Below, piece after piece: positions 1 through 64,000 of a stretch of DNA of 64,000 bases. The position numbers were made by a program, and so were the translations under genes. Source of the DNA: Sulfurimonadaceae bacterium (GTDB taxonomy: Bacteria > Campylobacterota > Campylobacteria > Campylobacterales > Sulfurimonadaceae). Each line of letters starts with the position of its first letter. Positions within the stretch are counted from its first letter, which is position 1. The stretch spans positions 108-64,107 of the forward strand of contig JADGEC010000003.1 in NCBI GenBank assembly GCA_016744575.1, in the 5' to 3' direction. A model generated the notes under the pieces. The model worked only from the letters and a program-made list of their open reading frames with translations, was not told the DNA's origin and made no database searches.

Positions 1-31
1 CGATCTACATCATCAATATTAAGGAACATCT

Positions 32-268
32 ATGAGTCAACAAAAAAATATCAGTCTCGCACTTATGCAGCTGGAACAATCATTGAACAACCTACAAAAT
101 GGATTAGTCGACACGGAGGGTAAGCTTGTACCTGATGAACGTTGGTTCAGTATCTATGATGACCTTCTGACCCAGCTCATCGCAACTAGAGCGATGGCCG
201 ATACCAATCATCAAGGGAAACTGTCTGATATCTCATGGGAAAAGATCGTCAAAGTCCTTCATCTATAG
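32..268 (+). CDS. hypothetical small protein (78 aa)
   Basis: Intact ORF; AAGGAA Shine-Dalgarno-like sequence at 21-26, 5 nt before the ATG; no family motif recognised. Confidence 0.35.
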   Translation: MSQQKNISLALMQLEQSLNNLQNGLVDTEGKLVPDERWFSIYDDLLTQLIATRAMADTNHQGKLSDISWEKIVKVLHL

Positions 269-603
269 AGTTACGAGACCTAGGTCTTAGGTCTTTCCGT
301 AAAAAAACAGTATCTCTTTATCTAAATCAAATGTATTTGGTTTAAGGAAATTCCTTGATATAGGTCAATAGCTGTGCTTTTTTATACATATATTGTTCAT
401 ATAATCATATTGTCAAAAAGAAAAAATGCATCTTTTCACACCTCCCACAACCGCAGGAGAACGGGCGTTCATACCTCTTAAACGGATATTATATAGAAGA
501 ATTAATAATATATTATATACTTATTACTTTTATAACTATAGTCTATATTTATGTTAATAGTAGCCTACACTATTTATGCTACAATACTAATTGATCGATT
601 TTT

Positions 604-635
604 GTAATCATAATTTTTTGTAATCATAATTTTTT
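604..635. repeat. perfect tandem duplication of the 16-bp unit GTAATCATAATTTTTT, just upstream of the ORF at 656
   Basis: Positions 604-619 and 620-635 are identical; located 20 bp upstream of the AAGGAG RBS (645-650) of ORF 656..967. Confidence 0.9.
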
Positions 636-655
636 ATCTTATTTAAGGAGAGCCC

Positions 656-967
656 ATGAGCTTGGTATTATTGAAAAGTAAATTAAATTTTCTTGGAAAT
701 AAATTTAGAGAGTATGAAGCAGAGACCAGTAAAAGATGTAAATTTGAGAGCTATCTAAGTGATCTACTTCAGATGGACTCAATGCCTAAACTGCTTGAGA
801 AATATGAAGACATTCAAAAAAAGGACAGTTCGTTCACCCTTTGCAATGTCAACGATAAACTAATAAAAAATGTAAACAGTATGAAGACTACTATGGTATT
901 TTGTATAGAAGAGAAGATGTCACAATCACTGAACCAATTTCGTATAAAGCATGTAGCCCACTCATAG
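656..967 (+). CDS. hypothetical protein (103 aa), AT-rich
   Basis: Intact ORF with a strong AAGGAG RBS 5 nt upstream; no recognisable motif; embedded in AT-rich DNA. Confidence 0.4.
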   Translation: MSLVLLKSKLNFLGNKFREYEAETSKRCKFESYLSDLLQMDSMPKLLEKYEDIQKKDSSFTLCNVNDKLIKNVNSMKTTMVFCIEEKMSQSLNQFRIKHVAHS

Positions 968-1126
968 ACTTTTTGCAGAGATTCGCAAGGATCTCTGCTC
1001 CCTCACATTGACTACCTCCCCACTTTAGAGCTTTTTTCCTCACTTACACCTCAAAAGTACGTCCTACGTAAGATCATAGTCGAACAACTGCTATAATAGC
1101 ATCACTATTACAGAGGAAGTATATTT

Positions 1127-1837
1127 ATGGGTAGAGCATTTGAATATCGTAAAGCAGCTAAGATGAAGCGGTGGGGAAATATGTCGAGAATATTTCCCAA
1201 ACTTGGAAAAAACATCACGATGGCTGCAAAAGCCGGCGGACCTGACCCCGATACTAATCCGCAGCTGCGTTTAGCCATACAGACAGCCAAAGCACAGAAC
1301 ATGCCCAAAGACAACATCGCCAATGCTATCAAACGTGCCAGCGGTAAAGATGCAGTAGATATCACAGAGGTCAATTTTGAAGGTAAAGGTCCTCACGGCG
1401 TACTGATATTTGTGGAATGTGCTACCGACAACAATACCCGTACGGTTGCCAATGTCCGCAACTATTTCAATAAATCCGGCGGAGAGATGCTTAATAACGG
1501 CTCTTTAGAGTTTATGTTTGACAGAAAATCGGTCTTTGAGTTTACCCTGACAGAAGAGATGGACCTTGAAGAGCTTGAGCTTGAACTCATCGATGCCGGT
1601 CTTGAAGAGCTTGAAGAGAGCAATGGGACCGTTTATGTCTATGGTGACTATCCAAGCTTCAGAGCACTTTCTGAAGCACTTGAAGAGCTAAACATCGAAG
1701 TCACCAAGGGCTCACTCCAACGTCTTCCAAATAACGCTCATGAGTTCTCAGAGCAGCAGATCGAGGAGATCGAAAAGCTGCTGGAGCGTATCGAAGATGA
1801 TGAAGATGTTCTGGCTGTCTATAATAATCTTGCCTGA
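1127..1837 (+). CDS. yebC: YebC/PmpR-family transcriptional regulator
   Basis: N-terminus MGRAFEYRKAAKMKRWGNMSRIFPKLGK...AAKAGGPDPDTNPQLRLAIQTAKAQNMPKDNI is the YebC/TACO1 family signature; 236 aa is the typical length. Confidence 0.93.
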   Translation: MGRAFEYRKAAKMKRWGNMSRIFPKLGKNITMAAKAGGPDPDTNPQLRLAIQTAKAQNMPKDNIANAIKRASGKDAVDITEVNFEGKGPHGVLIFVECATDNNTRTVANVRNYFNKSGGEMLNNGSLEFMFDRKSVFEFTLTEEMDLEELELELIDAGLEELEESNGTVYVYGDYPSFRALSEALEELNIEVTKGSLQRLPNNAHEFSEQQIEEIEKLLERIEDDEDVLAVYNNLA

Positions 1838-1908
1838 TGATCGACTTCTCGACTAAAAGCTTCTGGGTCTGATGCCCATTTGGCTTCTGGTATTAGAACG
1901 ATCTCTAC

Positions 1909-2313
1909 TTACGACAATGCCTCAAGCTCTTCTGTCAACATATCTATCTTTTTTTGATCTTTAGCGATCTTTGCTTTATATTTCTCGATCTTATCGGCTC
2001 TATCATCAGCTATAGCCTGTTCTAGTTCTTGCGTATGTTCTCTTAAGTCTTCTCTTTCATCACCGATCTTTGCTTCAAGGCGCTGTATAAGTCCCTCGTC
2101 TGTACAGTTAGCCTGTACATTAGAGAGCGAGATCTCCAGACCATTGACACGATGATCGTTCTTCATATCTTGAGCTTTTACGATCTCTTGTTTAATATGA
2201 TGGATCTTATTGGCACAGCCTTTTTGAGGCTCATGTCCCACTGAAGCTAAAAGCAGTGTAGAGACGGCGGTAACACTTATTATCATCCCTATAGTGAGTA
2301 GACTTTTCATCAT
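1909..2313 (-). CDS. secreted DUF1090 (YqjC-like) coiled-coil protein
   Basis: Signal peptide, two conserved Cys (GCANKI..., ANCTDEGL), GLE..L..V...C.D..L pattern and a Lys/Glu-rich coiled C-terminus, as in DUF1090. Confidence 0.55.
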   Translation of the reverse strand: MMKSLLTIGMIISVTAVSTLLLASVGHEPQKGCANKIHHIKQEIVKAQDMKNDHRVNGLEISLSNVQANCTDEGLIQRLEAKIGDEREDLREHTQELEQAIADDRADKIEKYKAKIAKDQKKIDMLTEELEALS

Positions 2314-2400
2314 GTATCCTTTATCTGTTCTTTATGCTTGAATAGTAGTAAGAAAAGGTGTAGAAAAAGTGTTTAGACATGGGGAATAAGCAGGATCTGC

Positions 2401-2423
2401 AAAGTACGGTAAGACCGTACTTT
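2401..2423 (-). terminator. hairpin downstream of the psr-like operon (AAAGTACGG-taaga-CCGTACTTT)
   Basis: Perfect 9-bp stem, 14 nt after the stop of the NrfD-type gene; the 3' arm ends in UUU on the minus-strand transcript; no long U tract. Confidence 0.5.
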
Positions 2424-2437
2424 AAAAAGCAGTGATA

Positions 2438-3631
2438 TTAGTGGCTCTCTTCAGGATCGTGATCGAGGTTGAAGAACCTGTCTGCCGCATAATACATCAT
2501 GAACGCCAGACCGATCGCGCCGAGAGAGATCATCCACTCAGTGGCAGTCGGTATGTACTCTACCAATCCCGGAGGCAGTGAGTATTCACGGATCTTAAGC
2601 GGCATCATAGGAGCAAGCTGTGTGTCATGGACAAGGTCATAACGCATAAAGAAGATACCTATCATGCCCGTGATGGAAGCATAGACCATCGCTTTGATAG
2701 CTCGCCCTTTACTCCAGACGATGATGATAAATGGTATCAGCATCCCCAATAGGAACTCACCGATCAAAAAGTTCTTGGAGGTGATCATATGGATCGCGAT
2801 ATCACCTCGCTCCGGCATATGTCCATAGATGGCAGTCAGGGCACGCCAGACCTCGAAGAACATCAAGATAGCCAACAAGAGGCCAAGTACCTGTGACAGC
2901 GTGACCATAAATCCTTTGACCTCAGGCGGGAACTTCATCTTATAACGCCATCCATAGATAAGAAATAGCAGGTAAGAGCCTGTCACCATCGCAGAGAGGA
3001 TGAAATAGAGCGGGAAGAAGACACCATTGGCAATAGGACGAGCTACCAAAAAGCCAAAGACCGCACCCAGGTTAGAGTGTGCTGCCAGACCGACGACAAG
3101 GCCGGCAAGTCCAAAGATCTTTGAGAACTTGTGATTGGCATTGTTCAAAAAGAAGAACTCCAAGATGATAAAGAAAAGATAAAGACCATAAAGTGTCCCC
3201 ATCCACCAAATAGCTGATGTCAGTCCAGGAGTCAGGACGTTATAGATGACCATTCGCACAGGATGCCCTATCTCAAAGGCGATGACGGCAAAACCGGTCA
3301 AGATGGTGATAATAGCCCCGATGATAGCTCGTTTTCCAACGATCTGAAAGGCTTTGATGTTAAATACATGCCCCAAAGAGGACATGATACACAGTCCTGT
3401 ACTTGATACGACAAAAAAGACATACATCGCAATAAGCAGTCCCCAGGCATGCTGACGCGTGACACCATAAGCATGGTGTCCTTCTATCAGATAGATGCCT
3501 ATCCCTGCTAGCATCATCCCCACCAGGCCCATACTGAACCAGAACATAAAGATATTTAACGCAGAGCGCTCAAAATCAAAAAAAGATCTCACTGTGTGTT
3601 TATTGAAAGGTACTAGTTTACTTAGATCCAT
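2438..3631 (-). CDS. NrfD/PsrC-type integral membrane quinol-interacting subunit of a molybdopterin oxidoreductase
   Basis: 397-aa polytopic membrane protein immediately downstream of the 4Fe-4S and Mo-bisPGD subunits; multi-helix hydrophobic profile typical of the NrfD family. Confidence 0.85.
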   Translation of the reverse strand: MDLSKLVPFNKHTVRSFFDFERSALNIFMFWFSMGLVGMMLAGIGIYLIEGHHAYGVTRQHAWGLLIAMYVFFVVSSTGLCIMSSLGHVFNIKAFQIVGKRAIIGAIITILTGFAVIAFEIGHPVRMVIYNVLTPGLTSAIWWMGTLYGLYLFFIILEFFFLNNANHKFSKIFGLAGLVVGLAAHSNLGAVFGFLVARPIANGVFFPLYFILSAMVTGSYLLFLIYGWRYKMKFPPEVKGFMVTLSQVLGLLLAILMFFEVWRALTAIYGHMPERGDIAIHMITSKNFLIGEFLLGMLIPFIIIVWSKGRAIKAMVYASITGMIGIFFMRYDLVHDTQLAPMMPLKIREYSLPPGLVEYIPTATEWMISLGAIGLAFMMYYAADRFFNLDHDPEESH

Positions 3632-3641
3632 CTCCGGCTCC

Positions 3642-4208
3642 TTATGTTAGGTAGAAAAGTTTTGGTTTTGTACCAAGATGCGCTTTTAGACTGTAATGCT
3701 CTCTGTCTCTAAGTGTCTGTGATATCTCACTCTCTGGATCATCAAGGTCACCAAAGATCCGGACCTTTGTCGGGCAGGTCGCCTGACAGGCAGTCGTTGT
3801 CTCACCGTGGATCAGACGGGTATCTGAACAGAAGTTACATTTGTCCACGGTCACAGTCCTATCATCGATATAACGCGCATCATAAGGGCAAGCCTGCATA
3901 CAGTAGGTACACAAGATACACTGATCAGGATTGACACGAACGACACCATTGTCATCATAATAGGTCGCATTGGTAGGACAGACCGACTGACAAGGTGCAT
4001 TATCGCACTGCTGACACTGACTCGGCTGAAAATTACTTGACCCAATACTCAGATCAGGGAAAAGTCCCTCTATCTCGTTTACTCCGACCCAGATCCGATG
4101 GTTATCGGCCCCAAGCAGGATTCCGTTCTCCTCTTTACAGGCACTCTCACACGCCTTACAGTTGATGCAGCTCTTATAATCAAGCGCCATTCCATAACGT
4201 GCCATCAT
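3642..4208 (-). CDS. 4Fe-4S ferredoxin-type electron-transfer subunit (PsrB/PhsB-like)
   Basis: Multiple CxxCxxCxxxCP clusters (CINCKACESACKEEN, CQQCDNAPCQSVCP, CILCTYCMQACP, CNFC...CQATCP); 4-nt overlap with the catalytic subunit gene. Confidence 0.9.
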   Translation of the reverse strand: MMARYGMALDYKSCINCKACESACKEENGILLGADNHRIWVGVNEIEGLFPDLSIGSSNFQPSQCQQCDNAPCQSVCPTNATYYDDNGVVRVNPDQCILCTYCMQACPYDARYIDDRTVTVDKCNFCSDTRLIHGETTTACQATCPTKVRIFGDLDDPESEISQTLRDREHYSLKAHLGTKPKLFYLT

Positions 4209-6664
4209 ACCCTCCTTATATCGACGATGGTCTCATGCATAGCTGCTGAGCCAAAAGTCTTTTCATAGTGATCTTCGATGATGGTATTGTCATTTGCACC
4301 ACGATGATGCGCAAGGGTCAACTCACTCGAGTCTGCACCAAAACCGTGGATAAAGAAGACGGCATTAGGTCCGATCTTCTCTGTCGGATACGCTTTTATC
4401 TGAATAGTCCCTACACTGCTTTTGACCTCGACCAGATCGGCAAATGCGATCCCTTTCTCTTTGGCAACGCGTTTGTTGATCCAGAGGTAGTTCTCCGGTA
4501 GCAACTCTAACAGCAGGGCATTGTTGGCCGTACCACTTTGGGTAAACTGACCATGTCGCCCTGTGATGAACTTAAAGCGTCCTTCTGGTGTAGGTGTATA
4601 GAGCTCATCACGCCATGTCGGCATGGCATCGACCCCTTTTTTCTTTTCGAGGTTGTAAAGTGCACAGGCGATCTTTTTCGTCGCAGTCCGGAATTTCTTT
4701 TTTAAGACCGCTATCTCATTGATATCTACACAGGTATCATGATATGGCTCATTGTTCAGATCACCCTTGATGATAGAGTAGCTCTTCTTGTGCTCAGGAT
4801 AGTACTCATACTCATTGACAGACAGTTTTTTAAAGAACTTGTCCATATCAGGGTAGAAGACACCTTTTTCGCGCAGTGTCTTCCATGCATCCTCACCGTA
4901 GACGCTCTCTACCATATGGTGATTGATGCTCTCTTGCGAATGACGGTAACCATCAGCGAGGTCATAACCATCCTCATCGTAGACTTCCTTCTCACCACGG
5001 TCTGCGATCTCTTCTTGCAGTGCCTCATCATACTTCTTAGAGACTTCAAACAGTGGTTTGGAGAGTTTCATCCCAAGCCCCCGCATGATCTCGATGACTG
5101 GCTTAGTATCAAACTTGGCCTCAACGACTTTCTTTCGTAGTGCGATAGAAGGTTCAGCACCGCCAAATGACTTGACCGGGTCCTCACGCTCAAGATAGAG
5201 TGATTCCGGTAAGACGACATCAGCCATCATCACAGTATCACTTGGCATAGTATCGATCACCACGACCAGGTCCATCTTCTCAAGCATCTGCTTTGTCTTG
5301 GCCGTGTTAGGGATGGACATCATCGGGTTCTGCTTATATGCGAAGAACGCACGTACAGGATATGGTGCACTCCCGTCGATGATAGTGTTTCTCCAAGCTA
5401 TCCACGAACCACTTGCACCGATGGAGGCAGCTTTATCTTTTTCGATACGTTCCTGTGCATTATCATACATCGGTCCATTGATAGAATGGTCACCTAAAGG
5501 AAGCTTCTTACCAAAGATGATGCCGCCTTTTTTATCTACGCCGCCGCCCATCGCACTAAAGATGGCCTGTGCACGTCTTAGTTGATAGTCCTGAAGACTC
5601 CAGGCTGTCCGTCGTCCCTGATAGTAGATAGCACGTGGAGCGTGCGCCATAAAGTCACGGGCTACCTGACGAATATCATCCGCTTTAATACCGGTAATAG
5701 CCTCAGCCCACTCTGGAGTATAGTTATGATCGAGTATGTGCTTCTTATAATCCTCGAAGTCACTCAAGTTCTCCTCTGCGAAACGTTTGTTGTAACGCTC
5801 CTCAGTGATGACGGTATAAGTGAGTGCCAGGACAAACGCCAGGTCAGTCCCGACCTCTATAGGAAGCCATTTGTCAGCATGCGCTGCGGTATTGGTAAAA
5901 CGTGGATCGATGACGATGAGTTTCGAACCCCGGCCTTTAGTCCGTTTAAACATATCCATCGTATCTGGTGTGACAATAGCTTCTGCGCGGTTTGCTCCGG
6001 CCATGATGACATACTCGGCGTTCTCAAGGTCCGCCTGTCCATAACCACCAAGTGTCAGCGTATAACCCGCTATCGTAGTGGCAAGACAGATACTACCATG
6101 GTTGACGTAGTTTGAAGAGCCGATCTTATCACCCATAAAAGAGGTGTAGGTATGTTCCGCCATCCCTTCTCCGGCACAATAGCCGATGGTAGAGCGGTTG
6201 TCTTTCTCCTCATCGATGATCGTGACCATCTTCTCTTTGACATACTCAAATGCCTCATCCCATGTCACCCGTTTAAACTTGCCCTCGCCACGTTCGCCGA
6301 CACGGATCAACGGGTATTTCAGACGATCTGGGTCCTCGAGAGCCTGTATGCCGGCATTACCACGGGCACAAAGCATGTTTCTCGATTTTGGGAAGAGAGG
6401 ATTGGGATTAAGTTTTGTCAACACACCATCTTCAATACGTGCGATCGCCGCACATTTGTTGACACACATCTCACAGAGAGTCGGGATCTCTTGAAGCTTA
6501 TCGCTATACTGGGTCTTCGTCAGACCAAAATCAACGATCTTGCTCTTTTTGCCTTCCTTTCCCAGTTCTGCATTAGCTAATGCGGTAGCTGCAGCAGTCG
6601 CACCAACAACTGTCAAAGCAACCGTACCTTGTAAGAAACGCCGTCTCGATATTTCGGTTTTCAT
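4205..6664 (-). CDS. Tat-exported molybdopterin (bis-PGD) oxidoreductase catalytic subunit, polysulfide/thiosulfate-reductase-like
   Basis: Twin-arginine signal SRRRFLQGTVALTVVG...ALA; N-terminal CEMCVNKC...C FeS motif; 819 aa; operon order A-B-C as in PsrABC/PhsABC. Substrate cannot be assigned from sequence alone. Confidence 0.88.
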   Translation of the reverse strand: MKTEISRRRFLQGTVALTVVGATAAATALANAELGKEGKKSKIVDFGLTKTQYSDKLQEIPTLCEMCVNKCAAIARIEDGVLTKLNPNPLFPKSRNMLCARGNAGIQALEDPDRLKYPLIRVGERGEGKFKRVTWDEAFEYVKEKMVTIIDEEKDNRSTIGYCAGEGMAEHTYTSFMGDKIGSSNYVNHGSICLATTIAGYTLTLGGYGQADLENAEYVIMAGANRAEAIVTPDTMDMFKRTKGRGSKLIVIDPRFTNTAAHADKWLPIEVGTDLAFVLALTYTVITEERYNKRFAEENLSDFEDYKKHILDHNYTPEWAEAITGIKADDIRQVARDFMAHAPRAIYYQGRRTAWSLQDYQLRRAQAIFSAMGGGVDKKGGIIFGKKLPLGDHSINGPMYDNAQERIEKDKAASIGASGSWIAWRNTIIDGSAPYPVRAFFAYKQNPMMSIPNTAKTKQMLEKMDLVVVIDTMPSDTVMMADVVLPESLYLEREDPVKSFGGAEPSIALRKKVVEAKFDTKPVIEIMRGLGMKLSKPLFEVSKKYDEALQEEIADRGEKEVYDEDGYDLADGYRHSQESINHHMVESVYGEDAWKTLREKGVFYPDMDKFFKKLSVNEYEYYPEHKKSYSIIKGDLNNEPYHDTCVDINEIAVLKKKFRTATKKIACALYNLEKKKGVDAMPTWRDELYTPTPEGRFKFITGRHGQFTQSGTANNALLLELLPENYLWINKRVAKEKGIAFADLVEVKSSVGTIQIKAYPTEKIGPNAVFFIHGFGADSSELTLAHHRGANDNTIIEDHYEKTFGSAAMHETIVDIRRV

Positions 6665-6956
6665 TGATACCCTTTCGTTAAGTGAATAAGTATTCGCTTA
6701 GAAAATTATACATCCTTAAAACTTATAGATAATATAAATTTTGATTAAAATACTTATAAAATTAAAAATAATTGTTTTTCACATATAAAGTTACATCTTG
6801 CGTCTCTTATAATAAGCAGCGTCCGATAAAAACACTAGGTACAGCTAATAAAAAATAGACTTTGTCAGGTCAAGATGAAGATCTAAATAACAATAATAAA
6901 AGATCAGTAGTATTAGTTGATGGATCGTAGTATCAGTGGAGGATGTTGAGGGGTGT

Positions 6957-6981
6957 AAAAACACTCTGGAGCCGAAGCTCC
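6957..6981 (-). terminator. putative rplT terminator (GGAGC-UUCG-GCUCC followed by a U5 run)
   Basis: On the minus strand, hairpin at 6968-6981 with a UUCG loop starting 6 nt after the rplT stop, then a 6-nt spacer and TTTTT (plus-strand A run 6957-6961). Confidence 0.5.
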
Positions 6982-6986
6982 GTTGA

Positions 6987-7340
6987 CTAGAGTGCTGCTT
7001 TAGCTTGAGTGACGACAGCAGAGAATGCTGCAGCGTCGTTCATTGCCAGGTCAGCAAGAATTTTACGGTCGAGCTCGATGCCAGCTTTGTGAACACCGTT
7101 CATAAAGCTTGAGTAGTTAATATCGTTCAAACGGCAAGCCGCATTGATACGGATGATCCATAGTTTACGGAACTCACGTTTCTTCTGTTTACGGTCACGG
7201 TATGCATATACCATACTGTGTTCGATCTGCTCTTTCGCTTTACGGAAATGCTTACGTCTACCGCTGTAGAAACCTTTGGCTTGTTTTAGTACTTTTTTAT
7301 GACGTTTTCTACGTACAGTACCTGTCTTTACTCTTGGCAT
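6987..7340 (-). CDS. rplT: 50S ribosomal protein L20
   Basis: [28 protein letters not shown]...-type N-terminus, 117 aa, downstream of rpmI. Confidence 0.97.
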
Positions 7341-7438
7341 ATATTTTCCTTTTCTTTACCCTGTCACTATCAAAGTGTTTAGGTGCCGTATCTTAAACGG
7401 ACTTGCCCAGTCAGACTGGAGAATATTTTAGATCAACT

Positions 7439-7630
7439 TTAGTTGATCATCGCTTTGATGTTCTTTGCGTCAGCTTTAGCGATCGTTTTCGGCGCGTTTT
7501 GCTTAGAACGAGTGCTCGCATCCTGCTTAGTCAAAATATGGCTGCGGAAAGCAGTACCACGTTTGATAGAACCATTTTTCTTCACTTTAAAACGCTTGAC
7601 AGCGCCTTTAACTGATTTCATTTTTGGCAT
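7439..7630 (-). CDS. rpmI: 50S ribosomal protein L35
   Basis: MPKMKSVKGAVKRFKVKKNGSIKRG... is the canonical L35 sequence; 63 aa; no infC is present upstream in this window. Confidence 0.95.
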   Translation of the reverse strand: MPKMKSVKGAVKRFKVKKNGSIKRGTAFRSHILTKQDASTRSKQNAPKTIAKADAKNIKAMIN

Positions 7631-7991
7631 CGGACGACTCCTTATGTAAAATTCTCAAATATTGAGAGCCGTGATTATACCGAAAAAAGATCCGAATCGT
7701 ATGAATATTTATGTTTTTAGCTTATTTAAAGGAGAGATATGTGGTATTTTGAGCATCAGCTCATGTGCTCTGTCTTAACGTGAGGAGATCGTTATTAGAT
7801 CATCCAGTTTGCACATTTGCTTTTTTTTAGTCGCTTCAACATGGCGAGCTCAAGAGTACTTAGTCTTTCACGACTCTTTGTATCTTTTTGTCTTGTCATC
7901 GTCTTTCCTTTCATCTGATATGTCTCGTATTGATAAAGACTGATGAAAGTATAGGACAGCTTTATTACCTTCTCATCACAGAAGGCTTGTC

Positions 7992-8384
7992 TTAGAGATC
8001 TCGAATAGCTTTACACCACTGCTGCATCGCTTCATTGGCTGCCAGGTTTGGCGCTTCAAGAAAGGAGAGCACAAAACTATCTGGCATCTCTGCAACACCT
8101 ATGGCACGCGGACGAACAGCCATGACCATTGGGTCTTTGAGCTCTTTTCCAAAACAGAAGAGGACATTCTTAGCATTCAAAATATCTGCAGCGATCTCAC
8201 CGTCTTCAAGTGAAGCGGTATGACTATAGTGGTCAAAGATCCCAATATATGTCGAGACAGGATGTGCTTTTACATGTTCGACCAATGGTATGATGATACT
8301 ATCGACATCAGTATAAGTCGTCTCACTCTTTGCGATCTCGATCGTATGGATCGGGTATTTCTCTTTAAACAGTCTCTCTTGCAT
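7992..8384 (-). CDS. hypothetical protein (130 aa)
   Basis: Intact ORF, same orientation and 21-nt spacing from the NifX-like gene; no motif recognised. Confidence 0.5.
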   Translation of the reverse strand: MQERLFKEKYPIHTIEIAKSETTYTDVDSIIIPLVEHVKAHPVSTYIGIFDHYSHTASLEDGEIAADILNAKNVLFCFGKELKDPMVMAVRPRAIGVAEMPDSFVLSFLEAPNLAANEAMQQWCKAIRDL

Positions 8385-8405
8385 CAGTACTAACGCCTTT
8401 ATCTA

Positions 8406-8747
8406 TTAATGAAAGTTCTCTACATTGTCAGCTGTGATCTCTTTGAGGAGACCTTGCTGATACTTTGCAACGGCTTCTATAAGGGTAAGGCGTTCGTCAC
8501 CAGGATAAAAGAGTCGCATGCCCATACTGTGTACGATCTGAAGCGGTCTACCGCCGAGATGCTTCGTCAAAATAGTCGTGACACCTGCTTCTTTTAACTT
8601 TCCGATGATAGCTGGGCCTTGCTCCTCATTAGGGATGACTTTTATACTGTTGTCAGCTGGGTCATAGATACCAAACCATTTAGCCTTACCAAACACTGTC
8701 GTGATGGCGGCGTCTTCTTTACCTGTCTTTAATGGGGCTGCGTACAT
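8406..8747 (-). CDS. NifB/NifX-family (dinitrogenase FeMo-cofactor-binding fold) small protein
   Basis: 113 aa; pattern FGKAKWFGIYD...G(V)TTILTKHLGGRPL...GMRLF resembles stand-alone NifX/NafY-like domain proteins. Confidence 0.6.
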   Translation of the reverse strand: MYAAPLKTGKEDAAITTVFGKAKWFGIYDPADNSIKVIPNEEQGPAIIGKLKEAGVTTILTKHLGGRPLQIVHSMGMRLFYPGDERLTLIEAVAKYQQGLLKEITADNVENFH

Positions 8748-8920
8748 GTGGTACCTTTTTGTATTGTTTTTTTCATACTGATATTGGGATCAGCTTTTTA
8801 GGTGCTCAATATCTCTTTAGATGACTATGAGCAGAGGATCTACACCCTGTTTTCGGGTTTATGAGATGCTTTAGCTAGAAGACTTGCTTCAGAGATCTTT
8901 AAAGCGTTCTGTTTAAGTTA

Positions 8921-9450
8921 TGACATCAGAAGTGGTAGATCTATTGATGTTAAGCCTTCAGTGAAACAGTATCTCTTGTAAATAAATGTGTGTGACCTCA
9001 CGTCTGTAAGGAGGACAATATCATCGATGAATATTCCGGACTTTCAATCGGCGTAGTGTTTTATCACTGAACATCATAAGTGGTAGATCATTGATGTGAA
9101 GCCTCCAGCGGTGCTTCGCACATCGCTTCCGGTTTCGTTCGCCGAAACGATATCTCCCGTTCAGCAGACGTGAGTGACCTCACGTCTGTAGGGAGTAAAA
9201 TAGTATTGATGAGCATTCCAAACCTTCAGTCAGCGTAGTGTTTCATCACTGTCATTAGAAGCGGTAGGTCATTGACGTTAAGCCTTCGGCGGTCACTTCG
9301 TGACATCGCCTACGGTTTCGTTCGCCGAAACGCCAAGCAGTTGGCGTTTACTTTCAAACCGGTGAGCTATTGATGTTAAGCCGCGCAGCTCACTTCGTTC
9401 GGCAAGCTTGGTTTCGCAGCTAAAAACGTGCTCCCAGCTCGTTTTTTATA
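8921..9450. repeat. degenerate tandem array (about 3.5 units, spacing 148/181/98 bp) of a structured repeat with conserved hairpins
   Basis: Core GGTAGATCATTGATGTTAAGCC recurs at 8934, 9082, 9263 and 9361. GTTTCG-ttcgc-CGAAAC hairpin at 9132-9148 and 9315-9331. Perfect 10-bp-stem hairpin CAGACGTGAG-tgac-CTCACGTCTG at 9165-9188, with a decayed copy near 8990-9008. GCGTAGTGTTT(T/C)ATCACTG recurs at 9051-9069 and 9232-9250. Confidence 0.85.
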
Positions 9451-9456
9451 CGCTGC

Positions 9457-10638
9457 TCACATCCCAGGGATACGAGGGATCTTACCGAGTTTCGAGTTTC
9501 GGCAGTACCAGCCCCACCCTTTTTTCATAAAGTGTCCGATAAATGGCATCGGGATCATCAAGCCGCGTTTATCATCACGATATACGAATGCAGCACCGTC
9601 ACCGCTATCCATCACACAAAGGATGTTAAGATGGTCTTGATAACCCTTACGCTCACTCTCACCGTTCTCTTTAGCGACGATGTTGAATGCGACATTTCGT
9701 GCCATCACCTCAGCGACATGGCCCTGCTTTGCACGCCAGTCTGGTCCTTCCAAGGCTGCAGTATCACCGATAGCATAGACATTGTAGTCTTCTGATGGCT
9801 CTTCGGGCTGTGCTTCGGAGAAGTCATTGATCTTGACGTAACCCGACTCATCCAGAGGAAGGTCAGAGTTCTGAAGGACTGGGTGTCCATTTCCGGCAGG
9901 GATGAACATCGTGAAGTCACTCTCAAGCTTGCTGTCATCTGCAAAGATGATGCCATCAGCCTCAAACCCTTTGAACTTCTTACCGAACCGCTTATTGATG
10001 TTCAGTTTTGTAAAGAAGACATCCATCATCTTGAGCGCCTGTGGTCCCATACGTGCACCTGGTTTTTCCATCGGAGCAAAGAACGTCAACTCAAACTTAT
10101 CACGGATCCCTTTTTTCTTCAGCATGTTGTGCACATTGAAAAGCAGTTCAAATGCAGGACCGCCTCTCACTGAAGAGGTGTCTTTCGGATTACCGCCAAA
10201 GCCCATAGCGATCTTGCCACCGCCTTTTGCGATCAGCGCATCGAGTCTGTCTTTGATGGCCAAAGAGTCTTCCGGGACACCACAGATGGAGAGCGTGTTC
10301 TCAATACCCTTGTGTTTCATCTTACCAGAACCCATCGCGACTACCAGATAATCATAGTCTAAGGTCCCACTCTCTTTTAACTCGACCTTTTTCTCTTTTG
10401 AGGTGATCTGTGTCACTTCGTCTATGATGAGTTCAAAACCGTGTGCCTTTTGCAGGTCAGCCAGAGGGACACAGACATCCTCAAACTTACTTGAACCTGT
10501 CGGGACCCAGATCGACGTCGGATAGATGTAAAAATAGTCTCTGTTACTTACCAGTGTGACCTCTATCTTCTTTTTTCGTAAATAGATAGCTGCTTCCACG
10601 CCTGCAAATCCGCCACCCAAGACCAATACTTTTTTCAT
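9457..10638 (-). CDS. FAD-dependent pyridine-nucleotide-disulfide-family oxidoreductase, sulfide:quinone oxidoreductase-like
   Basis: MKKVLVLGGGFAGVEAA Rossmann/FAD motif, second dinucleotide-fold region, about 390 aa. Start moved to the second ATG (10638), which has a GGAGA RBS 5 nt upstream. SQR versus NDH-2-like cannot be settled by eye. Confidence 0.7.
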   Translation of the reverse strand: MKKVLVLGGGFAGVEAAIYLRKKKIEVTLVSNRDYFYIYPTSIWVPTGSSKFEDVCVPLADLQKAHGFELIIDEVTQITSKEKKVELKESGTLDYDYLVVAMGSGKMKHKGIENTLSICGVPEDSLAIKDRLDALIAKGGGKIAMGFGGNPKDTSSVRGGPAFELLFNVHNMLKKKGIRDKFELTFFAPMEKPGARMGPQALKMMDVFFTKLNINKRFGKKFKGFEADGIIFADDSKLESDFTMFIPAGNGHPVLQNSDLPLDESGYVKINDFSEAQPEEPSEDYNVYAIGDTAALEGPDWRAKQGHVAEVMARNVAFNIVAKENGESERKGYQDHLNILCVMDSGDGAAFVYRDDKRGLMIPMPFIGHFMKKGWGWYCRNSKLGKIPRIPGM

Positions 10639-10824
10639 CTCTATCTCCATTTATAAGGCTCTAGGACACTACACATCACTACGTGTCCGATCGTTTGGCT
10701 AATGATACATAATTTGACGAATTAAAGTCAAGTTTACAACAGTTTAACCGTCATTTTATCCACTTTTACCCACTCTTTGTTGATTCCACTTTATGTTATG
10801 ATATCACAAATATTCGAGGTGACT

Positions 10825-11718
10825 ATGAAGATAGCAGTGGCAGGTATCGGCGGTGTGGGCGGCTATATAGGAGCGAAGCTATGTACTTTGCAGCCTAAAC
10901 AGAAGATCACCTTTATTGCGAGGGGTGAACATGCTCAAGCTATCAGAGAGAATGGGCTGCAGATCATCGAAGATAACGCTTCTTTCACAGCTAAGCCGAC
11001 CCATATCTGTGAAGCAGACGAAGCAGAAGATGTCTATGACCTACTGCTAATGTGTGTTAAAAGCTATAGCATCCCCGCTATGATAGAGTCATTGCGAAAG
11101 AACATCGACAAGAACACCGTTATCATCCCTTTTTCCAATGGTGTAGACCATACCGAGACTATCAGTGGTATGGTTGATGCCCGGGTCATGAACGGCGCTG
11201 TCTACATACTTGCACATATCCAAAGTCCCGGTATCATCCGCAAAGAGGGCAAGATCTTTGCCGCCGTCTTTGGCGGTAAGGGTCTTCAGGATGAGACGAT
11301 CTATGTCGACTGGCTGCTTGGAGAGGCGAAGCTGAGGACAAAGACACCACCCGACATAGAGAGTGCACTCTGGAAGAAATACCTCTTTATCAGTGCTTTT
11401 GCCACCCTCACCTCCTATTATGATGAGAGTATACAGAGCGTGTATGATCAGCATACGATGGAGACGGTATCACTACTTCAGGAGATAGTCACTCTTGCAT
11501 GGAAAAAAGGCATCGACTTAAGTAGTGAGGTCGACAAAGCACTTGCTACAGCAGCTTCATTGCCTAAAGATGCCTCTACCTCTATGCATCTTGACTTTCA
11601 GCAGCATCGCAGTACTGAACTCGAGACTCTAAGTGGCTATATCGTTCGTGAAGCACAAAAGTATGCTCTTTCACTGCCGGTGATGAGCATGATGTATAAG
11701 ACCTTAAAGGAGAGGTAA
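10825..11718 (+). CDS. panE: 2-dehydropantoate 2-reductase (ketopantoate reductase, ApbA/PanE family)
   Basis: MKIAVAGIGGVGGYIGAKL NAD(P)-binding N-terminus; about 300 aa; internal ATG at 10825 preceded by GAGGTG is preferred over the track start at 10777. Confidence 0.78.
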   Translation: MKIAVAGIGGVGGYIGAKLCTLQPKQKITFIARGEHAQAIRENGLQIIEDNASFTAKPTHICEADEAEDVYDLLLMCVKSYSIPAMIESLRKNIDKNTVIIPFSNGVDHTETISGMVDARVMNGAVYILAHIQSPGIIRKEGKIFAAVFGGKGLQDETIYVDWLLGEAKLRTKTPPDIESALWKKYLFISAFATLTSYYDESIQSVYDQHTMETVSLLQEIVTLAWKKGIDLSSEVDKALATAASLPKDASTSMHLDFQQHRSTELETLSGYIVREAQKYALSLPVMSMMYKTLKER

Positions 11719-12248
11719 TGGCAAAAGAAGAGATAGCACTGCTTGGCGGCGGATGTTTTTGGTGTATTGAAGCGGTCTATGCACAGGTCAAGGGTGTCAA
11801 GTCAGCCATAAGCGGTTATGCAGGCGGTCTCGGAGCCAACCCGGACTATAGATCTGTCTGTTCTGGGACTACCGGTCATGCTGAAGTCGTCGAGATCACC
11901 TTTGATCCTAATGTCATCAGCTTTAGTGAGCTCCTCGATATCTTCTGGGTCATCCACGACCCGACCACACTGAACCAGCAAGGCGCTGACCGTGGGACAC
12001 AGTACCGTTCTGTCATCTACTACCATGATGCCCTCCAGCAAGAGAGCGCAGAGGCATCAATCGCAGAGCTGCAAAAAGAGCTTAGAGATACCATCGTCAC
12101 CGAACGTTCACCGGCACCGACGTTCTACCCAGCGGAAGTCTATCATCAAGACTACTATGCGTTAAACAGTTCACAAGGATATTGTCAGGCGGTGATCGCA
12201 CCGAAGATCCAGAAGTTTATGACAAAGTTTTCGGACAAGATGGCCTAA
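11718..12248 (+). CDS. msrA: peptide-methionine (S)-S-oxide reductase
   Basis: GGGCFWCIEAVY active-site motif, HAEVVEITFDP, 176 aa. Confidence 0.95.
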   Translation: MAKEEIALLGGGCFWCIEAVYAQVKGVKSAISGYAGGLGANPDYRSVCSGTTGHAEVVEITFDPNVISFSELLDIFWVIHDPTTLNQQGADRGTQYRSVIYYHDALQQESAEASIAELQKELRDTIVTERSPAPTFYPAEVYHQDYYALNSSQGYCQAVIAPKIQKFMTKFSDKMA

Positions 12249-12514
12249 AAAAGATCTCTTGCTATCTTAATGCCTCTACTCTTGTGATTGGCCCACGACC
12301 TTCTTGGCGTACTATCACGCTTCGACCCTGACGCAGCGGGCAAAGTCCGCTCTGCGTAGAAGATCAAACAGCTAGTCACTATCCCTTACTAGACATATCT
12401 TACTCAGGGGAGATGATGAGGGTGTAACAGATGATAAATGGATCGTAACACTATCTGGACATCAAGGGTCTTCGGTTTCTCTCTAAGATGGTAAAGTATA
12501 TAGAAAGGAAGGCC

Positions 12515-13069
12515 ATGCCTAAGACACTCCCAATAGCACAACTCGGATCCCCGGTCATACGTACCGTGGCTGGACCCGCCGGCGACCTTGGAACGAAAGA
12601 GATGCAGGAGTTCATAGATGACTTGATGGTGACGTGCAATGAAGCCAAGGGCATGGGGATATCCGCACCTCAGGTCTACCGCTCGGAGCGTATTATGATC
12701 ATGTCTTCGACACCTAATGAACGCTATCCTCATGCACCAGAGATGGAGCCGACTGTACTGATCGACCCCGAGATCTTATGGCAGTCTGAGCAGAGTGAGA
12801 AAGATTGGGAGGGCTGCCTGAGTCTTCCGGGGATCCGGGCAATGGTGCCGCGCGCAAAGGAGGTACGTGTCACGTATCGCACTCGAGACGGTGAACATAA
12901 AAAAGCAAGCTTCGAAGGTTTTCTGGCACGCCTTTTTCTACATGAGTACGATCACCTCAACGGCATAGTGTTCATCGACCGCGTTGATTCGACACTCGAT
13001 GTCGTGATGGAGCAGGAGTTTAAGCGTATCATCGCTTCAAACGATGAAAAGAGATGGGATCAAAAGTAG
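12515..13069 (+). CDS. def: peptide deformylase
   Basis: Three PDF motifs: GMGISAPQV, EGCLSLPG, HEYDHLNG. Start placed at the ATG preceded by AAGGAAGG. Confidence 0.93.
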   Translation: MPKTLPIAQLGSPVIRTVAGPAGDLGTKEMQEFIDDLMVTCNEAKGMGISAPQVYRSERIMIMSSTPNERYPHAPEMEPTVLIDPEILWQSEQSEKDWEGCLSLPGIRAMVPRAKEVRVTYRTRDGEHKKASFEGFLARLFLHEYDHLNGIVFIDRVDSTLDVVMEQEFKRIIASNDEKRWDQK

Positions 13070-14259
13070 ATACTAAAAAGGTTCATCCCCTCTTCATGTC
13101 GATACTCAAGTCTAAAGCCATGTTTCTCGATGATGTTCTTCGTAATGTAGATACCAAGACCCAGCCCTTTTGCACTATCTTCAAACTTACGGTTAAAGAC
13201 ATGTCCAAATAGCGCTTCATCGAGTACGTCACCTAAAGAAGCGATAGTGACCGATTCCCTGCCTATACTAACAACAGGTCTGGAAGCGCCATACTTTAAG
13301 GCATTGTCGATGAGGTTCTTCAGTGCGACAGACATCAACTCAAAATCTGCCTCGATCTCACTTTCATCTGCTATGGTGATCTCTATGGCATCTTTATCGA
13401 CCATCAGGATATCCAGTGCATTGTCCAAAATATCTACTGTACGAAATCGCTTTTTTTTCAGACGAAGCTCATTGGAAGTGACGCGTTCTATCTTGGCAAA
13501 CTCTCCAAGTAGATGCTCAAAACGATCAAATAACTTTCTAAGACGCTGTGCGTTCTTCTCATCATCGATGAGATCAGAGATCAGCTTGCCCTTGGCTATA
13601 GGTGTCTTAAGCTCATGCATGATATTTCTCAAAAAGAGGTTTCGTGACTCCTGAAGCTGCCTGATCGTCGAGATGGCGTTCTCAAACTCGTTAGAGACTT
13701 CAGCGATCTCATCTTTTCCACTCATACTCGTATGCACATCCAGACCTCCTCTCGAAAACTCTTTTATAGCGTGTTTGAGCTCTCGTAACGGCCAGATCCG
13801 TCGGATAACATATAAGAAGAAAGAGAGTACCGCCAGATCGATCAATAAAGCGAACAAGAGCAGCCGTTTGTCTTCGAGTCTCTCATCCATGTAACGAAAG
13901 TAATGTTTAATAGCTCGCCTTTTATCATCAAGGTGAAGATAGATCATACCCTCATAGGCATAGACTTTTATATCCTTATCACTTCCGAGCAGTCTACCTT
14001 TTTGAAAGTCTCCCGCCTCCTCTTTTCGTAACATCTCCATTTTCAAGATATCATGCAGGCGCTTCTTTGCCATCTCGTAAGGCACCCGCTGCACCCTGCT
14101 CATGTGCAGGAGCTGAGTGCTTTCATGTACGTTCTTAAAAGCCCTTTCTACTACATACTCCTGTTCATAACCATACTGAAGGTAAAAAAGTGTGTTGATG
14201 ACCCCCATCAGGAAGAGGAAAAAAAGCGAGATATAGAATATCAGCGAGTGTCTATTCAT
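13060..14259 (-). CDS. sensor histidine kinase (two TM segments, HAMP, HisKA, HATPase)
   Basis: H-box MHELKTPIA, N-box LKNLIDNALKY, G-box GLGLGIYITKNIIEKHG; 8-nt overlap with the upstream response regulator gene. Confidence 0.88.
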   Translation of the reverse strand: MNRHSLIFYISLFFLFLMGVINTLFYLQYGYEQEYVVERAFKNVHESTQLLHMSRVQRVPYEMAKKRLHDILKMEMLRKEEAGDFQKGRLLGSDKDIKVYAYEGMIYLHLDDKRRAIKHYFRYMDERLEDKRLLLFALLIDLAVLSFFLYVIRRIWPLRELKHAIKEFSRGGLDVHTSMSGKDEIAEVSNEFENAISTIRQLQESRNLFLRNIMHELKTPIAKGKLISDLIDDEKNAQRLRKLFDRFEHLLGEFAKIERVTSNELRLKKKRFRTVDILDNALDILMVDKDAIEITIADESEIEADFELMSVALKNLIDNALKYGASRPVVSIGRESVTIASLGDVLDEALFGHVFNRKFEDSAKGLGLGIYITKNIIEKHGFRLEYRHEEGMNLFSIYF

Positions 14260-14926
14260 TGATCAGCTTATACCCGATGCCACGCAACGAGATGATAAAA
14301 TGCGGTCTCTTGGGGTCCTCTTCGATCTTTGCACGCAGCCTTCCGATCATGACATCAATACTCTTTATAGAGCTCTCATAATTGATAGCTTCCACATTGG
14401 TGATGATCTCCTCTCTGCTAAGTGCAAAACCTGAACGTTTGATAAAATAGGCCATGATCTCGAACTCTGCATTGGTGAGATGGAGCAGCTCACCGTTCTT
14501 TCGGACCTCTTGACGTTCCAAAGAGTATTCAAAGACCGCCTTTTTCTTTTCACTGACAGGCTCTTTCCTGTAGCGGCGCAGCACAGAGTGGATACGTAAC
14601 AGAAGCTCTTGCGATTCGTAGGGTTTTGGCATGTAATCATCTGCACCCATGTAAAAACAGGCACTTTTATCACTTATATCCGAACGTGCGGATGAGATGA
14701 TGATCGGGATATCGGAGTACTCCCTCACCATACGGCATACTTCCAGACCATCGATATCAGGTAAGGAGAGGTCCAAGATCAGAAGATCGAACGTCTCGGA
14801 GCGCAATGCACTCAGGCCCAGGTCAGGTGTCTCAAAATTGGTGACCTTGACATTATGTCGGGCAAGGTACTCTCCTATCAGTTCAGCCATCTCCGTATCA
14901 TCTTCGATCATCGCGACATGTGTCAT
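14252..14926 (-). CDS. OmpR/PhoB-family response regulator
   Basis: Receiver domain (LLILDLSLPDIDG) plus C-terminal winged-helix (LTNAEFEIMAYF...GIGYKL). Confidence 0.92.
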   Translation of the reverse strand: MTHVAMIEDDTEMAELIGEYLARHNVKVTNFETPDLGLSALRSETFDLLILDLSLPDIDGLEVCRMVREYSDIPIIISSARSDISDKSACFYMGADDYMPKPYESQELLLRIHSVLRRYRKEPVSEKKKAVFEYSLERQEVRKNGELLHLTNAEFEIMAYFIKRSGFALSREEIITNVEAINYESSIKSIDVMIGRLRAKIEEDPKRPHFIISLRGIGYKLINE

Positions 14927-14993
14927 GTGTCAGCCTTTTGCATGTATTGAAAGAAGTATACCAGCCTCTTCGGTATCACCTCCATGATGCCCT

Positions 14994-15461
14994 CTAGTAA
15001 CCCAGATCTTCGAGCGTGGAAGTCGTGTTGGCTGCTTTCTCTTCAAGAAGGCTTTTCAGCTCTGAACGCTGCTCAGGTGTCAAGATGGCTATGATCTGTT
15101 CAAGATGTGCTGCATGCGCTTCACTACGTACGATACACTGCTCCTGTGTAGACTTTGCAAGTGCAGAAGTATCCAGCCCGCTTTCACTGATAGCATCAGC
15201 AAGTGCCTGGTCTTTTTCGCTTCTATCATCTACGATCTCTTCCTGTTCAGCTCTAAACATCACATCCAACTCTTTTAGAGCCGTCATCTGTTCATCACTG
15301 AGCCCGACTTCTCTTAACAAGTGTCTGATCGGGCTTGGTGGTCGTTCCATCTGATCTTGCTGGCCCATAGCCCCTCTTTCATGACCACCAAAAGCATAAA
15401 CGCTCAATGTCAGTGTCGACACAGCGACGCTAATGGCTAAGATCTTTATAAATGGTCTCAT
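14994..15461 (-). CDS. periplasmic Spy/CpxP-family (LTxxQ motif) protein
   Basis: Signal peptide; two LTxxQ-type motifs (LSDEQMTALKEL and LTPEQRSELKSLL); 155 aa; directly downstream of the two-component pair. Confidence 0.65.
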   Translation of the reverse strand: MRPFIKILAISVAVSTLTLSVYAFGGHERGAMGQQDQMERPPSPIRHLLREVGLSDEQMTALKELDVMFRAEQEEIVDDRSEKDQALADAISESGLDTSALAKSTQEQCIVRSEAHAAHLEQIIAILTPEQRSELKSLLEEKAANTTSTLEDLGY

Positions 15462-15634
15462 AGCTCTTTCCTTGTGCTGTTAATATAGTGTGATTATAGT
15501 AGGTCGAGGTTTACGCTACGTAATGATTTCTAAACCGATCGTAACAAAGAGAAGTCAGAAAAAAGTCAGAAGATGCTGATGAGTAAGAAGTCGACACCTT
15601 GGAAGTCATTAAGACATTCCAAGTGTGTCAAGTC

Positions 15635-15650
15635 GACGGCAGTAGCCGTC
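15635..15650 (-). terminator. GC-rich hairpin GACGGC-agta-GCCGTC just after the OmpA-family gene stop
   Basis: Perfect 6-bp GC-rich stem 13 nt downstream of the stop at 15663 on the minus strand, followed by a second imperfect hairpin (about 15594-15630); no clear U tract. Confidence 0.4.
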
Positions 15651-15662
15651 TGAGAGTATCGC

Positions 15663-16952
15663 TTACTGCGAAAGCTCTGCGGAGATACGGCGATTCTTAT
15701 CGCGACCTGGTTTGTACATGTTGTCTGCGATCGGCTCAGATTCACCTCGGCCTTCAGCAGTAAGACGTGAAGCATCCACACCGTCAGCGATGATCATCTC
15801 TCTGACAGCATTCGCACGACGCTCGGAGACCACCTGGTTAGCTGCTGCAGAACCAATGCTATCGGTATGTCCGATGAGTTTTACATTGTAAGCAGGGTTC
15901 TCTTTCAAAAACTGAGAATACTCTTTGACTTTTGCTTGTGAAGCAGCATCGACCTTATCTGAATTAAACTCAAATGTCAGAGCCAGATCCAGGGTACGAG
16001 GACAACCGTTCTCATCTACAGCCAGACCTTTTTGTGTATTTGGACATTTGTCAGCTGCTCCAAAGATTCCATCACCGTCATCATCGGTCTCTTGTGGACA
16101 TCCAGCACTGTCTACTGCCACACCAGATGGCGTATCAGCACACTTGTCCTGATAGTCAGCCACGCCATCACCATCACTATCCATCGGACATCCAGAAGCG
16201 TCTACTTTGATCCCTTCAGGAGTCTCTGCACACTTATCAAGAGAGTCTGGGATACCATCGCCATCTCCATCAAGAGCACAACCAGTACTATCTATAGCTA
16301 CGCCGACAGGAGTATTTGAACACTTGTCATCTGCATCAGCCACACCATCGCCATCACTATCATCTGATACGACTGCGACAGCAGCTACGGCAGCTACGGC
16401 AGCTGCTGCTGTAGTCGCTGCTGCTGCTTGTGCACCAAATGAGAATGTGACACCTACTAGTCCAGCCAGATTGTTGTCCCAGCGGTTATCGTTACGTTTT
16501 ATCATGTAAAGGGCTTCGAGTTTCAGTGCGATCCGTTCTGTGATCGGGACCTTCACACCAGCTCCTACATCAGCAAAGACACTACTCTCATTATCGTAAG
16601 CCTTGTCTGACATCTGCTCATATCCCAGACCGGCTTTTGCGAATGGGATCACATTTCCATCCGTGTTGTAATCATAGACACCATTTACCATAAAGCGTAA
16701 AAAGTCCGTATCACCATTATCTCCCGAATAGTCCACACCTGGTGAGTACAAAACAGAAAGCTCTGGTTTGATCACGCTTTCAAACATATCATTGAACTGA
16801 AACTCAGCTCCAAATGCAAACTCATCATCAAGCTGTAGATTACCCTCTTTCCAGACACCGCCGACAAGCGGTGTCACTTCATAATCATACGTGGCCGCCG
16901 AAGCGATCGTCGATGCTGCCATCACAGACAGCAAGAATCCAACTTTTTTCAT
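15663..16952 (-). CDS. OmpA-family outer-membrane protein with thrombospondin type-3 (calcium-binding) repeats
   Basis: Signal peptide MKKVGFLLSVMAASTIASA, N-terminal beta-barrel-like region, Ala-rich linker, four DxDGDG(V/I)xDxxDKC repeats and a C-terminal OmpA_C domain (LIGHTDSIGS...NQVVSERRANAV). Start set at 16952 (AGGAG RBS). Confidence 0.85.
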   Translation of the reverse strand: MKKVGFLLSVMAASTIASAATYDYEVTPLVGGVWKEGNLQLDDEFAFGAEFQFNDMFESVIKPELSVLYSPGVDYSGDNGDTDFLRFMVNGVYDYNTDGNVIPFAKAGLGYEQMSDKAYDNESSVFADVGAGVKVPITERIALKLEALYMIKRNDNRWDNNLAGLVGVTFSFGAQAAAATTAAAAVAAVAAVAVVSDDSDGDGVADADDKCSNTPVGVAIDSTGCALDGDGDGIPDSLDKCAETPEGIKVDASGCPMDSDGDGVADYQDKCADTPSGVAVDSAGCPQETDDDGDGIFGAADKCPNTQKGLAVDENGCPRTLDLALTFEFNSDKVDAASQAKVKEYSQFLKENPAYNVKLIGHTDSIGSAAANQVVSERRANAVREMIIADGVDASRLTAEGRGESEPIADNMYKPGRDKNRRISAELSQ

Positions 16953-17090
16953 TTGACATCTCCTAGTAATAGTATATAGATCCATTATACATGATCTGGC
17001 TTATGCAAATGGCAAAATACCTACGACGAAAAACAATAGTTTAAAAAAGTGTTTACCTAATAGAAAACAATATGTAAAATGGTACTTTTC

Positions 17091-17109
17091 AAGCCCTTTT
17101 CACGGGCTT
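17091..17109 (-). terminator. hairpin AAGCCC-N7-GGGCTT downstream of the BFD-like gene
   Basis: 6-bp GC-rich stem about 40 nt after the stop at 17150; no adjacent U tract. Confidence 0.35.
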
Positions 17110-17149
17110 ACACACACTTCCCAAGGACACTGCATCAAAGCTTGTCACA

Positions 17150-17428
17150 TCAAATACGATCTTGTTTTACCAGTGAAAGGACCATGGACAAAGAGAACCC
17201 ATCATAGTCATAACCCTCTTCAACGCACTTCTCGCACTTATCACCCATCGGGCATTCATCATTCGCTGTCATCTCTGCGACTGTCTTAAAGTCATTAGTC
17301 TTAATACATTCGGCTATCTCTCGTATGGTCAGTGAATTACAGACACATATCTCCTTATCTAGATCGATCATCCATGCTCCGTGTCTATCTTTTCTCACAA
17401 TCATAACGATCAGACCAGGATTATGCAA
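17150..17428 (-). CDS. BFD-like [2Fe-2S]-binding domain protein
   Basis: CVCNSLTIREIAECI...CPMGDKCEKC matches the CxC...CxxC pattern of bacterioferritin-associated ferredoxin-like domains; the true start may be an internal Met (MIDLDKEICVC). Confidence 0.6.
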   Translation of the reverse strand: MHNPGLIVMIVRKDRHGAWMIDLDKEICVCNSLTIREIAECIKTNDFKTVAEMTANDECPMGDKCEKCVEEGYDYDGFSLSMVLSLVKQDRI

Positions 17429-17640
17429 TAGTAGCAGGCAAAGATCCTTGTCTTAAGCATCTCTAAATATATTGTCTTACAGGCGTTTTATATAGTCTTT
17501 ATTTATATTAGCGTATTATTTCCTAATAAAGTCGTTAAGTGACGACAGGGCAACACTAATCAAGTCCCCACACATCACAAAATATCTTTAGCGCTATAGT
17601 GGACCCTGTTGGGCAGGTCTCTATAGCCAGATGAGGCCAT

Positions 17641-18012
17641 ATGTACAAGATGTTATTCGGATCGACACTAATAGTATCGGTACTGCTTATGAGCGGTTGC
17701 AGTAGTAAAGATGAAAGACTTAGTACGGAGAGCATGGAAGAGGCACGAGCACATAGTGAAGCTCTTAGAAAACACCATAAGCAAAAAGATCTGCATAAGG
17801 CTATCATACGTGGTGGTGAGGATGCCGGCTGGCGGATGACACCATTTAAGAACAATGCTGTTATAGCAGAGTTCTTTGATGGTGATGACAGCCTTGTGAC
17901 TACCGTCGTCTTTGACCGGTACGGCTATGATTATTTCCCCGAAGCTGATATCAGTGATCTGAGTGAAGCGATCGACGCTCAGATCAAAAGAGAGGCTAAT
18001 GGAGAGCACTGA
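17641..18012 (+). CDS. hypothetical lipoprotein
   Basis: Lipobox LLMSGC after a hydrophobic h-region; no other motif. Confidence 0.55.
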   Translation: MYKMLFGSTLIVSVLLMSGCSSKDERLSTESMEEARAHSEALRKHHKQKDLHKAIIRGGEDAGWRMTPFKNNAVIAEFFDGDDSLVTTVVFDRYGYDYFPEADISDLSEAIDAQIKREANGEH

Positions 18013-18123
18013 TCTGGTCAGTGGCTTAAGTCAATACTGTTGCGATACCCCACTCCACTCCGAAGTGGGTAGATATAAGTCGATTTACTTTATACTTCCA
18101 AAAATCATTTTTGGACCGCACTG

Positions 18124-18882
18124 ATGGACTATTTTGCCAAACGTATCATCCCCTGCCTAGACGTAAAAGACGGTAGGGTCGTCAAGGGTGTGAACTTCGT
18201 CGGACTCAGAGATGCCGGCGACCCAGTCGAAGTAGCTAAACGCTATAACGAAGAGGGTGCAGACGAGCTTACATTCCTCGACATCACGGCCTCTCATGAA
18301 GAGCGCGATACCATCGTCCATATCGTCGAACAGGTAGCGAAAGAGGTCTTTATCCCTCTTACCGTCGGTGGCGGTATCCGAAAACTAGATGACATCTACC
18401 GTCTTCTCAATGTGGGCTGCGATAAGGTCAGTGTCAACTCAGCCGCTATTAAACGGCCTGAACTCATCGATGAGGGCGCAAAACGTTTTGGCTCCCAATG
18501 CATCGTAGTCGCCATCGATGTCAAGCAGACTGGAGATCACTATAATGTCTATCTCAATGGTGGGCGTATCGACACCGGTATCAATGCTGTAGAGTGGGCG
18601 AAAGAAGTAGTCGACCGAGGTGCAGGAGAGATCTTGCTTACCTCTATGGACGCAGATGGTACAAAAGCAGGTTTTGACATCCCTATCACACAGCAGATAA
18701 GTAAACTCGTCAATGTACCTATCATCGCCAGTGGCGGCGCTGGGACGATGGACCATATCAAAGAGGCATTTGACCACGGTGCCGATGCTGCACTTGCTGC
18801 CAGTATCTTTCACTATAAAGAGATCGATATCATGGATCTTAAACATTACCTGAGTGAGCAGGGTATCCCCGTTAGACTCTGA
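18124..18882 (+). CDS. hisF: imidazole glycerol phosphate synthase, cyclase subunit
   Basis: [20 protein letters not shown]...LTVGGGIR...IASGGAG signatures; 252 aa. Confidence 0.96.
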
Positions 18883-18946
18883 TGAGTTTACCCCTCATCC
18901 ATCCTTCCTTGCTCTACTGTGACCACCTTCTTGATTTGGAGATAAA

Positions 18947-19486
18947 ATGATCATCTGTGCCGGAAACAATGAGAACTTTGACTTTGCCCTGCCGACAGGT
19001 GTCGGCCTTGTCGAAACAGCGATGAACCTGACGAGACTATGCCTTTTTGATAAACCCGAATACATACTTTTTGTCGGTACTGCCGGAAGCTATGGGAGTC
19101 ATGCTATCTTTGATATCATCGAGTCCAAAACAGCGGCTAACATCGAACTCTCTTCTCTTCAGAAGAAGTCATACACCCCGCTTGACAACGTGATCTCTAC
19201 GCAAACTGAGGACAAACGTGATGTTATCATCAACTCCTCAAACTACATCTCTACTGATCTGGAATTGGCATCTGGATTTGAGCGATTTGGTGTCACACTT
19301 GAGAACATGGAGTTCTTTTCTGTCTTACGTGTGGCTCAGGAATTCGACATCCCCGCCGGTGGTGTCTTTTGTGTGACCAACCTTTGTGATGAAGATGCTC
19401 ATAAGGATTTCATGCAAAACCATGAAGAGGCCAAACTCAGACTTACTACCCACGTGAAACGCAGGATCAAGGAGTTGACCTCATGA
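18947..19486 (+). CDS. nucleoside phosphorylase-superfamily (PNP_UDP_1-like) protein
   Basis: 179 aa with FVGTAGSY and ENMEFFSV...CVTN segments reminiscent of MTAN/futalosine-hydrolase-type phosphorylase folds; specific function not assignable. Confidence 0.5.
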   Translation: MIICAGNNENFDFALPTGVGLVETAMNLTRLCLFDKPEYILFVGTAGSYGSHAIFDIIESKTAANIELSSLQKKSYTPLDNVISTQTEDKRDVIINSSNYISTDLELASGFERFGVTLENMEFFSVLRVAQEFDIPAGGVFCVTNLCDEDAHKDFMQNHEEAKLRLTTHVKRRIKELTS

Positions 19487-20553
19487 TACTACCTACTATC
19501 CTCGACTATACCAAAGAGCAGCTTGCCACACAGATCAAGCCAGCATTTCGTGCCAAACAGATCTACGGTTGGGTCTATCATCAATATGCCGAGAGCTATG
19601 ATACGATGCAGAACATCCCAAAAAGCCTTCGAGAAGAGTTACGTGGTAAATATATCATCAACCCTCTCAACACACTTCGTAAGGAAGAAGCTACTGATGG
19701 GACCATCAAGTACCTCTATGAACTACCTGATGGCAAGACCATCGAGACAGTCCTTTTACGTATGAAAGAGGAGAAGACAGATGAGACAGGTAAGATCACC
19801 CAAGAAGCCAAATATACTGTCTGTGTCTCTACTCAAGTCGGCTGTAAAGTCGGATGCTCTTTTTGTCTGACTGCCAAAGGTGGTTTTACTCGTGACCTTA
19901 CAGCGGGCGAGATCGTCGCCCAAGTGCTTGAAGTGAAGAAAGACAACGACCTTGCTGCACATCGTCGTATGAACATAGTCTACATGGGTATGGGTGAACC
20001 TCTAGATAATCTTGATAACCTGGCCAATGCCATCAAGATCATCAAGGATGAAGAGGGTCTCTGTATCTCAGGAAAGCGTCAGACCGTCTCTACGAGTGGT
20101 ATAAGCAGTAAGATAGATAAACTGGGCAAGATGGACCTCGGCGTCCATATCGCTATCTCACTGCATGCTGTGGATGATGAGCTTCGTACGGAGCTCATAC
20201 CGATGAACAAAGCCTATAACATCGCTTCGATCATTGATGCTGTCAAACGTTTTCCTATTGATGCCAGAAAACGAGTCATGTTCGAGTATCTGGTCATCCA
20301 AGACAAGAACGATGATATTGCTTCGGCGAAAAAGCTGGTCAAACTTCTGCATGGCATAAAAGCAAAAGTCAACCTGATCTATTTCAATCCTTATCCGGGA
20401 ACAGAGTATGCTCGCCCTACTCCGCAAGATATGGTCAAGTTCCAGGAGTATCTCATCACACATGGTCTCCTGTGTACCATTCGAGACTCAAAAGGAATCG
20501 ATATCAGTGCTGCATGTGGACAACTCAAAGAGAAGACAGAGGAAGAGCGATGA
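19483..20553 (+). CDS. rlmN: 23S rRNA/tRNA adenine-C2 methyltransferase, radical SAM
   Basis: CxxxCxxC cluster CKVGCSFCLT, MGMGEPLDN, C-terminal GIDISAACGQL; 356 aa. Confidence 0.93.
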   Translation: MILPTILDYTKEQLATQIKPAFRAKQIYGWVYHQYAESYDTMQNIPKSLREELRGKYIINPLNTLRKEEATDGTIKYLYELPDGKTIETVLLRMKEEKTDETGKITQEAKYTVCVSTQVGCKVGCSFCLTAKGGFTRDLTAGEIVAQVLEVKKDNDLAAHRRMNIVYMGMGEPLDNLDNLANAIKIIKDEEGLCISGKRQTVSTSGISSKIDKLGKMDLGVHIAISLHAVDDELRTELIPMNKAYNIASIIDAVKRFPIDARKRVMFEYLVIQDKNDDIASAKKLVKLLHGIKAKVNLIYFNPYPGTEYARPTPQDMVKFQEYLITHGLLCTIRDSKGIDISAACGQLKEKTEEER

Positions 20554-20645
20554 TGATAGAGTACTTTCAGATAGGTTTTTTAGTGATCGTAGTCACGGTA
20601 GGTGTCGGTGGCTTTATCTGGGCTATTAAGAACGATAAGTTCTGA
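20550..20645 (+). CDS. candidate 31-aa single-pass membrane peptide (not in the ORF track)
   Basis: ATG overlaps the rlmN stop (ATGA). Peptide is MMIEYFQIGFLVIVVTVGVGGFIWAIKNDKF. The tail FIWAIKNDKF weakly resembles the conserved WxxKxGQ(F/Y)DD segment of CcoS/FixS. Confidence 0.3.
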   Translation: MMIEYFQIGFLVIVVTVGVGGFIWAIKNDKF

Positions 20646-21059
20646 TTTGGCCCAATAAGCACTTATAACACTCTCCACCGCTATCTATTGCACATCTCTC
20701 TTTCTCACTTATAGAAATCTAATTTAATTATAAATCACATAAATAACCCATTTACTACTTATATAGATCTCTGCTCTTGATAAATGGAGCCACTACTGTC
20801 GCGAGGTAAGATGTCTTGTAGGAGTTTAAAAAGGTATCTATGATTGTTTTTGAAGAGAGGTAAACAGCCAACACACCAGGGAGGCCGTTTATGTCTGCAA
20901 TGGTATCACACAATGCTTATAGCAAACTAATACTCATAAAGCAGTGAATAGGCACGACTTCAACGCAAGGGATCTGCTCTGTAGATAGCATGATAATACG
21001 TACTATATCGGTGTGTTCTTTCACTTTCAGCAGGCTTCATATCTTCATAGGAGTATGTA

Positions 21060-21362
21060 GGTTTCACACCGTGCTCTAAAATGTGAATAAGAATAATCAT
21101 ATTTTCAAAATACCACTAAGATTCAGACTTTTTTTATCTAAATAATTTCTTAATTCACAAAGTGTGATTATTTTAGAAAATCCCTATTTTAGGGACTTTA
21201 AGTGATATTTTTATCTTAATTCACATACTCGTTCTAATTCTTATACTCCATATAAGTAGCTTTATTCACATATATTTAAAATGAAGATAAAAATGCTTAT
21301 CATTACCGACTTGTAACCACCAAGTATCACCTTTGTAATCAACTATTCTTATACTTTTCACA
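21060..21362. promoter_or_regulatory. cluster of DnaA-box-like 9-mers (TTATTCACA/TAATTCACA) in the AT-rich region upstream of the OlsF-like gene
   Basis: Perfect TTWTNCACA matches at 21082-21090 (reverse complement) and 21262-21270. One-mismatch TAATTCACA at 21151-21159 and 21217-21225, the latter two within the direct repeat CTTAATTCACA. CTTTTCACA at 21354-21362; GGTTTCACA at 21060-21068. Confidence 0.35.
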
Positions 21363-21405
21363 ACAAAGAGCAAGATCAGAACAAAAGAGCTCAAAGGAGT
21401 CACAG

Positions 21406-23124
21406 ATGATAAGCGTAGAAGGTGCTTTAAGACACCAGTATCCAAGACTTTTCCATTATCCGACCTATATCTCAAAGCCTACCATCAGTTTTTTCAAGCT
21501 GCTTTTTCATGAAGATAGTATTAATGATTTTCTTACAAAAAATAGTACCACTGGTCTAAGCTTTATTGATGCAGTACTTGATCATCTCAACATCTCCTAC
21601 AAAGTCGATAATAAGCAGATACAGAACATCCCATCACTTGGCAAAGTCATCATCGTCTCAAACCATCCTCTTGGCGCACTCGATGCGCTGGCCTTGATAA
21701 AACTGGTCACTTCTATCCGTCAAGATAAAAAAGTCAAGATAGTCGCAAATGACATGCTCTCTCAGTTCACACAGCTCAAAGAGTATCTTATCCCTATTGA
21801 CAACATAAGTGGGAGACTTTCTAAAAAAAGTCTACAGAGTATTGAAGAGGCATTGAACGATGATGAGGCTGTCCTCTTCTTTCCATCAGGGGAAGTATCT
21901 CGAGCCTATTTCAATGGCATAAAAGATGGTAAGTGGAAAAGTGGTTTTGTAAAGTTTTCTAAAAGGACACAGAGCCCCATTCTGCCTGTTTACATCAAAG
22001 CAAAGAACTCTACGCTCTTTTATGGTGTATCGTGGCTCTACAAGCCTTTTGGGACACTCCTGTTGGGTCACGAGATGATACGTGCACGTAACTCGGTATT
22101 TGAGTTCAATGTGGGAGAACTGATAGCCTCACATACTATCTCGGATATGCGGCTTGATCACAAGCAGCACGCAAGACTTTTTCGTAAGCATCTCTATCGC
22201 ATCGTGCATAATAAACGTGGTATCTATCAGACAGAACAGTGCATCGCACATCCAGAGTCCAGACAGGAGATAAAACAGGAGTTAATAAACAGTGAGCGTA
22301 TCGGTATGACCTCTGATAACAAGCATATCTACCTAGTCGAATATGAGAACGCACCAACACTGCTTAGTGAGATAGGAAGACTTCGTGAATACTCTTTTCG
22401 CAAAGTCGGTGAAGGTAGTGGACAACATCGAGACCTCGACAGATATGATAAGTTCTATCAACACCTACTCCTTTGGGATGATGATGCACTCGAAGTCGTT
22501 GGAGCTTATCGCATCGGTGAATGTGACTGGGTACTCTCCCGACTTGGAAAAAAAGGACTCTATATGAACGAGCTCTGCAAAATCGATGATCAAGCAGACG
22601 AGTACCTAAAGCAAGCTATAGAACTGGGTAGAAGTTTTGTCCAACCAAAATACTGGGGAACACGTGCACTGGACTATCTATGGCAAGGTATAGGAGCTTA
22701 CCTCAGTCACAATCCTCACATTAAGTATATGTATGGTCCCGTCAGTATTAGCGCGATGTATCCACGACATGCTCAAGAAGCACTCGTCTATTTCTATAAA
22801 AACTACTTTGGTGCTAAAGAACCCTCTATGCATGCTCGAACTCCTTACCGTCTCTCTCACTCCACAGCTCAGGAACTCGAAGTAAGGTTTAACGGAGATG
22901 ACTATCTCGCTGACTTTAGAGAACTTAAGAGATATCTCTGTGCCTTTAACGTGACTGTACCGACTCTCTTTAAACAGTACAGTGAGTTATGTGAAGAGGG
23001 AGGAGTACAGTTTATGGACTTTGGTATTGACACGGAGTTCAAGGACTGTATTGATGGTTATATCCTAGTCGAGATAAATAAGATAAAAGCAGTAAAACGA
23101 AAAAGGTATATAGATGCCGTTTAA
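21406..23124 (+). CDS. bifunctional acyltransferase, OlsF-like (N-terminal PlsC-type O-acyltransferase fused to a C-terminal OlsB/GNAT-type N-acyltransferase); candidate aminolipid (ornithine-lipid-type) synthase
   Basis: N-terminal domain has VSNHPLGALDAL (HX4-5D-type acyltransferase motif), FFPSGEVSR and PILPVYI. The C-terminal 250 aa look like the hemolysin/OlsB-type GNAT fold (YRIGE..., ELGRSFV). 572 aa and this domain order match OlsF. AAAGGAG RBS. Confidence 0.7.
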   Translation: MISVEGALRHQYPRLFHYPTYISKPTISFFKLLFHEDSINDFLTKNSTTGLSFIDAVLDHLNISYKVDNKQIQNIPSLGKVIIVSNHPLGALDALALIKLVTSIRQDKKVKIVANDMLSQFTQLKEYLIPIDNISGRLSKKSLQSIEEALNDDEAVLFFPSGEVSRAYFNGIKDGKWKSGFVKFSKRTQSPILPVYIKAKNSTLFYGVSWLYKPFGTLLLGHEMIRARNSVFEFNVGELIASHTISDMRLDHKQHARLFRKHLYRIVHNKRGIYQTEQCIAHPESRQEIKQELINSERIGMTSDNKHIYLVEYENAPTLLSEIGRLREYSFRKVGEGSGQHRDLDRYDKFYQHLLLWDDDALEVVGAYRIGECDWVLSRLGKKGLYMNELCKIDDQADEYLKQAIELGRSFVQPKYWGTRALDYLWQGIGAYLSHNPHIKYMYGPVSISAMYPRHAQEALVYFYKNYFGAKEPSMHARTPYRLSHSTAQELEVRFNGDDYLADFRELKRYLCAFNVTVPTLFKQYSELCEEGGVQFMDFGIDTEFKDCIDGYILVEINKIKAVKRKRYIDAV

Positions 23125-23449
23125 ACTTTAAGGGCACTTCTAATAACCCCGTGTGTCATCAGCGTTTCATACGACTTTGTGATCAAGGCAGGTCAGATGA
23201 GAACTATCTTGTCTTACCTTACTACCGTAACTGATTACGATGGCAAGGGACTAACGATACCTCGAATGAAAAATATGCTAAATGCATATTTTCATCGAGT
23301 AAGCTCTTATCGATGTATGAAACACCTTCGGGAGGTCTATCAAGTTCCTACTGTAAATATCAATTAGATAAGTCTTACTAACACTTCGTCTAAACAGTCA
23401 CTCTCTTCCACACCGTCTCATCCCAATAATCAGACTAAAAAGAGTGCGA

Positions 23450-23465
23450 TGTTTCACGTGAAACA
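23450..23465. other. parS site 1 (ParB/Spo0J-binding centromere palindrome TGTTTCACGTGAAACA)
   Basis: Perfect 16-bp palindrome identical to the consensus parS; non-coding. Confidence 0.85.
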
Positions 23466-23486
23466 AGTATGATCACCTCTTATACC

Positions 23487-23502
23487 TGTTTCACGTGAGA
23501 GC
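23487..23502. other. degenerate parS-like site (TGTTTCACGTGAGAGC, 13/16)
   Basis: Left half-site perfect, right half diverged; 21 bp from site 1. Confidence 0.5.
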
Positions 23503-24079
23503 ATAAGTCATAATTGCCATAGTATCCGTTTATAAAAAGTCAGTTCAAGCACTTATACCCGTTGTAGCTTATCTCTAATACTCATATATAAATACATTGA
23601 ACAGCAATATTTTAGTCAAATACATGTTTGATCTTTATCTGTTTTAGCAACTGACATAGATACTTATCAAAGCTTACGACATCTATTCAAAATACCATAA
23701 GTAGGGAGTTGAAGTGCCTATATTACTACAATATCATCCTGACATCTGTGTGTAAAGTATTCTTTATTCTAGGCATATATAAGAGTGTGATGTTGGTGAT
23801 CATTAGTAAACAAAGCTGTTGTCTTTTATATTACCAAGACCTCTTTCAATTTGACTATCACGTCTTTAGTAAGAGCATCTACAATTGGTTGATCTATAAA
23901 AAATTAGCTATAAGTCATACTGTCTATACACGGAACAACTGTTAATTAGTAAAATAGGTCAGCTACTAAATAAAGTAGTTAGCCGGTATGTGCGCCACGA
24001 CCTATAAACGAAACAAGACTATAGAAACAGTTATATATCTCAACAAAACTCACTAAATGGTAAGATTTCGAATCATAGA

Positions 24080-24095
24080 TGTTTCACGTGAAACA
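24080..24095. other. parS site 2 (core of a 26-bp perfect palindrome, 24075-24100)
   Basis: ATAGATGTTTCACGTGAAACATCTAT is a perfect palindrome; non-coding. Confidence 0.85.
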
Positions 24096-24487
24096 TCTAT
24101 TGTTAGCACATATAATACTCTATGATTAAGTATAAAAGCTCTATCAGATACGTCGACTTTCTATTATCTGTTCTCTCCTAACAAGTCATAACTTCAAGAC
24201 TAATACAATCTATACACCATAAAGTGTTACTCTCTATTGAATATAATATCACTTCAAGTACAGTAAGTAGGGAGTTCAAGAGAGCTTATCAATAGAAGGG
24301 CGCACTGCATTAAAGTCTCTTAATAGAGGAGAACACATACATTCATACTGGAAAACTAACACCCTTGTGATGTTCTACATTCAAATGCTTTATAACCCTA
24401 TCTACTCTTATGACTTTACTGTTAACGAACAGAGATCTTTAGCTCTACTTAACACCTCTATATTAACTCAATATAAGAGTAGTCAAA

Positions 24488-25408
24488 CTATACATCATCA
24501 AATCGCATTGCACTAAAAGCCTCTTTAATGAAGTCTTCTTTTGAGTGGATACTGTAACGATTCTCTTTATACTCAAAGTCTAATTGTGAGGCATGTAGTA
24601 AAAGCCGTGTTGCCCCACTAAGTTGAAGGCGTTCATCTGCTGTGATTTCTTTATCAAGAAACCGAAGTACATCTTTTTCATTTTGTCCATATATAGGATC
24701 ACCAACAATTGGATGTTTCACGTGAAACAAATGAACTCTTATTTGATGCTGTCTACCTGTAAAAGGTCTAGCCTTTACTAATGTCATATCTTTATCTGGA
24801 AAATACTGCAGTGGTTCTATCTCAGTTTTTGAATGTTTACCTTCACTATTGACTTTGACGACCATCCGAACCAATGCACTTTTATCTTCTCTTCTAAGCA
24901 GGGGTTCTTCTATAGTTGTTTCACGTGAAACATACCCATGCACTAATGCAAGATAAGACTTCTGCATCGCTCTTGCTTCGAACATCATCTTAAGGTCTCG
25001 CTCACTTTTCTTGTCACGAGAAGCCAATACCAGACCACTTGTCTCCTGGTCAATACGGTGAGTGATGTTAGCATCACTTCCGAAATAAAAACGTATCTCA
25101 TCGATCAATGAATAGGGTGTCTGACGACTTTGTGGATGGACTAAGACCCCACTTGGCTTATCAAACAAAGCAAACACAGGTGTGACAAATAGAGGTCTCA
25201 AACCTCTGCTTTTGGGCTCAAAACAGACAAACTCAAACTCACCGCTTACATAACCTGAGGCATTCACCATAGGAATCCCATCAACAAATACTCGTCCTCT
25301 AGATATCTGACTCTGAGCCTGTTTTTGTGTATAACCAAGTTCTCTTATTAGAAAGAGAAAGGCCTTTGTCTTATGAGGTGAAAATAGCTTTTTTAGTACA
25401 AAAGGCAT
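24488..25408 (-). CDS. RluA-family 23S rRNA/tRNA pseudouridine synthase (RluD/RluC-like, with an S4-like N-terminus)
   Basis: Catalytic motif HRIDQETSGLVL and GRQHQIRVHL...HPIVGDPIYG. Start set at 25408 (AAGGGAG RBS) rather than the track start at 25447. Confidence 0.9.
   Translation of the reverse strand: MPFVLKKLFSPHKTKAFLFLIRELGYTQKQAQSQISRGRVFVDGIPMVNASGYVSGEFEFVCFEPKSRGLRPLFVTPVFALFDKPSGVLVHPQSRQTPYSLIDEIRFYFGSDANITHRIDQETSGLVLASRDKKSERDLKMMFEARAMQKSYLALVHGYVSRETTIEEPLLRREDKSALVRMVVKVNSEGKHSKTEIEPLQYFPDKDMTLVKARPFTGRQHQIRVHLFHVKHPIVGDPIYGQNEKDVLRFLDKEITADERLQLSGATRLLLHASQLDFEYKENRYSIHSKEDFIKEAFSAMRFDDV
24714..24729. other. parS site 3, inside the pseudouridine synthase CDS
   Basis: Perfect TGTTTCACGTGAAACA; encodes LFHVKH on the minus strand. 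Confidence 0.85.
24917..24932. other. parS site 4, inside the pseudouridine synthase CDS (a different codon phase from site 3)
   Basis: Perfect TGTTTCACGTGAAACA; encodes VSRET on the minus strand. Confidence 0.85.
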
Positions 25409-25573
25409 GCTGATACTCCCTTGATCTAAACCCTTTATTAGAGTCACTTGGATATTATAAAAGACTTAAAAAAACCAGGCAAAAAAGCACTTGCTTCCTT
25501 ACCTGATTAGTATTATTGTGTGGCATTCTAACACAAACATGACTCTCATTTTATTTAGTAAAGGCAGTAACGG

Positions 25574-26902
25574 ATGATAGAAAGATACTCTCGTGAAGAG
25601 ATGAGCTCCAAGTGGACGATGCAGGCCAAATACCAGGCCTGGCTTGATGTTGAGAAAGCAGTGGTCAAGGCATGGAACAGACTGGGTCTGATACCTGATG
25701 AAGATGCTGACAATATCGTCAAGAACGCAGATTTTGATATAGCACGTATTGATGAGATCGAAGCAGTCACAAGACATGACCTCATAGCTTTCACCACTTC
25801 TGTCTCAGAGACACTAGGTGATGAGAGTCGTTGGTTCCATTATGGGATGACCTCTTCAGACACTATCGATACAGCCGTGGCCGTACAGATGAAAGACTCA
25901 CTACTTCTAGTCATCGAAGATGTCAAGATGATAATGGAGTCTATCAAGAAACGGGCTTATGAGCAGAAGATGACATTGATGGTCGGACGCTCTCACGGCA
26001 TACATGGTGAGCCTATTACGTTTGGTCTTGTGTTAGCTGTTTGGTATGATGAGATGGCTCGTCATCTTGAGAACCTGGAGCAGACGCTTGATGTTATATC
26101 AGTGGGCCAAGTGTCCGGAGCTATGGGTAACTTCGCTCACGCACCGTTAGAGCTCGAAGAGTACACATGTGAAGAGTTAGGCCTCAAAGCAGCACCAGCG
26201 TCCAACCAGGTCATCCAACGTGATCGTTATGCACGTTTGGCTACTACCCTGGCACTGATGGCGAGTACTATTGAGAAGTTTGCCGTTCAGGTCCGTCACT
26301 GGCAGCGGACTGAAGTGTATGAGTGTGAGGAGTTCTTTGCAAAAGGCCAGAAGGGTTCTTCTGCTATGCCTCACAAACGTAACCCTATCTTGACTGAGAA
26401 CATCACTGGTCTCGCACGCATGATCCGTGCCTATGCTATTCCAGCCATGGAGAACGTCTCACTCTGGCATGAGCGTGACATCTCACATAGTTCGACTGAA
26501 CGTTTTTGGTTACCGGACTCATTCATCACCACAGATTTTATGCTTCACCGCATGAACAACGTCATCGCCAACTTGGTGGTCTATCCTGAGAACATGATGA
26601 AGAACCTAAACCTTACAGGAGGTCTTGTCTTCTCGCAACGCGTCCTACTCGAACTCCCTAAACAAGGTGTCTCACGTGAGGATGCTTACCGTATTGTCCA
26701 GCGTAATGCTATGCAAGTCTGGGAAGGGTTGCAACAAGGTAAGCCTGCAGTCAACGAAGCAGGAGAGAGTCTCTACCTAGAGTACCTTCTTGGTGATGAT
26801 GAGTTGCGTAAGAGTCTAAGTGAAGAGACCATCAGAGACTGTTTTGATTATGGTTATTATACTAAGAATGTCGATAAGATATTCGAACGTGTCTTCAAGT
26901 AA
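25574..26902 (+). CDS. purB: adenylosuccinate lyase
   Basis: MIERYSREEM... N-terminus and fumarate-lyase signature GSSAMPHKRNP; 442 aa. Confidence 0.96.
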   Translation: MIERYSREEMSSKWTMQAKYQAWLDVEKAVVKAWNRLGLIPDEDADNIVKNADFDIARIDEIEAVTRHDLIAFTTSVSETLGDESRWFHYGMTSSDTIDTAVAVQMKDSLLLVIEDVKMIMESIKKRAYEQKMTLMVGRSHGIHGEPITFGLVLAVWYDEMARHLENLEQTLDVISVGQVSGAMGNFAHAPLELEEYTCEELGLKAAPASNQVIQRDRYARLATTLALMASTIEKFAVQVRHWQRTEVYECEEFFAKGQKGSSAMPHKRNPILTENITGLARMIRAYAIPAMENVSLWHERDISHSSTERFWLPDSFITTDFMLHRMNNVIANLVVYPENMMKNLNLTGGLVFSQRVLLELPKQGVSREDAYRIVQRNAMQVWEGLQQGKPAVNEAGESLYLEYLLGDDELRKSLSEETIRDCFDYGYYTKNVDKIFERVFK

Positions 26903-26943
26903 TATACAATAGAAACAGATTATACAGAGTATAAGGAAAGTAC

Positions 26944-29310
26944 ATGATCACCATTATTAAGCGCAACGGACGGCGCGAACCTCTTGATATCTCTAAGATA
27001 CAAAAGTATACTTCTGCTGCCGTCAAAGGGCTGAGTAATGTCTCACAAAGCGAACTCGAAGTCGATGCACAGATACAGTTTCGTGATGGCATCTCTTCCA
27101 AAGAGATCCAGGAGACACTGATAAAGACAGCAGTCGATAAGATCGATATTGATGAGCCTAACTGGACCTTTGTCGCATCGAGACTATTTCTATATGACCT
27201 CTATCATACTGTCAATAACTATACCGGATACAGTCCCTTACTTACGTACTTTGAACGCGGTGAGAAAGAGGGGCGTATCCTCCTTGGCTTGAAAGAGAAG
27301 TATGACCTTGAAGAGCTGGACAAACACATAAGACCAGAGCGCGACCTTCAGTTCAACTACCTAGGTGTCAAGACACTTTATGATCGTTATCTCATCAAAG
27401 ATAAAGAGGGCAAGCCCATAGAGCTTCCACAACATATGTTCATGGCGATCTCGATGTTCCTCGCACAAAACGAGGAGAACCCTCAAGAGTGGGCCCTCAA
27501 GTTCTATAACATGGTCTCCAAGTTTGAAGTGATGCTAGCGACACCTACTCTCTCTAATGCACGTACGACTCGTCACCAGCTGAGTTCGTGTTATATTGGT
27601 TCTACACCTGATAACATCGAAGGGATCTTTGATGCCTATAAAGAGATGGCATTACTATCTAAGTTTGGTGGCGGTATTGGTTGGGACTGGACGAATGTCC
27701 GTGCTATGGGTTCATCCATCGATAACCACAAACATGCCGCAGGCGGGACCGTTCCATTTCTCAAGATCACTAACGACATAGCTATCGCTGTAGACCAACT
27801 TGGTACCCGTAAAGGTGCTATCGCGGTCTATCTTGAGCCGTGGCACATCGACATCCATGACTTCCTGGACCTGAAGAAGAACTCAGGTGAAGAGCGTAGA
27901 CGTGCACACGACCTATTTCCTTCTATGTGGTTGAACAACATCTTTATGAAACGTGTTGTTGCAGATGCTATGTGGACCATGTTCGATCCATATGACTGTA
28001 AAGATCTTAGTAGCCTTCATGGTGAGGCCTTTGAAAAACGTTATCTTGAGCTCGAAAAAGACGAGAGTATAGTCAAAGAGTACACCAAAGCAAAAGACCT
28101 TTGGAAGAAGATACTGACTAGCTACTTTGAGACAGGAAGTCCGTTCCTCTGCTTTAAAGACAATGCTAACCGGGCTAACCCCAATGACCACTTCGGAACG
28201 ATCCGTAGCTCAAACCTATGTACGGAGATCTTCCAGAACACCCAGCCTAATCACTATCTCACCAAACTCAAGTTTGAAGATGGTGACTTTCTTACGTTTG
28301 AAGAGCATGAGAGAGTCACTGTCGACAGCGGTATAACAAAACCGGCTAACAAAGTGACAGCACTCGACTCCATCAATGGTCGTCAGATCTACATCGTCGA
28401 GAAAGAGAAGATCGATGGAGCTACCGCTGTCTGTAACCTAGCATCTATCAACCTCTCACGTATCAACACTAAAGAGGATATCGAACGTGTCGTACCTATC
28501 GCGATGCGTGCGTTAGACAACGTGATAGACCTGAACTTCTATCCACTTGAAAAAGTAAAGCGTACCAATATGCGCAGCCGTTCAGTCGGTCTGGGTGTTA
28601 TGGGTGAAGCACAGATGTTAGCTGAGCAAGCTATCAGCTGGGGGACACAGGAACATTTTGACAAGATCGATGAAGTGATGGAGGCTGTCAGTTATAACGC
28701 CATAAACGCCTCTTCTGATCTTGCAGCAGAGAAAGGTGCCTACTCTGAGTTCGACGGCTCTAAATGGAGTCGGGGTATCTTCCCTATGGACCATGCTAAC
28801 GCTGAAGTGTTAAACCTTATAGATCGCGGTGGTCTTTTTGCTTCGACCTATGATTGGGAAGTGTTACGTGAGAAAGTCAAAAGTCAGAAGATGCGGAATG
28901 GTTACCTGATGGCTATCGCACCGACTAGTTCTATCTCCATCCTGACAGGGACTACACAGGCCATCGAACCAGTCTACAAACGCAAATGGTATGAGGAGAA
29001 CCTCTCCGGACTCATCCCGGTCGTCGCACCTAATCTAAGCCCGGATACATGGGAGTATTATACCCCTGCATACGACCTTGATCAGACCATACTTATCAAA
29101 GCAGCTTCTATCCGCCAGAAGTGGATAGACCAGGGTCAGAGTCTTAATATCTTTATAACTCTAGATAAGGCCAGCGGGAAGTATCTCAATGATATCTATA
29201 CCCTTGCATGGCGACTCGGTCTTAAGTCGACCTACTATCTACGTAGTCAATCTCCTGAGGCAGTTAGTGATGTAGAAGACCGCTCTATGGAGTGTGTCGG
29301 GTGTCAATAG
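26944..29310 (+). CDS. nrdA: ribonucleoside-diphosphate reductase, alpha subunit (class Ia)
   Basis: N-terminal ATP-cone (IIKRNGRREPLDISKI), active-site NLCTEI, C-terminal redox Cys pair ECVGCQ; 788 aa. Confidence 0.96.
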   Translation: MITIIKRNGRREPLDISKIQKYTSAAVKGLSNVSQSELEVDAQIQFRDGISSKEIQETLIKTAVDKIDIDEPNWTFVASRLFLYDLYHTVNNYTGYSPLLTYFERGEKEGRILLGLKEKYDLEELDKHIRPERDLQFNYLGVKTLYDRYLIKDKEGKPIELPQHMFMAISMFLAQNEENPQEWALKFYNMVSKFEVMLATPTLSNARTTRHQLSSCYIGSTPDNIEGIFDAYKEMALLSKFGGGIGWDWTNVRAMGSSIDNHKHAAGGTVPFLKITNDIAIAVDQLGTRKGAIAVYLEPWHIDIHDFLDLKKNSGEERRRAHDLFPSMWLNNIFMKRVVADAMWTMFDPYDCKDLSSLHGEAFEKRYLELEKDESIVKEYTKAKDLWKKILTSYFETGSPFLCFKDNANRANPNDHFGTIRSSNLCTEIFQNTQPNHYLTKLKFEDGDFLTFEEHERVTVDSGITKPANKVTALDSINGRQIYIVEKEKIDGATAVCNLASINLSRINTKEDIERVVPIAMRALDNVIDLNFYPLEKVKRTNMRSRSVGLGVMGEAQMLAEQAISWGTQEHFDKIDEVMEAVSYNAINASSDLAAEKGAYSEFDGSKWSRGIFPMDHANAEVLNLIDRGGLFASTYDWEVLREKVKSQKMRNGYLMAIAPTSSISILTGTTQAIEPVYKRKWYEENLSGLIPVVAPNLSPDTWEYYTPAYDLDQTILIKAASIRQKWIDQGQSLNIFITLDKASGKYLNDIYTLAWRLGLKSTYYLRSQSPEAVSDVEDRSMECVGCQ

Positions 29311-29311
29311 G

Positions 29312-29683
29312 ATGAGACCACTATCACCCTCCTCTACCTCTTCACTCATGGAACGTATTGAGGATGTCAAAGGTGGAGAGCTACGCTCCATCGTCATGAA
29401 GGACCCTACGACATTCACCCTCACCTTCTCTGTACAAGACAAGAACCGTGGTTTTGACTGGCTCAACATAGCCTTTGAGATAAGCGGTATCTATGATGCA
29501 CGACTGATCGATGATAAGAAGCTCGCGTTTGTCGATATGAGTGATGGTGTTAGTATAGTGTTTGAAGATAGTGAGTGTGGATTTCTTTTTGGAGATTATC
29601 GCTCTTTAGACTCTGCTGCTGATTCGATGATGTACATACTCGGTGACTCTATAAAATACGAAGAACTCCCTTTCTCAGAGTAA
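29312..29683 (+). CDS. hypothetical protein downstream of nrdA
   Basis: Intact ORF; start uncertain (ATG at 29312 just after the nrdA stop, or at 29348); no motif recognised. Confidence 0.45.
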   Translation: MRPLSPSSTSSLMERIEDVKGGELRSIVMKDPTTFTLTFSVQDKNRGFDWLNIAFEISGIYDARLIDDKKLAFVDMSDGVSIVFEDSECGFLFGDYRSLDSAADSMMYILGDSIKYEELPFSE

Positions 29684-29784
29684 AGAGAGTCTCCAAACAT
29701 CAGGTGTTATCTATTTGGCTACAGATCAAGTCCTTGTAGCTAAGACTCGCTCTCATCTCTGAATACTAGTAGAGTTAGGCTCAG

Positions 29785-30228
29785 TTACTGACTAGCCTCA
29801 TCAAACAATACACTCACACAAGACTCTATCATAGTGTAGACTTTATCAAAGCCATCATAGCCTGGAAAGAAGTATGGGTCAGGGACATCTTCATCATCAT
29901 GACCAAAGGAGCCCAGCTTTACTAACGACTTGGCACCAAGACGTTTGAGGTCGTTATAGTTCTTCTCATCCAGTGCGATGATGAGATCAAAGCGCTCAAA
30001 GTCCTCTATCGTGACCTGACGTGCTCGTTGACCTGATATATCGACATCATGACTCTTAGCCACTTTGATAGAGTCATCACATGGTGACTCACCTACATGC
30101 CAACTGCCTGTCCCAGCCGAATCAATACGTACATCCAGTCCACGTTCATCGGCTATCTTCTTTGCGATGCCCTCAGCAAGAGGTGAGCGGCAGATATTGC
30201 CCAAACAGACAAATAGTAAAGAGTTCAT
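29785..30228 (-). CDS. low-molecular-weight protein-tyrosine phosphatase
   Basis: CLGNICRSPLAEG (CX5R-S/T P-loop) at the N-terminus and a DPYF acid loop; 147 aa. Confidence 0.9.
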   Translation of the reverse strand: MNSLLFVCLGNICRSPLAEGIAKKIADERGLDVRIDSAGTGSWHVGESPCDDSIKVAKSHDVDISGQRARQVTIEDFERFDLIIALDEKNYNDLKRLGAKSLVKLGSFGHDDEDVPDPYFFPGYDGFDKVYTMIESCVSVLFDEASQ

Positions 30229-30830
30229 CTTTTTCGTACCACTATACGGATCAACTCCGCATCACCCTGATGTCCCCTACCCTCATGGAGTAGATCGACC
30301 ACCTCTTCAAGTCTCAAGATCTCTATATCGCTGCGGTCAAAGATATTTTGTAATGAGTCTACCGTGTAGAGTAACTCCGGGTCTTTTGGGCCGCCACTTT
30401 GTAATGGTAACTGTTTGATAGAGAAGAACTCTGCTACGAAGACACCAGAGGGCTTTAAAGCGCTAATAGCCTTACCGAAGGCCAAAGTCCTCAGAGGTTC
30501 TTTAAGATGCAAGAACGAGGCCATAACAGCGTCGTAGTGCACTTCTGCTTCCCAGTGAGCGAGATCGATGTGTAAGGTCTTGATATCGACATCCATATCT
30601 GTTGCAAGCTGCTGAGCTTTATTGAGACCTATATCAGATGCGTCAAGTGCGAGGACACTATGACCGTGCAACGCTGCGTAACAGGCATTACGCCCTTCTC
30701 CTTCGCCTAAAAACAAGATACTTGAAGATGCTGGGAGTCCATCGATATGGGACGCAAGATAACTATTTGGTGCTTTTCCATACAGATAGCCTTCGCGTGA
30801 GAACTTCCCGTTCCAGAGATCCTGCATCAT
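30225..30830 (-). CDS. class I SAM-dependent methyltransferase
   Basis: ILFLGEGEGRNA motif-I-like segment, about 200 aa. The start at 30830 forms an ATGA overlap with the pcm stop, and the stop overlaps the PTP start by 4 nt. Confidence 0.72.
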   Translation of the reverse strand: MMQDLWNGKFSREGYLYGKAPNSYLASHIDGLPASSSILFLGEGEGRNACYAALHGHSVLALDASDIGLNKAQQLATDMDVDIKTLHIDLAHWEAEVHYDAVMASFLHLKEPLRTLAFGKAISALKPSGVFVAEFFSIKQLPLQSGGPKDPELLYTVDSLQNIFDRSDIEILRLEEVVDLLHEGRGHQGDAELIRIVVRKR

Positions 30831-31468
30831 TTCTGTACTCCATTTAAGATCGGGACGAACTGACACTCTTCGAGCGGGTACTCGATGAGTCTGCCTGCTT
30901 TTTTTACAAAACGTGTGATGACCTGCTTACCACCCTTCTCTACCGGAGCGACCAAGATACCTTCTGGCTTGAGCTGATCGATCAGCTTTTGGGGTATCAC
31001 TTTCGCAGAGGCTGAGAAGAGTATGCGATCGTACGGCGCGTACTGGACCCATCCATTTTGACCATCATCGGTCCGGGTATGGATGTTAGTGATACGTAAG
31101 TGTCTAAAACGTCTCTTGGCTTCGACCATCAATGGTTCTATCCGCTCAATAGTAAACACCCCTCGGAAAAGATGCGCGAGTACTGCCGCCTGATAACCAC
31201 TACCACACCCTACTTCAAGGACTCGGTCTGCTCCTTTTGGAGAGAGGTACTCTGTCATCTTTGCAACGGTCAAGGGTGAACTTATCCACTGCTTTGCCCC
31301 TATTGGTAATGCATCGAGCTTATAGGCATTGTGTCTGAAACCAGGTGGGACAAAAGCTTCTCTATCTGTCTTCTCGATCGCCTCTTTGACATCTTTACTC
31401 AACTTAAACTGCTTGTCTATATCATCTGCCAGACGGCGTGTCTTAATAGCTGTAATATGATTAAGCAT
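30827..31468 (-). CDS. pcm: protein-L-isoaspartate O-methyltransferase
   Basis: VLEVGCGSGYQAAVLA SAM motif, preceded by ...ISSPLTVAKM and followed by PQKLIDQLKPEGILVAPV; 213 aa. Confidence 0.88.
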   Translation of the reverse strand: MLNHITAIKTRRLADDIDKQFKLSKDVKEAIEKTDREAFVPPGFRHNAYKLDALPIGAKQWISSPLTVAKMTEYLSPKGADRVLEVGCGSGYQAAVLAHLFRGVFTIERIEPLMVEAKRRFRHLRITNIHTRTDDGQNGWVQYAPYDRILFSASAKVIPQKLIDQLKPEGILVAPVEKGGKQVITRFVKKAGRLIEYPLEECQFVPILNGVQK

Positions 31469-32222
31469 CTATCCCCACATCTAAATAGCGACGCATCTTA
31501 CGCACCTCGTTTTTATTGTATTTGACTTCCAGACTCTTCTCATTGCCATTACGTAAAGCTACACCAAAGGGAGTGATGATACCGGATTCACCGGTCATCT
31601 CCTCATTAGACGTATCACTGACCACGACATAACATTGGTTTATCACAGCAAGTGCTTCGGTAAGCACTATAAGGTTCTCTTTTCTAAGGACTCCCCATTG
31701 TGCTGGCATGACGATGATATCTGCCCCTTCAAGTCTCTGCCATAGGGACTTGAAACGCAATTCAAAACAGATAAGTAGACCCATTCGGATACCATCTACT
31801 TCAAACAATACGATCTCATCATCACTACCCTCTTTGAAATGGCCATGTTCACCACCAAATCTAAAAAGTCTGGCCTTCGCCTGCTCATGGACTACCCTGC
31901 CCTGAAACAGTACTTTAGCGACATTGTAGATACCGTCACTGCGTCTTTCTATCATGGTCAAGACGATGATACGTTCATCTGTATGTCCTAACAACGACTT
32001 AAGTGCTATTGGCGTAAAGTCAGCTGCCTCATCAAAATGCTCATAATCAAAGTTAGTCAAGCAGACTTCCGGTGCGACGACAAGGGCATTGGAAGGTGTA
32101 TCATCTATCAGGGAGAGTAGTGTTGTGAGGTTTTCATCGTAGTCTGAGGTGGTCGTGTATCGAAGAGAGATAAGAGGACGTATTCCGTCACTCTTGGAGT
32201 CCGTCTCGCTATGGGTCTTCAT
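31461..32222 (-). CDS. carbon-nitrogen hydrolase (nitrilase-superfamily) protein
   Basis: Glu (VVAPEVCL), Lys and Cys (LLICFELRF) catalytic-triad context; 253 aa. Confidence 0.78.
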   Translation of the reverse strand: MKTHSETDSKSDGIRPLISLRYTTTSDYDENLTTLLSLIDDTPSNALVVAPEVCLTNFDYEHFDEAADFTPIALKSLLGHTDERIIVLTMIERRSDGIYNVAKVLFQGRVVHEQAKARLFRFGGEHGHFKEGSDDEIVLFEVDGIRMGLLICFELRFKSLWQRLEGADIIVMPAQWGVLRKENLIVLTEALAVINQCYVVVSDTSNEEMTGESGIITPFGVALRNGNEKSLEVKYNKNEVRKMRRYLDVGIDA

Positions 32223-33245
32223 CTACCAGTCATCACCAAAGTCGAGACTTCCTTTTGAGTAGTTTGTCACCGTACCCTCAAAGAAGTTAGTCTTCTGATC
32301 ATTGAACTTAGCAAAATCATCGACCCATTTTATAGGGTGTTCCACATTATAGAGTTTCTCGAAACCGACCGACGTCAAACGGTCGTCAGCAAGGTACTTG
32401 ATGTACTGCTCGACTATCTCATCAGTAAGTCCCAGTATCTGACCCTGAGTGATGTACTGACCCCACGCCGTCTCCAGTTTTACCGCACTTCTAAACATCT
32501 CATAGACTTCGGCTTTGAGCTCTTCGGTAAAAAGATCTGATCGTTCTCGTCTCAAGGTATTTATGAGGTTTTGAAACAGTACCAGGTGGGTCACTTCATC
32601 ACGCTGGATAAAGCGAATCATCTGAGCAGAACCCAACATCTTACCTGAGCGTGCCAGCGTATAGATATAAGTAAACCCACTATAGAAGTAGATGCCTTCA
32701 AGGATCTGGTTCGCAAAACAGGCTTTTAGGAAATTACTCTCCGTAGGGTCCTCTGCTAATCTCGTATAGATAGCCGCGATCTCGTCGTTCTTGGACTTCA
32801 ACATCATATCTCTGCGCCAGAGCTCATAGATCTCTTCAGAATTTTGTGAGATAGAGTCGACCATGACGGCATAACTCTGTGAGTGCAGGGCTTCTTCATA
32901 CGACTGTCGGACAAGGATCAAGTTGACTTCAGGTGCGGTCACATAGGGGTTGACGTTGTCTATCAAGTTGTTCGTCTGTAGCGAGTCCATGAAGATCAAC
33001 TGTGACAAAGCCTTATCGTAGGCATCTTTTTCTGCTGCTGTCAGGTTCTTATAGTCGTTGACATCACGCGTCATATCGACCTCTTTAGGAAACCAGGTGT
33101 TATTTAACATCACCTCCCAAAGATTATAGGCCCACTGATATTTGATGTTGTTCAGTTCAAAGATACCCGTCGGGTCTCCGCCAAAAATACGACGTTCATT
33201 GACGCTCTCGGTAGATTCGGGGTTGTAGATCTTTTTTCTATCCAT
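32223..33245 (-). CDS. nrdB: ribonucleoside-diphosphate reductase, beta subunit
   Basis: Di-iron ligand motifs EEALHSQSY and RDEVTHL, C-terminal acidic tail ...LDFGDDW; 340 aa. Confidence 0.95.
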
Positions 33246-33404
33246 GTTAGTACCTCGTCGTACTTAAATAAAGTTTTTGATTATGACTAAAAAGAGGTTT
33301 ATCGGTAATTAAACAACACAGAAATCCATTGGATCCATGTATGTTTCAAGATGACCTGCTATTTAGATGCAAGCAGGCCAGATGAAGTCAGAGATATGTG
33401 CAGT

Positions 33405-35213
33405 CTACTTTTTAGTACGTGAGTGACGCTTACGCTCGATCTCGTTTAAGTAACGTTTACGAATACGGACACTTTTTGGTGTGACTTCAAGAAGCTCATC
33501 GTCTTCTATCCACTCCAGTGCTTTTTCCATACTCATATCACGTGGTGGGACAAGTTTGATAGCATCGTCTGCGCCTGAAGAACGAACGTTTGACTGCTGC
33601 TTTCCTTTGATAGGGTTGATCTCAAGGTCATTAGAACGGCTATGCTCACCAACGATCATACCGTTGTAGACTTTGTCCTGAGGTCCGATGAACATCACGC
33701 CACGGTCTTGCAGGTTAAAGATAGAGTAGGCCAGGGCAGTACCGTTCTCCATAGAGATAAGTGCACCATACTGGCGACTCTCTACAGAACCGGAGAACGC
33801 ACGGAAGTCCATGAACGAGTGGTTCATGATACCTTCACCTTTAGTATCAGTCAGGAACTGTCCACGGAAACCGATAAGTCCACGTGCCGGGATCTCAAAC
33901 TCAATACGGGTGAAACCCTCACCCATCGGTGTCATCGCTTTCATCTCTGCTTTTCGTTTACCAAGACGCTCGATGATCGTACCTGAGTTCTCTTCAGGGA
34001 CATCGATGACCAGGTGCTCAAACGGCTCGCACTTGACACCTTCTATCTCTTTTACGATGACTTCAGGTCTGGAGATACCGAACTCGAAGTCCTCACGACG
34101 CATGTTCTCAGCCAAGATCGTGATCTGTAGCTCGCCACGTCCAGAGACCTTGAACTTACCCTCTCCGATGACCTCAAGCTGCATAGCCACATTGGTCGTC
34201 ATCTCTGACTCCAATCGGGTCTGCAGTTTGTTGGATGTGACGTGCTTACCCTCTGTACCTGCGAGAGGAGAGTCATTTACTGAGAAGACGACGGTCAGTG
34301 TCGGCTCTTCGATATGCATCGGATCAAGAGGCATAGGGTTGTCTGGGTCTACGACCGAGTCTCCGACATCGACAGTCTCAAGTCCAGCAAATGCGATGAT
34401 ATCACCCGCTTCTGCCTGATCGATCTCCGTACGTGCAAGTCCCATAAAACCGATCAGCTTACTGATCCGTCCCTTTGTCATCTCACCATCAGCCTTAGCC
34501 AGCATGATGTTATCGCCTTTTCTGACTGTACCATTAAAGATACGGGCAATACCTATCTTTCCGACATAATTATCATAATCAAGCGTGAAGACCTGAGCCT
34601 GTGCCGGATTATTAGCATCACCATCAGGGACTGGGACCTCGTTAATGATCGTCTCGAAGAGACATTCGAAGTTACCATCCTCATCATCCATATCCATCTT
34701 AGCGATACCATCTCTGGCAGCTGCATAGACAATAGGGAAGTCCTGCTGTTCATCAGTCGCACCCATAGCTACAAATAGGTCAAAGACCTCATCGACGACA
34801 CGGTCTGGATCAGCAGATGGTTTGTCGATCTTATTGATGACGACAATAGGCATCTTACCAAGTGCAAGCATCTTTTTGACGACAAACTTAGTCTGAGGCA
34901 TGACCCCTTCATAAGCATCGACAAGTACCAAGACACCATCGACCATCTTCAAGACGCGCTCTACCTCACCACCGAAGTCAGCGTGGCCCGGAGTATCGAT
35001 GATATTGATCTTATGGTCTTTATAACGGATAGCCGTGTTCTTTGACAAGATCGTAATACCGCGCTCACGCTCCAACGCATTACTGTCCATGGCGCGCTCA
35101 TCATGATGCTCGTGTGAACCAAATGTCCCTGATTGCTCCAACAAGCCATCTACTAGTGTGGTCTTACCGTGGTCGACGTGTGCGATCACTGCGATATTTC
35201 TGATCTTTTGCAA
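33405..35213 (-). CDS. typA: translational GTPase TypA/BipA
   Basis: [14 protein letters not shown]1, DTPGHADF G3, NKID G4; 602 aa; EF-G-like domain order without domain IV. Confidence 0.96.
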
Positions 35214-35339
35214 ATAAAGTTCCTTCTTAAGGCACCTTAAGCAAGGGCCTTTAAATAATTTCGCGATTATATCTAAAATGAAGTAAAAAAGATGTTACAT
35301 CCTTGATCTACATAGACAAACTAGCTTATTGTTACACTA

Positions 35340-35356
35340 TGGAATACAATTTGCTT
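35340..35356 (+). promoter_or_regulatory. sigma-54 (RpoN) promoter upstream of fliK: TGGAATACAATTTGCTT
   Basis: GG and GC elements at the canonical -24/-12 spacing (TGGAAY-N5-TTGCTT); 55 bp upstream of the fliK ATG. Confidence 0.7.
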
Positions 35357-35410
35357 ATAATTTAAACTACTATCTTAGAGCCCTTATTACGGGCAATAAA
35401 GGAGAGTCTC

Positions 35411-37006
35411 ATGCTGATGATGGATGTAGCAACAGATAAAAGCAGTCAATCACCACTATCACTGCTTCCAGGAAAAGATGAAGGTGACCCTAAAGCGTTT
35501 GACAAACTACTTAAAGGGCTTACCCTCTCTTTGGGCAAAGGAAAGTCTATCTCTACCGAGGGCCTGACACTACTACTAAGCAAAGAGCAGGCTCTCCAAG
35601 AGACAAGCATGCTCCCGAGTGCTGTTCCAAAGCTCGAGCAGGGCAAAGAGAAGGCTGTCGAGAAGTCACTTCTAAATCTGCTGCACGGAGAGGATACGGA
35701 CGAAGAGAGCGTTAGCAGTAGTAGTGACCTGCAAGAGATAAAGACGCTTAATCCAAAGATCACCTCTAACATGCCTCCACGACAGCTGAATGAACTCATT
35801 CAAGATGCCAAGGCCTACCTCAAGACCGAGATCAGCCGTATCTCTGATGTCAAAGAGATGCCAAAGACCCTTAAAGGACTCGTAGAACTTGCCCAAAAGG
35901 TCGGTGTCGATCTCACTAAAGTCACACTGGAGAGCGTTCAGGTAAAAAATACAGGTACGATGGCAGTACCTACTACAGAGAAAAGTAAAGGTGAGGCACA
36001 ACAGGTAGTCGTCGAGAAGAGGGCAGGTATAAAGAACATACCAACTGCCCAACTAATACAGCAACAGACACAGACTCCTGAAGCAAAAAGCACTAAACAT
36101 GCTGAACCATTACAGACACTGCTGCAGAAATCAACAGAACCACTCAAAGCAGCGACACCAACAGAACAACCTGCACGATCTGTACCACTTGGTCAGACGG
36201 TCATCTCTGATACAAAAGCAGAGCAGTCTCAAGCACAGACTTCAGCACAACTCAAGAGTGCTGTCAATACCGTCGCAGTAGCCTCTACAGATAAAAGAGC
36301 AGTGACCAAGAGTAAAGAGGAGCCTGTACAGAGACAAAGTAGATCTGTCACAGCCCAGAGTGCCGTAGACAAAAACGCAGCACTACCTCAGGCTTCTATC
36401 GCTCTCGATGATGGCGTGAGTGCAGAGGTTATGGCAAAACAGTCCAAACAGCCTCTTTTTTCCTCCGCTCTAAACACACTTGTCCATGGAGAGAAAGAGT
36501 CCTCTGAGATGAGCTTGGAAAACAGTGCTAAAACAGTAGATACAACACCTAAAAGCAGTACATCCATGGCTTCGATCACAAATTCCGATCAGCTTGAGAA
36601 CAAGATGAACGAAGCCAAACAGACGATGCGTCATTTTGCCGGTGAGATAAAAGAGGCGATCCAAAACTACAAATCACCATTCACAAGGATCAAGATACAG
36701 TTGAACCCAGCCAAACTGGGAGAAGTCGATGTCACAATGGTACAACGGGGCAATAACCTCCATATCAACATCAGCTCCAACACTACAGCTATCACGACCC
36801 TGGCACAAAACGCTACGGAACTCAAGACCCAGCTCTCACAAAACGGCATGGGCAGCACCACGATGAACTTTAGTAACAGCTCCAACTCAGAACAACAGCA
36901 GCAACAGCAGCGCCAGCATATTGCTGAGCTTTATGAGCAGTTTGAGAACAGTGAAGAGTTCGAGTTGATGGAAAGTCTCGAACTTATCATCCCGAAATAC
37001 GTATAG
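35411..37006 (+). CDS. fliK: flagellar hook-length control protein FliK
   Basis: Low-complexity Ser/Thr/Gln/Lys-rich body; C-terminal Flg_hook domain (IKIQLNPAKLGEVDVTMVQRGNNLHINI...); position upstream of flgD. Confidence 0.8.
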   Translation: MLMMDVATDKSSQSPLSLLPGKDEGDPKAFDKLLKGLTLSLGKGKSISTEGLTLLLSKEQALQETSMLPSAVPKLEQGKEKAVEKSLLNLLHGEDTDEESVSSSSDLQEIKTLNPKITSNMPPRQLNELIQDAKAYLKTEISRISDVKEMPKTLKGLVELAQKVGVDLTKVTLESVQVKNTGTMAVPTTEKSKGEAQQVVVEKRAGIKNIPTAQLIQQQTQTPEAKSTKHAEPLQTLLQKSTEPLKAATPTEQPARSVPLGQTVISDTKAEQSQAQTSAQLKSAVNTVAVASTDKRAVTKSKEEPVQRQSRSVTAQSAVDKNAALPQASIALDDGVSAEVMAKQSKQPLFSSALNTLVHGEKESSEMSLENSAKTVDTTPKSSTSMASITNSDQLENKMNEAKQTMRHFAGEIKEAIQNYKSPFTRIKIQLNPAKLGEVDVTMVQRGNNLHINISSNTTAITTLAQNATELKTQLSQNGMGSTTMNFSNSSNSEQQQQQQRQHIAELYEQFENSEEFELMESLELIIPKYV

Positions 37007-37018
37007 AAAGGACAGATC

Positions 37019-37690
37019 ATGGCATCAAGTATCACATCTCCAACAACAACGGCGACTACCGAAACGACCTCGACGACTACAAGCGAAAACCCTAATGGTA
37101 TCCTTGGTAAGGATGATTTCATGAAACTGCTACTTATACAGTTGCAGTATCAAGACCCCACCGACCCCATGGATAGTTCGGAGATCCTTACTCAGACATC
37201 ACAGCTTGCACAACTCGAATCAGCTGATAACACCAATACTGCTCTGGAGAAGCTCTCAGAGTCTTTGCTCACCAGTATGCAGTTCTCTACCATCGCGGCT
37301 ATCGGTAAGATGGCTGATCTTGGAAGCGACTCTATCACACTTGATGCTGAAGGGGGCAACAGCTCTTTTGATATCTTCTTCCCAACAGACATCGCCAGTG
37401 GGTCAGTGGAGATCCGTGACGGTGATGGTTCACTTATACAGTCCATCTCCGTTCCTGAAAGCTCAGCTGGAGCACAGACCTTCAACTGGGATGGGACCAC
37501 ATCCGGCGGTGACGCGGCAGCAGAGGGAATCTATCACGTCAGTGCGACCTATGGTGCAAATGATGGCAGCACAGGTACAGTGAAACTCGGCTCCTACCCA
37601 ATAGAGTCCATCCGTTTTGAAGAAGGGACTCCTCTGGCAAAAGTAGGCTCTTCGTATGTGTCATTTGACGATATCTATGAGGTCTACTAG
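37019..37690 (+). CDS. flgD: flagellar hook assembly/capping protein FlgD
   Basis: ILGKDDFMKLLLIQLQYQDPTDPMD motif and a C-terminal FlgD Ig-like region. Confidence 0.92.
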   Translation: MASSITSPTTTATTETTSTTTSENPNGILGKDDFMKLLLIQLQYQDPTDPMDSSEILTQTSQLAQLESADNTNTALEKLSESLLTSMQFSTIAAIGKMADLGSDSITLDAEGGNSSFDIFFPTDIASGSVEIRDGDGSLIQSISVPESSAGAQTFNWDGTTSGGDAAAEGIYHVSATYGANDGSTGTVKLGSYPIESIRFEEGTPLAKVGSSYVSFDDIYEVY

Positions 37691-37692
37691 TC

Positions 37693-38952
37693 ATGAACCA
37701 AGCATTCTATACAGGCATAGTAGGTATGCAGGCACACCAGCACAGTATCGATGTCGTCGCTGACAATCTGGCCAATGTGAACACAGTGGGTTTTCGCTCC
37801 AGTCAGGCAGAGTTCGCCTCTATCTTCGAAGAGGTCCTAAACAGCTCCTCATCGGGATCTACGACTAATGACAGTATAGGGGAAGGCACACGTATCCAGG
37901 CAACTGTCACAAATATGCAACAGGGTTCTCTACTACTTGCAGACCAGAACACAGACCTTGCTATTGAAGGGGATGGATGGTTCGGTATCAACGGTAATGG
38001 ACAGGACCTATATACTCGTGCAGGAGGATTTACCTTTGACGGTGATCGAAACCTTGTGACCGGTGATGGGTTCTATGTACTGGGCACAAAGGGAGACAAC
38101 TTCACCGATGGTATCTTGACTGAACAACTTGGCCAGGTCGCTATAGCCGATGTAGGATCCCAAGAGGCTCTTATCCTTCCTGATACCCTTAGTTTTCCTG
38201 TCCAGCCTTCTACACTAGCGACATTTTCCGGAAACCTGGGTACCGAGGAGATATTACGATCGGTCAGTGCCGTGGTCATCTCCGCAAACAATGAACATAA
38301 CCGCCTACGACTGGACTTTACTCAGACTGTCCCGCAACCTACGACAGGTACAGCCTGGAATATTGTCGGCACCACGACTAGTAATGATGGAGAGACAGTC
38401 TACGACACCCAGACCGGCTCTGCCATATTTGGTGAGACTGGAGAATTGATAAGTTTTACAATACCTGCAGTCGACAATGATGGTACCTCTGTCGCTGTGG
38501 ACCTGGGCAGCGGATTTACCGGTGTCATCGCCAATGTCAGCGAGAGCGCACCAGCGCTCACCTCTGAAGCCGATGGCTTTGAGGGGGGAGACCTGACCGG
38601 TTACCGCATCAATGAGAACGCCGATATCATCGCCGCTTTCAGTAACGGACGTAGCAGTGCTGTCGGCAAGATCGCACTTTACCATTTTCAAAACGACCAG
38701 GGGCTTGACCGCATCAACGGCAGTCGTTTTGAAGAGAGTGCCAACAGCGGCAAACCGATCTTCTATCAGGATACCGCAGGTAATAATATCTTAGGCGCAA
38801 ACATACACAGTGGAAGACTTGAAGGCTCAAATTCAAGTATGGAGCAAGGCTTGACAGAGCTCATCATCTTGCAGCGCTCCTTTGATGCCAACTCAAAAAG
38901 TGTCACGACAGGAGATGAGCTTATCCAAAAAGCACTCAATATGGATGCATAA
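37693..38952 (+). CDS. FlgE-family hook protein paralogue (short, 419 aa)
   Basis: Flagellar rod/hook N-terminal motif (FYTGIVGMQAHQHSIDVVADNLANVNTVGF) and C-terminal LEGSNS...TELIILQRSFDANSK; directly coupled to flgD (2-nt gap). Confidence 0.85.
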   Translation: MNQAFYTGIVGMQAHQHSIDVVADNLANVNTVGFRSSQAEFASIFEEVLNSSSSGSTTNDSIGEGTRIQATVTNMQQGSLLLADQNTDLAIEGDGWFGINGNGQDLYTRAGGFTFDGDRNLVTGDGFYVLGTKGDNFTDGILTEQLGQVAIADVGSQEALILPDTLSFPVQPSTLATFSGNLGTEEILRSVSAVVISANNEHNRLRLDFTQTVPQPTTGTAWNIVGTTTSNDGETVYDTQTGSAIFGETGELISFTIPAVDNDGTSVAVDLGSGFTGVIANVSESAPALTSEADGFEGGDLTGYRINENADIIAAFSNGRSSAVGKIALYHFQNDQGLDRINGSRFEESANSGKPIFYQDTAGNNILGANIHSGRLEGSNSSMEQGLTELIILQRSFDANSKSVTTGDELIQKALNMDA

Positions 38953-39077
38953 GCTTCTATCTGGACACTATGACTAACAAGCACGATACTTTCTCTACGG
39001 AAGTGATGCTTTGAAAGACCGTAAGGCTTTTGTAAAAAAGTGACCTTGCAGTAAATACAATATTTAAAGTGAGATTT

Positions 39078-39094
39078 TGGAACGCTCTTTGCTT
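39078..39094 (+). promoter_or_regulatory. sigma-54 (RpoN) promoter upstream of flgE: TGGAACGCTCTTTGCTT
   Basis: Near-perfect TGGAAC-N5-TTGCTT. It ends 4 nt before the ATG at 39098, which argues the real flgE start is the ATG at 39125. Confidence 0.75.
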
Positions 39095-39124
39095 TAAATG
39101 TCTACTAACGTAAAAGGATTTAAA

Positions 39125-41218
39125 ATGTTAAAATCACTTTTTTCAGGCGTCTCCGGTCTTCAAGCTCACCAGATCGCAATGGATGTCGAATCTAATAATA
39201 TAGCTAATGTCAATACCACCGGATTCAAATACTCCCGAGCCAACTTCTCAGATATGCTGGCCCAGACCAACCAGATCGCGACTGCACCACAGGGTGACCT
39301 TGGTGGTAAGAACGCGGTCCAGGTCGGACTAGGTGCGAGTGTCTCATCTGTCACACGGATCCACTCCCAAGGTTCTATCCAGGCGACGGACAAGAACACG
39401 GACGTCGCCATACAGGGTGAAGGCTATTTCATTGTCAGTCCCGATGGAGGAAGTACCTACCAATACACCCGTTCTGGGGACTTTAAATTTGATGCCGACG
39501 GAAACTTTGTCGATAATAACGGTTTTGTAGCCCAGGGCTGGATGCGTGATGATGAGACCGATAAAGTCGACTCCACGGCTCCGATCACTAACATCGTGAT
39601 CCCTCCGGGACTCACCACTCCTGCGAACGCCACTGACGAGGTAGTCTTAAAAGCCAACCTGAACTCCGGCCCCAATGTCGAGAACTTCACAACAGCCTAT
39701 GCAACTGATGTTGCGGGTGTGACTACCGACTCTAATGGCAATGAGATCGCTTCAGGAAATATGGGCGTACTGTTCAATGATAGTGGCGAAGCATTTAGCC
39801 TGCAAGATGACCAGGGAATCTGGGGCTCATTCCAATCTGCTACTGTGACCGCCGCTGCCGCAGTCGGTGCAGGTGTTCAAGACCTTGACGTCACCTTTAT
39901 CAATGACGAAGGTGCCGCGATCCAGATCACTACGACGACTCCTGTGACCACGCCGGCACAGACAGGCACGCAAAATGCACAGACCTTTGCCGCAGCCATC
40001 AATGCCAGGACATCAGAGACTGGGATAGAGGCTTCCGTCGATGTAGCGACCGACCAACTGATCTTGACCAACCCCAATGATGATTCGACCAGCGGTCACA
40101 ATATCCGGATATCAGCCGTAGCTGGAGACAGTGGTCTTCTCGTCGCTGATACGATCACCGCTTATCGCTATCTCTACAGTTCGACAGGTGCTGATGCCAC
40201 CGTTGATTCAGATAAGAAGTTTCAGACGATCGCAGACCTACGCCATGCGATGCAACTACAGGCGACACAAGACCAACTGGTTACTGGTGGGTCACCTACT
40301 ATCATCATCAACGATCAGGGTAAGTTCGAGGTCTCCAATGTCTCAGGATCCGAGGATCTGAGTGTCAAGATGACAGGATACTCAGTGCCCGGCACCTCAG
40401 AGAACGTCCTTTTTACACGAAGTATGCAGGCGATGAACGCCGCACTTCCAGCCGGCTCTACAGGACAGGCCATCTCTCAGGCTTTCAATGCAGCCACACA
40501 CTCAAGCAGTATTGATGTCTATGACTCACTCGGATCGAAACATACCTTGCGTATGGAGTTTAGAAAGACCGAAGTAGACACTACGACTGGTAGCACCTGG
40601 ACGATGACCATCACCGTACCCGAACCCGGTAGTATCGACACTGTCTCACCATTAAACGAGAAATCGGGGCAAGTACGCTTCAACAATGACGGTTCATTAG
40701 CAACATTCTCACCTCCGAACCTCTCCTTCACTGCCAACAATGGTTCTTCACCCAACCAGCAAGTCAATATGACTTTAGGTACGTCAAATGCATTTGATGG
40801 GATGACCAGTTTCGACTCTACCTCCTCCACATCTGGTATCTCACAAGATGGATATACCGGCGGTGACTTGCAAGGAATCAGAATCGACCAAAGCGGTACA
40901 CTAGTCGGTTCGTTCTCCAATGGTCGTTCTTTCGGTCTTGCTCAGATAGCCATGGCGAAGTTTGCCAACAACGAAGGCCTTATCGCTGATGGCGGCAATG
41001 TCTTCTTACAAACGGCAAACTCTGGTAATCCGATCATCGGGGAAGCAGCCACGGCAGGTCGAGGCTTTATCCAGTCATCTTCCCTTGAAGCTTCTAACGT
41101 CGACCTGAGTAAGTCACTTACTCAACTCATCATCATCCAGCGTGGTTTCCAGGCTAACGGTAAGACGATCACCACGTCTGACCAGCTACTACAGACCCTT
41201 ATTGGATTGAAACAGTAG
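39125..41218 (+). CDS. flgE: flagellar hook protein FlgE (long, epsilonproteobacterial type)
   Basis: MLKSLFSGVSGLQAHQIAMDVESNNIANVNTTGFK N-terminus, large central insert, C-terminal LEASNVDLSKSLTQLIIIQRGFQANGK. Start moved from 39098 to 39125 (AAGGA RBS, promoter position). Confidence 0.92.
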   Translation: MLKSLFSGVSGLQAHQIAMDVESNNIANVNTTGFKYSRANFSDMLAQTNQIATAPQGDLGGKNAVQVGLGASVSSVTRIHSQGSIQATDKNTDVAIQGEGYFIVSPDGGSTYQYTRSGDFKFDADGNFVDNNGFVAQGWMRDDETDKVDSTAPITNIVIPPGLTTPANATDEVVLKANLNSGPNVENFTTAYATDVAGVTTDSNGNEIASGNMGVLFNDSGEAFSLQDDQGIWGSFQSATVTAAAAVGAGVQDLDVTFINDEGAAIQITTTTPVTTPAQTGTQNAQTFAAAINARTSETGIEASVDVATDQLILTNPNDDSTSGHNIRISAVAGDSGLLVADTITAYRYLYSSTGADATVDSDKKFQTIADLRHAMQLQATQDQLVTGGSPTIIINDQGKFEVSNVSGSEDLSVKMTGYSVPGTSENVLFTRSMQAMNAALPAGSTGQAISQAFNAATHSSSIDVYDSLGSKHTLRMEFRKTEVDTTTGSTWTMTITVPEPGSIDTVSPLNEKSGQVRFNNDGSLATFSPPNLSFTANNGSSPNQQVNMTLGTSNAFDGMTSFDSTSSTSGISQDGYTGGDLQGIRIDQSGTLVGSFSNGRSFGLAQIAMAKFANNEGLIADGGNVFLQTANSGNPIIGEAATAGRGFIQSSSLEASNVDLSKSLTQLIIIQRGFQANGKTITTSDQLLQTLIGLKQ

Positions 41219-41223
41219 TCTTT

Positions 41224-41243
41224 AGCGGGCTTACAGCCCGGCT
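41224..41243. terminator. GC-rich hairpin between convergent flgE and dgt (AGCGGGC-ttaca-GCCCGGCT)
   Basis: Imperfect 7-8-bp GC stem flanked by a T run on one side and an A run on the other; could serve either convergent gene. Confidence 0.45.
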
Positions 41244-41280
41244 AAAAAACTAAAAACTAAAACATAAGAGTTACCGCTTC

Positions 41281-42375
41281 TTATCTTCCATAGATCTCAT
41301 TAAACAGCGTCATCGCATATCTATCGCTCATCGATGCCATATAATCAGCGATAACACGCTGTTTGTTTCGCTTATCAAACTGTTTGAAGTAGTAAGTCGG
41401 CAGCATCTTTGGTTCCTCGACAAGCGCACCAAACAATCCGATGATAGCCTGCTTACCTGCATACATCTTTCGCACTATCTGTTTATGTTGATAAAGCTCA
41501 TGATAAAGCAACTTCTTCAACTGTTTTATCTCTGTCTCCAAAGCTGCATCAAACCCTATCGGTATCCGTTCAGTGAAAGCTAGTCTTGTACCTTGTCCTT
41601 CCTCAGTACTGACCTGGGACTTTGTATACGCTAACAGGGAGTAGACAAGGTGATTGATGAGATGCGAGCTGAAACGGTAGCGAAACATCTCATCCTCCTC
41701 CTCATCGATACCTTCATCATGGACCTTCTCTATGATCTCACTGATCAGGCGGTTCTTCTTCAACGTATCAAAACTGATGAGTCCGGAGTTGACACCATCA
41801 TCGATATCATGGCTTAAGTAAGCGATCTCATCGGCACGGTCGACGATCATCGCTTCGAAAGAGGGGTGACTGGAGAGATCGAACTGTTCGTCTATCTCAT
41901 CACTCAGAAATGATTTCTTATACGGATAAGAGTGTTTGAGAATCCCTTCAAGCGTAGCAAAAGTAAGGTTGAGTCCGTCAAACTGCTTATAACGCTTCTC
42001 TAACAGCGTGACGACCCGAAAACTCTGATAGTTATGATCAAAACCATTCTTTGAACCAGCCTCTTTTAGACAGCGGTCGAGTGTATCTCCACCGACATGA
42101 CCGAAAGGGGTATGACCCAGATCATGTGAAAGGGCGATCGCTTCGGCCAGTGACTCTTCAAGCCCCAGTTGTGAAGCGATAGAGCGAGCTATCTGGCTTA
42201 CTTCGATGGAGTGAGTCAGCCTCGTACGGAAGAAGTCACCTTCCTGATTTAGAAAGACCTGAGTCTTATACTCCAGTTTACGAAAACTTCCCGAGTGGAT
42301 CACCCGGTCACGGTCTCGAGCAAAAGGGGCGCGAAAATCATCTTTGATGGTGTGAAAACGCTGATATGGCTTCAT
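41281..42375 (-). CDS. dgt: dGTPase-family deoxynucleoside triphosphate triphosphohydrolase (HD domain)
   Basis: F(A)RDRDRVIHS..FR.L..KTQV and HD motif LTHSIEVSQIARSIA...HDLGHTPFGH; 364 aa. Confidence 0.9.
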   Translation of the reverse strand: MKPYQRFHTIKDDFRAPFARDRDRVIHSGSFRKLEYKTQVFLNQEGDFFRTRLTHSIEVSQIARSIASQLGLEESLAEAIALSHDLGHTPFGHVGGDTLDRCLKEAGSKNGFDHNYQSFRVVTLLEKRYKQFDGLNLTFATLEGILKHSYPYKKSFLSDEIDEQFDLSSHPSFEAMIVDRADEIAYLSHDIDDGVNSGLISFDTLKKNRLISEIIEKVHDEGIDEEEDEMFRYRFSSHLINHLVYSLLAYTKSQVSTEEGQGTRLAFTERIPIGFDAALETEIKQLKKLLYHELYQHKQIVRKMYAGKQAIIGLFGALVEEPKMLPTYYFKQFDKRNKQRVIADYMASMSDRYAMTLFNEIYGR

Positions 42376-42429
42376 GGTGTTCCTATTGGTATGATGGGGA
42401 ATAGTGTATTGATATAGGGCAGAGTATCT

Positions 42430-42687
42430 CTAATGCTTATACTCCAGCTTTTCGGGTCGTGAGCATTCCGGACACTCAAGCTCTTGCTCTTGCTCTGGCA
42501 ATGAAGCTTTTGCTGCTTCCTCTTCCGTGTAGGGGTAGCACTCTGGAGGGATAGTCTGTCCAGGCTCTATAGCATCACACATAAGCGCATTAAAGCGAAA
42601 ATGGCTGCAGCCCTGTGTCAGTAGAGAAAGTATCAGTAGTCCGGCAAGGACTACTTGTCGATAGAATAACCGCGCTTTAACAGGCAC
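42430..42687 (-). CDS. small Cys-rich lipoprotein (paralogue B)
   Basis: Lipobox LLTQGC; mature part has C-x12-C-x21-CxxC; paralogous pattern to the upstream ORF. Confidence 0.5.
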   Translation of the reverse strand: MPVKARLFYRQVVLAGLLILSLLTQGCSHFRFNALMCDAIEPGQTIPPECYPYTEEEAAKASLPEQEQELECPECSRPEKLEYKH

Positions 42688-42893
42688 TCTTTACACTCAT
42701 CATCGACATTTTTTGGAAAAGTGACAAGATCTGCCTTCTTCTCATCATAGGCTTGACACTGGCGAAAGTCCTGATGGACCATCTGTTCACTGTGGCCCGG
42801 AGGGCAGATCATACCACTGACGGTGATCGATTTAGTACTACAACCCGAAAACAGCGATAACAGTAGACCCATCGCTATGAGATAACGCATCAT
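42651..42893 (-). CDS. small Cys-rich lipoprotein (paralogue A)
   Basis: Lipobox LFSGC; mature part has C-x15-C-x20-CxxC; 4-nt overlap with the ThyX-like gene stop. Confidence 0.5.
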   Translation of the reverse strand: MMRYLIAMGLLLSLFSGCSTKSITVSGMICPPGHSEQMVHQDFRQCQAYDEKKADLVTFPKNVDDECKECLLKRGYSIDK

Positions 42894-44254
42894 ATCTCCC
42901 TTTTATAATCCTCAAAATCAAGTTTCCAGACTTTGATACCACAAAAGTGATCGCCCTCAGGGCAGGTCGGTCGTATCTTCATCTTAAAACGGGTGGCGCA
43001 TGGAGGTAACAATTCTTCGCTTCCAGCCACCTCCATCTCACGCAGTTGTCTTACCTGCTCATAGACGGTATCAAAGATCTCCTCCTGAGCGTTGTAACAC
43101 AGACGCATCTGCGCCTTATGATGAAAGGAGGTAAAATCATTTCGTTCTACCAGTTCGATCTCATGCGCATTACTGAGAGCATAGACGGCTTCACCAAAAC
43201 CAAGCTTCTCTTTTTGTGCTTCAAAGAAGTCATAACTAGCCGTTATAGAAGCGTTATAAAGTGCTAACGCCTCTTCGTTCTTGGCGATTATTGGCGGTAC
43301 ATAGGCTGAGCGTTTGTAACCATCTTCAAGGGCAGGGCGTACAGCCGGTGAGCGGCGATGACGCTGGTTTTGCGCATCTGCTGCCAGTGAGAGCCGTATG
43401 TAGGTACTAAACCCGCCAAGTGCTCCGCTATCTGGAAGCATCTGTGAGTATCGAAGGACATCCGCATAGTTGTTATTGACCTCAAACCTTGCGTCACCTA
43501 CGACATCATGGACTTTGACCTTCTGAGTACCTACATCGAGCTTATCTTTCAATCCTGTCATATCAAATGACGGGAACTCCGGTGATGATTCCTGAGCGTG
43601 TCTGACTAACGGCTCAAGTGAGGCATCGAGATCGATGAGTCTTTTCGCTATCAGATCAGCAAAAGCAATCGCCTCATCACGGACCTCAGGCATCGTCTTC
43701 GCTACCGCGATATAACGAAGTAGGGTGATGATGTTGACGGTATGATAGAGATAAGCACTCATCCCGACAGGCAGGACATAACGTGCCATCTCTTGCGCCT
43801 TCTTCCCGGTATCTTTTCTACGAAACTTCGGGACGACCGCCTCGACATCAGGGTAGAGGATGTCTATCAGTCTGCCATACTCCTCAAAACGTGCCGCATA
43901 GAACGTCTCCCATTCAGACTTATCTGCACTCTCCGGATAGACGAAGTTCTCTATCTTCATCCGGGCATATCGCTGGGAGACCTGTTCAGAGTTATAGTAA
44001 GGGTGTCCATGCAGCATACGCCAGATAAGATGTCGGCTTACTCCGGAGAGAAGCATCGTGATGTTGGTATGCTGTAAGGTGGTATGATGTCCACCTTTGA
44101 AGATACCCTTTAAGAGGTCATCTTTTCGCGCCCACTGCTCACTCTTTTCTGGTTCGACAATACCGTTAGGAAAGTAACAGGTCCGTGCGGCTGATACCGC
44201 CACATTGGAAGGTTTTTCTACGCTTAGGAACTCTACCTGCATCGGCTTCTCCAT
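42890..44254 (-). CDS. ThyX-like flavin-dependent thymidylate synthase homologue, double length (454 aa) with a divergent ThyX motif
   Basis: GGHHTTLQH (cf. GHETPFEH) and ...NSEQVSQRY (cf. SYNELSGRY) align to ThyX, but the RHR of the ThyX motif reads HGH. An RHR sits later (ADAQNQRHRRS), and two R...AQxEI-like segments suggest a tandem pseudo-dimer. Confidence 0.65.
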   Translation of the reverse strand: MEKPMQVEFLSVEKPSNVAVSAARTCYFPNGIVEPEKSEQWARKDDLLKGIFKGGHHTTLQHTNITMLLSGVSRHLIWRMLHGHPYYNSEQVSQRYARMKIENFVYPESADKSEWETFYAARFEEYGRLIDILYPDVEAVVPKFRRKDTGKKAQEMARYVLPVGMSAYLYHTVNIITLLRYIAVAKTMPEVRDEAIAFADLIAKRLIDLDASLEPLVRHAQESSPEFPSFDMTGLKDKLDVGTQKVKVHDVVGDARFEVNNNYADVLRYSQMLPDSGALGGFSTYIRLSLAADAQNQRHRRSPAVRPALEDGYKRSAYVPPIIAKNEEALALYNASITASYDFFEAQKEKLGFGEAVYALSNAHEIELVERNDFTSFHHKAQMRLCYNAQEEIFDTVYEQVRQLREMEVAGSEELLPPCATRFKMKIRPTCPEGDHFCGIKVWKLDFEDYKREI

Positions 44255-44567
44255 TATCTGGTCTTTTAATGTATTGTAACTAGATAAAAATTAAATGCGG
44301 GGACAAGAAAATGAAGGAGTGCCAAGTTTGGCAGGAAGCTAATCATCCTTATATTTTGACCGGCAGAGCATCTCATCTTCAAAGAGGAGTAAAAGCCCTG
44401 TAAAAAGGCTGGAAGATCACAAGCTCTTAAATGCTGCTACGTTCGTCACTCAGACCTTCTATATCAACAGTGAATCAGATCTAATGTCAATACGATCAGT
44501 TATCCTACCGTTGTGAAGTGTATGATATCTGTTTTGACTCTATCTGACCGGGTCTGCTATCAATGTA

Positions 44568-46799
44568 TCAGTGCTGCTGTTGAGCCTCTTCAAGCATATC
44601 ATCAAGGACGCTATAGAGTTGTTCGCTTGAATCTTCCATGCTCTTGAAGTTCTCAGTGATCGATGCCTCATTTTCCACTCTGATATCACCATCTTTGATA
44701 AACATCATGTTGTCATGGACTCTATCATGAACACTTTTATGCGGTGCTACAACACTTCTGAAGGCATTGGTATTTCCAAATCTCTCCTTACCCGTCTCTT
44801 CATACCATCTGCCAAGACGACATTCAGTGTGATTCGAGAATGATGCCGTCATATCGACATCGACGATAGTATCATACGCATTGGCTTTAAAGATGATATG
44901 GTCGACCTTTGCCAATGTGACAAAGACTCTGTTCTCCATATCATAGACTACTTTCGCCATATCCTGCGCACCGCTGTTCAACACTTCCATACTCGTATTG
45001 AAGTTCTCTACCGAGATCGATGTCTCGTTAGCCAAGGAGGTCATCGTCTCTGATTTCTTCAGGATGATACTAGCTTCCTGTTTCATAGAGTCTATAGAGA
45101 TAGTTATCTCACTGGTCGCCTTTTGAGTCCGTTCTGCAAGTTTTCTGACTTCATCCGCGACAACAGCGAAGCCTCGTCCATGCTCACCTGCACGCGCAGC
45201 TTCTATGGCAGCGTTGAGTGCCAGTAGATTTGTCTGATCGGCAATATCTTTGATAAGACCTACTACCGATGCGACGTCGGTAGTCTGATCGTTCAGACTC
45301 CCTATACTTGTGTTACTGTCACTAATATGTTCGACAAGGGTCTGAAGTCTGTTTAAGATCTGCTCGACTTCTGCCATTGAACTACTTGACTCCTCACTTG
45401 TCTTTTCCGTACTCGCTTGAACACCCATAAGCTCATCGATGACATTTGTCATCTCATCTTGTATGATAGCCAGACCATCCCCTACACTGCCAATAGCTCT
45501 GACATTGGCACTAAAGTTTATCAACCGCTGTTTTAAGTGTGCATCTTTCATAGCATCTATACCGCTTCCGACCATCATGATAGCTTTTGAAAAATCACCT
45601 TTTAAGCCTTTATCATCAAGTTCGTAACTAAAATCACCAGCTGAGGCATGTGAGACAGAGGTATTGATGCGTTCTATTAAAGCAGCGAACGTAGCTACAA
45701 GTGATTGGAGCATCTTTGCCAGATCACCCATCTCGTCACGGTTCATACCATTGATCTTTAATTCAGAGAGATCCCCTTCATTTACCTGATCTATAAGCGT
45801 CTTGAACTTAGTTATAGATCTCGAGATCCCACTGATGATACTGTAAGAGATAAAGACAATAGATATCAAGACCATGCTCGATACTATTAATGCAGAGACA
45901 AGCAGCATCATAGCTGCATCCGCATTAGTATCTGACAGCGCTATGGTAGTATGAGCGATCATATCTTCAAACTGTTTAAGTTGATCTATCTTTTTTGTTA
46001 TCGTCTTGAACCAGTAAACACTGTCTATACCAAAATCCTCATTTTTTGAGAGTGCGATCTTCCTCATCCTCTCGACTTCGACAAAGGACGGGTGTGTCTG
46101 GAGCTGTTCAAACTCCGATCCGATACTCTTCGTCGCAGTATGAAGAAAAAGATTCAAAAGCGTCTTTTGTTCAGATGCCAAAGATGCGAACTTGGCGAAT
46201 GAAGCTATCGTGAACTTATCTGCTGCAAATACACTGGATAATACAGCTCTCTCCACTCCTGCTCTCTCTTTTGAACTGATAAAGATGACAAAACTGCTAA
46301 AATCAGTTCTGACTTCGGCATCTTCAGGAATAGTCGAGAAGTAAGCAATAGTATCAATGATATCTTTGTTTAAAGAGGTGTAAAAATCAACAGCTTCTTT
46401 CCTCACAGCTGAGAGTGAATTGACTTTTTCTCTCATCTTTTTTACAGAACCCAGATCGACCCTGTTTTTCACTACCTCTATCTCCGAGATAGCGCTATCT
46501 GCATAAAAGGCCTCCAACTCTTGTATCTTCTTGTCTGTCTTGGCTTGTTGAATAGGGAGGATATCTACAAATCTTTTACCTCCAGAACCGAGAAACCCGG
46601 CACTGGCACCCCTCTCTTTTTGTAGTTCATGCAAAACTGAGCTTACTTTTACCGAAAGCTTGATAATAGAATTAGCTCTAGAGTCATTGCTATAGGAAGA
46701 GTATGCGTTATTAGCCGTATAAAATGAGTAAGCAAAGATCACCACTAACACTACGCTACTGAGTATAAGCAATTTATTTTTGATAGTCAGATCGTTCAT
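44568..46799 (-). CDS. methyl-accepting chemotaxis protein with periplasmic NIT domain, HAMP, MCP signalling domain and C-terminal CZB zinc-binding domain
   Basis: NIT signature [18 protein letters not shown] between two TM segments. MCP core [37 protein letters not shown]-terminal H...CRLGRWY...HKSVH matches the CZB H-C-H-H motif. Confidence 0.9.
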
Positions 46800-47108
46800 G
46801 ACAGAAACCTTTATTCAGATCATATATTATAATATCTTATTTTACTAAGGATATTTTATTTTCTTTATAATTGTTATATATTATTATTTTCTTACTTTAT
46901 GTAACAAATGGTAGCTCTGACAATAGCCCCCTGTCACGATATTCTCTAGTTGCAAATGAGTAAGATATGAGGATTTGACTATCTAATATGTGACTACGCA
47001 CCGGTTATGACTGTCTGAGAAGATCGAATCTAAGACCTTGATGGATCAAGACCAAAGGATCGTATTGTTTTTTGAGAGTACTGCACGAATGTGCAGCAGA
47101 AGGTATTT

Positions 47109-47492
47109 TTATGAAGTAAGGTAGGCTTCGTTGATCACTTTGCCAAATATCTCACTAAGGCGGTCTTCAAGACCATTGAATACAGGGTGCTTGATCTTGA
47201 AGGCGATCTGATCATCTTCTTCAGAGAGTGCGACATAAAAGATCGGTTCATGCAGCATCTCCTCTGTGACATCGAAAAGTGCCTCTTTTTTAGACTCAAG
47301 TAGAGAGGCTAATGACTCTCCTGCTTCGACAAGCGTCTGCTCTGCATTTGTCAGTGAAGAGTGGAACTCTGGTTCGACTGCGACTACCAGAGACTCTTCC
47401 TTACCTACCATAAGGTAAAAGAGGTAGAAAAAACGCTTCTCACCACTTTCGATGACTGGCATCTGTTTTGTTATGAAATGTACGGGGATCAT
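47109..47492 (-). CDS. hypothetical protein (127 aa)
   Basis: Intact ORF, acidic, no motif recognised. Confidence 0.45.
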   Translation of the reverse strand: MIPVHFITKQMPVIESGEKRFFYLFYLMVGKEESLVVAVEPEFHSSLTNAEQTLVEAGESLASLLESKKEALFDVTEEMLHEPIFYVALSEEDDQIAFKIKHPVFNGLEDRLSEIFGKVINEAYLTS

Positions 47493-47864
47493 TCGTTAAG
47501 TACCTCTTGCATTTTTACTTTTTAAATGGATGCGATCATCTCTTTGACAGAGATCAGGATTTCCCCGATAAGCGTATTCATCTGCTCATGATATGCTTCC
47601 ATCTTCTTGTAACGCTATTATGCCCAAATAGTTTCCTCTGGTCATAATAGTACTTTGAAAAATGGCGATCATTAGCTTTTTTATCACCATCTATAATATA
47701 TCTTGATGAATGGGAGTGATGAGCACTTTGTACTTTTCACACAAACTAATCAAAAGATGTAGAATTTGGTACTGATTTATGCCATGGATCCCTTAAACAT
47801 AGTAGACTATGACATCTAATGTGCACTTCTAATAACCCAAGATTATGATCAAGGTCTAAATAAT

Positions 47865-49109
47865 ATGGAAAGAATCTTACTTGTCGAAGATAACAGGTCT
47901 CTGGCAAAACTCCTGGCTAAAAAGATCACGTCAACACTTCCTTTTGAAGTCGATGTCGCTCATGATCTCAAAGAGGTCCGGCTTTTTATGCGCCAATACA
48001 GCTACTTCATGACACTGCTTGAGATAAGACTACCCGATGCTCCCAATGGAGAAGTCGTAGATATCGTACTCGAACAACACCTTCCCATCATCGTACTCAG
48101 TGGTAATACCGACAAGGCCTTTAGAAAAAGTATGCTGGAAAAAGACATCATCGACTATGTGGGCAAGATCGGCATAGAGGATATAGAGTTCATCCTCACG
48201 ACCATCGATCGTCTCTCAAAGAACCGGGGACACAAAGTCCTGATCGTCGATGACTCTATGACCTTTCGTAATCAGTTACAGAGGATGGTCAAGAAACTCT
48301 TCTTCCAGGTCTACGCCGTAGCCCACGGAGAAGAGGCTCTCAAGATGCTTGAAGAGCATCCCGATATCCAGATCGTACTCACAGACTATGCCATGCCTGT
48401 CATGGATGGACTTGAGCTGACAAAGGCCATACGCAAAGAGTTTCCAAAAAAACAGCTTAGCATCCTTGCTATCTCCTCTTCCAAAGATGATGAGACCTCT
48501 GCCAAGTTTTTAAAGAACGGTGCGACGGACTTCATCAAAAAACCTTTTAGTAAAGAGGAGTTCTCCTGTCGTCTGAACAATGCTATCGAAGCACTCGAAA
48601 ACATCAATGCCCTCACTGATCATGCCGACCGTGACTATCTGACCGGGCTCTATAACCGTAGCCACTTCTTCAAGAGTATGCCACACTACGTGACACGTGC
48701 CACGGAAGAGGGTGAGCCCTTTGCCATCGCTATGATCGACATCGATGACTTCCAGAGTATCCATGATACCTATGGACATCATATAGCTGACCAGCTCGTC
48801 GTATATCTCTCGGAACTCTTGCGTTCAAACACAAAAGAGGGAGATATGGTCGCACATTTTGATGGTGAGGAGTTCTGTCTGCTACTAAAAGCATGTCCAC
48901 CACAAAGGGCCACAGAGGTACTTGAGCGTCTGCGCAGTATAGCAAAGAGATCATTACTGCGTGTAGATAGTGGAGAGGAGCTCTCTTTCACGATCTCTAT
49001 CGGCGCAGTACTTGAACATCAGGACTCATTTGAGGAGAGTATCCATCAGGCTGACATGAGGCTCTATGCTGCTAAGAACAGTGGTCGCGACCATGTGGTA
49101 TCAGCATGA
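47865..49109 (+). CDS. response regulator with two receiver domains and a GGDEF domain (PleD-like architecture)
   Basis: REC1 has Glu at the phospho-acceptor position (LLEIRLPD). REC2 is canonical (VLTDYAMPVMDG). The GGDEF domain (LTGLYNR...) has the active-site motif DGEEF and KEGD in place of the RxxD I-site. Confidence 0.88.
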   Translation: MERILLVEDNRSLAKLLAKKITSTLPFEVDVAHDLKEVRLFMRQYSYFMTLLEIRLPDAPNGEVVDIVLEQHLPIIVLSGNTDKAFRKSMLEKDIIDYVGKIGIEDIEFILTTIDRLSKNRGHKVLIVDDSMTFRNQLQRMVKKLFFQVYAVAHGEEALKMLEEHPDIQIVLTDYAMPVMDGLELTKAIRKEFPKKQLSILAISSSKDDETSAKFLKNGATDFIKKPFSKEEFSCRLNNAIEALENINALTDHADRDYLTGLYNRSHFFKSMPHYVTRATEEGEPFAIAMIDIDDFQSIHDTYGHHIADQLVVYLSELLRSNTKEGDMVAHFDGEEFCLLLKACPPQRATEVLERLRSIAKRSLLRVDSGEELSFTISIGAVLEHQDSFEESIHQADMRLYAAKNSGRDHVVSA

Positions 49110-49912
49110 GGACAAAGATACTCCTTGCGATATTATCACTAAGTATCGCCTCACTCCAAGCAGCCTCCATCTCTGCTAGATACGATATCAGCTTCTCGAT
49201 CTTCGGAAAGATCGGTGAGGCTAATGTACGTTATGAGCATGATGCCCGTTTTTACTATATCTACGTCGATGCCGGACTCATAGGATCAGCTGCGTCCATG
49301 GCCAATAATCGTCGTGAGATACATGAGAGCTTTGGGATCATCAAAGAGGGTGTCCTTCTCCCGGAACTCTATAAGAAGACACGGACCTCCGATCATCGGT
49401 ATGAAGAGTCCTATTTTGTCCCTATGCCAGATAAGTCCATACAAAAGTTTCGTTTTCGTGAAGAGAACATCTACTCCAGCCACTTCGACTTCTCAAAGAT
49501 GCAGTATATCAAAGAGACAGAAGTAAAAAAAAGCCATTCTGTCAAAAGGCTCCCCTACCAAGCCGACAATGACCTGCTCTCACTCTTCTTCAATATCAAC
49601 TCTATCTTGGGCACCATCCCAGAGGGTAAGAGAAAAGTCGAACATGCTATCGGTGCCCGTAATGACAAAGGCGAGATCATCATCACCAATCCTACCGGGA
49701 AAAAGCGACGGGAGCTCGCTAAACTGATGCCAAATAACGAGAACAGGCTCATCACTGTCGTCGTCGATCAGGACATCTTTAAGAGCGGGCAGGGCGAACT
49801 CTATCTCAATCTGGATAAAGACCATCTCGCCATCGATGCCATGCTCACAGATGTGCTGCTCTTTGGTGATGTCAAAGGGAAAAGAGTCTGGATGGAAGGG
49901 TCACTTGACTAG
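49106..49912 (+). CDS. secreted hypothetical protein (possibly DUF3108-like), translationally coupled to the REC-REC-GGDEF gene
   Basis: Signal peptide ...SLQA-AS; ATGA overlap with the upstream gene; beta-rich sequence; family assignment is tentative. Confidence 0.5.
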   Translation: MRTKILLAILSLSIASLQAASISARYDISFSIFGKIGEANVRYEHDARFYYIYVDAGLIGSAASMANNRREIHESFGIIKEGVLLPELYKKTRTSDHRYEESYFVPMPDKSIQKFRFREENIYSSHFDFSKMQYIKETEVKKSHSVKRLPYQADNDLLSLFFNINSILGTIPEGKRKVEHAIGARNDKGEIIITNPTGKKRRELAKLMPNNENRLITVVVDQDIFKSGQGELYLNLDKDHLAIDAMLTDVLLFGDVKGKRVWMEGSLD

Positions 49913-49981
49913 ATATGTGAAATAGAAAGGGTAGCGGATAGGCTATAGTGTAAGATCTAGGATAATGGAGGTAGGGTATCG

Positions 49982-50104
49982 ATGGAACATAATACGACCA
50001 CACAGACTATCGTAAATATGTCACTTCTTCCTAATTTCCTACTTTGGCTAGGGATGTTCGGGATCCTTGCGACACTTTGGTATTTTCTGGAGTATAGACA
50101 CTAG
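49982..50104 (+). CDS. candidate 40-aa single-pass membrane peptide abutting lapG (not in the ORF track)
   Basis: GGAGG at 49967-49971, 10 nt before the ATG. Peptide is MEHNTTTQTIVNMSLLPNFLLWLGMFGILATLWYFLEYRH. Its TAG stop is immediately followed by the lapG-like ATG. Confidence 0.4.
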   Translation: MEHNTTTQTIVNMSLLPNFLLWLGMFGILATLWYFLEYRH

Positions 50105-50719
50105 ATGCGCATACTTATACTGGTCCTCTCCCTGGCATCGATGTTAAAAGCAGCCCCCTTTGCCAGTGATACTCTCTTGCAGAAAGCAGATGCAAAATAT
50201 GGTGCTTTTGCCAAAAACCGCTTTATCAATATGAACAAGACCCTCGAAGCACTGCAGGACAAAAGCAGACAAGAACAACTCGAAGGGGTCAACGATCTTT
50301 TTAATGCCGTACGTTATAACAGTGATATGAAGCTTTATGGAAAGAGTGACTACTGGGCAACACCCTGGGAGTTTCTCGGACGTGATGAGGGTGACTGCGA
50401 AGATTATGTGATCGCCAAGTATTTTGCCCTAAAGCATCTGGGTGTACCTTCCAAAAAACTCTACTTCTCTTATGTACGCTCTACGCGTTTTAAAGAACCC
50501 CATATGGTACTGACTTACTTTGAGACTCCCCAGACTGTCCCACTTGTCCTTGACAACATCAACTTCAGAGTCTTTCCCGCGACAAAACGTAAAGACCTTA
50601 TCCCTATCTACAACTTCAATGCGGATGTCCTCGAAGATGCTAAAGAAAAAAAAAACTTACCAAAGACCCATAAAAAGTGGGATCGACTCATTGAAAACAT
50701 CCAAAGGAACCGATTATGA
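50105..50719 (+). CDS. lapG: periplasmic transglutaminase-like cysteine protease (BTLCP / LapG family, peptidase C93)
   Basis: Signal peptide; DYWATPWEFL...GDCEDYVIAKYFALKHLGVP...PHMVLTY...PLVLDNI...DLIPIYNFN, containing the Cys-His-Asp catalytic context. Confidence 0.85.
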   Translation: MRILILVLSLASMLKAAPFASDTLLQKADAKYGAFAKNRFINMNKTLEALQDKSRQEQLEGVNDLFNAVRYNSDMKLYGKSDYWATPWEFLGRDEGDCEDYVIAKYFALKHLGVPSKKLYFSYVRSTRFKEPHMVLTYFETPQTVPLVLDNINFRVFPATKRKDLIPIYNFNADVLEDAKEKKNLPKTHKKWDRLIENIQRNRL

Positions 50720-52650
50720 CTCTTTTTAAGCAGATGGCTCTACTCACCTCCATGCTCCTTCTCCTACTGCTGGGGATCGTCATAGCCGTTACCTTCAGTA
50801 ATGCTACTGGTGCTCTGGAAGAACAGCTCTATGAAGATGCCCAGAACACCGCCTCATCACTCAGTCTCTCCCTCGGAAGTGCAAGTGGTAATGAGAGCGA
50901 TATGTCAACGATGATCAATGCCAACTTCGACAGCGGACACTACACCCGAATAGCCCTGTACGATATGGATAATATGATGATCTATGAACGAATAGGCGAA
51001 GACACAGACCATCAGACCCCGGAGTGGTTCATCCACATCATACCCATCACTCTTCCTGTCGCTTCGGTACAGGTCTCTGCCGGTTGGTCACCAATAGGTG
51101 TACTTCAGGTACAAAGCGACAGCAGCTATGCTTATGCCTCGCTCTACTCCCAGCTTATCAGACTTTCTGTACTCTTTTTCATCCTTGCCGCCATCGGACT
51201 CACACTTTTGTATTTTGCATTACACATCGTCTTGCGACCATTGACGAAGATCCAGCAGCAAGCTGAAGCGATCATGCAAAACGAATTCATACACCAAGAT
51301 GAGATACCCACTACTACGGAGTTCAAAGATGTCGTCCAGGCGATGAACTCTATGGTCATAAAGGTCCAGGATATTTTTGACAGAAGTGACAAAGCCATGC
51401 ATCACAACCATGAGCTTCTCTACAAAGACAGCCTGACAGGTCTGCATAACCGGCGTTATCTGATGATGCGCTTTCCCGAATACATCGGTGAGGAGACCGC
51501 CTACGAACACGGTACGTTGATGCTCTTTGCTTTTCATGGCGCACTCGAAGCCAATAAAGTCATCGGCCATCAAAACGTCGATGTGCTCTTTCACAAGATC
51601 GGCAAGATAGTCCAGAACAAAGGAAGACATATCGACGATAGTATCGCAGCAAGAGTCAATGGTACCGAGTTTATGTTACTTTTACCTGGCTGTCTCGGTA
51701 GTGAAGGCCTTCGAATAGCACTGCGTATCATCCGTGCCGTCCAGACTGTACTCCGAGATAAGGGTCTTGAAGATAAAGAGACGTTCAACATCACCGCTGG
51801 CGTCATGGGCTATGATCGGGATAAAGATATAGGTACCATCCTCTCAGGAGCTGACTACGCACTCTCTCAGGCAAACCATCTGACAGATGAGCAGATCTAT
51901 CTGGACAAAAACCACAAAAGCAGTACGGTAATGGGTAAAGAGGCTTGGAGGAATATCATCACTGACGCCCTGGAAGAGGACCGTTTCAGACTGGATTTTT
52001 GGCCTGTCTTCGATGCCCGCAGCAAAAAGGTATATCACAAAGAGATATCGTTCACACTGCTCGATGATGAGAAGAACCTTTACTCCTACGGAAAGTTCAT
52101 CGCACCAGTCATCACACTCGGACTGCTAGCAGAGGTCTATATGAACATCATCCGACAGATCTTGAATACCTCGGCTTCTAACGCCGGTTCATCACTCTGT
52201 TCACTCCGCCTGCCCTCAGATTTCTTCCATACTCCCAATATCACACTAGCACTCGAACCCCTTCTTGAAGCTCATGCAGATACGCTTTCTATTGAGCTGA
52301 TCTTTGGCATCCCCGAACGTTTTATCGCTACGAACATGGAGCTATCGAACAGTTTTATCGCACTCTTCAAGCGTTTTGGATTTGGAGTAGGTATCTATCA
52401 GTTCACCGGAGAGTCAGAAGAGTATAGTTATCTCAAAGCACTACGACCAGCCTATCTTAAAGCAGATGCCTCGTTTCTTCTCGATCAGGACCAGCAAAGC
52501 ATGTCATCCCTTCAGATCATCACTAATTCACTCGGCATAGAGCTTATCGCTACAGGGATAACGGAGACGGCAGAGCTTGAGCAGCTTGGAAAAGCACATA
52601 TCCATACCATTCAGGGTCCACTGGCTGAGAGCTACATCAAAGGCTCTTGA
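50716..52650 (+). CDS. lapD: LapD-like inner-membrane c-di-GMP receptor (LapD_MoxY_N periplasmic domain, HAMP, degenerate GGDEF, degenerate EAL)
   Basis: N-terminus MTLFKQMALL...TM...FDSGHYTRIALYD...PEWFIH...SAGWSPIG (Trp-loop context). GGDEF motif degenerated to NGTEF; EAL motif degenerated (KEIS). ATGA-type 4-nt overlap with lapG. Confidence 0.85.
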   Translation: MTLFKQMALLTSMLLLLLLGIVIAVTFSNATGALEEQLYEDAQNTASSLSLSLGSASGNESDMSTMINANFDSGHYTRIALYDMDNMMIYERIGEDTDHQTPEWFIHIIPITLPVASVQVSAGWSPIGVLQVQSDSSYAYASLYSQLIRLSVLFFILAAIGLTLLYFALHIVLRPLTKIQQQAEAIMQNEFIHQDEIPTTTEFKDVVQAMNSMVIKVQDIFDRSDKAMHHNHELLYKDSLTGLHNRRYLMMRFPEYIGEETAYEHGTLMLFAFHGALEANKVIGHQNVDVLFHKIGKIVQNKGRHIDDSIAARVNGTEFMLLLPGCLGSEGLRIALRIIRAVQTVLRDKGLEDKETFNITAGVMGYDRDKDIGTILSGADYALSQANHLTDEQIYLDKNHKSSTVMGKEAWRNIITDALEEDRFRLDFWPVFDARSKKVYHKEISFTLLDDEKNLYSYGKFIAPVITLGLLAEVYMNIIRQILNTSASNAGSSLCSLRLPSDFFHTPNITLALEPLLEAHADTLSIELIFGIPERFIATNMELSNSFIALFKRFGFGVGIYQFTGESEEYSYLKALRPAYLKADASFLLDQDQQSMSSLQIITNSLGIELIATGITETAELEQLGKAHIHTIQGPLAESYIKGS

Positions 52651-52659
52651 TAGAAGTCA

Positions 52660-53100
52660 TCACATACCGCGAGAGTTGAGACCTTTTTGAACGGCATCAT
52701 CAATATCTCGACGATACTTTGGATTTAACGTACTCAGACCCTTGTCAAATGAAAGGATATGCTCTTTAGAGGTATTTTGATGACGGCAGATAGCAAGGAT
52801 AAGTCCGGCATATCGCTTAAAATCAGGGTGAGGAGTCGTACCCAGTCTCTCTTTGATCTTACCATGATGATCGACGATCTCATCAAGCGCACTTTTAAGC
52901 TCCTCCGCACTACTCTTCTTCTCTTTGATAATAGCGGCAAGAACATCAAAAGAGCGCACTGCTTTTTTAGTCGTACCATTTTTTTGTACCGGAAGATCGG
53001 ACTTACGACCACTCGAACGCATCATGATAAACGCTGCTACCAGGACCAGTAAGATGATAAGTAAGACGACGACTACGATGATAAGTGCGGTTGCATCCAT
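52660..53100 (-). CDS. hypothetical single-pass membrane protein
   Basis: N-terminal TM segment (LIIVVVVLLIILLVLVAAFIMM) followed by a soluble, basic domain; no motif. Confidence 0.5.
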   Translation of the reverse strand: MDATALIIVVVVLLIILLVLVAAFIMMRSSGRKSDLPVQKNGTTKKAVRSFDVLAAIIKEKKSSAEELKSALDEIVDHHGKIKERLGTTPHPDFKRYAGLILAICRHQNTSKEHILSFDKGLSTLNPKYRRDIDDAVQKGLNSRGM

Positions 53101-53223
53101 ATGTATGTCCCAAAAGTTTTTTAAGATTGTAGCTAAAAATGAGATAGGAAGTTAAAATGTACGCAGATATGACACTTATGGCCAAGATGTCAGACCATAA
53201 GTAAAGATAAAGATCTCAGGATC

Positions 53224-53276
53224 GAAGGGATCCCTTCATATTAAGTGAGCTCTTCAAGCTCCTCTTTTAAGAGGAG
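53224..53276 (-). terminator. two hairpins downstream of the porin gene (CTCCTCT-ttta-AGAGGAG and the palindrome GAAGGGATCCCTTC)
   Basis: Perfect 7-bp stem at 53259-53276, 9 nt after the stop at 53285; second perfect 14-bp palindrome at 53224-53237; weak U tracts. Confidence 0.45.
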
Positions 53277-53284
53277 AGAAGGTC

Positions 53285-54562
53285 TTACCAGTGGACCTCG
53301 GCAGTGAGCATGTATGAGGCATAGTCATCATCACTTACATCTTTATTTGGATCTGTGAAAAGGACATTTCCAAGGAACTTGACGTTCTTACTGTACTGAT
53401 AACCTACACCAGCGATCATATAGTCACGCTCAAGATCACCATTGGCTTCTGTCGCATCTTTATCATCTTCTGCTGTCCATGTATCGTAACGACCAAGCAG
53501 CTCCCACTTATAGCCATCGGCAAAACGATAGGTACCATTGATAGAGAATCCCTGACCATTAAAATCACCGACTTGGTTCGTCGCTGATGCACCATCATTA
53601 TCTGCCATGACATACTGAGCCGCTATCAGGAACCTCGGTGTGTTGTAGACTGAGTGCAGACCGTAGATGCCGTATGTCTCCTCAGCGTTCTTTGTGTTCT
53701 CCATATTGTACTGGCCGAAGAACGATGCATCAAAGTAGTCATCTTTAAGAGGTTTACGCTTCTGATCACCATTACCCATGATAGCAGCAGTCGCACGCCA
53801 CTCCAGAGAGTTACCCTGACCACCCTCTTCGCCATGATAACCTTCACCATTGAACATACCTACCTCAGAAGTGAAATAAGGTGTCTTTGTCTTGAAGTTA
53901 AAACCAATATCTGCTGAGTTAGTCAGGTGAGCACTCTCACTGGCTTCGACATAGACCTTGGAGATAGAGCGGTACCACCAACCCTGATGCTCTTCATAGT
54001 CGATCCATGGACGGTGTACCTGACCAAGTTCGACGCCCGTAAAAGGGAGGACTTCGTTCAGATAGAGATATGCATACTTCAGACGTACTTCCCAGCTATT
54101 GTTGTCATGACCCGTCTCTTCTCCGGTATTTTGAAAAGTATCTAGCGTAACACGCATATAACTCTTCGGATCATCAAAGAGGTAGGCTTTTACCTGCAGG
54201 TAGTTTCGTCGAGTCTCAAACCCTGATGAACTATCCTTATACTTTGATACATCTCCACCATCACTATACTTGTATCCAAGATAGTGTGTACCGCTGAACT
54301 GGAGCTTACTCACTTTTGATTTTACAGGGACATAACCAGCTTTTGCATCATCTGCCTCTTTCTTGACAATAGCGGAATCTTGAGCCTGGTTCTCTTCATA
54401 GACACTTTTCGCATCGATGAAATCACCCATCTCTGTACGGCCTTCGCCCGCAGTAGTAAAGACTTGACCTGTAGTAGTGTCAGTATAAAGGGTCAGCGTG
54501 TTTGCAGTAACTGCACCACTCAATGCCAAGATAGCCATTGCAGATAGTGTTATTTTTCTCAT
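53285..54562 (-). CDS. outer-membrane porin, possibly phosphate-selective (OprO/OprP-like) by context
   Basis: Signal peptide ending AVTA, alternating beta-strand pattern rich in Tyr/Gly/Asp, aromatic C-terminus (...AEVHW); adjacent to ppk2 and Pi transporters. Family call rests mainly on context. Confidence 0.6.
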   Translation of the reverse strand: MRKITLSAMAILALSGAVTANTLTLYTDTTTGQVFTTAGEGRTEMGDFIDAKSVYEENQAQDSAIVKKEADDAKAGYVPVKSKVSKLQFSGTHYLGYKYSDGGDVSKYKDSSSGFETRRNYLQVKAYLFDDPKSYMRVTLDTFQNTGEETGHDNNSWEVRLKYAYLYLNEVLPFTGVELGQVHRPWIDYEEHQGWWYRSISKVYVEASESAHLTNSADIGFNFKTKTPYFTSEVGMFNGEGYHGEEGGQGNSLEWRATAAIMGNGDQKRKPLKDDYFDASFFGQYNMENTKNAEETYGIYGLHSVYNTPRFLIAAQYVMADNDGASATNQVGDFNGQGFSINGTYRFADGYKWELLGRYDTWTAEDDKDATEANGDLERDYMIAGVGYQYSKNVKFLGNVLFTDPNKDVSDDDYASYMLTAEVHW

Positions 54563-54673
54563 TTAATATTCTCCTGATTAATAGTGATGCCATTCTAAAG
54601 AAGTTTGATTACGGTTAGGTTACAATCGCTGCTTTGGTAGTACACCACTCAAGTATCGTGATCTTTTAAAAGA

Positions 54674-55510
54674 TCACTTTAGTGCAAATTTGAACATCTT
54701 TTCCATGGATATCGCTTCATCGCGTCCATAGACGATGATACTTCTGTCGACGACAATGTTCTCATCTTTGATCTTATCTGGATAATCGACAAAGTTCAGA
54801 ATATGTTTGATGGTATTGATCCGCGCTTTTTTCTTGTTATCACTTTTGACGATCGTCCAAGGTGCTGACTCTGTATGTGTTGCACTCAGCATAAGGAACT
54901 TCGCTAGTGAGTACTCGTCCCACAATCTCTGTGACTCTTTATCTACTGGAGAGAGTTTGTACTGTTTTAACGGATCTGTCTCTCTGGCTTTAAACCTTCT
55001 AGCTTGTTCATCTTTAGAGACTGAGAAGTAGAACTTAAAGAGTGTTATATCCTCATCGACGATCATCTGCTCAAAATCAGGGGCGTCTTTTAAGAACTTA
55101 TGGTGCTGTCTCTCCGTACAAAAGCCCATGACTGGTTCGACCATAGAACGGTTATACCAGCTTCTATCGAACAGTACGATCTCGCCGGCTGCTGGAAGAT
55201 GCGTCGCATATCGTTGAAAGTACCACTGTGTCATCTCTTTATCACTTGGTTTTTCCAGCGCAACTACTCTGGCACCACGTGGGTTAAGATGTTCAGTGAT
55301 CCGTTTGATCGTACCACCTTTACCCGCAGCATCACGTCCTTCAAAGATCATCAGGATCTTCAGTCCTTTAGCTTTTACATGGTTTTGAAACTTAAGAAGC
55401 TCTACTTGAAGTGCCGCTAACTCTTTCTCATACGCTACTGTCTCTTCTTTGATCCAGACCTGGACCTTACCTTTTTTCTTCACTTCGACATTATCTTTTT
55501 TATCTGACAT
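54674..55510 (-). CDS. ppk2: polyphosphate kinase 2 (single-domain PPK2)
   Basis: Walker A FEGRDAAGKGGTIKRI, FDRSWYNR, lid region; 278 aa. Confidence 0.92.
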   Translation of the reverse strand: MSDKKDNVEVKKKGKVQVWIKEETVAYEKELAALQVELLKFQNHVKAKGLKILMIFEGRDAAGKGGTIKRITEHLNPRGARVVALEKPSDKEMTQWYFQRYATHLPAAGEIVLFDRSWYNRSMVEPVMGFCTERQHHKFLKDAPDFEQMIVDEDITLFKFYFSVSKDEQARRFKARETDPLKQYKLSPVDKESQRLWDEYSLAKFLMLSATHTESAPWTIVKSDNKKKARINTIKHILNFVDYPDKIKDENIVVDRSIIVYGRDEAISMEKMFKFALK

Positions 55511-55634
55511 CTAACACCTTTTTATTAAGTTTTTTCTTTTTCTGTGTGACCTATTTTTGCTTATAAGTGTCTTTCAATACACCGAAAGATAATATACTAC
55601 CATCTATCTCAAAAGTCGCTTATCGACTATCACA

Positions 55635-55883
55635 TCATCTATTGTTGAATCTGTCCAGTCTCTTCTCGCCTTCTTTTATATGTAATGCGATAATATCCAG
55701 TTCTTCACTTAATGCTTTTTTTTCTTTTTTATCCAGCTTCTTACCTAATGCCTTCTGGATCTTCTCTCTCCTATCTTCGAGCTTTTTCAAAAGGGTCTTT
55801 ATTGACTTTTTCTTCCCTTTTTTCTTAAACTCATCCAAACCCAACGACTCTTTCACACTATCTATGAACTTTGCTATACTCAT
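55635..55883 (-). CDS. hypothetical Lys-rich coiled-coil protein (82 aa)
   Basis: 4-nt overlap with the stop of the Na/Pi cotransporter gene suggests translational coupling. The opposite-strand ORF 55567..55929 is low-complexity Ser/Phe/Leu and is judged to be its shadow. Confidence 0.45.
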   Translation of the reverse strand: MSIAKFIDSVKESLGLDEFKKKGKKKSIKTLLKKLEDRREKIQKALGKKLDKKEKKALSEELDIIALHIKEGEKRLDRFNNR

Positions 55884-57679
55884 TGATCATCCTTTTTTTC
55901 TAAGATCGAATCGACGTCTTCATCACTAAGGATCATCTTGTTATCGACATCGATGAATATTGATTCTGCCATGGCGATAAGCTTCTTGCTAATATCGTAA
56001 GCATAAGCACTATCGTTCATCAGTGATGTCCCCATCTCATTAGAGATCAGACCGTTCCTAATAAGGTTGTCAAGGGTACCGTTTGCAAGGATGTCATATC
56101 TCTCAGTATGTACTTTAGCCTTTGAAAGCAGTAAGATTATCTCATCCTCTTCATCAGAAGTCCCGATGATATCGATGTTGCGTAAAAGCTCTGCCAGACC
56201 TATTCGGATAGTGTTGTATTGCTCTTTGATATGCTCATTTGTGCTGGTCGAGTATTTGACCAGGTTCTTTTGCAGATGCTTGGTATCTTTTACCGCTTCA
56301 ACAATATCCCGGTTAGCGAGTTTTAATTGGTACAACGACTCTATGTCTTCCGGCGTCATCTCAGACTGAGCCCTTGAGGCGAAGTCGATGATCTCACCAT
56401 AGAGACTTTTGATCCTGCGGTTATAGAAATCATCTATATCTACAGCATTCTGACTGTAGGATACTTTGATGACTTCCTCAAGATCCATGGTCGAGACTAT
56501 GTTCGCTCTATGCAGGTTCAGACCATGTGCGATGATCTCAAAAGCATTATCATATAGATGTCTTGTCTCTCTAGTCAAAGCCGCCATAGCTGTGGCAGGG
56601 ATCTCCAGGACTGAGTCATTGAGATACAAGGCATGATCGATATCTTTATCCCCTTTTGAGGAGTCTGATCTAAGTGTGTTCTCAAGAAAACTTACCAGTT
56701 TGCCGATGAAAGGTATGAACAACACTACACCCATGATCTTGAACAGAGAGTCAAAGACGGCCAACTTCAGGGTATGGTTATCCTCTGCGATCCCAATCGA
56801 TGTGCTTATCACATCGACAGCGTACATGATCTGATCCATTATCAGCACAGCGATGGCAGCAGTGGTCACATTAAAGATAAAATGAGCCCCGGCTAATCTC
56901 TTACCATCTATATTTGAGCTCAAGGAACCAATAACGGCCGTTATGGTCGTACCGATATTTGCTCCGATGGTCAGTGCCAACGCATTCTCATACGTTATCT
57001 GACCCACAGACAATGCTGCCAGTATAAGTACTATAGTGGCATGTGACGACTGCATGACGACCGTTGCCAGGATACCGATCCCTATGAAGATAAACAGGCC
57101 TTTAAGCCCATCGACTGCCAGACTGGCCAGATCGATACTCGCTTTAAATGCCTCAAATCCCTCTTTCATATAGTGAATACCAAGGAACAAGAAGCCCAGA
57201 CCGGTAAGGACGTATCCGATGCCTTTTAAAGACTTACTTTTTTGAAAGATAAGGATCACACCAAAGACAAGCATAGGCATGGCATAAGCTGATATCTTTA
57301 CCTTCAGCCCAAAGCCCGCCATCAACCAGGCTCCAGTGGTCGTACCGATGTTAGCACCAAGTATTATTCCGACACCTTGTGTCAGACCGATCAGTCCGGC
57401 TCCCAGGAACGAGATGGTCAAGACCGAGACAAGCGAACTTGACTGCATGATGGCCGTAGCGACAAATCCGAAACTAATACTCTTATGGAGTCTATCAGTA
57501 GACTTTTGTAATATGTTTTCCAGTGTACCTCCGGAAAATGCTTTAAAGCCCTCTTCCAGAGATATCATCCCAAATAAAAAGATAGCGACCCCGGCCGCTA
57601 TCTCTTTAAAATCCGGACTTATCCAGAAACCATATGCCAATACTAACAAGATCGATGGTAAAAATATTTTCTTTAACAA
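55880..57679 (-). CDS. Na+/phosphate cotransporter-family protein (NptA-like) with a C-terminal PhoU-like domain
   Basis: Duplicated membrane repeats with GANIGTT motifs (LGANIGTTTGAW and IGANIGTTITAV), then a soluble helical C-terminal half; 599 aa. Confidence 0.87.
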   Translation of the reverse strand: MLKKIFLPSILLVLAYGFWISPDFKEIAAGVAIFLFGMISLEEGFKAFSGGTLENILQKSTDRLHKSISFGFVATAIMQSSSLVSVLTISFLGAGLIGLTQGVGIILGANIGTTTGAWLMAGFGLKVKISAYAMPMLVFGVILIFQKSKSLKGIGYVLTGLGFLFLGIHYMKEGFEAFKASIDLASLAVDGLKGLFIFIGIGILATVVMQSSHATIVLILAALSVGQITYENALALTIGANIGTTITAVIGSLSSNIDGKRLAGAHFIFNVTTAAIAVLIMDQIMYAVDVISTSIGIAEDNHTLKLAVFDSLFKIMGVVLFIPFIGKLVSFLENTLRSDSSKGDKDIDHALYLNDSVLEIPATAMAALTRETRHLYDNAFEIIAHGLNLHRANIVSTMDLEEVIKVSYSQNAVDIDDFYNRRIKSLYGEIIDFASRAQSEMTPEDIESLYQLKLANRDIVEAVKDTKHLQKNLVKYSTSTNEHIKEQYNTIRIGLAELLRNIDIIGTSDEEDEIILLLSKAKVHTERYDILANGTLDNLIRNGLISNEMGTSLMNDSAYAYDISKKLIAMAESIFIDVDNKMILSDEDVDSILEKKDDQ

Positions 57680-57727
57680 TTGACGAACACTCCTCTAAAA
57701 TATATTTTTTCTATACTAATTGTACCT

Positions 57728-59335
57728 CTAAAGTACGACCCCTCTTATCATAAAGAATATGGCAGCTGACAATATCGCAGCTGCAGGAACGGTGATGACC
57801 CATGCTGCAATGATCTTCTTCACAGCATCTCTTTTGACATATTTGACTTTTTCCGTACTTTTTAACTGCTTCTTAGCCTCTTTGACTTTATCTTTCTCTT
57901 CATCGATCATATGATAGAGTCCTACGATCCTCTCATAATCCTCTTTTGACTTGTTCTCTTTAGCTTCGAGTGTCTTTAACTCTTCATTGAATGCTTGCAA
58001 TAGTCTTTTTTCATCCTCAAGAAGCTTCTTTTCAATGGCGATGTCATCTTTTACACTTGTCGACTCAAGGTACTCCCGTAAAAAGCCGACACCAAAGATC
58101 CCCCCGATAGCAATATGAGTAGAACTGACAGGAAGGCCCAGCTGTGAAGCGATTATCACCGTGATAGCTGCGGCCATAGCCACAGAAAAAGCCCTCATCT
58201 GATCGAGTTCAGTTATCTCGCTACCTACTGTTTTGATTAGCTTAGGTCCATAAAGTGCAAGACCAAGCGCGATTCCGAGGGCTCCGACGGCCATGACCCA
58301 TAGAGGAATACCTGCTTTTGCTGAGATCCCGCCACTGACAACCGCATCATTGATCGCGGCCAACGGCCCGATCGCATTAGCGACATCATTTGCGCCGTGT
58401 GCAAAACTCAACAAGGCCGCTGCAAAGATAAGCGGGACGGTAAAAAGTAGATTGACCCCGTCTCTGCTGTTCTCAATACTGCCTGACTTTTTAGATACTG
58501 TCGATTTTACTAATACAAACACACCTGCAGCAACAATTAAGCCAAAGATCGCCGCGACCATAAATGAAGGTTTCTCAGCTTCTGGTAAAAAGACTAAGAC
58601 ATCGACGATCGATGGCCAGATCTTTTTCAGACCTTTCAATGTAAGGTAAGTGACAAAAGCCCAAGACATGATAGCGACAAAGAGAGGTACCCACTTTACA
58701 GCAGCCGCTACCTTGTCTTCCTTATAGACTATTGTCTTTTTAATGGCAAACAGAAAGGTCGCTGCAATAATACCACCCAGGAGTGGAGAGATGACCCACG
58801 AAGCCGCGATCATACCCATAGTTCCCCAAGCGACTATACTAAAACCAGCTGCTGCGATACCTGCTCCCATGACACCGCCCACAATAGAGTGCGTCGTTGA
58901 GACTGGTGCTTTCATCATCGTGGCAAAGTTCAACCATAATGCGGCCGCCAACAGTGCAGCCATCATCGCCCAGATGAACGGATCGACATTGCCGCCAAAG
59001 GCTGAGATATCTATGATCCCTTTTTTAATGGTCTTTACGACATCACCACCTGCAATAAGTGCACCAGCACCTTCGAAGATAGCCGCGATGACAATGGCAC
59101 CTCCCATCGTAAGTGCTTTTGAACCTACGGCAGGTCCGACGTTATTAGCTACATCATTCGCACCTATGTTCATCGCCATATAAGCACCAAACAGTGCTGC
59201 TATCGCTAAAAAGACATTGTTCGGCAATGCACCAGTACTCATAAAACTATATGTCAAGACTGCTACTAAGAAGAAAAGTGCAAAGCCCAATCTATAAAAA
59301 TCAGCTCCGCTACCTTTCATCGCCACCTTTTCCAT
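57728..59335 (-). CDS. inorganic phosphate transporter, PiT family
   Basis: Duplicated GANDVAN signatures (IGANDVANNVGPAVGS and HGANDVANAIGPLA) and a large Lys/Glu-rich cytoplasmic loop. Start uncertain (59335 or 59320); the track start at 59428 is judged too far upstream. Confidence 0.88.
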   Translation of the reverse strand: MEKVAMKGSGADFYRLGFALFFLVAVLTYSFMSTGALPNNVFLAIAALFGAYMAMNIGANDVANNVGPAVGSKALTMGGAIVIAAIFEGAGALIAGGDVVKTIKKGIIDISAFGGNVDPFIWAMMAALLAAALWLNFATMMKAPVSTTHSIVGGVMGAGIAAAGFSIVAWGTMGMIAASWVISPLLGGIIAATFLFAIKKTIVYKEDKVAAAVKWVPLFVAIMSWAFVTYLTLKGLKKIWPSIVDVLVFLPEAEKPSFMVAAIFGLIVAAGVFVLVKSTVSKKSGSIENSRDGVNLLFTVPLIFAAALLSFAHGANDVANAIGPLAAINDAVVSGGISAKAGIPLWVMAVGALGIALGLALYGPKLIKTVGSEITELDQMRAFSVAMAAAITVIIASQLGLPVSSTHIAIGGIFGVGFLREYLESTSVKDDIAIEKKLLEDEKRLLQAFNEELKTLEAKENKSKEDYERIVGLYHMIDEEKDKVKEAKKQLKSTEKVKYVKRDAVKKIIAAWVITVPAAAILSAAIFFMIRGVVL

Positions 59336-59862
59336 TCTCTTTATTATCTCGATCACTGTTCTTCCTTGTTCTTTAAGAATTTTATATTTTTGATGTACTA
59401 TCAAAGTACATCTCACCAAACGATACATACCATTAAAGTAAGCTTTTAATATTATGCTGTATATTTAATTATGATTCTTAAGAATACTCTTGTTTTGCTT
59501 AACAGGACGTTTGAAATATAACATCTTGATCCAGGCCCTTACTATTTGAGTCCTATCCACCCATCCCACTTTTTATACACGCTTTAACTAATATTACTAT
59601 CATCCACACTGGCACATCTTTTGCTCACTTTTATCCATGAGAAGAACCCTATTACACGGAAATAGTGACCAGAAAGTATCTCGTAGACTAAAAACAAACG
59701 GACTTATCTGATTGAAGGCTATTACAGGTGCCCAGATATATATCTTATAGATCCACCTCTATTTCTGAAGTGGTCGTTACCATTCGTTGTATAAATGTGG
59801 ATGATCATAAGAAATTTTAGTCAATCATTCAGATCCGTTCGATTATCCAGTAAGATTACAGT

Positions 59863-61011
59863 ATGACAAAAGCATCTGGTGATCTAATTCGTGATCTTAT
59901 CATCAAAGAGGAACAAAAGAGCGAGCGCTATGCCAATTATGCACGCCTGATCTTTACCTTACTTTATATCCTGGGTGGCATCAGTATCAAAGGGGAGATT
60001 CCCGCACACTCCTTCAATACCCTGATCGTCCTTTCAAGCATCAACTTTTTGTACGGTATCTTTGTGCTGATACTTATCAGAAATGAGCGCTATATTCCCT
60101 GGTTAAAATATCTTTCTGTGATATTTGATATTATCATCCTCTCTATCTTTATCTATAGTATAGGTAGCTATAGGACCTTTAAGAACGATGGTTTTGCACT
60201 CTATTATCTCTGGATAGTACTGGCGACCATACGTTTCTCGCCCAGACTGACCCTTTTTGCAGGTATCTCAAGTATTTCTTTATATCTATTGATGCTCTAC
60301 TTCGTACAGCTCTCCGGAAGCGTCCATTTTGGTACTATCACAGAGTCTTACACCACCGAGATGGTCAGTGCAAGAAGTATCGCGACCAAAATGGTCATGC
60401 TTAGTGTCTTTATCGCCGTAGCTGTCTATATCTCATCTATTTTCAAGAGACTTGTCACCATGACCGTCAACGAGATGATCATCACTCAGGAGAACGAAGC
60501 ACTCTCCAACAAGCTTGAGAATGCGACAAAGATATCAGAGATCGATCCACTTACACAGCTCTATAATCGGCGTAAGATCAGTCAGATGCTTGATGAGATC
60601 TTTTCTGAAGCCACTCTCTCCCATCAAAAGCCTGCACTTATCATAGTCGACATAGACCATTTTAAACCAGTAAACGACCGTTTCGGACACCTTGAAGGGG
60701 ATAAAGTCCTTGTCCAGATAACCCAGCGGATGCAACATAGCTTACGTAAAGAGGATATCTTGGGAAGATGGGGAGGAGAGGAGTTCCTGATCATACTGCC
60801 AAATACCGATATTGATACGGCACTTTTTCTCGGAGAGAGACTCAGAAAACATGTTATCTTACAGCTGCCGATCAGCAGTGAGAACGTCACTTGCAGTTTT
60901 GGTGTGACCCTCTTAAAAGATGATGATACCGTCGAGTCTTTTATCCGACGAGCAGATAAGGCTCTCTATCTATCAAAAGAGAATGGCCGTAATCGGGTGA
61001 TGCACTTATAG
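59863..61011 (+). CDS. membrane-anchored diguanylate cyclase (about 6 TM segments plus a canonical GGDEF domain)
   Basis: DPLTQLYNRR, I-site RKED and active site GGEEF. Confidence 0.87.
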   Translation: MTKASGDLIRDLIIKEEQKSERYANYARLIFTLLYILGGISIKGEIPAHSFNTLIVLSSINFLYGIFVLILIRNERYIPWLKYLSVIFDIIILSIFIYSIGSYRTFKNDGFALYYLWIVLATIRFSPRLTLFAGISSISLYLLMLYFVQLSGSVHFGTITESYTTEMVSARSIATKMVMLSVFIAVAVYISSIFKRLVTMTVNEMIITQENEALSNKLENATKISEIDPLTQLYNRRKISQMLDEIFSEATLSHQKPALIIVDIDHFKPVNDRFGHLEGDKVLVQITQRMQHSLRKEDILGRWGGEEFLIILPNTDIDTALFLGERLRKHVILQLPISSENVTCSFGVTLLKDDDTVESFIRRADKALYLSKENGRNRVMHL

Positions 61012-61235
61012 TTTGAAGACCTTGGTAACTGACATAAGGGGGTCAAAGCTTTACTTTATCGCTACGCTCCGAAAGGTAAACCATCCTGACCCCATTGAAA
61101 GCCACTGTCCTGCTGACGCTTTAAAATAGTGTAGATCATCCAGTAAAAGTCATTAATGATTGGGGGAAAGCAGAGAAAGGTCATCAATGATGAGCGCCCG
61201 AGGAGAGCGTCATCTATAAGGTCTTGAAGTGAGGG

Positions 61236-62240
61236 TTACTTGACGCTTTCTGCCCAGTATTCACGGATCATCTTCTTAGTCGCTTCCGGAAGCGGGATGT
61301 ACCCCAGTCTTGCAGCAGCTTTATCACCTTTAGTGAACGCATACTCATAGAACTCGATGACTTTCTTATTAGTCGCAGCCTTCTCTCTTGGAAGCAGGAT
61401 GAATGTCGCCGCTACGATCGGGTAAGTAGTATCGCCTTCTCCGAGCGCCAGGACTTTGTAGAAGTTATCTTTTTTAGTCCAGTCTGCAAACTTTGCAGCT
61501 GCCTGAAAGTTCTCATTACGTGCTGCGACCCATTTGCCACTGGCTGTCTGAAGCTGTGCTGCTGCAAGGCCTGTCTTCTCTTTGTAAGCGTTCTCTATGT
61601 AACCGATGGCATACGGCGTCTGCTTGACAAGGCTGGCGACACCCTCGTTACCTTTACCACCAATACCCGTACCCCAGTCGATGGCTTTACCTGTACCAAA
61701 ACTATTTTTCCAATTCTCCGAAGAGCCGCTCAGGTAGTAAGTGAAGTTATACGTAGTACCAGATCCATCTGAACGGTGAACGACGATGATCTTCTCATCA
61801 GGAAGTGTGAGCTCTTTATTATCTTCTACGATAGCCTGATCGTTCCATTTTGTGATCTTACCGGCAAAGATATCTGCGACGATGCTGTTCTTTAGTCTCA
61901 ACGCCTCATCTTTGACACCCGGGACGTTGTGTGCGACTACGATAGAGCCAATGACTGCAGGAAACTGAAAGAGTTTGAGTTTGTCGAGCTCTTTAGTCAA
62001 AAGAGGTTTGTCTGATGCGCCAAAATCGACTGTACGGCTACCTATTTGCTTAATACCACCACCTGAACCGATAGATTGGTAGTTTACACGAGTCTTTGTC
62101 TCTTTTCCATAGTTGTATGCCCAGTCGTAATAGACAGGAGCAGGAAATGTCGCACCCGCACCGCTGATTTTCTCAGCCGCTGAGGCTGTTGTGAGAGCTA
62201 CTGCAGCTGCAAGCAGACCGTAAGTCAATTTTTTTAGCAT
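61236..62240 (-). CDS. pstS: phosphate ABC transporter substrate-binding protein
   Basis: Signal peptide, ISGAGATFPAPVY, QSIGSGGGIKQ, HRSDGSGTT motifs; 334 aa; no pstCAB adjacent. Confidence 0.92.
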   Translation of the reverse strand: MLKKLTYGLLAAAVALTTASAAEKISGAGATFPAPVYYDWAYNYGKETKTRVNYQSIGSGGGIKQIGSRTVDFGASDKPLLTKELDKLKLFQFPAVIGSIVVAHNVPGVKDEALRLKNSIVADIFAGKITKWNDQAIVEDNKELTLPDEKIIVVHRSDGSGTTYNFTYYLSGSSENWKNSFGTGKAIDWGTGIGGKGNEGVASLVKQTPYAIGYIENAYKEKTGLAAAQLQTASGKWVAARNENFQAAAKFADWTKKDNFYKVLALGEGDTTYPIVAATFILLPREKAATNKKVIEFYEYAFTKGDKAAARLGYIPLPEATKKMIREYWAESVK

Positions 62241-62282
62241 TGTTGTTTCCTTGTTTTTGATCTTGGCATTCTAAAGGACCTA

Positions 62283-62300
62283 TGTAACCATAAGGTTACA
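62283..62300. promoter_or_regulatory. perfect inverted repeat TGTAACC-ATAA-GGTTACA in the pstS promoter region (candidate operator)
   Basis: 43-60 bp upstream of the pstS start codon; related GTTAC/GTAAC elements occur upstream of the porin, phoU, PiT/GGDEF and OlsF-like genes. Confidence 0.4.
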
Positions 62301-62457
62301 GAAGAGTCATAGCTATGATCAAGAAGCTCTCAAGAAAAAGGCACCCTTTCCTCCTTCTCCTTTTCGAGGATGCTATAGAGATAAGGCTAGCTCTTGCTCA
62401 TCTTCATCATGATCGTATATAGATATAATACGGTTTTCATATACTAGGAACACACTT

Positions 62458-63408
62458 ATGAGGTTACTTTTTCTACTCTTTACGCTCTTTATGTTCACTG
62501 AGGCCGCATGGGCAGAAAAGACGCTCGAGGAGAGTGAGAGGATCCGTCAAAAGTGGGTCGATGCCCTTGACAAGACCGATGACAATACGACTATAGAGAC
62601 AGTAAGCGATAGCATCCTTTCCAATTTTGGCCTGAAAGCCTACCAAGAAAACTATCTTGTAGTCGGTTTTCGCGAAGGTACCTATGATAACTATACTGTC
62701 ACCGATGAGTACACCAACAAAGAGGTCGAGCTCCAGCTCAGTCTAAGGTACGATGTAGTGAGTAATCTCCTGGGTCTGGACGAAGTCTATACATTAGCTT
62801 ATACTCACCGTGCTTTTTGGCAGGTCTTCACTCCATCTTCCCCTTTTAGAGAGACCAACTATAACCCTGAGTTCTTCATCACCTTTCCTGTCTATTCCAA
62901 ACACTGGTCAGGTATTAAAGGTTTTCAGATCGCACCCTTTTCCCATCAGTCAAACGGGCAGGGTAATATCACCGAGACACTCGGTGATATCAATACTACA
63001 AAGAATCCAGAAGGTATCGACCCATTAGTCCTTACCAACCGTTCACGTTCATGGAACTATGCCTATGCCAGGTTCTTTTTTCAACATGGTGATCTCTTTA
63101 CCATACTGACCGGACGTTACCGTTATCCAGAGTCAGATGAAGATGATAACCCGGACCTGACAGATTACATCGGTCATGGTGAACTCGCATTTTACATCCC
63201 TTACCGACGTCACCTCTTTAAACTTGCAGGAAACTATAACCTCAAGACAGGCAATGGATCCATAGAGGGTAACTGGTCCTATCCACTCTCATTCTCACAA
63301 AGTACCACCTACCTTTATACCAAAGTCTTCAGTGGTTATGGAGAGAGCCTGATAGATTACAATAACTACATCACGAAGTTCTCTTTAGGTATCAGCTTCT
63401 CACGTTGA
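62458..63408 (+). CDS. pldA: outer-membrane phospholipase A (OMPLA)
   Basis: Catalytic HQSNGQ motif, RSWNY, and C-terminal YTKVFSGYGESLIDYN, highly similar to E. coli OMPLA as recalled. Confidence 0.9.
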   Translation: MRLLFLLFTLFMFTEAAWAEKTLEESERIRQKWVDALDKTDDNTTIETVSDSILSNFGLKAYQENYLVVGFREGTYDNYTVTDEYTNKEVELQLSLRYDVVSNLLGLDEVYTLAYTHRAFWQVFTPSSPFRETNYNPEFFITFPVYSKHWSGIKGFQIAPFSHQSNGQGNITETLGDINTTKNPEGIDPLVLTNRSRSWNYAYARFFFQHGDLFTILTGRYRYPESDEDDNPDLTDYIGHGELAFYIPYRRHLFKLAGNYNLKTGNGSIEGNWSYPLSFSQSTTYLYTKVFSGYGESLIDYNNYITKFSLGISFSR

Positions 63409-63577
63409 GAAAACAGTGTTCCCAAAGAGAAGAGTCGTCCATCATCTTTCTATAGTGATCGTATAATATGAGATGTATAAAACAAGGTCGTATCCTGAGA
63501 TCACTATTTGTCATGTAACCGTATTGTTACCGACAAACGCTACTATCCGTGACTAATCCATGATGAAAAGGGCATAG

Positions 63578-64000
63578 ATGCTACCACGTTACGAAGAACA
63601 GCTTGATCACCTGAGAGAGATGATCACTGATATACTCAAGACGACCTACTTAGCCAGTGAGGTCTCACTTGAAGCCTACCAACGACAAGATGATGATTTG
63701 TTTATGCAGTCAGTCTCTTCACTTAAAAACCTCCAAAACACTGCTAATGACATCGATAACGAAATAATCAAGACCTTTGCCCTTTTCGGACCAGAAGCCC
63801 ATGAACTACGACTACTGGTAGCTTATCTGAAGATGACGAACGAGATCGTCCGCATCGGTGAGGGGATCAAAAAATACAGCCGTCGTATGAAAGAGCACTG
63901 TGAGAGTGAATGTGACCTCACCCCGGTCAATAGCACCATCATCCAGCTTCATAAAAGTACCTTGACTGCACTGCGTCTGATCTATGAGTGTTACGCTGAC
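63578..64000 (+). CDS. phoU: PhoU-family phosphate-signalling protein (5' part; runs off the window end)
   Basis: Open frame from ATG 63578 to the window edge (141 codons). Helical repeats with ...NDIDNEIIKTFALFGPEAHELRLLVAYLKMTNEIVRIGE typical of PhoU. AAAGGG RBS. Not in the ORF track because no stop is reached. Confidence 0.75.
   Translation, partial: MLPRYEEQLDHLREMITDILKTTYLASEVSLEAYQRQDDDLFMQSVSSLKNLQNTANDIDNEIIKTFALFGPEAHELRLLVAYLKMTNEIVRIGEGIKKYSRRMKEHCESECDLTPVNSTIIQLHKSTLTALRLIYECYAD

Follow-up and report, generated by a model that had tools for sequence, protein, structure and literature searches.

Predicted chromosomal parS sites clustered in and beside a pseudouridine synthase gene of a Sulfurimonadaceae bacterium

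Four exact copies of the 16-bp palindrome TGTTTCACGTGAAACA lie within 1.5 kb of the window, that is, the whole 64-kb stretch of DNA that was analysed, from a member of the Sulfurimonadaceae (Campylobacterota). These are very probably chromosomal parS sites, which would serve a ParB encoded elsewhere and mark the region of the origin. parS is the DNA on which ParB dimers load, forming the partition complex that is segregated by ParA. The earlier note had interpreted the cluster as the chromosomal centromere, and this reading is supported by identity to parS, low copy number, clustering, selection at the DNA level and conservation in more than 80 related loci. The cluster is an ordinary kind of element and a very clear example of it. 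It would mark the segregation centre of the chromosome in an uncultured Sulfurimonadaceae lineage and ties the contig to an origin-flanking gene block, which should aid in orienting and closing metagenome-assembled genomes. The understanding of ParABS systems is unaltered by it.

Sites, host gene and spacer

The sites are divided between an RluA-family gene and the spacer that adjoins it. The features of the region are as follows.

23450-23465, no strand: parS1, perfect palindrome of 16 bp within the non-coding spacer, exact match
23487-23502, no strand: degenerate parS matching at 13/16, in effect a single intact half-site
24080-24095, no strand: parS2, perfect palindrome centring a 26-bp palindrome (24075-24100)
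24714-24729, no strand: parS3 ("site A"), at rluA codons L227-H232, peptide LFHVKH
24917-24932, no strand: parS4 ("site B"), at rluA codons Y159-T164, peptide VSRET, in a codon phase unlike that of site A
24488-25408, minus strand: RluA-family pseudouridine synthase gene (rluA), 306 aa, Pfam PF00849 (PseudoU_synth_2), host of parS3 and parS4
23125-24487, no strand: ORF-free AT-rich spacer, 1363 bp, ~35% GC, separating the olsF-like gene and rluA, whose 3' ends converge on it
21406-23124, plus strand: olsF-like bifunctional acyltransferase/GNAT gene, Pfam PF19576, PF01553 and PF13444, bordering the spacer
23701-23710, plus strand: motif TAGGGAGTT(N)AAG, copy 1, in the spacer, a conserved island in sister species L002
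24267-24276, plus strand: motif TAGGGAGTT(N)AAG, copy 2, in the spacer, a conserved island in L002

Scoring was done against the conserved chromosomal parS consensus, TGTTNCACGTGAAACA (PMC7022226). The identity to canonical parS that had been claimed for the palindrome was confirmed, as the four sites match the consensus at 16/16 positions and the degenerate site at 13/16. A search of the 64-kb window for TGTTTCACGTGAAACA at up to 3 mismatches returned all four exact copies previously claimed together with the 13/16 copy, five matches in total and all within the 1.5-kb cluster. Shuffled sequences averaged 0.31 matches and none of 100 shuffles reached 5, and a chance origin of the cluster was thereby excluded. 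Start-to-start spacings of the five matches, in order, were 37, 593, 634 and 203 bp; the spacings of 630, 634 and 203 bp between perfect copies were recomputed and agree with those given before. The flanks of the perfect copies show no kinship past ~22 nt, and the 26-bp palindrome around the 24080 copy is real. The two copies at 24714 and 24917 were likewise found to lie within the minus-strand RluA-family gene in two codon phases (HLFHVKHP and GYVSRETT). A ~630-bp tandem duplication was considered as the source of the near-equal 630 and 634 bp spacings and was rejected, since global alignment of the inter-site segments scored at the level of shuffles (z = 0.48).

The lone half-site CACGTGAAAC reported at 19451-19460 exists and is located inside a pnp-like gene. 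As a relic parS it is indistinguishable from chance by heptamer count, with five GTTTCAC heptamers outside the cluster vs 8.3 expected for the whole window, and no alignment of this half-site was obtained in relatives.

The rluA gene call is also present on an identical 14.4-kb ENA metagenome contig, and RluA orthologues in Sulfurimonadaceae are 61-91% identical. A 4.4-kb contig matched by the right-most gene of the window runs 584 bp beyond its end, and the best match in the genome collection is 86% identical. The genes near the cluster are housekeeping genes that are syntenic across the family. The position of the olsF-like gene is syntenic in the clade of the window and in Sulfuricurvum, and in most Sulfurimonas loci this gene is missing between rluA and rlmN.

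The spacer contains parS1, parS2 and the degenerate site. It spans 1363 bp vs 17-690 bp at the same position in relatives, and tblastx and blastn searches against all related loci found homology only in the spacer of sister species L002. There the spacer is otherwise 60-70% identical and parS1 stands out as a perfectly conserved island, while at parS2 the 16-mer and its ATG..CAT flanks are kept and the full 26-bp extension is not. The 13/16 site is not conserved in L002 and is therefore probably a decaying or accessory half-site. Other identities considered for the spacer, as an RNA gene, a pseudogene or regulatory DNA, were rejected. It gave no Rfam match (gathering threshold or E <= 1) and no tRNA, terminator-like sites were absent and promoter-like sites less frequent than in shuffles, and the tblastx and blastn searches of all loci hit only the sister-species spacer.

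Conservation across relatives and selection on site A

Of 82 related loci, which come from different Sulfurimonadaceae species, 80 have site A with at most 1 mismatch at the identical rluA codons L227-H232. An exact copy is also present in a Hydrogenimonas-like contig in which RluA identity has fallen to 51%, and Campylobacter sp. 19-13652 carries the palindromic variant TGTTTCATATGAAACA. The comparison indicates that site A is an ancient, syntenic element whose position is held across at least three Campylobacterales families. Frequent variants of the 16-mer in relatives are T to C at position 5, which is the N position in the published TGTTNCACGTGAAACA consensus, and C to T at position 8, the remainder being unchanged; the variant TGTTCCACGTGAAACA occupies site A in 11 related loci. 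Site B is confined to the clade of the window, in which 9 loci carry it 203 bp upstream of site A, and other lineages have unrelated residues in the variable RluA loop where it sits. Other copies in the loci lie within pnp and the spacer, and also downstream of rluA and upstream of hisF. Sites near site A turn over between lineages, and as a result most genomes retain one to three in the zone.

The copies are few and clustered both in the 64-kb window and in 1.27 Mb of related loci. Among the latter, 134 of 135 matches with at most 1 mismatch fall between -203 and +4350 bp from site A, where all loci were gathered around rluA such that this test of non-dispersal covers +/-10 kb per genome in addition to the 64-kb window. 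An even spread of the motif, which the earlier note had named as evidence against a centromere, was not seen in either set.

That the DNA itself is under selection on top of coding, as had been proposed, is borne out by near-frozen synonymous positions within the 16-mer next to saturated neighbouring codons. Of 140 conserved codon columns ranked by synonymous entropy, the lowest five all belong to rluA codons 226-232. For K231, 82/82 sequences use AAA, for V230 82/83 use GTG and for H229 67/84 use CAC, the remaining His columns favouring CAT, and at the flanking V225, P233 and V235 every synonymous codon is in use. The residues are affected as well. RluA reads FHVKH at site A where AHIGH is typical of the family (L-A-H-I-G-H in the wider RluA family), and in one locus that has lost the site (L005) the protein reads HLFHIGHP, with the canonical residues back. 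These patterns indicate that site A is kept by selection on the DNA itself, overriding codon preference and preferred residues. The two codon phases and the intergenic copies likewise show selection on the motif that is independent of coding. The locus is a clean natural case of two constraints on one DNA stretch, in that a predicted protein-binding site is held at six codons of a housekeeping gene, fixing synonymous positions and forcing atypical amino acids, and in the lineage of the window the coding sequence for a variable loop of this protein has taken up a second site.

Origin context, alternative explanations and known systems

The claim that the window is origin-proximal is supported indirectly, by linkage in relatives and by shared synteny; the 64-kb window itself contains no ruvC, no dnaA and no GC-skew switch. 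Origin proximity in this genome is consequently derived from synteny, and the distance to the origin must be 39 kb or more. In Epsilonproteobacteria, oriC lies in the conserved context ruvC-dnaA-dnaN-gyrB (PMC5043019). In a Sulfuricurvum locus the order is rluA-olsF-ruvC-dnaA-dnaN-gyrB, with the dnaA start 3.06 kb from site A, and in two Sulfurimonas loci ruvC-dnaA lies 8.6 and 9.9 kb from site A. In the complete genomes CS5 and HSL3-7 the record junction precedes ruvC by 147 and 82 bp, and site A lies 10.6 kb (CS5) and 19.6 kb (HSL3-7) from ruvC-dnaA. The window shares with strain HSL3-7 the gene order thyX-HD-typA-nrdB...nrdA-purB-rluA-olsF. GC skew is negative all along the window, its sign indicating an origin on the same side as in HSL3-7, and places the origin of this genome at least 39 kb to the right of the cluster.

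As stated in the earlier note, neither parA nor parB lies in the window, where a comparison of ~48 ORFs with Pfam returned no ParA or ParB domain. The ParB motif GERRxRA was absent in all six frames of the window and of the fetched related loci, and parA and parB were not found in any of the latter. The cognate ParB is assumed to be encoded elsewhere in this genome. It would nucleate at the four sites and spread from them over the spacer and the converging gene ends, and the resulting zone would label the origin region as the target of ParA-driven segregation and possibly of SMC loading. The lineage of the window would have enlarged its array by gaining site B in rluA and a 1.36-kb spacer with two more sites, and nucleation may be stronger or more redundant as a result.

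The lack of par genes in the scanned DNA also fits a reading of the palindromes as operators of another dimeric regulator, or as a hairpin in the rluA mRNA, with the likeness to parS a coincidence. Two of the sites are transcribed within rluA and a short RNA hairpin could form from the palindrome. The 16-mer however also occurs in non-transcribed or differently transcribed contexts and in two codon phases within rluA, it matches pan-bacterial parS at 16/16 positions, and the common variants in relatives alter one position each, the change at position 5 being the N of the consensus. We know of no other regulator with this 16-bp site, and this explanation is considered very unlikely. Likewise very unlikely is a role for the sites in DnaA binding, as part of an origin-like or DnaA-titrating region in which the AT-rich spacer would be unwound. 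The half-site TGTTTCACG does include TTCAC, which forms the core (positions 4-8) of DnaA boxes of this class, those of S. denitrificans being degenerate at positions 1-3 (PMC5043019), the spacer is ~35% GC and a real DnaA-box cluster is located 2.2 kb off. Selection nevertheless keeps the whole 16-bp palindrome, positions beyond the DnaA core included, and the true boxes of the family are ATTCACA and not GTTTCACG. GC skew never switches within the window, which also lacks dnaA, whereas origins of relatives flank dnaA (also PMC5043019); a skew inflection and DnaA boxes flanking dnaA with an unwinding element, as seen at oriC, were thus not found in the window.

Four identical copies in a small region might alternatively represent a dispersed repeat, be it an uptake-type sequence, the end of a mobile element or a recent local duplication, and the contig of the sister species terminates within a copy, pointing to a repeat that broke the assembly. 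Such an origin is hardly credible, as the remaining 62 kb of the window hold no copy even at up to 3 mismatches, the flanks are unrelated, the neighbouring genes are syntenic housekeeping genes and no transposase or integrase domain was found in the ORFs scanned against Pfam. The high copy number and genome-wide spread of a dispersed repeat were not observed in the window and the related loci.

Read as parS, the cluster can be set beside characterized systems. Some parS sites of B. subtilis are intragenic, the classic case being inside spo0J. Unlike in B. subtilis, four perfect copies lie here within 1.5 kb with no par gene nearby, and the intragenic site whose position is conserved in at least three Campylobacterales families lies in a pseudouridine synthase gene. 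The 16-bp palindrome is identical to that of B. subtilis Spo0J/ParB, for which the consensus is TGTTNCACGTGAAACA with 10 parS sites, 8 of them in the ori domain (PMC7022226), and the sites are multiple and low-copy in both, the linkage to the origin being drawn from relatives in our case. P. aeruginosa similarly has a cluster of four high-affinity sites, parS1-4, close to oriC, of which a single site is sufficient (PMC4368675), making the sites redundant, and half-sites are bound as well (PMC10419367). Its consensus is TGTTCCACGTGGAACA and the cluster has been tested experimentally, while the window cluster is known from sequence and lies at least 39 kb from oriC. Within the same phylum, H. 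pylori ParB (HpSpo0J/HpParB) was assayed on TGTTCCACGTGAAACA (PMC11229316; PMC6393308), one base from the window site and identical to the variant in the 11 related loci; that work was structural and biochemical, whereas the present sites are predicted from DNA sequence. The parS of Hyphomonas neptunium is exactly TGTTTCACGTGAAACA, in 2 sites, and Caulobacter crescentus has a tight parS cluster near parB (PMC7022226). In these two organisms parS adjoins parAB and the system is essential, as opposed to the window with no parAB. A literature search returned no description of rluA-embedded parS or of Sulfurimonadaceae centromeres, and nothing relevant on parS-ParB in Sulfurimonas or Campylobacter or on a link between parS and pseudouridine synthases.

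The neighbouring DnaA-box cluster and hairpin

Beyond the olsF-like gene, two further elements were observed.

21082-21270, no strand: DnaA-box cluster of four perfect T[TA]ATTCACA boxes and near-boxes, surrounding the hairpin CCCTATTTTAGGG (21182-21194)
20862-20890, minus strand: conserved hairpin; covarying stem of 8 bp, invariant loop UCCCUGGUGUGUU of 13 nt

The DnaA-box cluster is separate from the parS sites, at a distance of 2.2 kb. It holds four of the five ATTCACA copies in the window, over which 13 would be expected, and the S. denitrificans DnaA-box consensus is HHATTCACA (PMC5043019). Most related loci have a homologous cluster adjoining rluA or olsF, and at its edge in Sulfurimonas there is a second parS, no more than ~35 bp from the first box.

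DnaA-box clusters outside oriC are known, as in the DBCs of B. subtilis and datA/DARS of E. coli. The present cluster resembles these in being an intergenic cluster of consensus DnaA boxes near and outside the origin, and differs from them in its association with a covarying, invariant-loop hairpin and, in Sulfurimonas, in being interleaved with a parS site. A tentative and rather unlikely extension is a conserved module flanking the origin, with the parS zone as one of its halves, that would couple segregation to initiation control. Such a module would bring ParB loading and the binding or titration of DnaA onto one compact locus outside oriC, and DnaA could possibly control transcription of the UCCCUGGUGUGUU-loop hairpin RNA.

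The UCCCUGGUGUGUU-loop hairpin had no match in Rfam, and the conserved block that precedes it yielded no consensus structure in RNAalifold. The same program predicts the stem of the hairpin itself, in which compensatory changes were found in all 8 pairs and 96.9% of cells pair vs 13-52% in slid controls. The hairpin is preceded by a -10-like TAnnnT and followed by a T-run, and it occurs as a single copy in constant orientation in ~70 loci.

The parS cluster and its gene surroundings

A scan of the 64-kb window located TGTTTCACGTGAAACA in exact form at 23450, 24080, 24714 and 24917 and as a 13/16 copy at 23487, as the earlier note had claimed, and returned no further match at up to three mismatches elsewhere in the window. 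Dinucleotide-preserving shuffles averaged 0.31 matches, and not one of the 100 reached five, which places the cluster beyond chance. Repeat analysis bore out the spacings of 630, 634 and 203 bp between perfect copies, the unrelated flanks (likeness between copies stops about 3 nt beyond the palindrome) and the 26-bp perfect palindrome centred on the copy at 24080. A recognisable duplication was rejected as the source of the near-equal 630 and 634 bp spacing since the two inter-site segments of roughly 615 bp resemble each other no better than shuffled sequence does (z = 0.48).

Genes and spacer at the cluster (window coordinates)
21406-23124, plus strand: olsF-like bifunctional acyltransferase/GNAT gene, converging on rluA
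23125-24487: ORF-free spacer of 1363 bp between the olsF-like gene and rluA, with GC at about 35% (elsewhere about 45%)
24488-25408, minus strand: RluA-family pseudouridine synthase gene (rluA), 306 aa as called on a metagenome contig of identical sequence

The spacer holds the first two perfect copies (parS1 and parS2) and the degenerate one, while rluA holds parS3 and parS4, which encode HLFHVKHP and GYVSRETT respectively and are thus read in two different codon phases, as noted earlier. Other housekeeping neighbours are hisF, a PNP-family gene, rlmN, purB, nrdA, nrdB and typA, followed by a flagellar hook block, thyX and signalling and phosphate-uptake genes. Neither a ParA nor a ParB domain is present in the window, in line with the earlier claim, and DnaA, DnaN, GyrB and RuvC domains, tRNAs and Rfam families were likewise not found in it. 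GC skew stays negative over its entire plus strand and shows no inflection. Two copies of the motif TAGGGAGTT(N)AAG lie in the spacer (23701-23710 and 24267-24276), each to the right of a parS site (parS2 and parS1) by 188-252 bp, and both stand out as islands of conservation in the sister species.

Conservation of the palindrome within rluA

RluA homologues at 61–91% identity came from Sulfurimonas, Sulfuricurvum and Sulfurimonadaceae or Campylobacterota MAGs. Identical DNA was limited to a 14.4-kb ENA contig (L001) and the best genome match was the sister species (L002), at 86% identity. An alignment-driven scan of species-representative genomes yielded 80 loci with conserved synteny, namely nrdA-purB-rluA-(olsF)-rlmN-pnp-hisF. 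Of 82 rluA-bearing loci, 80 have parS, with one mismatch or none, at exactly the codons of parS3 (L227-H232, site A).

Forms of site A in 84 rluA copies from the 80 scan loci, four of which have two copies
Exact TGTTTCACGTGAAACA: 54
TGTTTCATGTGAAACA: 16
TGTTCCACGTGAAACA, the B. subtilis/H. pylori form: 11
TGTTTCACGTGGAACA: 1
Lost: 2

In a codon-level alignment of the 84 rluA sequences, the amino acid is conserved in 140 codon columns, and synonymous entropy is lowest in five of these: K231, V230, H232, H226 and L227. K231 is AAA in 82/82 and V230 is GTG in 82/83 sequences, and H229 favours CAC (67/84) where all other conserved histidine columns favour CAT. Every synonymous codon is in use at the adjoining V225, P233, I234 and V235, which argues that divergence was sufficient to randomise silent sites and that the 16-mer is kept by selection on the DNA. 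It would be an unusually clean case of a protein-binding site frozen within a coding sequence across a long span of evolution.

The protein itself appears to be shaped by site A. L-A-H-I-G-H is the peptide found most often here among 50%-identity representatives of the wider RluA family, and the one Sulfurimonadaceae locus that is without site A yet keeps its other sites encodes HLFHIGHP (L005:10661-10700). This peptide is close to the family-typical residues, which fits parS imposing the V-K residues. The same HLFHIGHP was seen in proteins P0029 and P0058 as in L005, with site A gone and site B (parS4, codons Y159-T164) or a downstream site kept.

Beyond Sulfurimonadaceae, the parS-encoded peptide FHVKH is confined to the nearest 40–60% identity clusters, as are FHMKH and FHVEH, which correspond to known parS variants; named members are Hydrogenimonas sp. 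and Campylobacter spp. The DNA of a Hydrogenimonas-like contig (L090) was checked and carries an exact parS at the site A codons. A second exact copy lies inside its pnp-family gene (L090:9621-9636) and is predicted to be a further centromere site within a gene of this conserved block. In Campylobacter sp. 19-13652 (L089) the site A codons carry TGTTTCATATGAAACA, a fully palindromic two-mismatch variant (L089:11469-11484, about 77.8 kb into record AP024713.1), and both the purB-rluA and the rlmN-pnp-hisF linkage persist there. The variant hints at a symmetric change of the centromere sequence in a Campylobacter lineage.

Turnover was observed at the companion sites. Site B, encoding VSRET, is found only in nine loci of the window's own clade and the residues at its loop are unrelated in other lineages. 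Downstream of site A, 28 companion sites lie at 229–951 bp and 17 at 2.5–4.4 kb, the latter just past hisF in the loci checked. The window has the most parS sites seen among the loci compared, and this enlargement of the array in its lineage adds to its interest. L002, the closest relative, shows the same arrangement as far as its contig end; its homologous spacer is 60–70% identical, with the parS sites as perfectly conserved islands. That contig stops inside the fourth copy (L002:9015-9030), where the repeated 16-mers and their flanks probably break short-read assemblies.

In a clade including S. gotlandica and Sulfurimonas sp. CS5 the central CG of site A is changed to TG. The second site shares this change (TGTTTCATGTGAAACA or its complement, in either orientation) in 11/11 two-site loci (L011, L013, L018, L025, L026, L036, L037, L039, L047, L054 and L083), which points to a form tolerated or preferred in that Sulfurimonas clade and suggests a clade-specific preference rather than decay. 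Four Sulfuricurvum loci (L030, L042, L057 and L066) carry a tandem second rluA copy with its own parS at the same codons (sites at about 10661 and about 11600), so that gene duplication appears to have doubled the centromere sites in these genomes.

Relation to the origin and alternative readings

In Epsilonproteobacteria oriC lies in the context ruvC-dnaA-dnaN-gyrB, with DnaA-box clusters in the ruvC-dnaA and dnaA-dnaN intervals (PMC5043019). In 40 loci RuvC was encoded no more than 10 kb from rluA.

Site A and the origin region in relatives
Sulfuricurvum L060: rluA-olsF-ruvC-dnaA-dnaN-gyrB; site A to dnaA start 3.06 kb
Sulfurimonas L086: gyrB-dnaN-dnaA / ruvC-...-nrdA-purB-rluA; 8.6 kb from site A
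Sulfurimonas L087: arrangement as in L086; 9.9 kb from site A
Sulfurimonas sp. CS5, complete genome: record end 147 bp upstream of ruvC; site A to record end 10.6 kb
Strain HSL3-7, complete genome: record end 82 bp upstream of ruvC; site A to record end 19.6 kb

No other parS lies within 10 kb on either side of dnaA in L086 or L087. From its record end HSL3-7 reads ruvC-thyX-...-HD-...-typA-...-nrdB-cnh-pcm-...-nrdA-purB-rluA-olsF, and the window matches this order from right to left (thyX at 42890-44254, the HD-domain gene at 41281-42375, typA, nrdB and on to rluA). Between the HD-domain gene and typA the window has the hook block (35411-41218; fliK, flgD and two flgE-like genes). The corresponding HSL3-7 interval contains no more than two short genes, for a 67-aa product and a 72-aa CSD protein, which makes the block an insertion within an origin-flanking syntenic region. 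Past thyX the window runs through chemotaxis, c-di-GMP and phosphate genes, with no ruvC up to its end at 64000. Its skew sign is that of HSL3-7 and other loci with a known origin side. Based on synteny, skew sign and this lack of ruvC, the origin should lie to the right of the cluster and at least 39 kb away, a distance that fits the ori domain as usually defined (PMC7022226). The earlier proposal of an origin-proximal window has indirect support: synteny and skew are shared with relatives in which site A is 3.06–19.6 kb from the ruvC-dnaA region, but the window itself is without ruvC, dnaA and a skew inflection.

The best-supported reading of the cluster is a predicted ParB nucleation zone, as the earlier note had it, on account of sequence identity, clustering, deep positional conservation by DNA-level selection, companion turnover and origin linkage in relatives. 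The cluster is real and belongs to a well-known kind, not a new one. A site for another regulator, or an mRNA hairpin, is very unlikely as it leaves the recurrence of the identical 16-mer in intergenic DNA and other genes unexplained. Slightly less probable still is a DnaA-related role: each half-site does contain the class-specific DnaA-box core TTCAC, but the entire palindrome is under selection, genuine DnaA boxes of Sulfurimonadaceae are ATTCACA and the window has no skew switch. A dispersed repeat has next to no probability and is excluded across the DNA examined, namely the 64-kb window and 1.27 Mb of loci. In the latter, 134 of 135 parS matches fall between -203 and +4350 of site A and the sole outlier is one of the tandem rluA copies, contrary to an evenly dispersed motif.

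As a nucleation zone, the cluster would be bound by a cognate ParB of the source genome that would spread across the spacer and convergent gene ends, followed by ParA-driven segregation and SMC recruitment. A ParB of the same phylum was assayed on a site differing by one base (PMC11229316).

The neighbouring DnaA-box and hairpin element

The S. denitrificans DnaA box, HHATTCACA, has ATTCACA as its core. This heptamer is underrepresented in the window, with five copies where 13 would be expected, and four of these copies are packed into 190 bp (21082-21270) of the 853-bp rlmN-olsF gap, at a distance of 2.2 kb from parS1.

Features of the element (window coordinates)
21082-21090, 21151-21159, 21217-21225 and 21262-21270: consensus DnaA boxes
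21182-21194: hairpin CCCTAnnnnTAGGG, common to the element in relatives
20862-20890, minus strand: second hairpin, 150-330 bp further on

The homologous box cluster directly follows rluA in Sulfurimonas, with the second parS at its edge (some 35 bp ahead of the first box in L086), and lies between olsF and ruvC in Sulfuricurvum, besides the clusters flanking dnaA. An inverted box pair, ATTCACA-N12/13-TGTGAAT, is present in most lineages and degenerate in the window. All eight stem pairs of the second hairpin show compensatory changes, and 96.9% of cells pair versus 13–52% with partners slid. Its 13-nt loop UCCCUGGUGUGUU is nearly invariant in 68 distinct sequences, the central nine bases being identical. 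A T-run follows the hairpin, G-U wobbles agree with the rluA orientation and an invariant TAnnnT precedes the stem by about 13 nt (window distance); Rfam gave no match. Conserved beside rluA or olsF across Sulfurimonadaceae, this uncharacterised element adjoining the parS zone is of interest in its own right and appears to combine a DnaA-box cluster with a putative small structured RNA or attenuator.

A 31-aa hydrophobic ORF at 20550-20645, annotated as a gene on the identical contig L001, overlaps the rlmN stop codon. It may encode a small membrane protein, and a 34-aa ORF occupies the equivalent place in Sulfurimonas L086.
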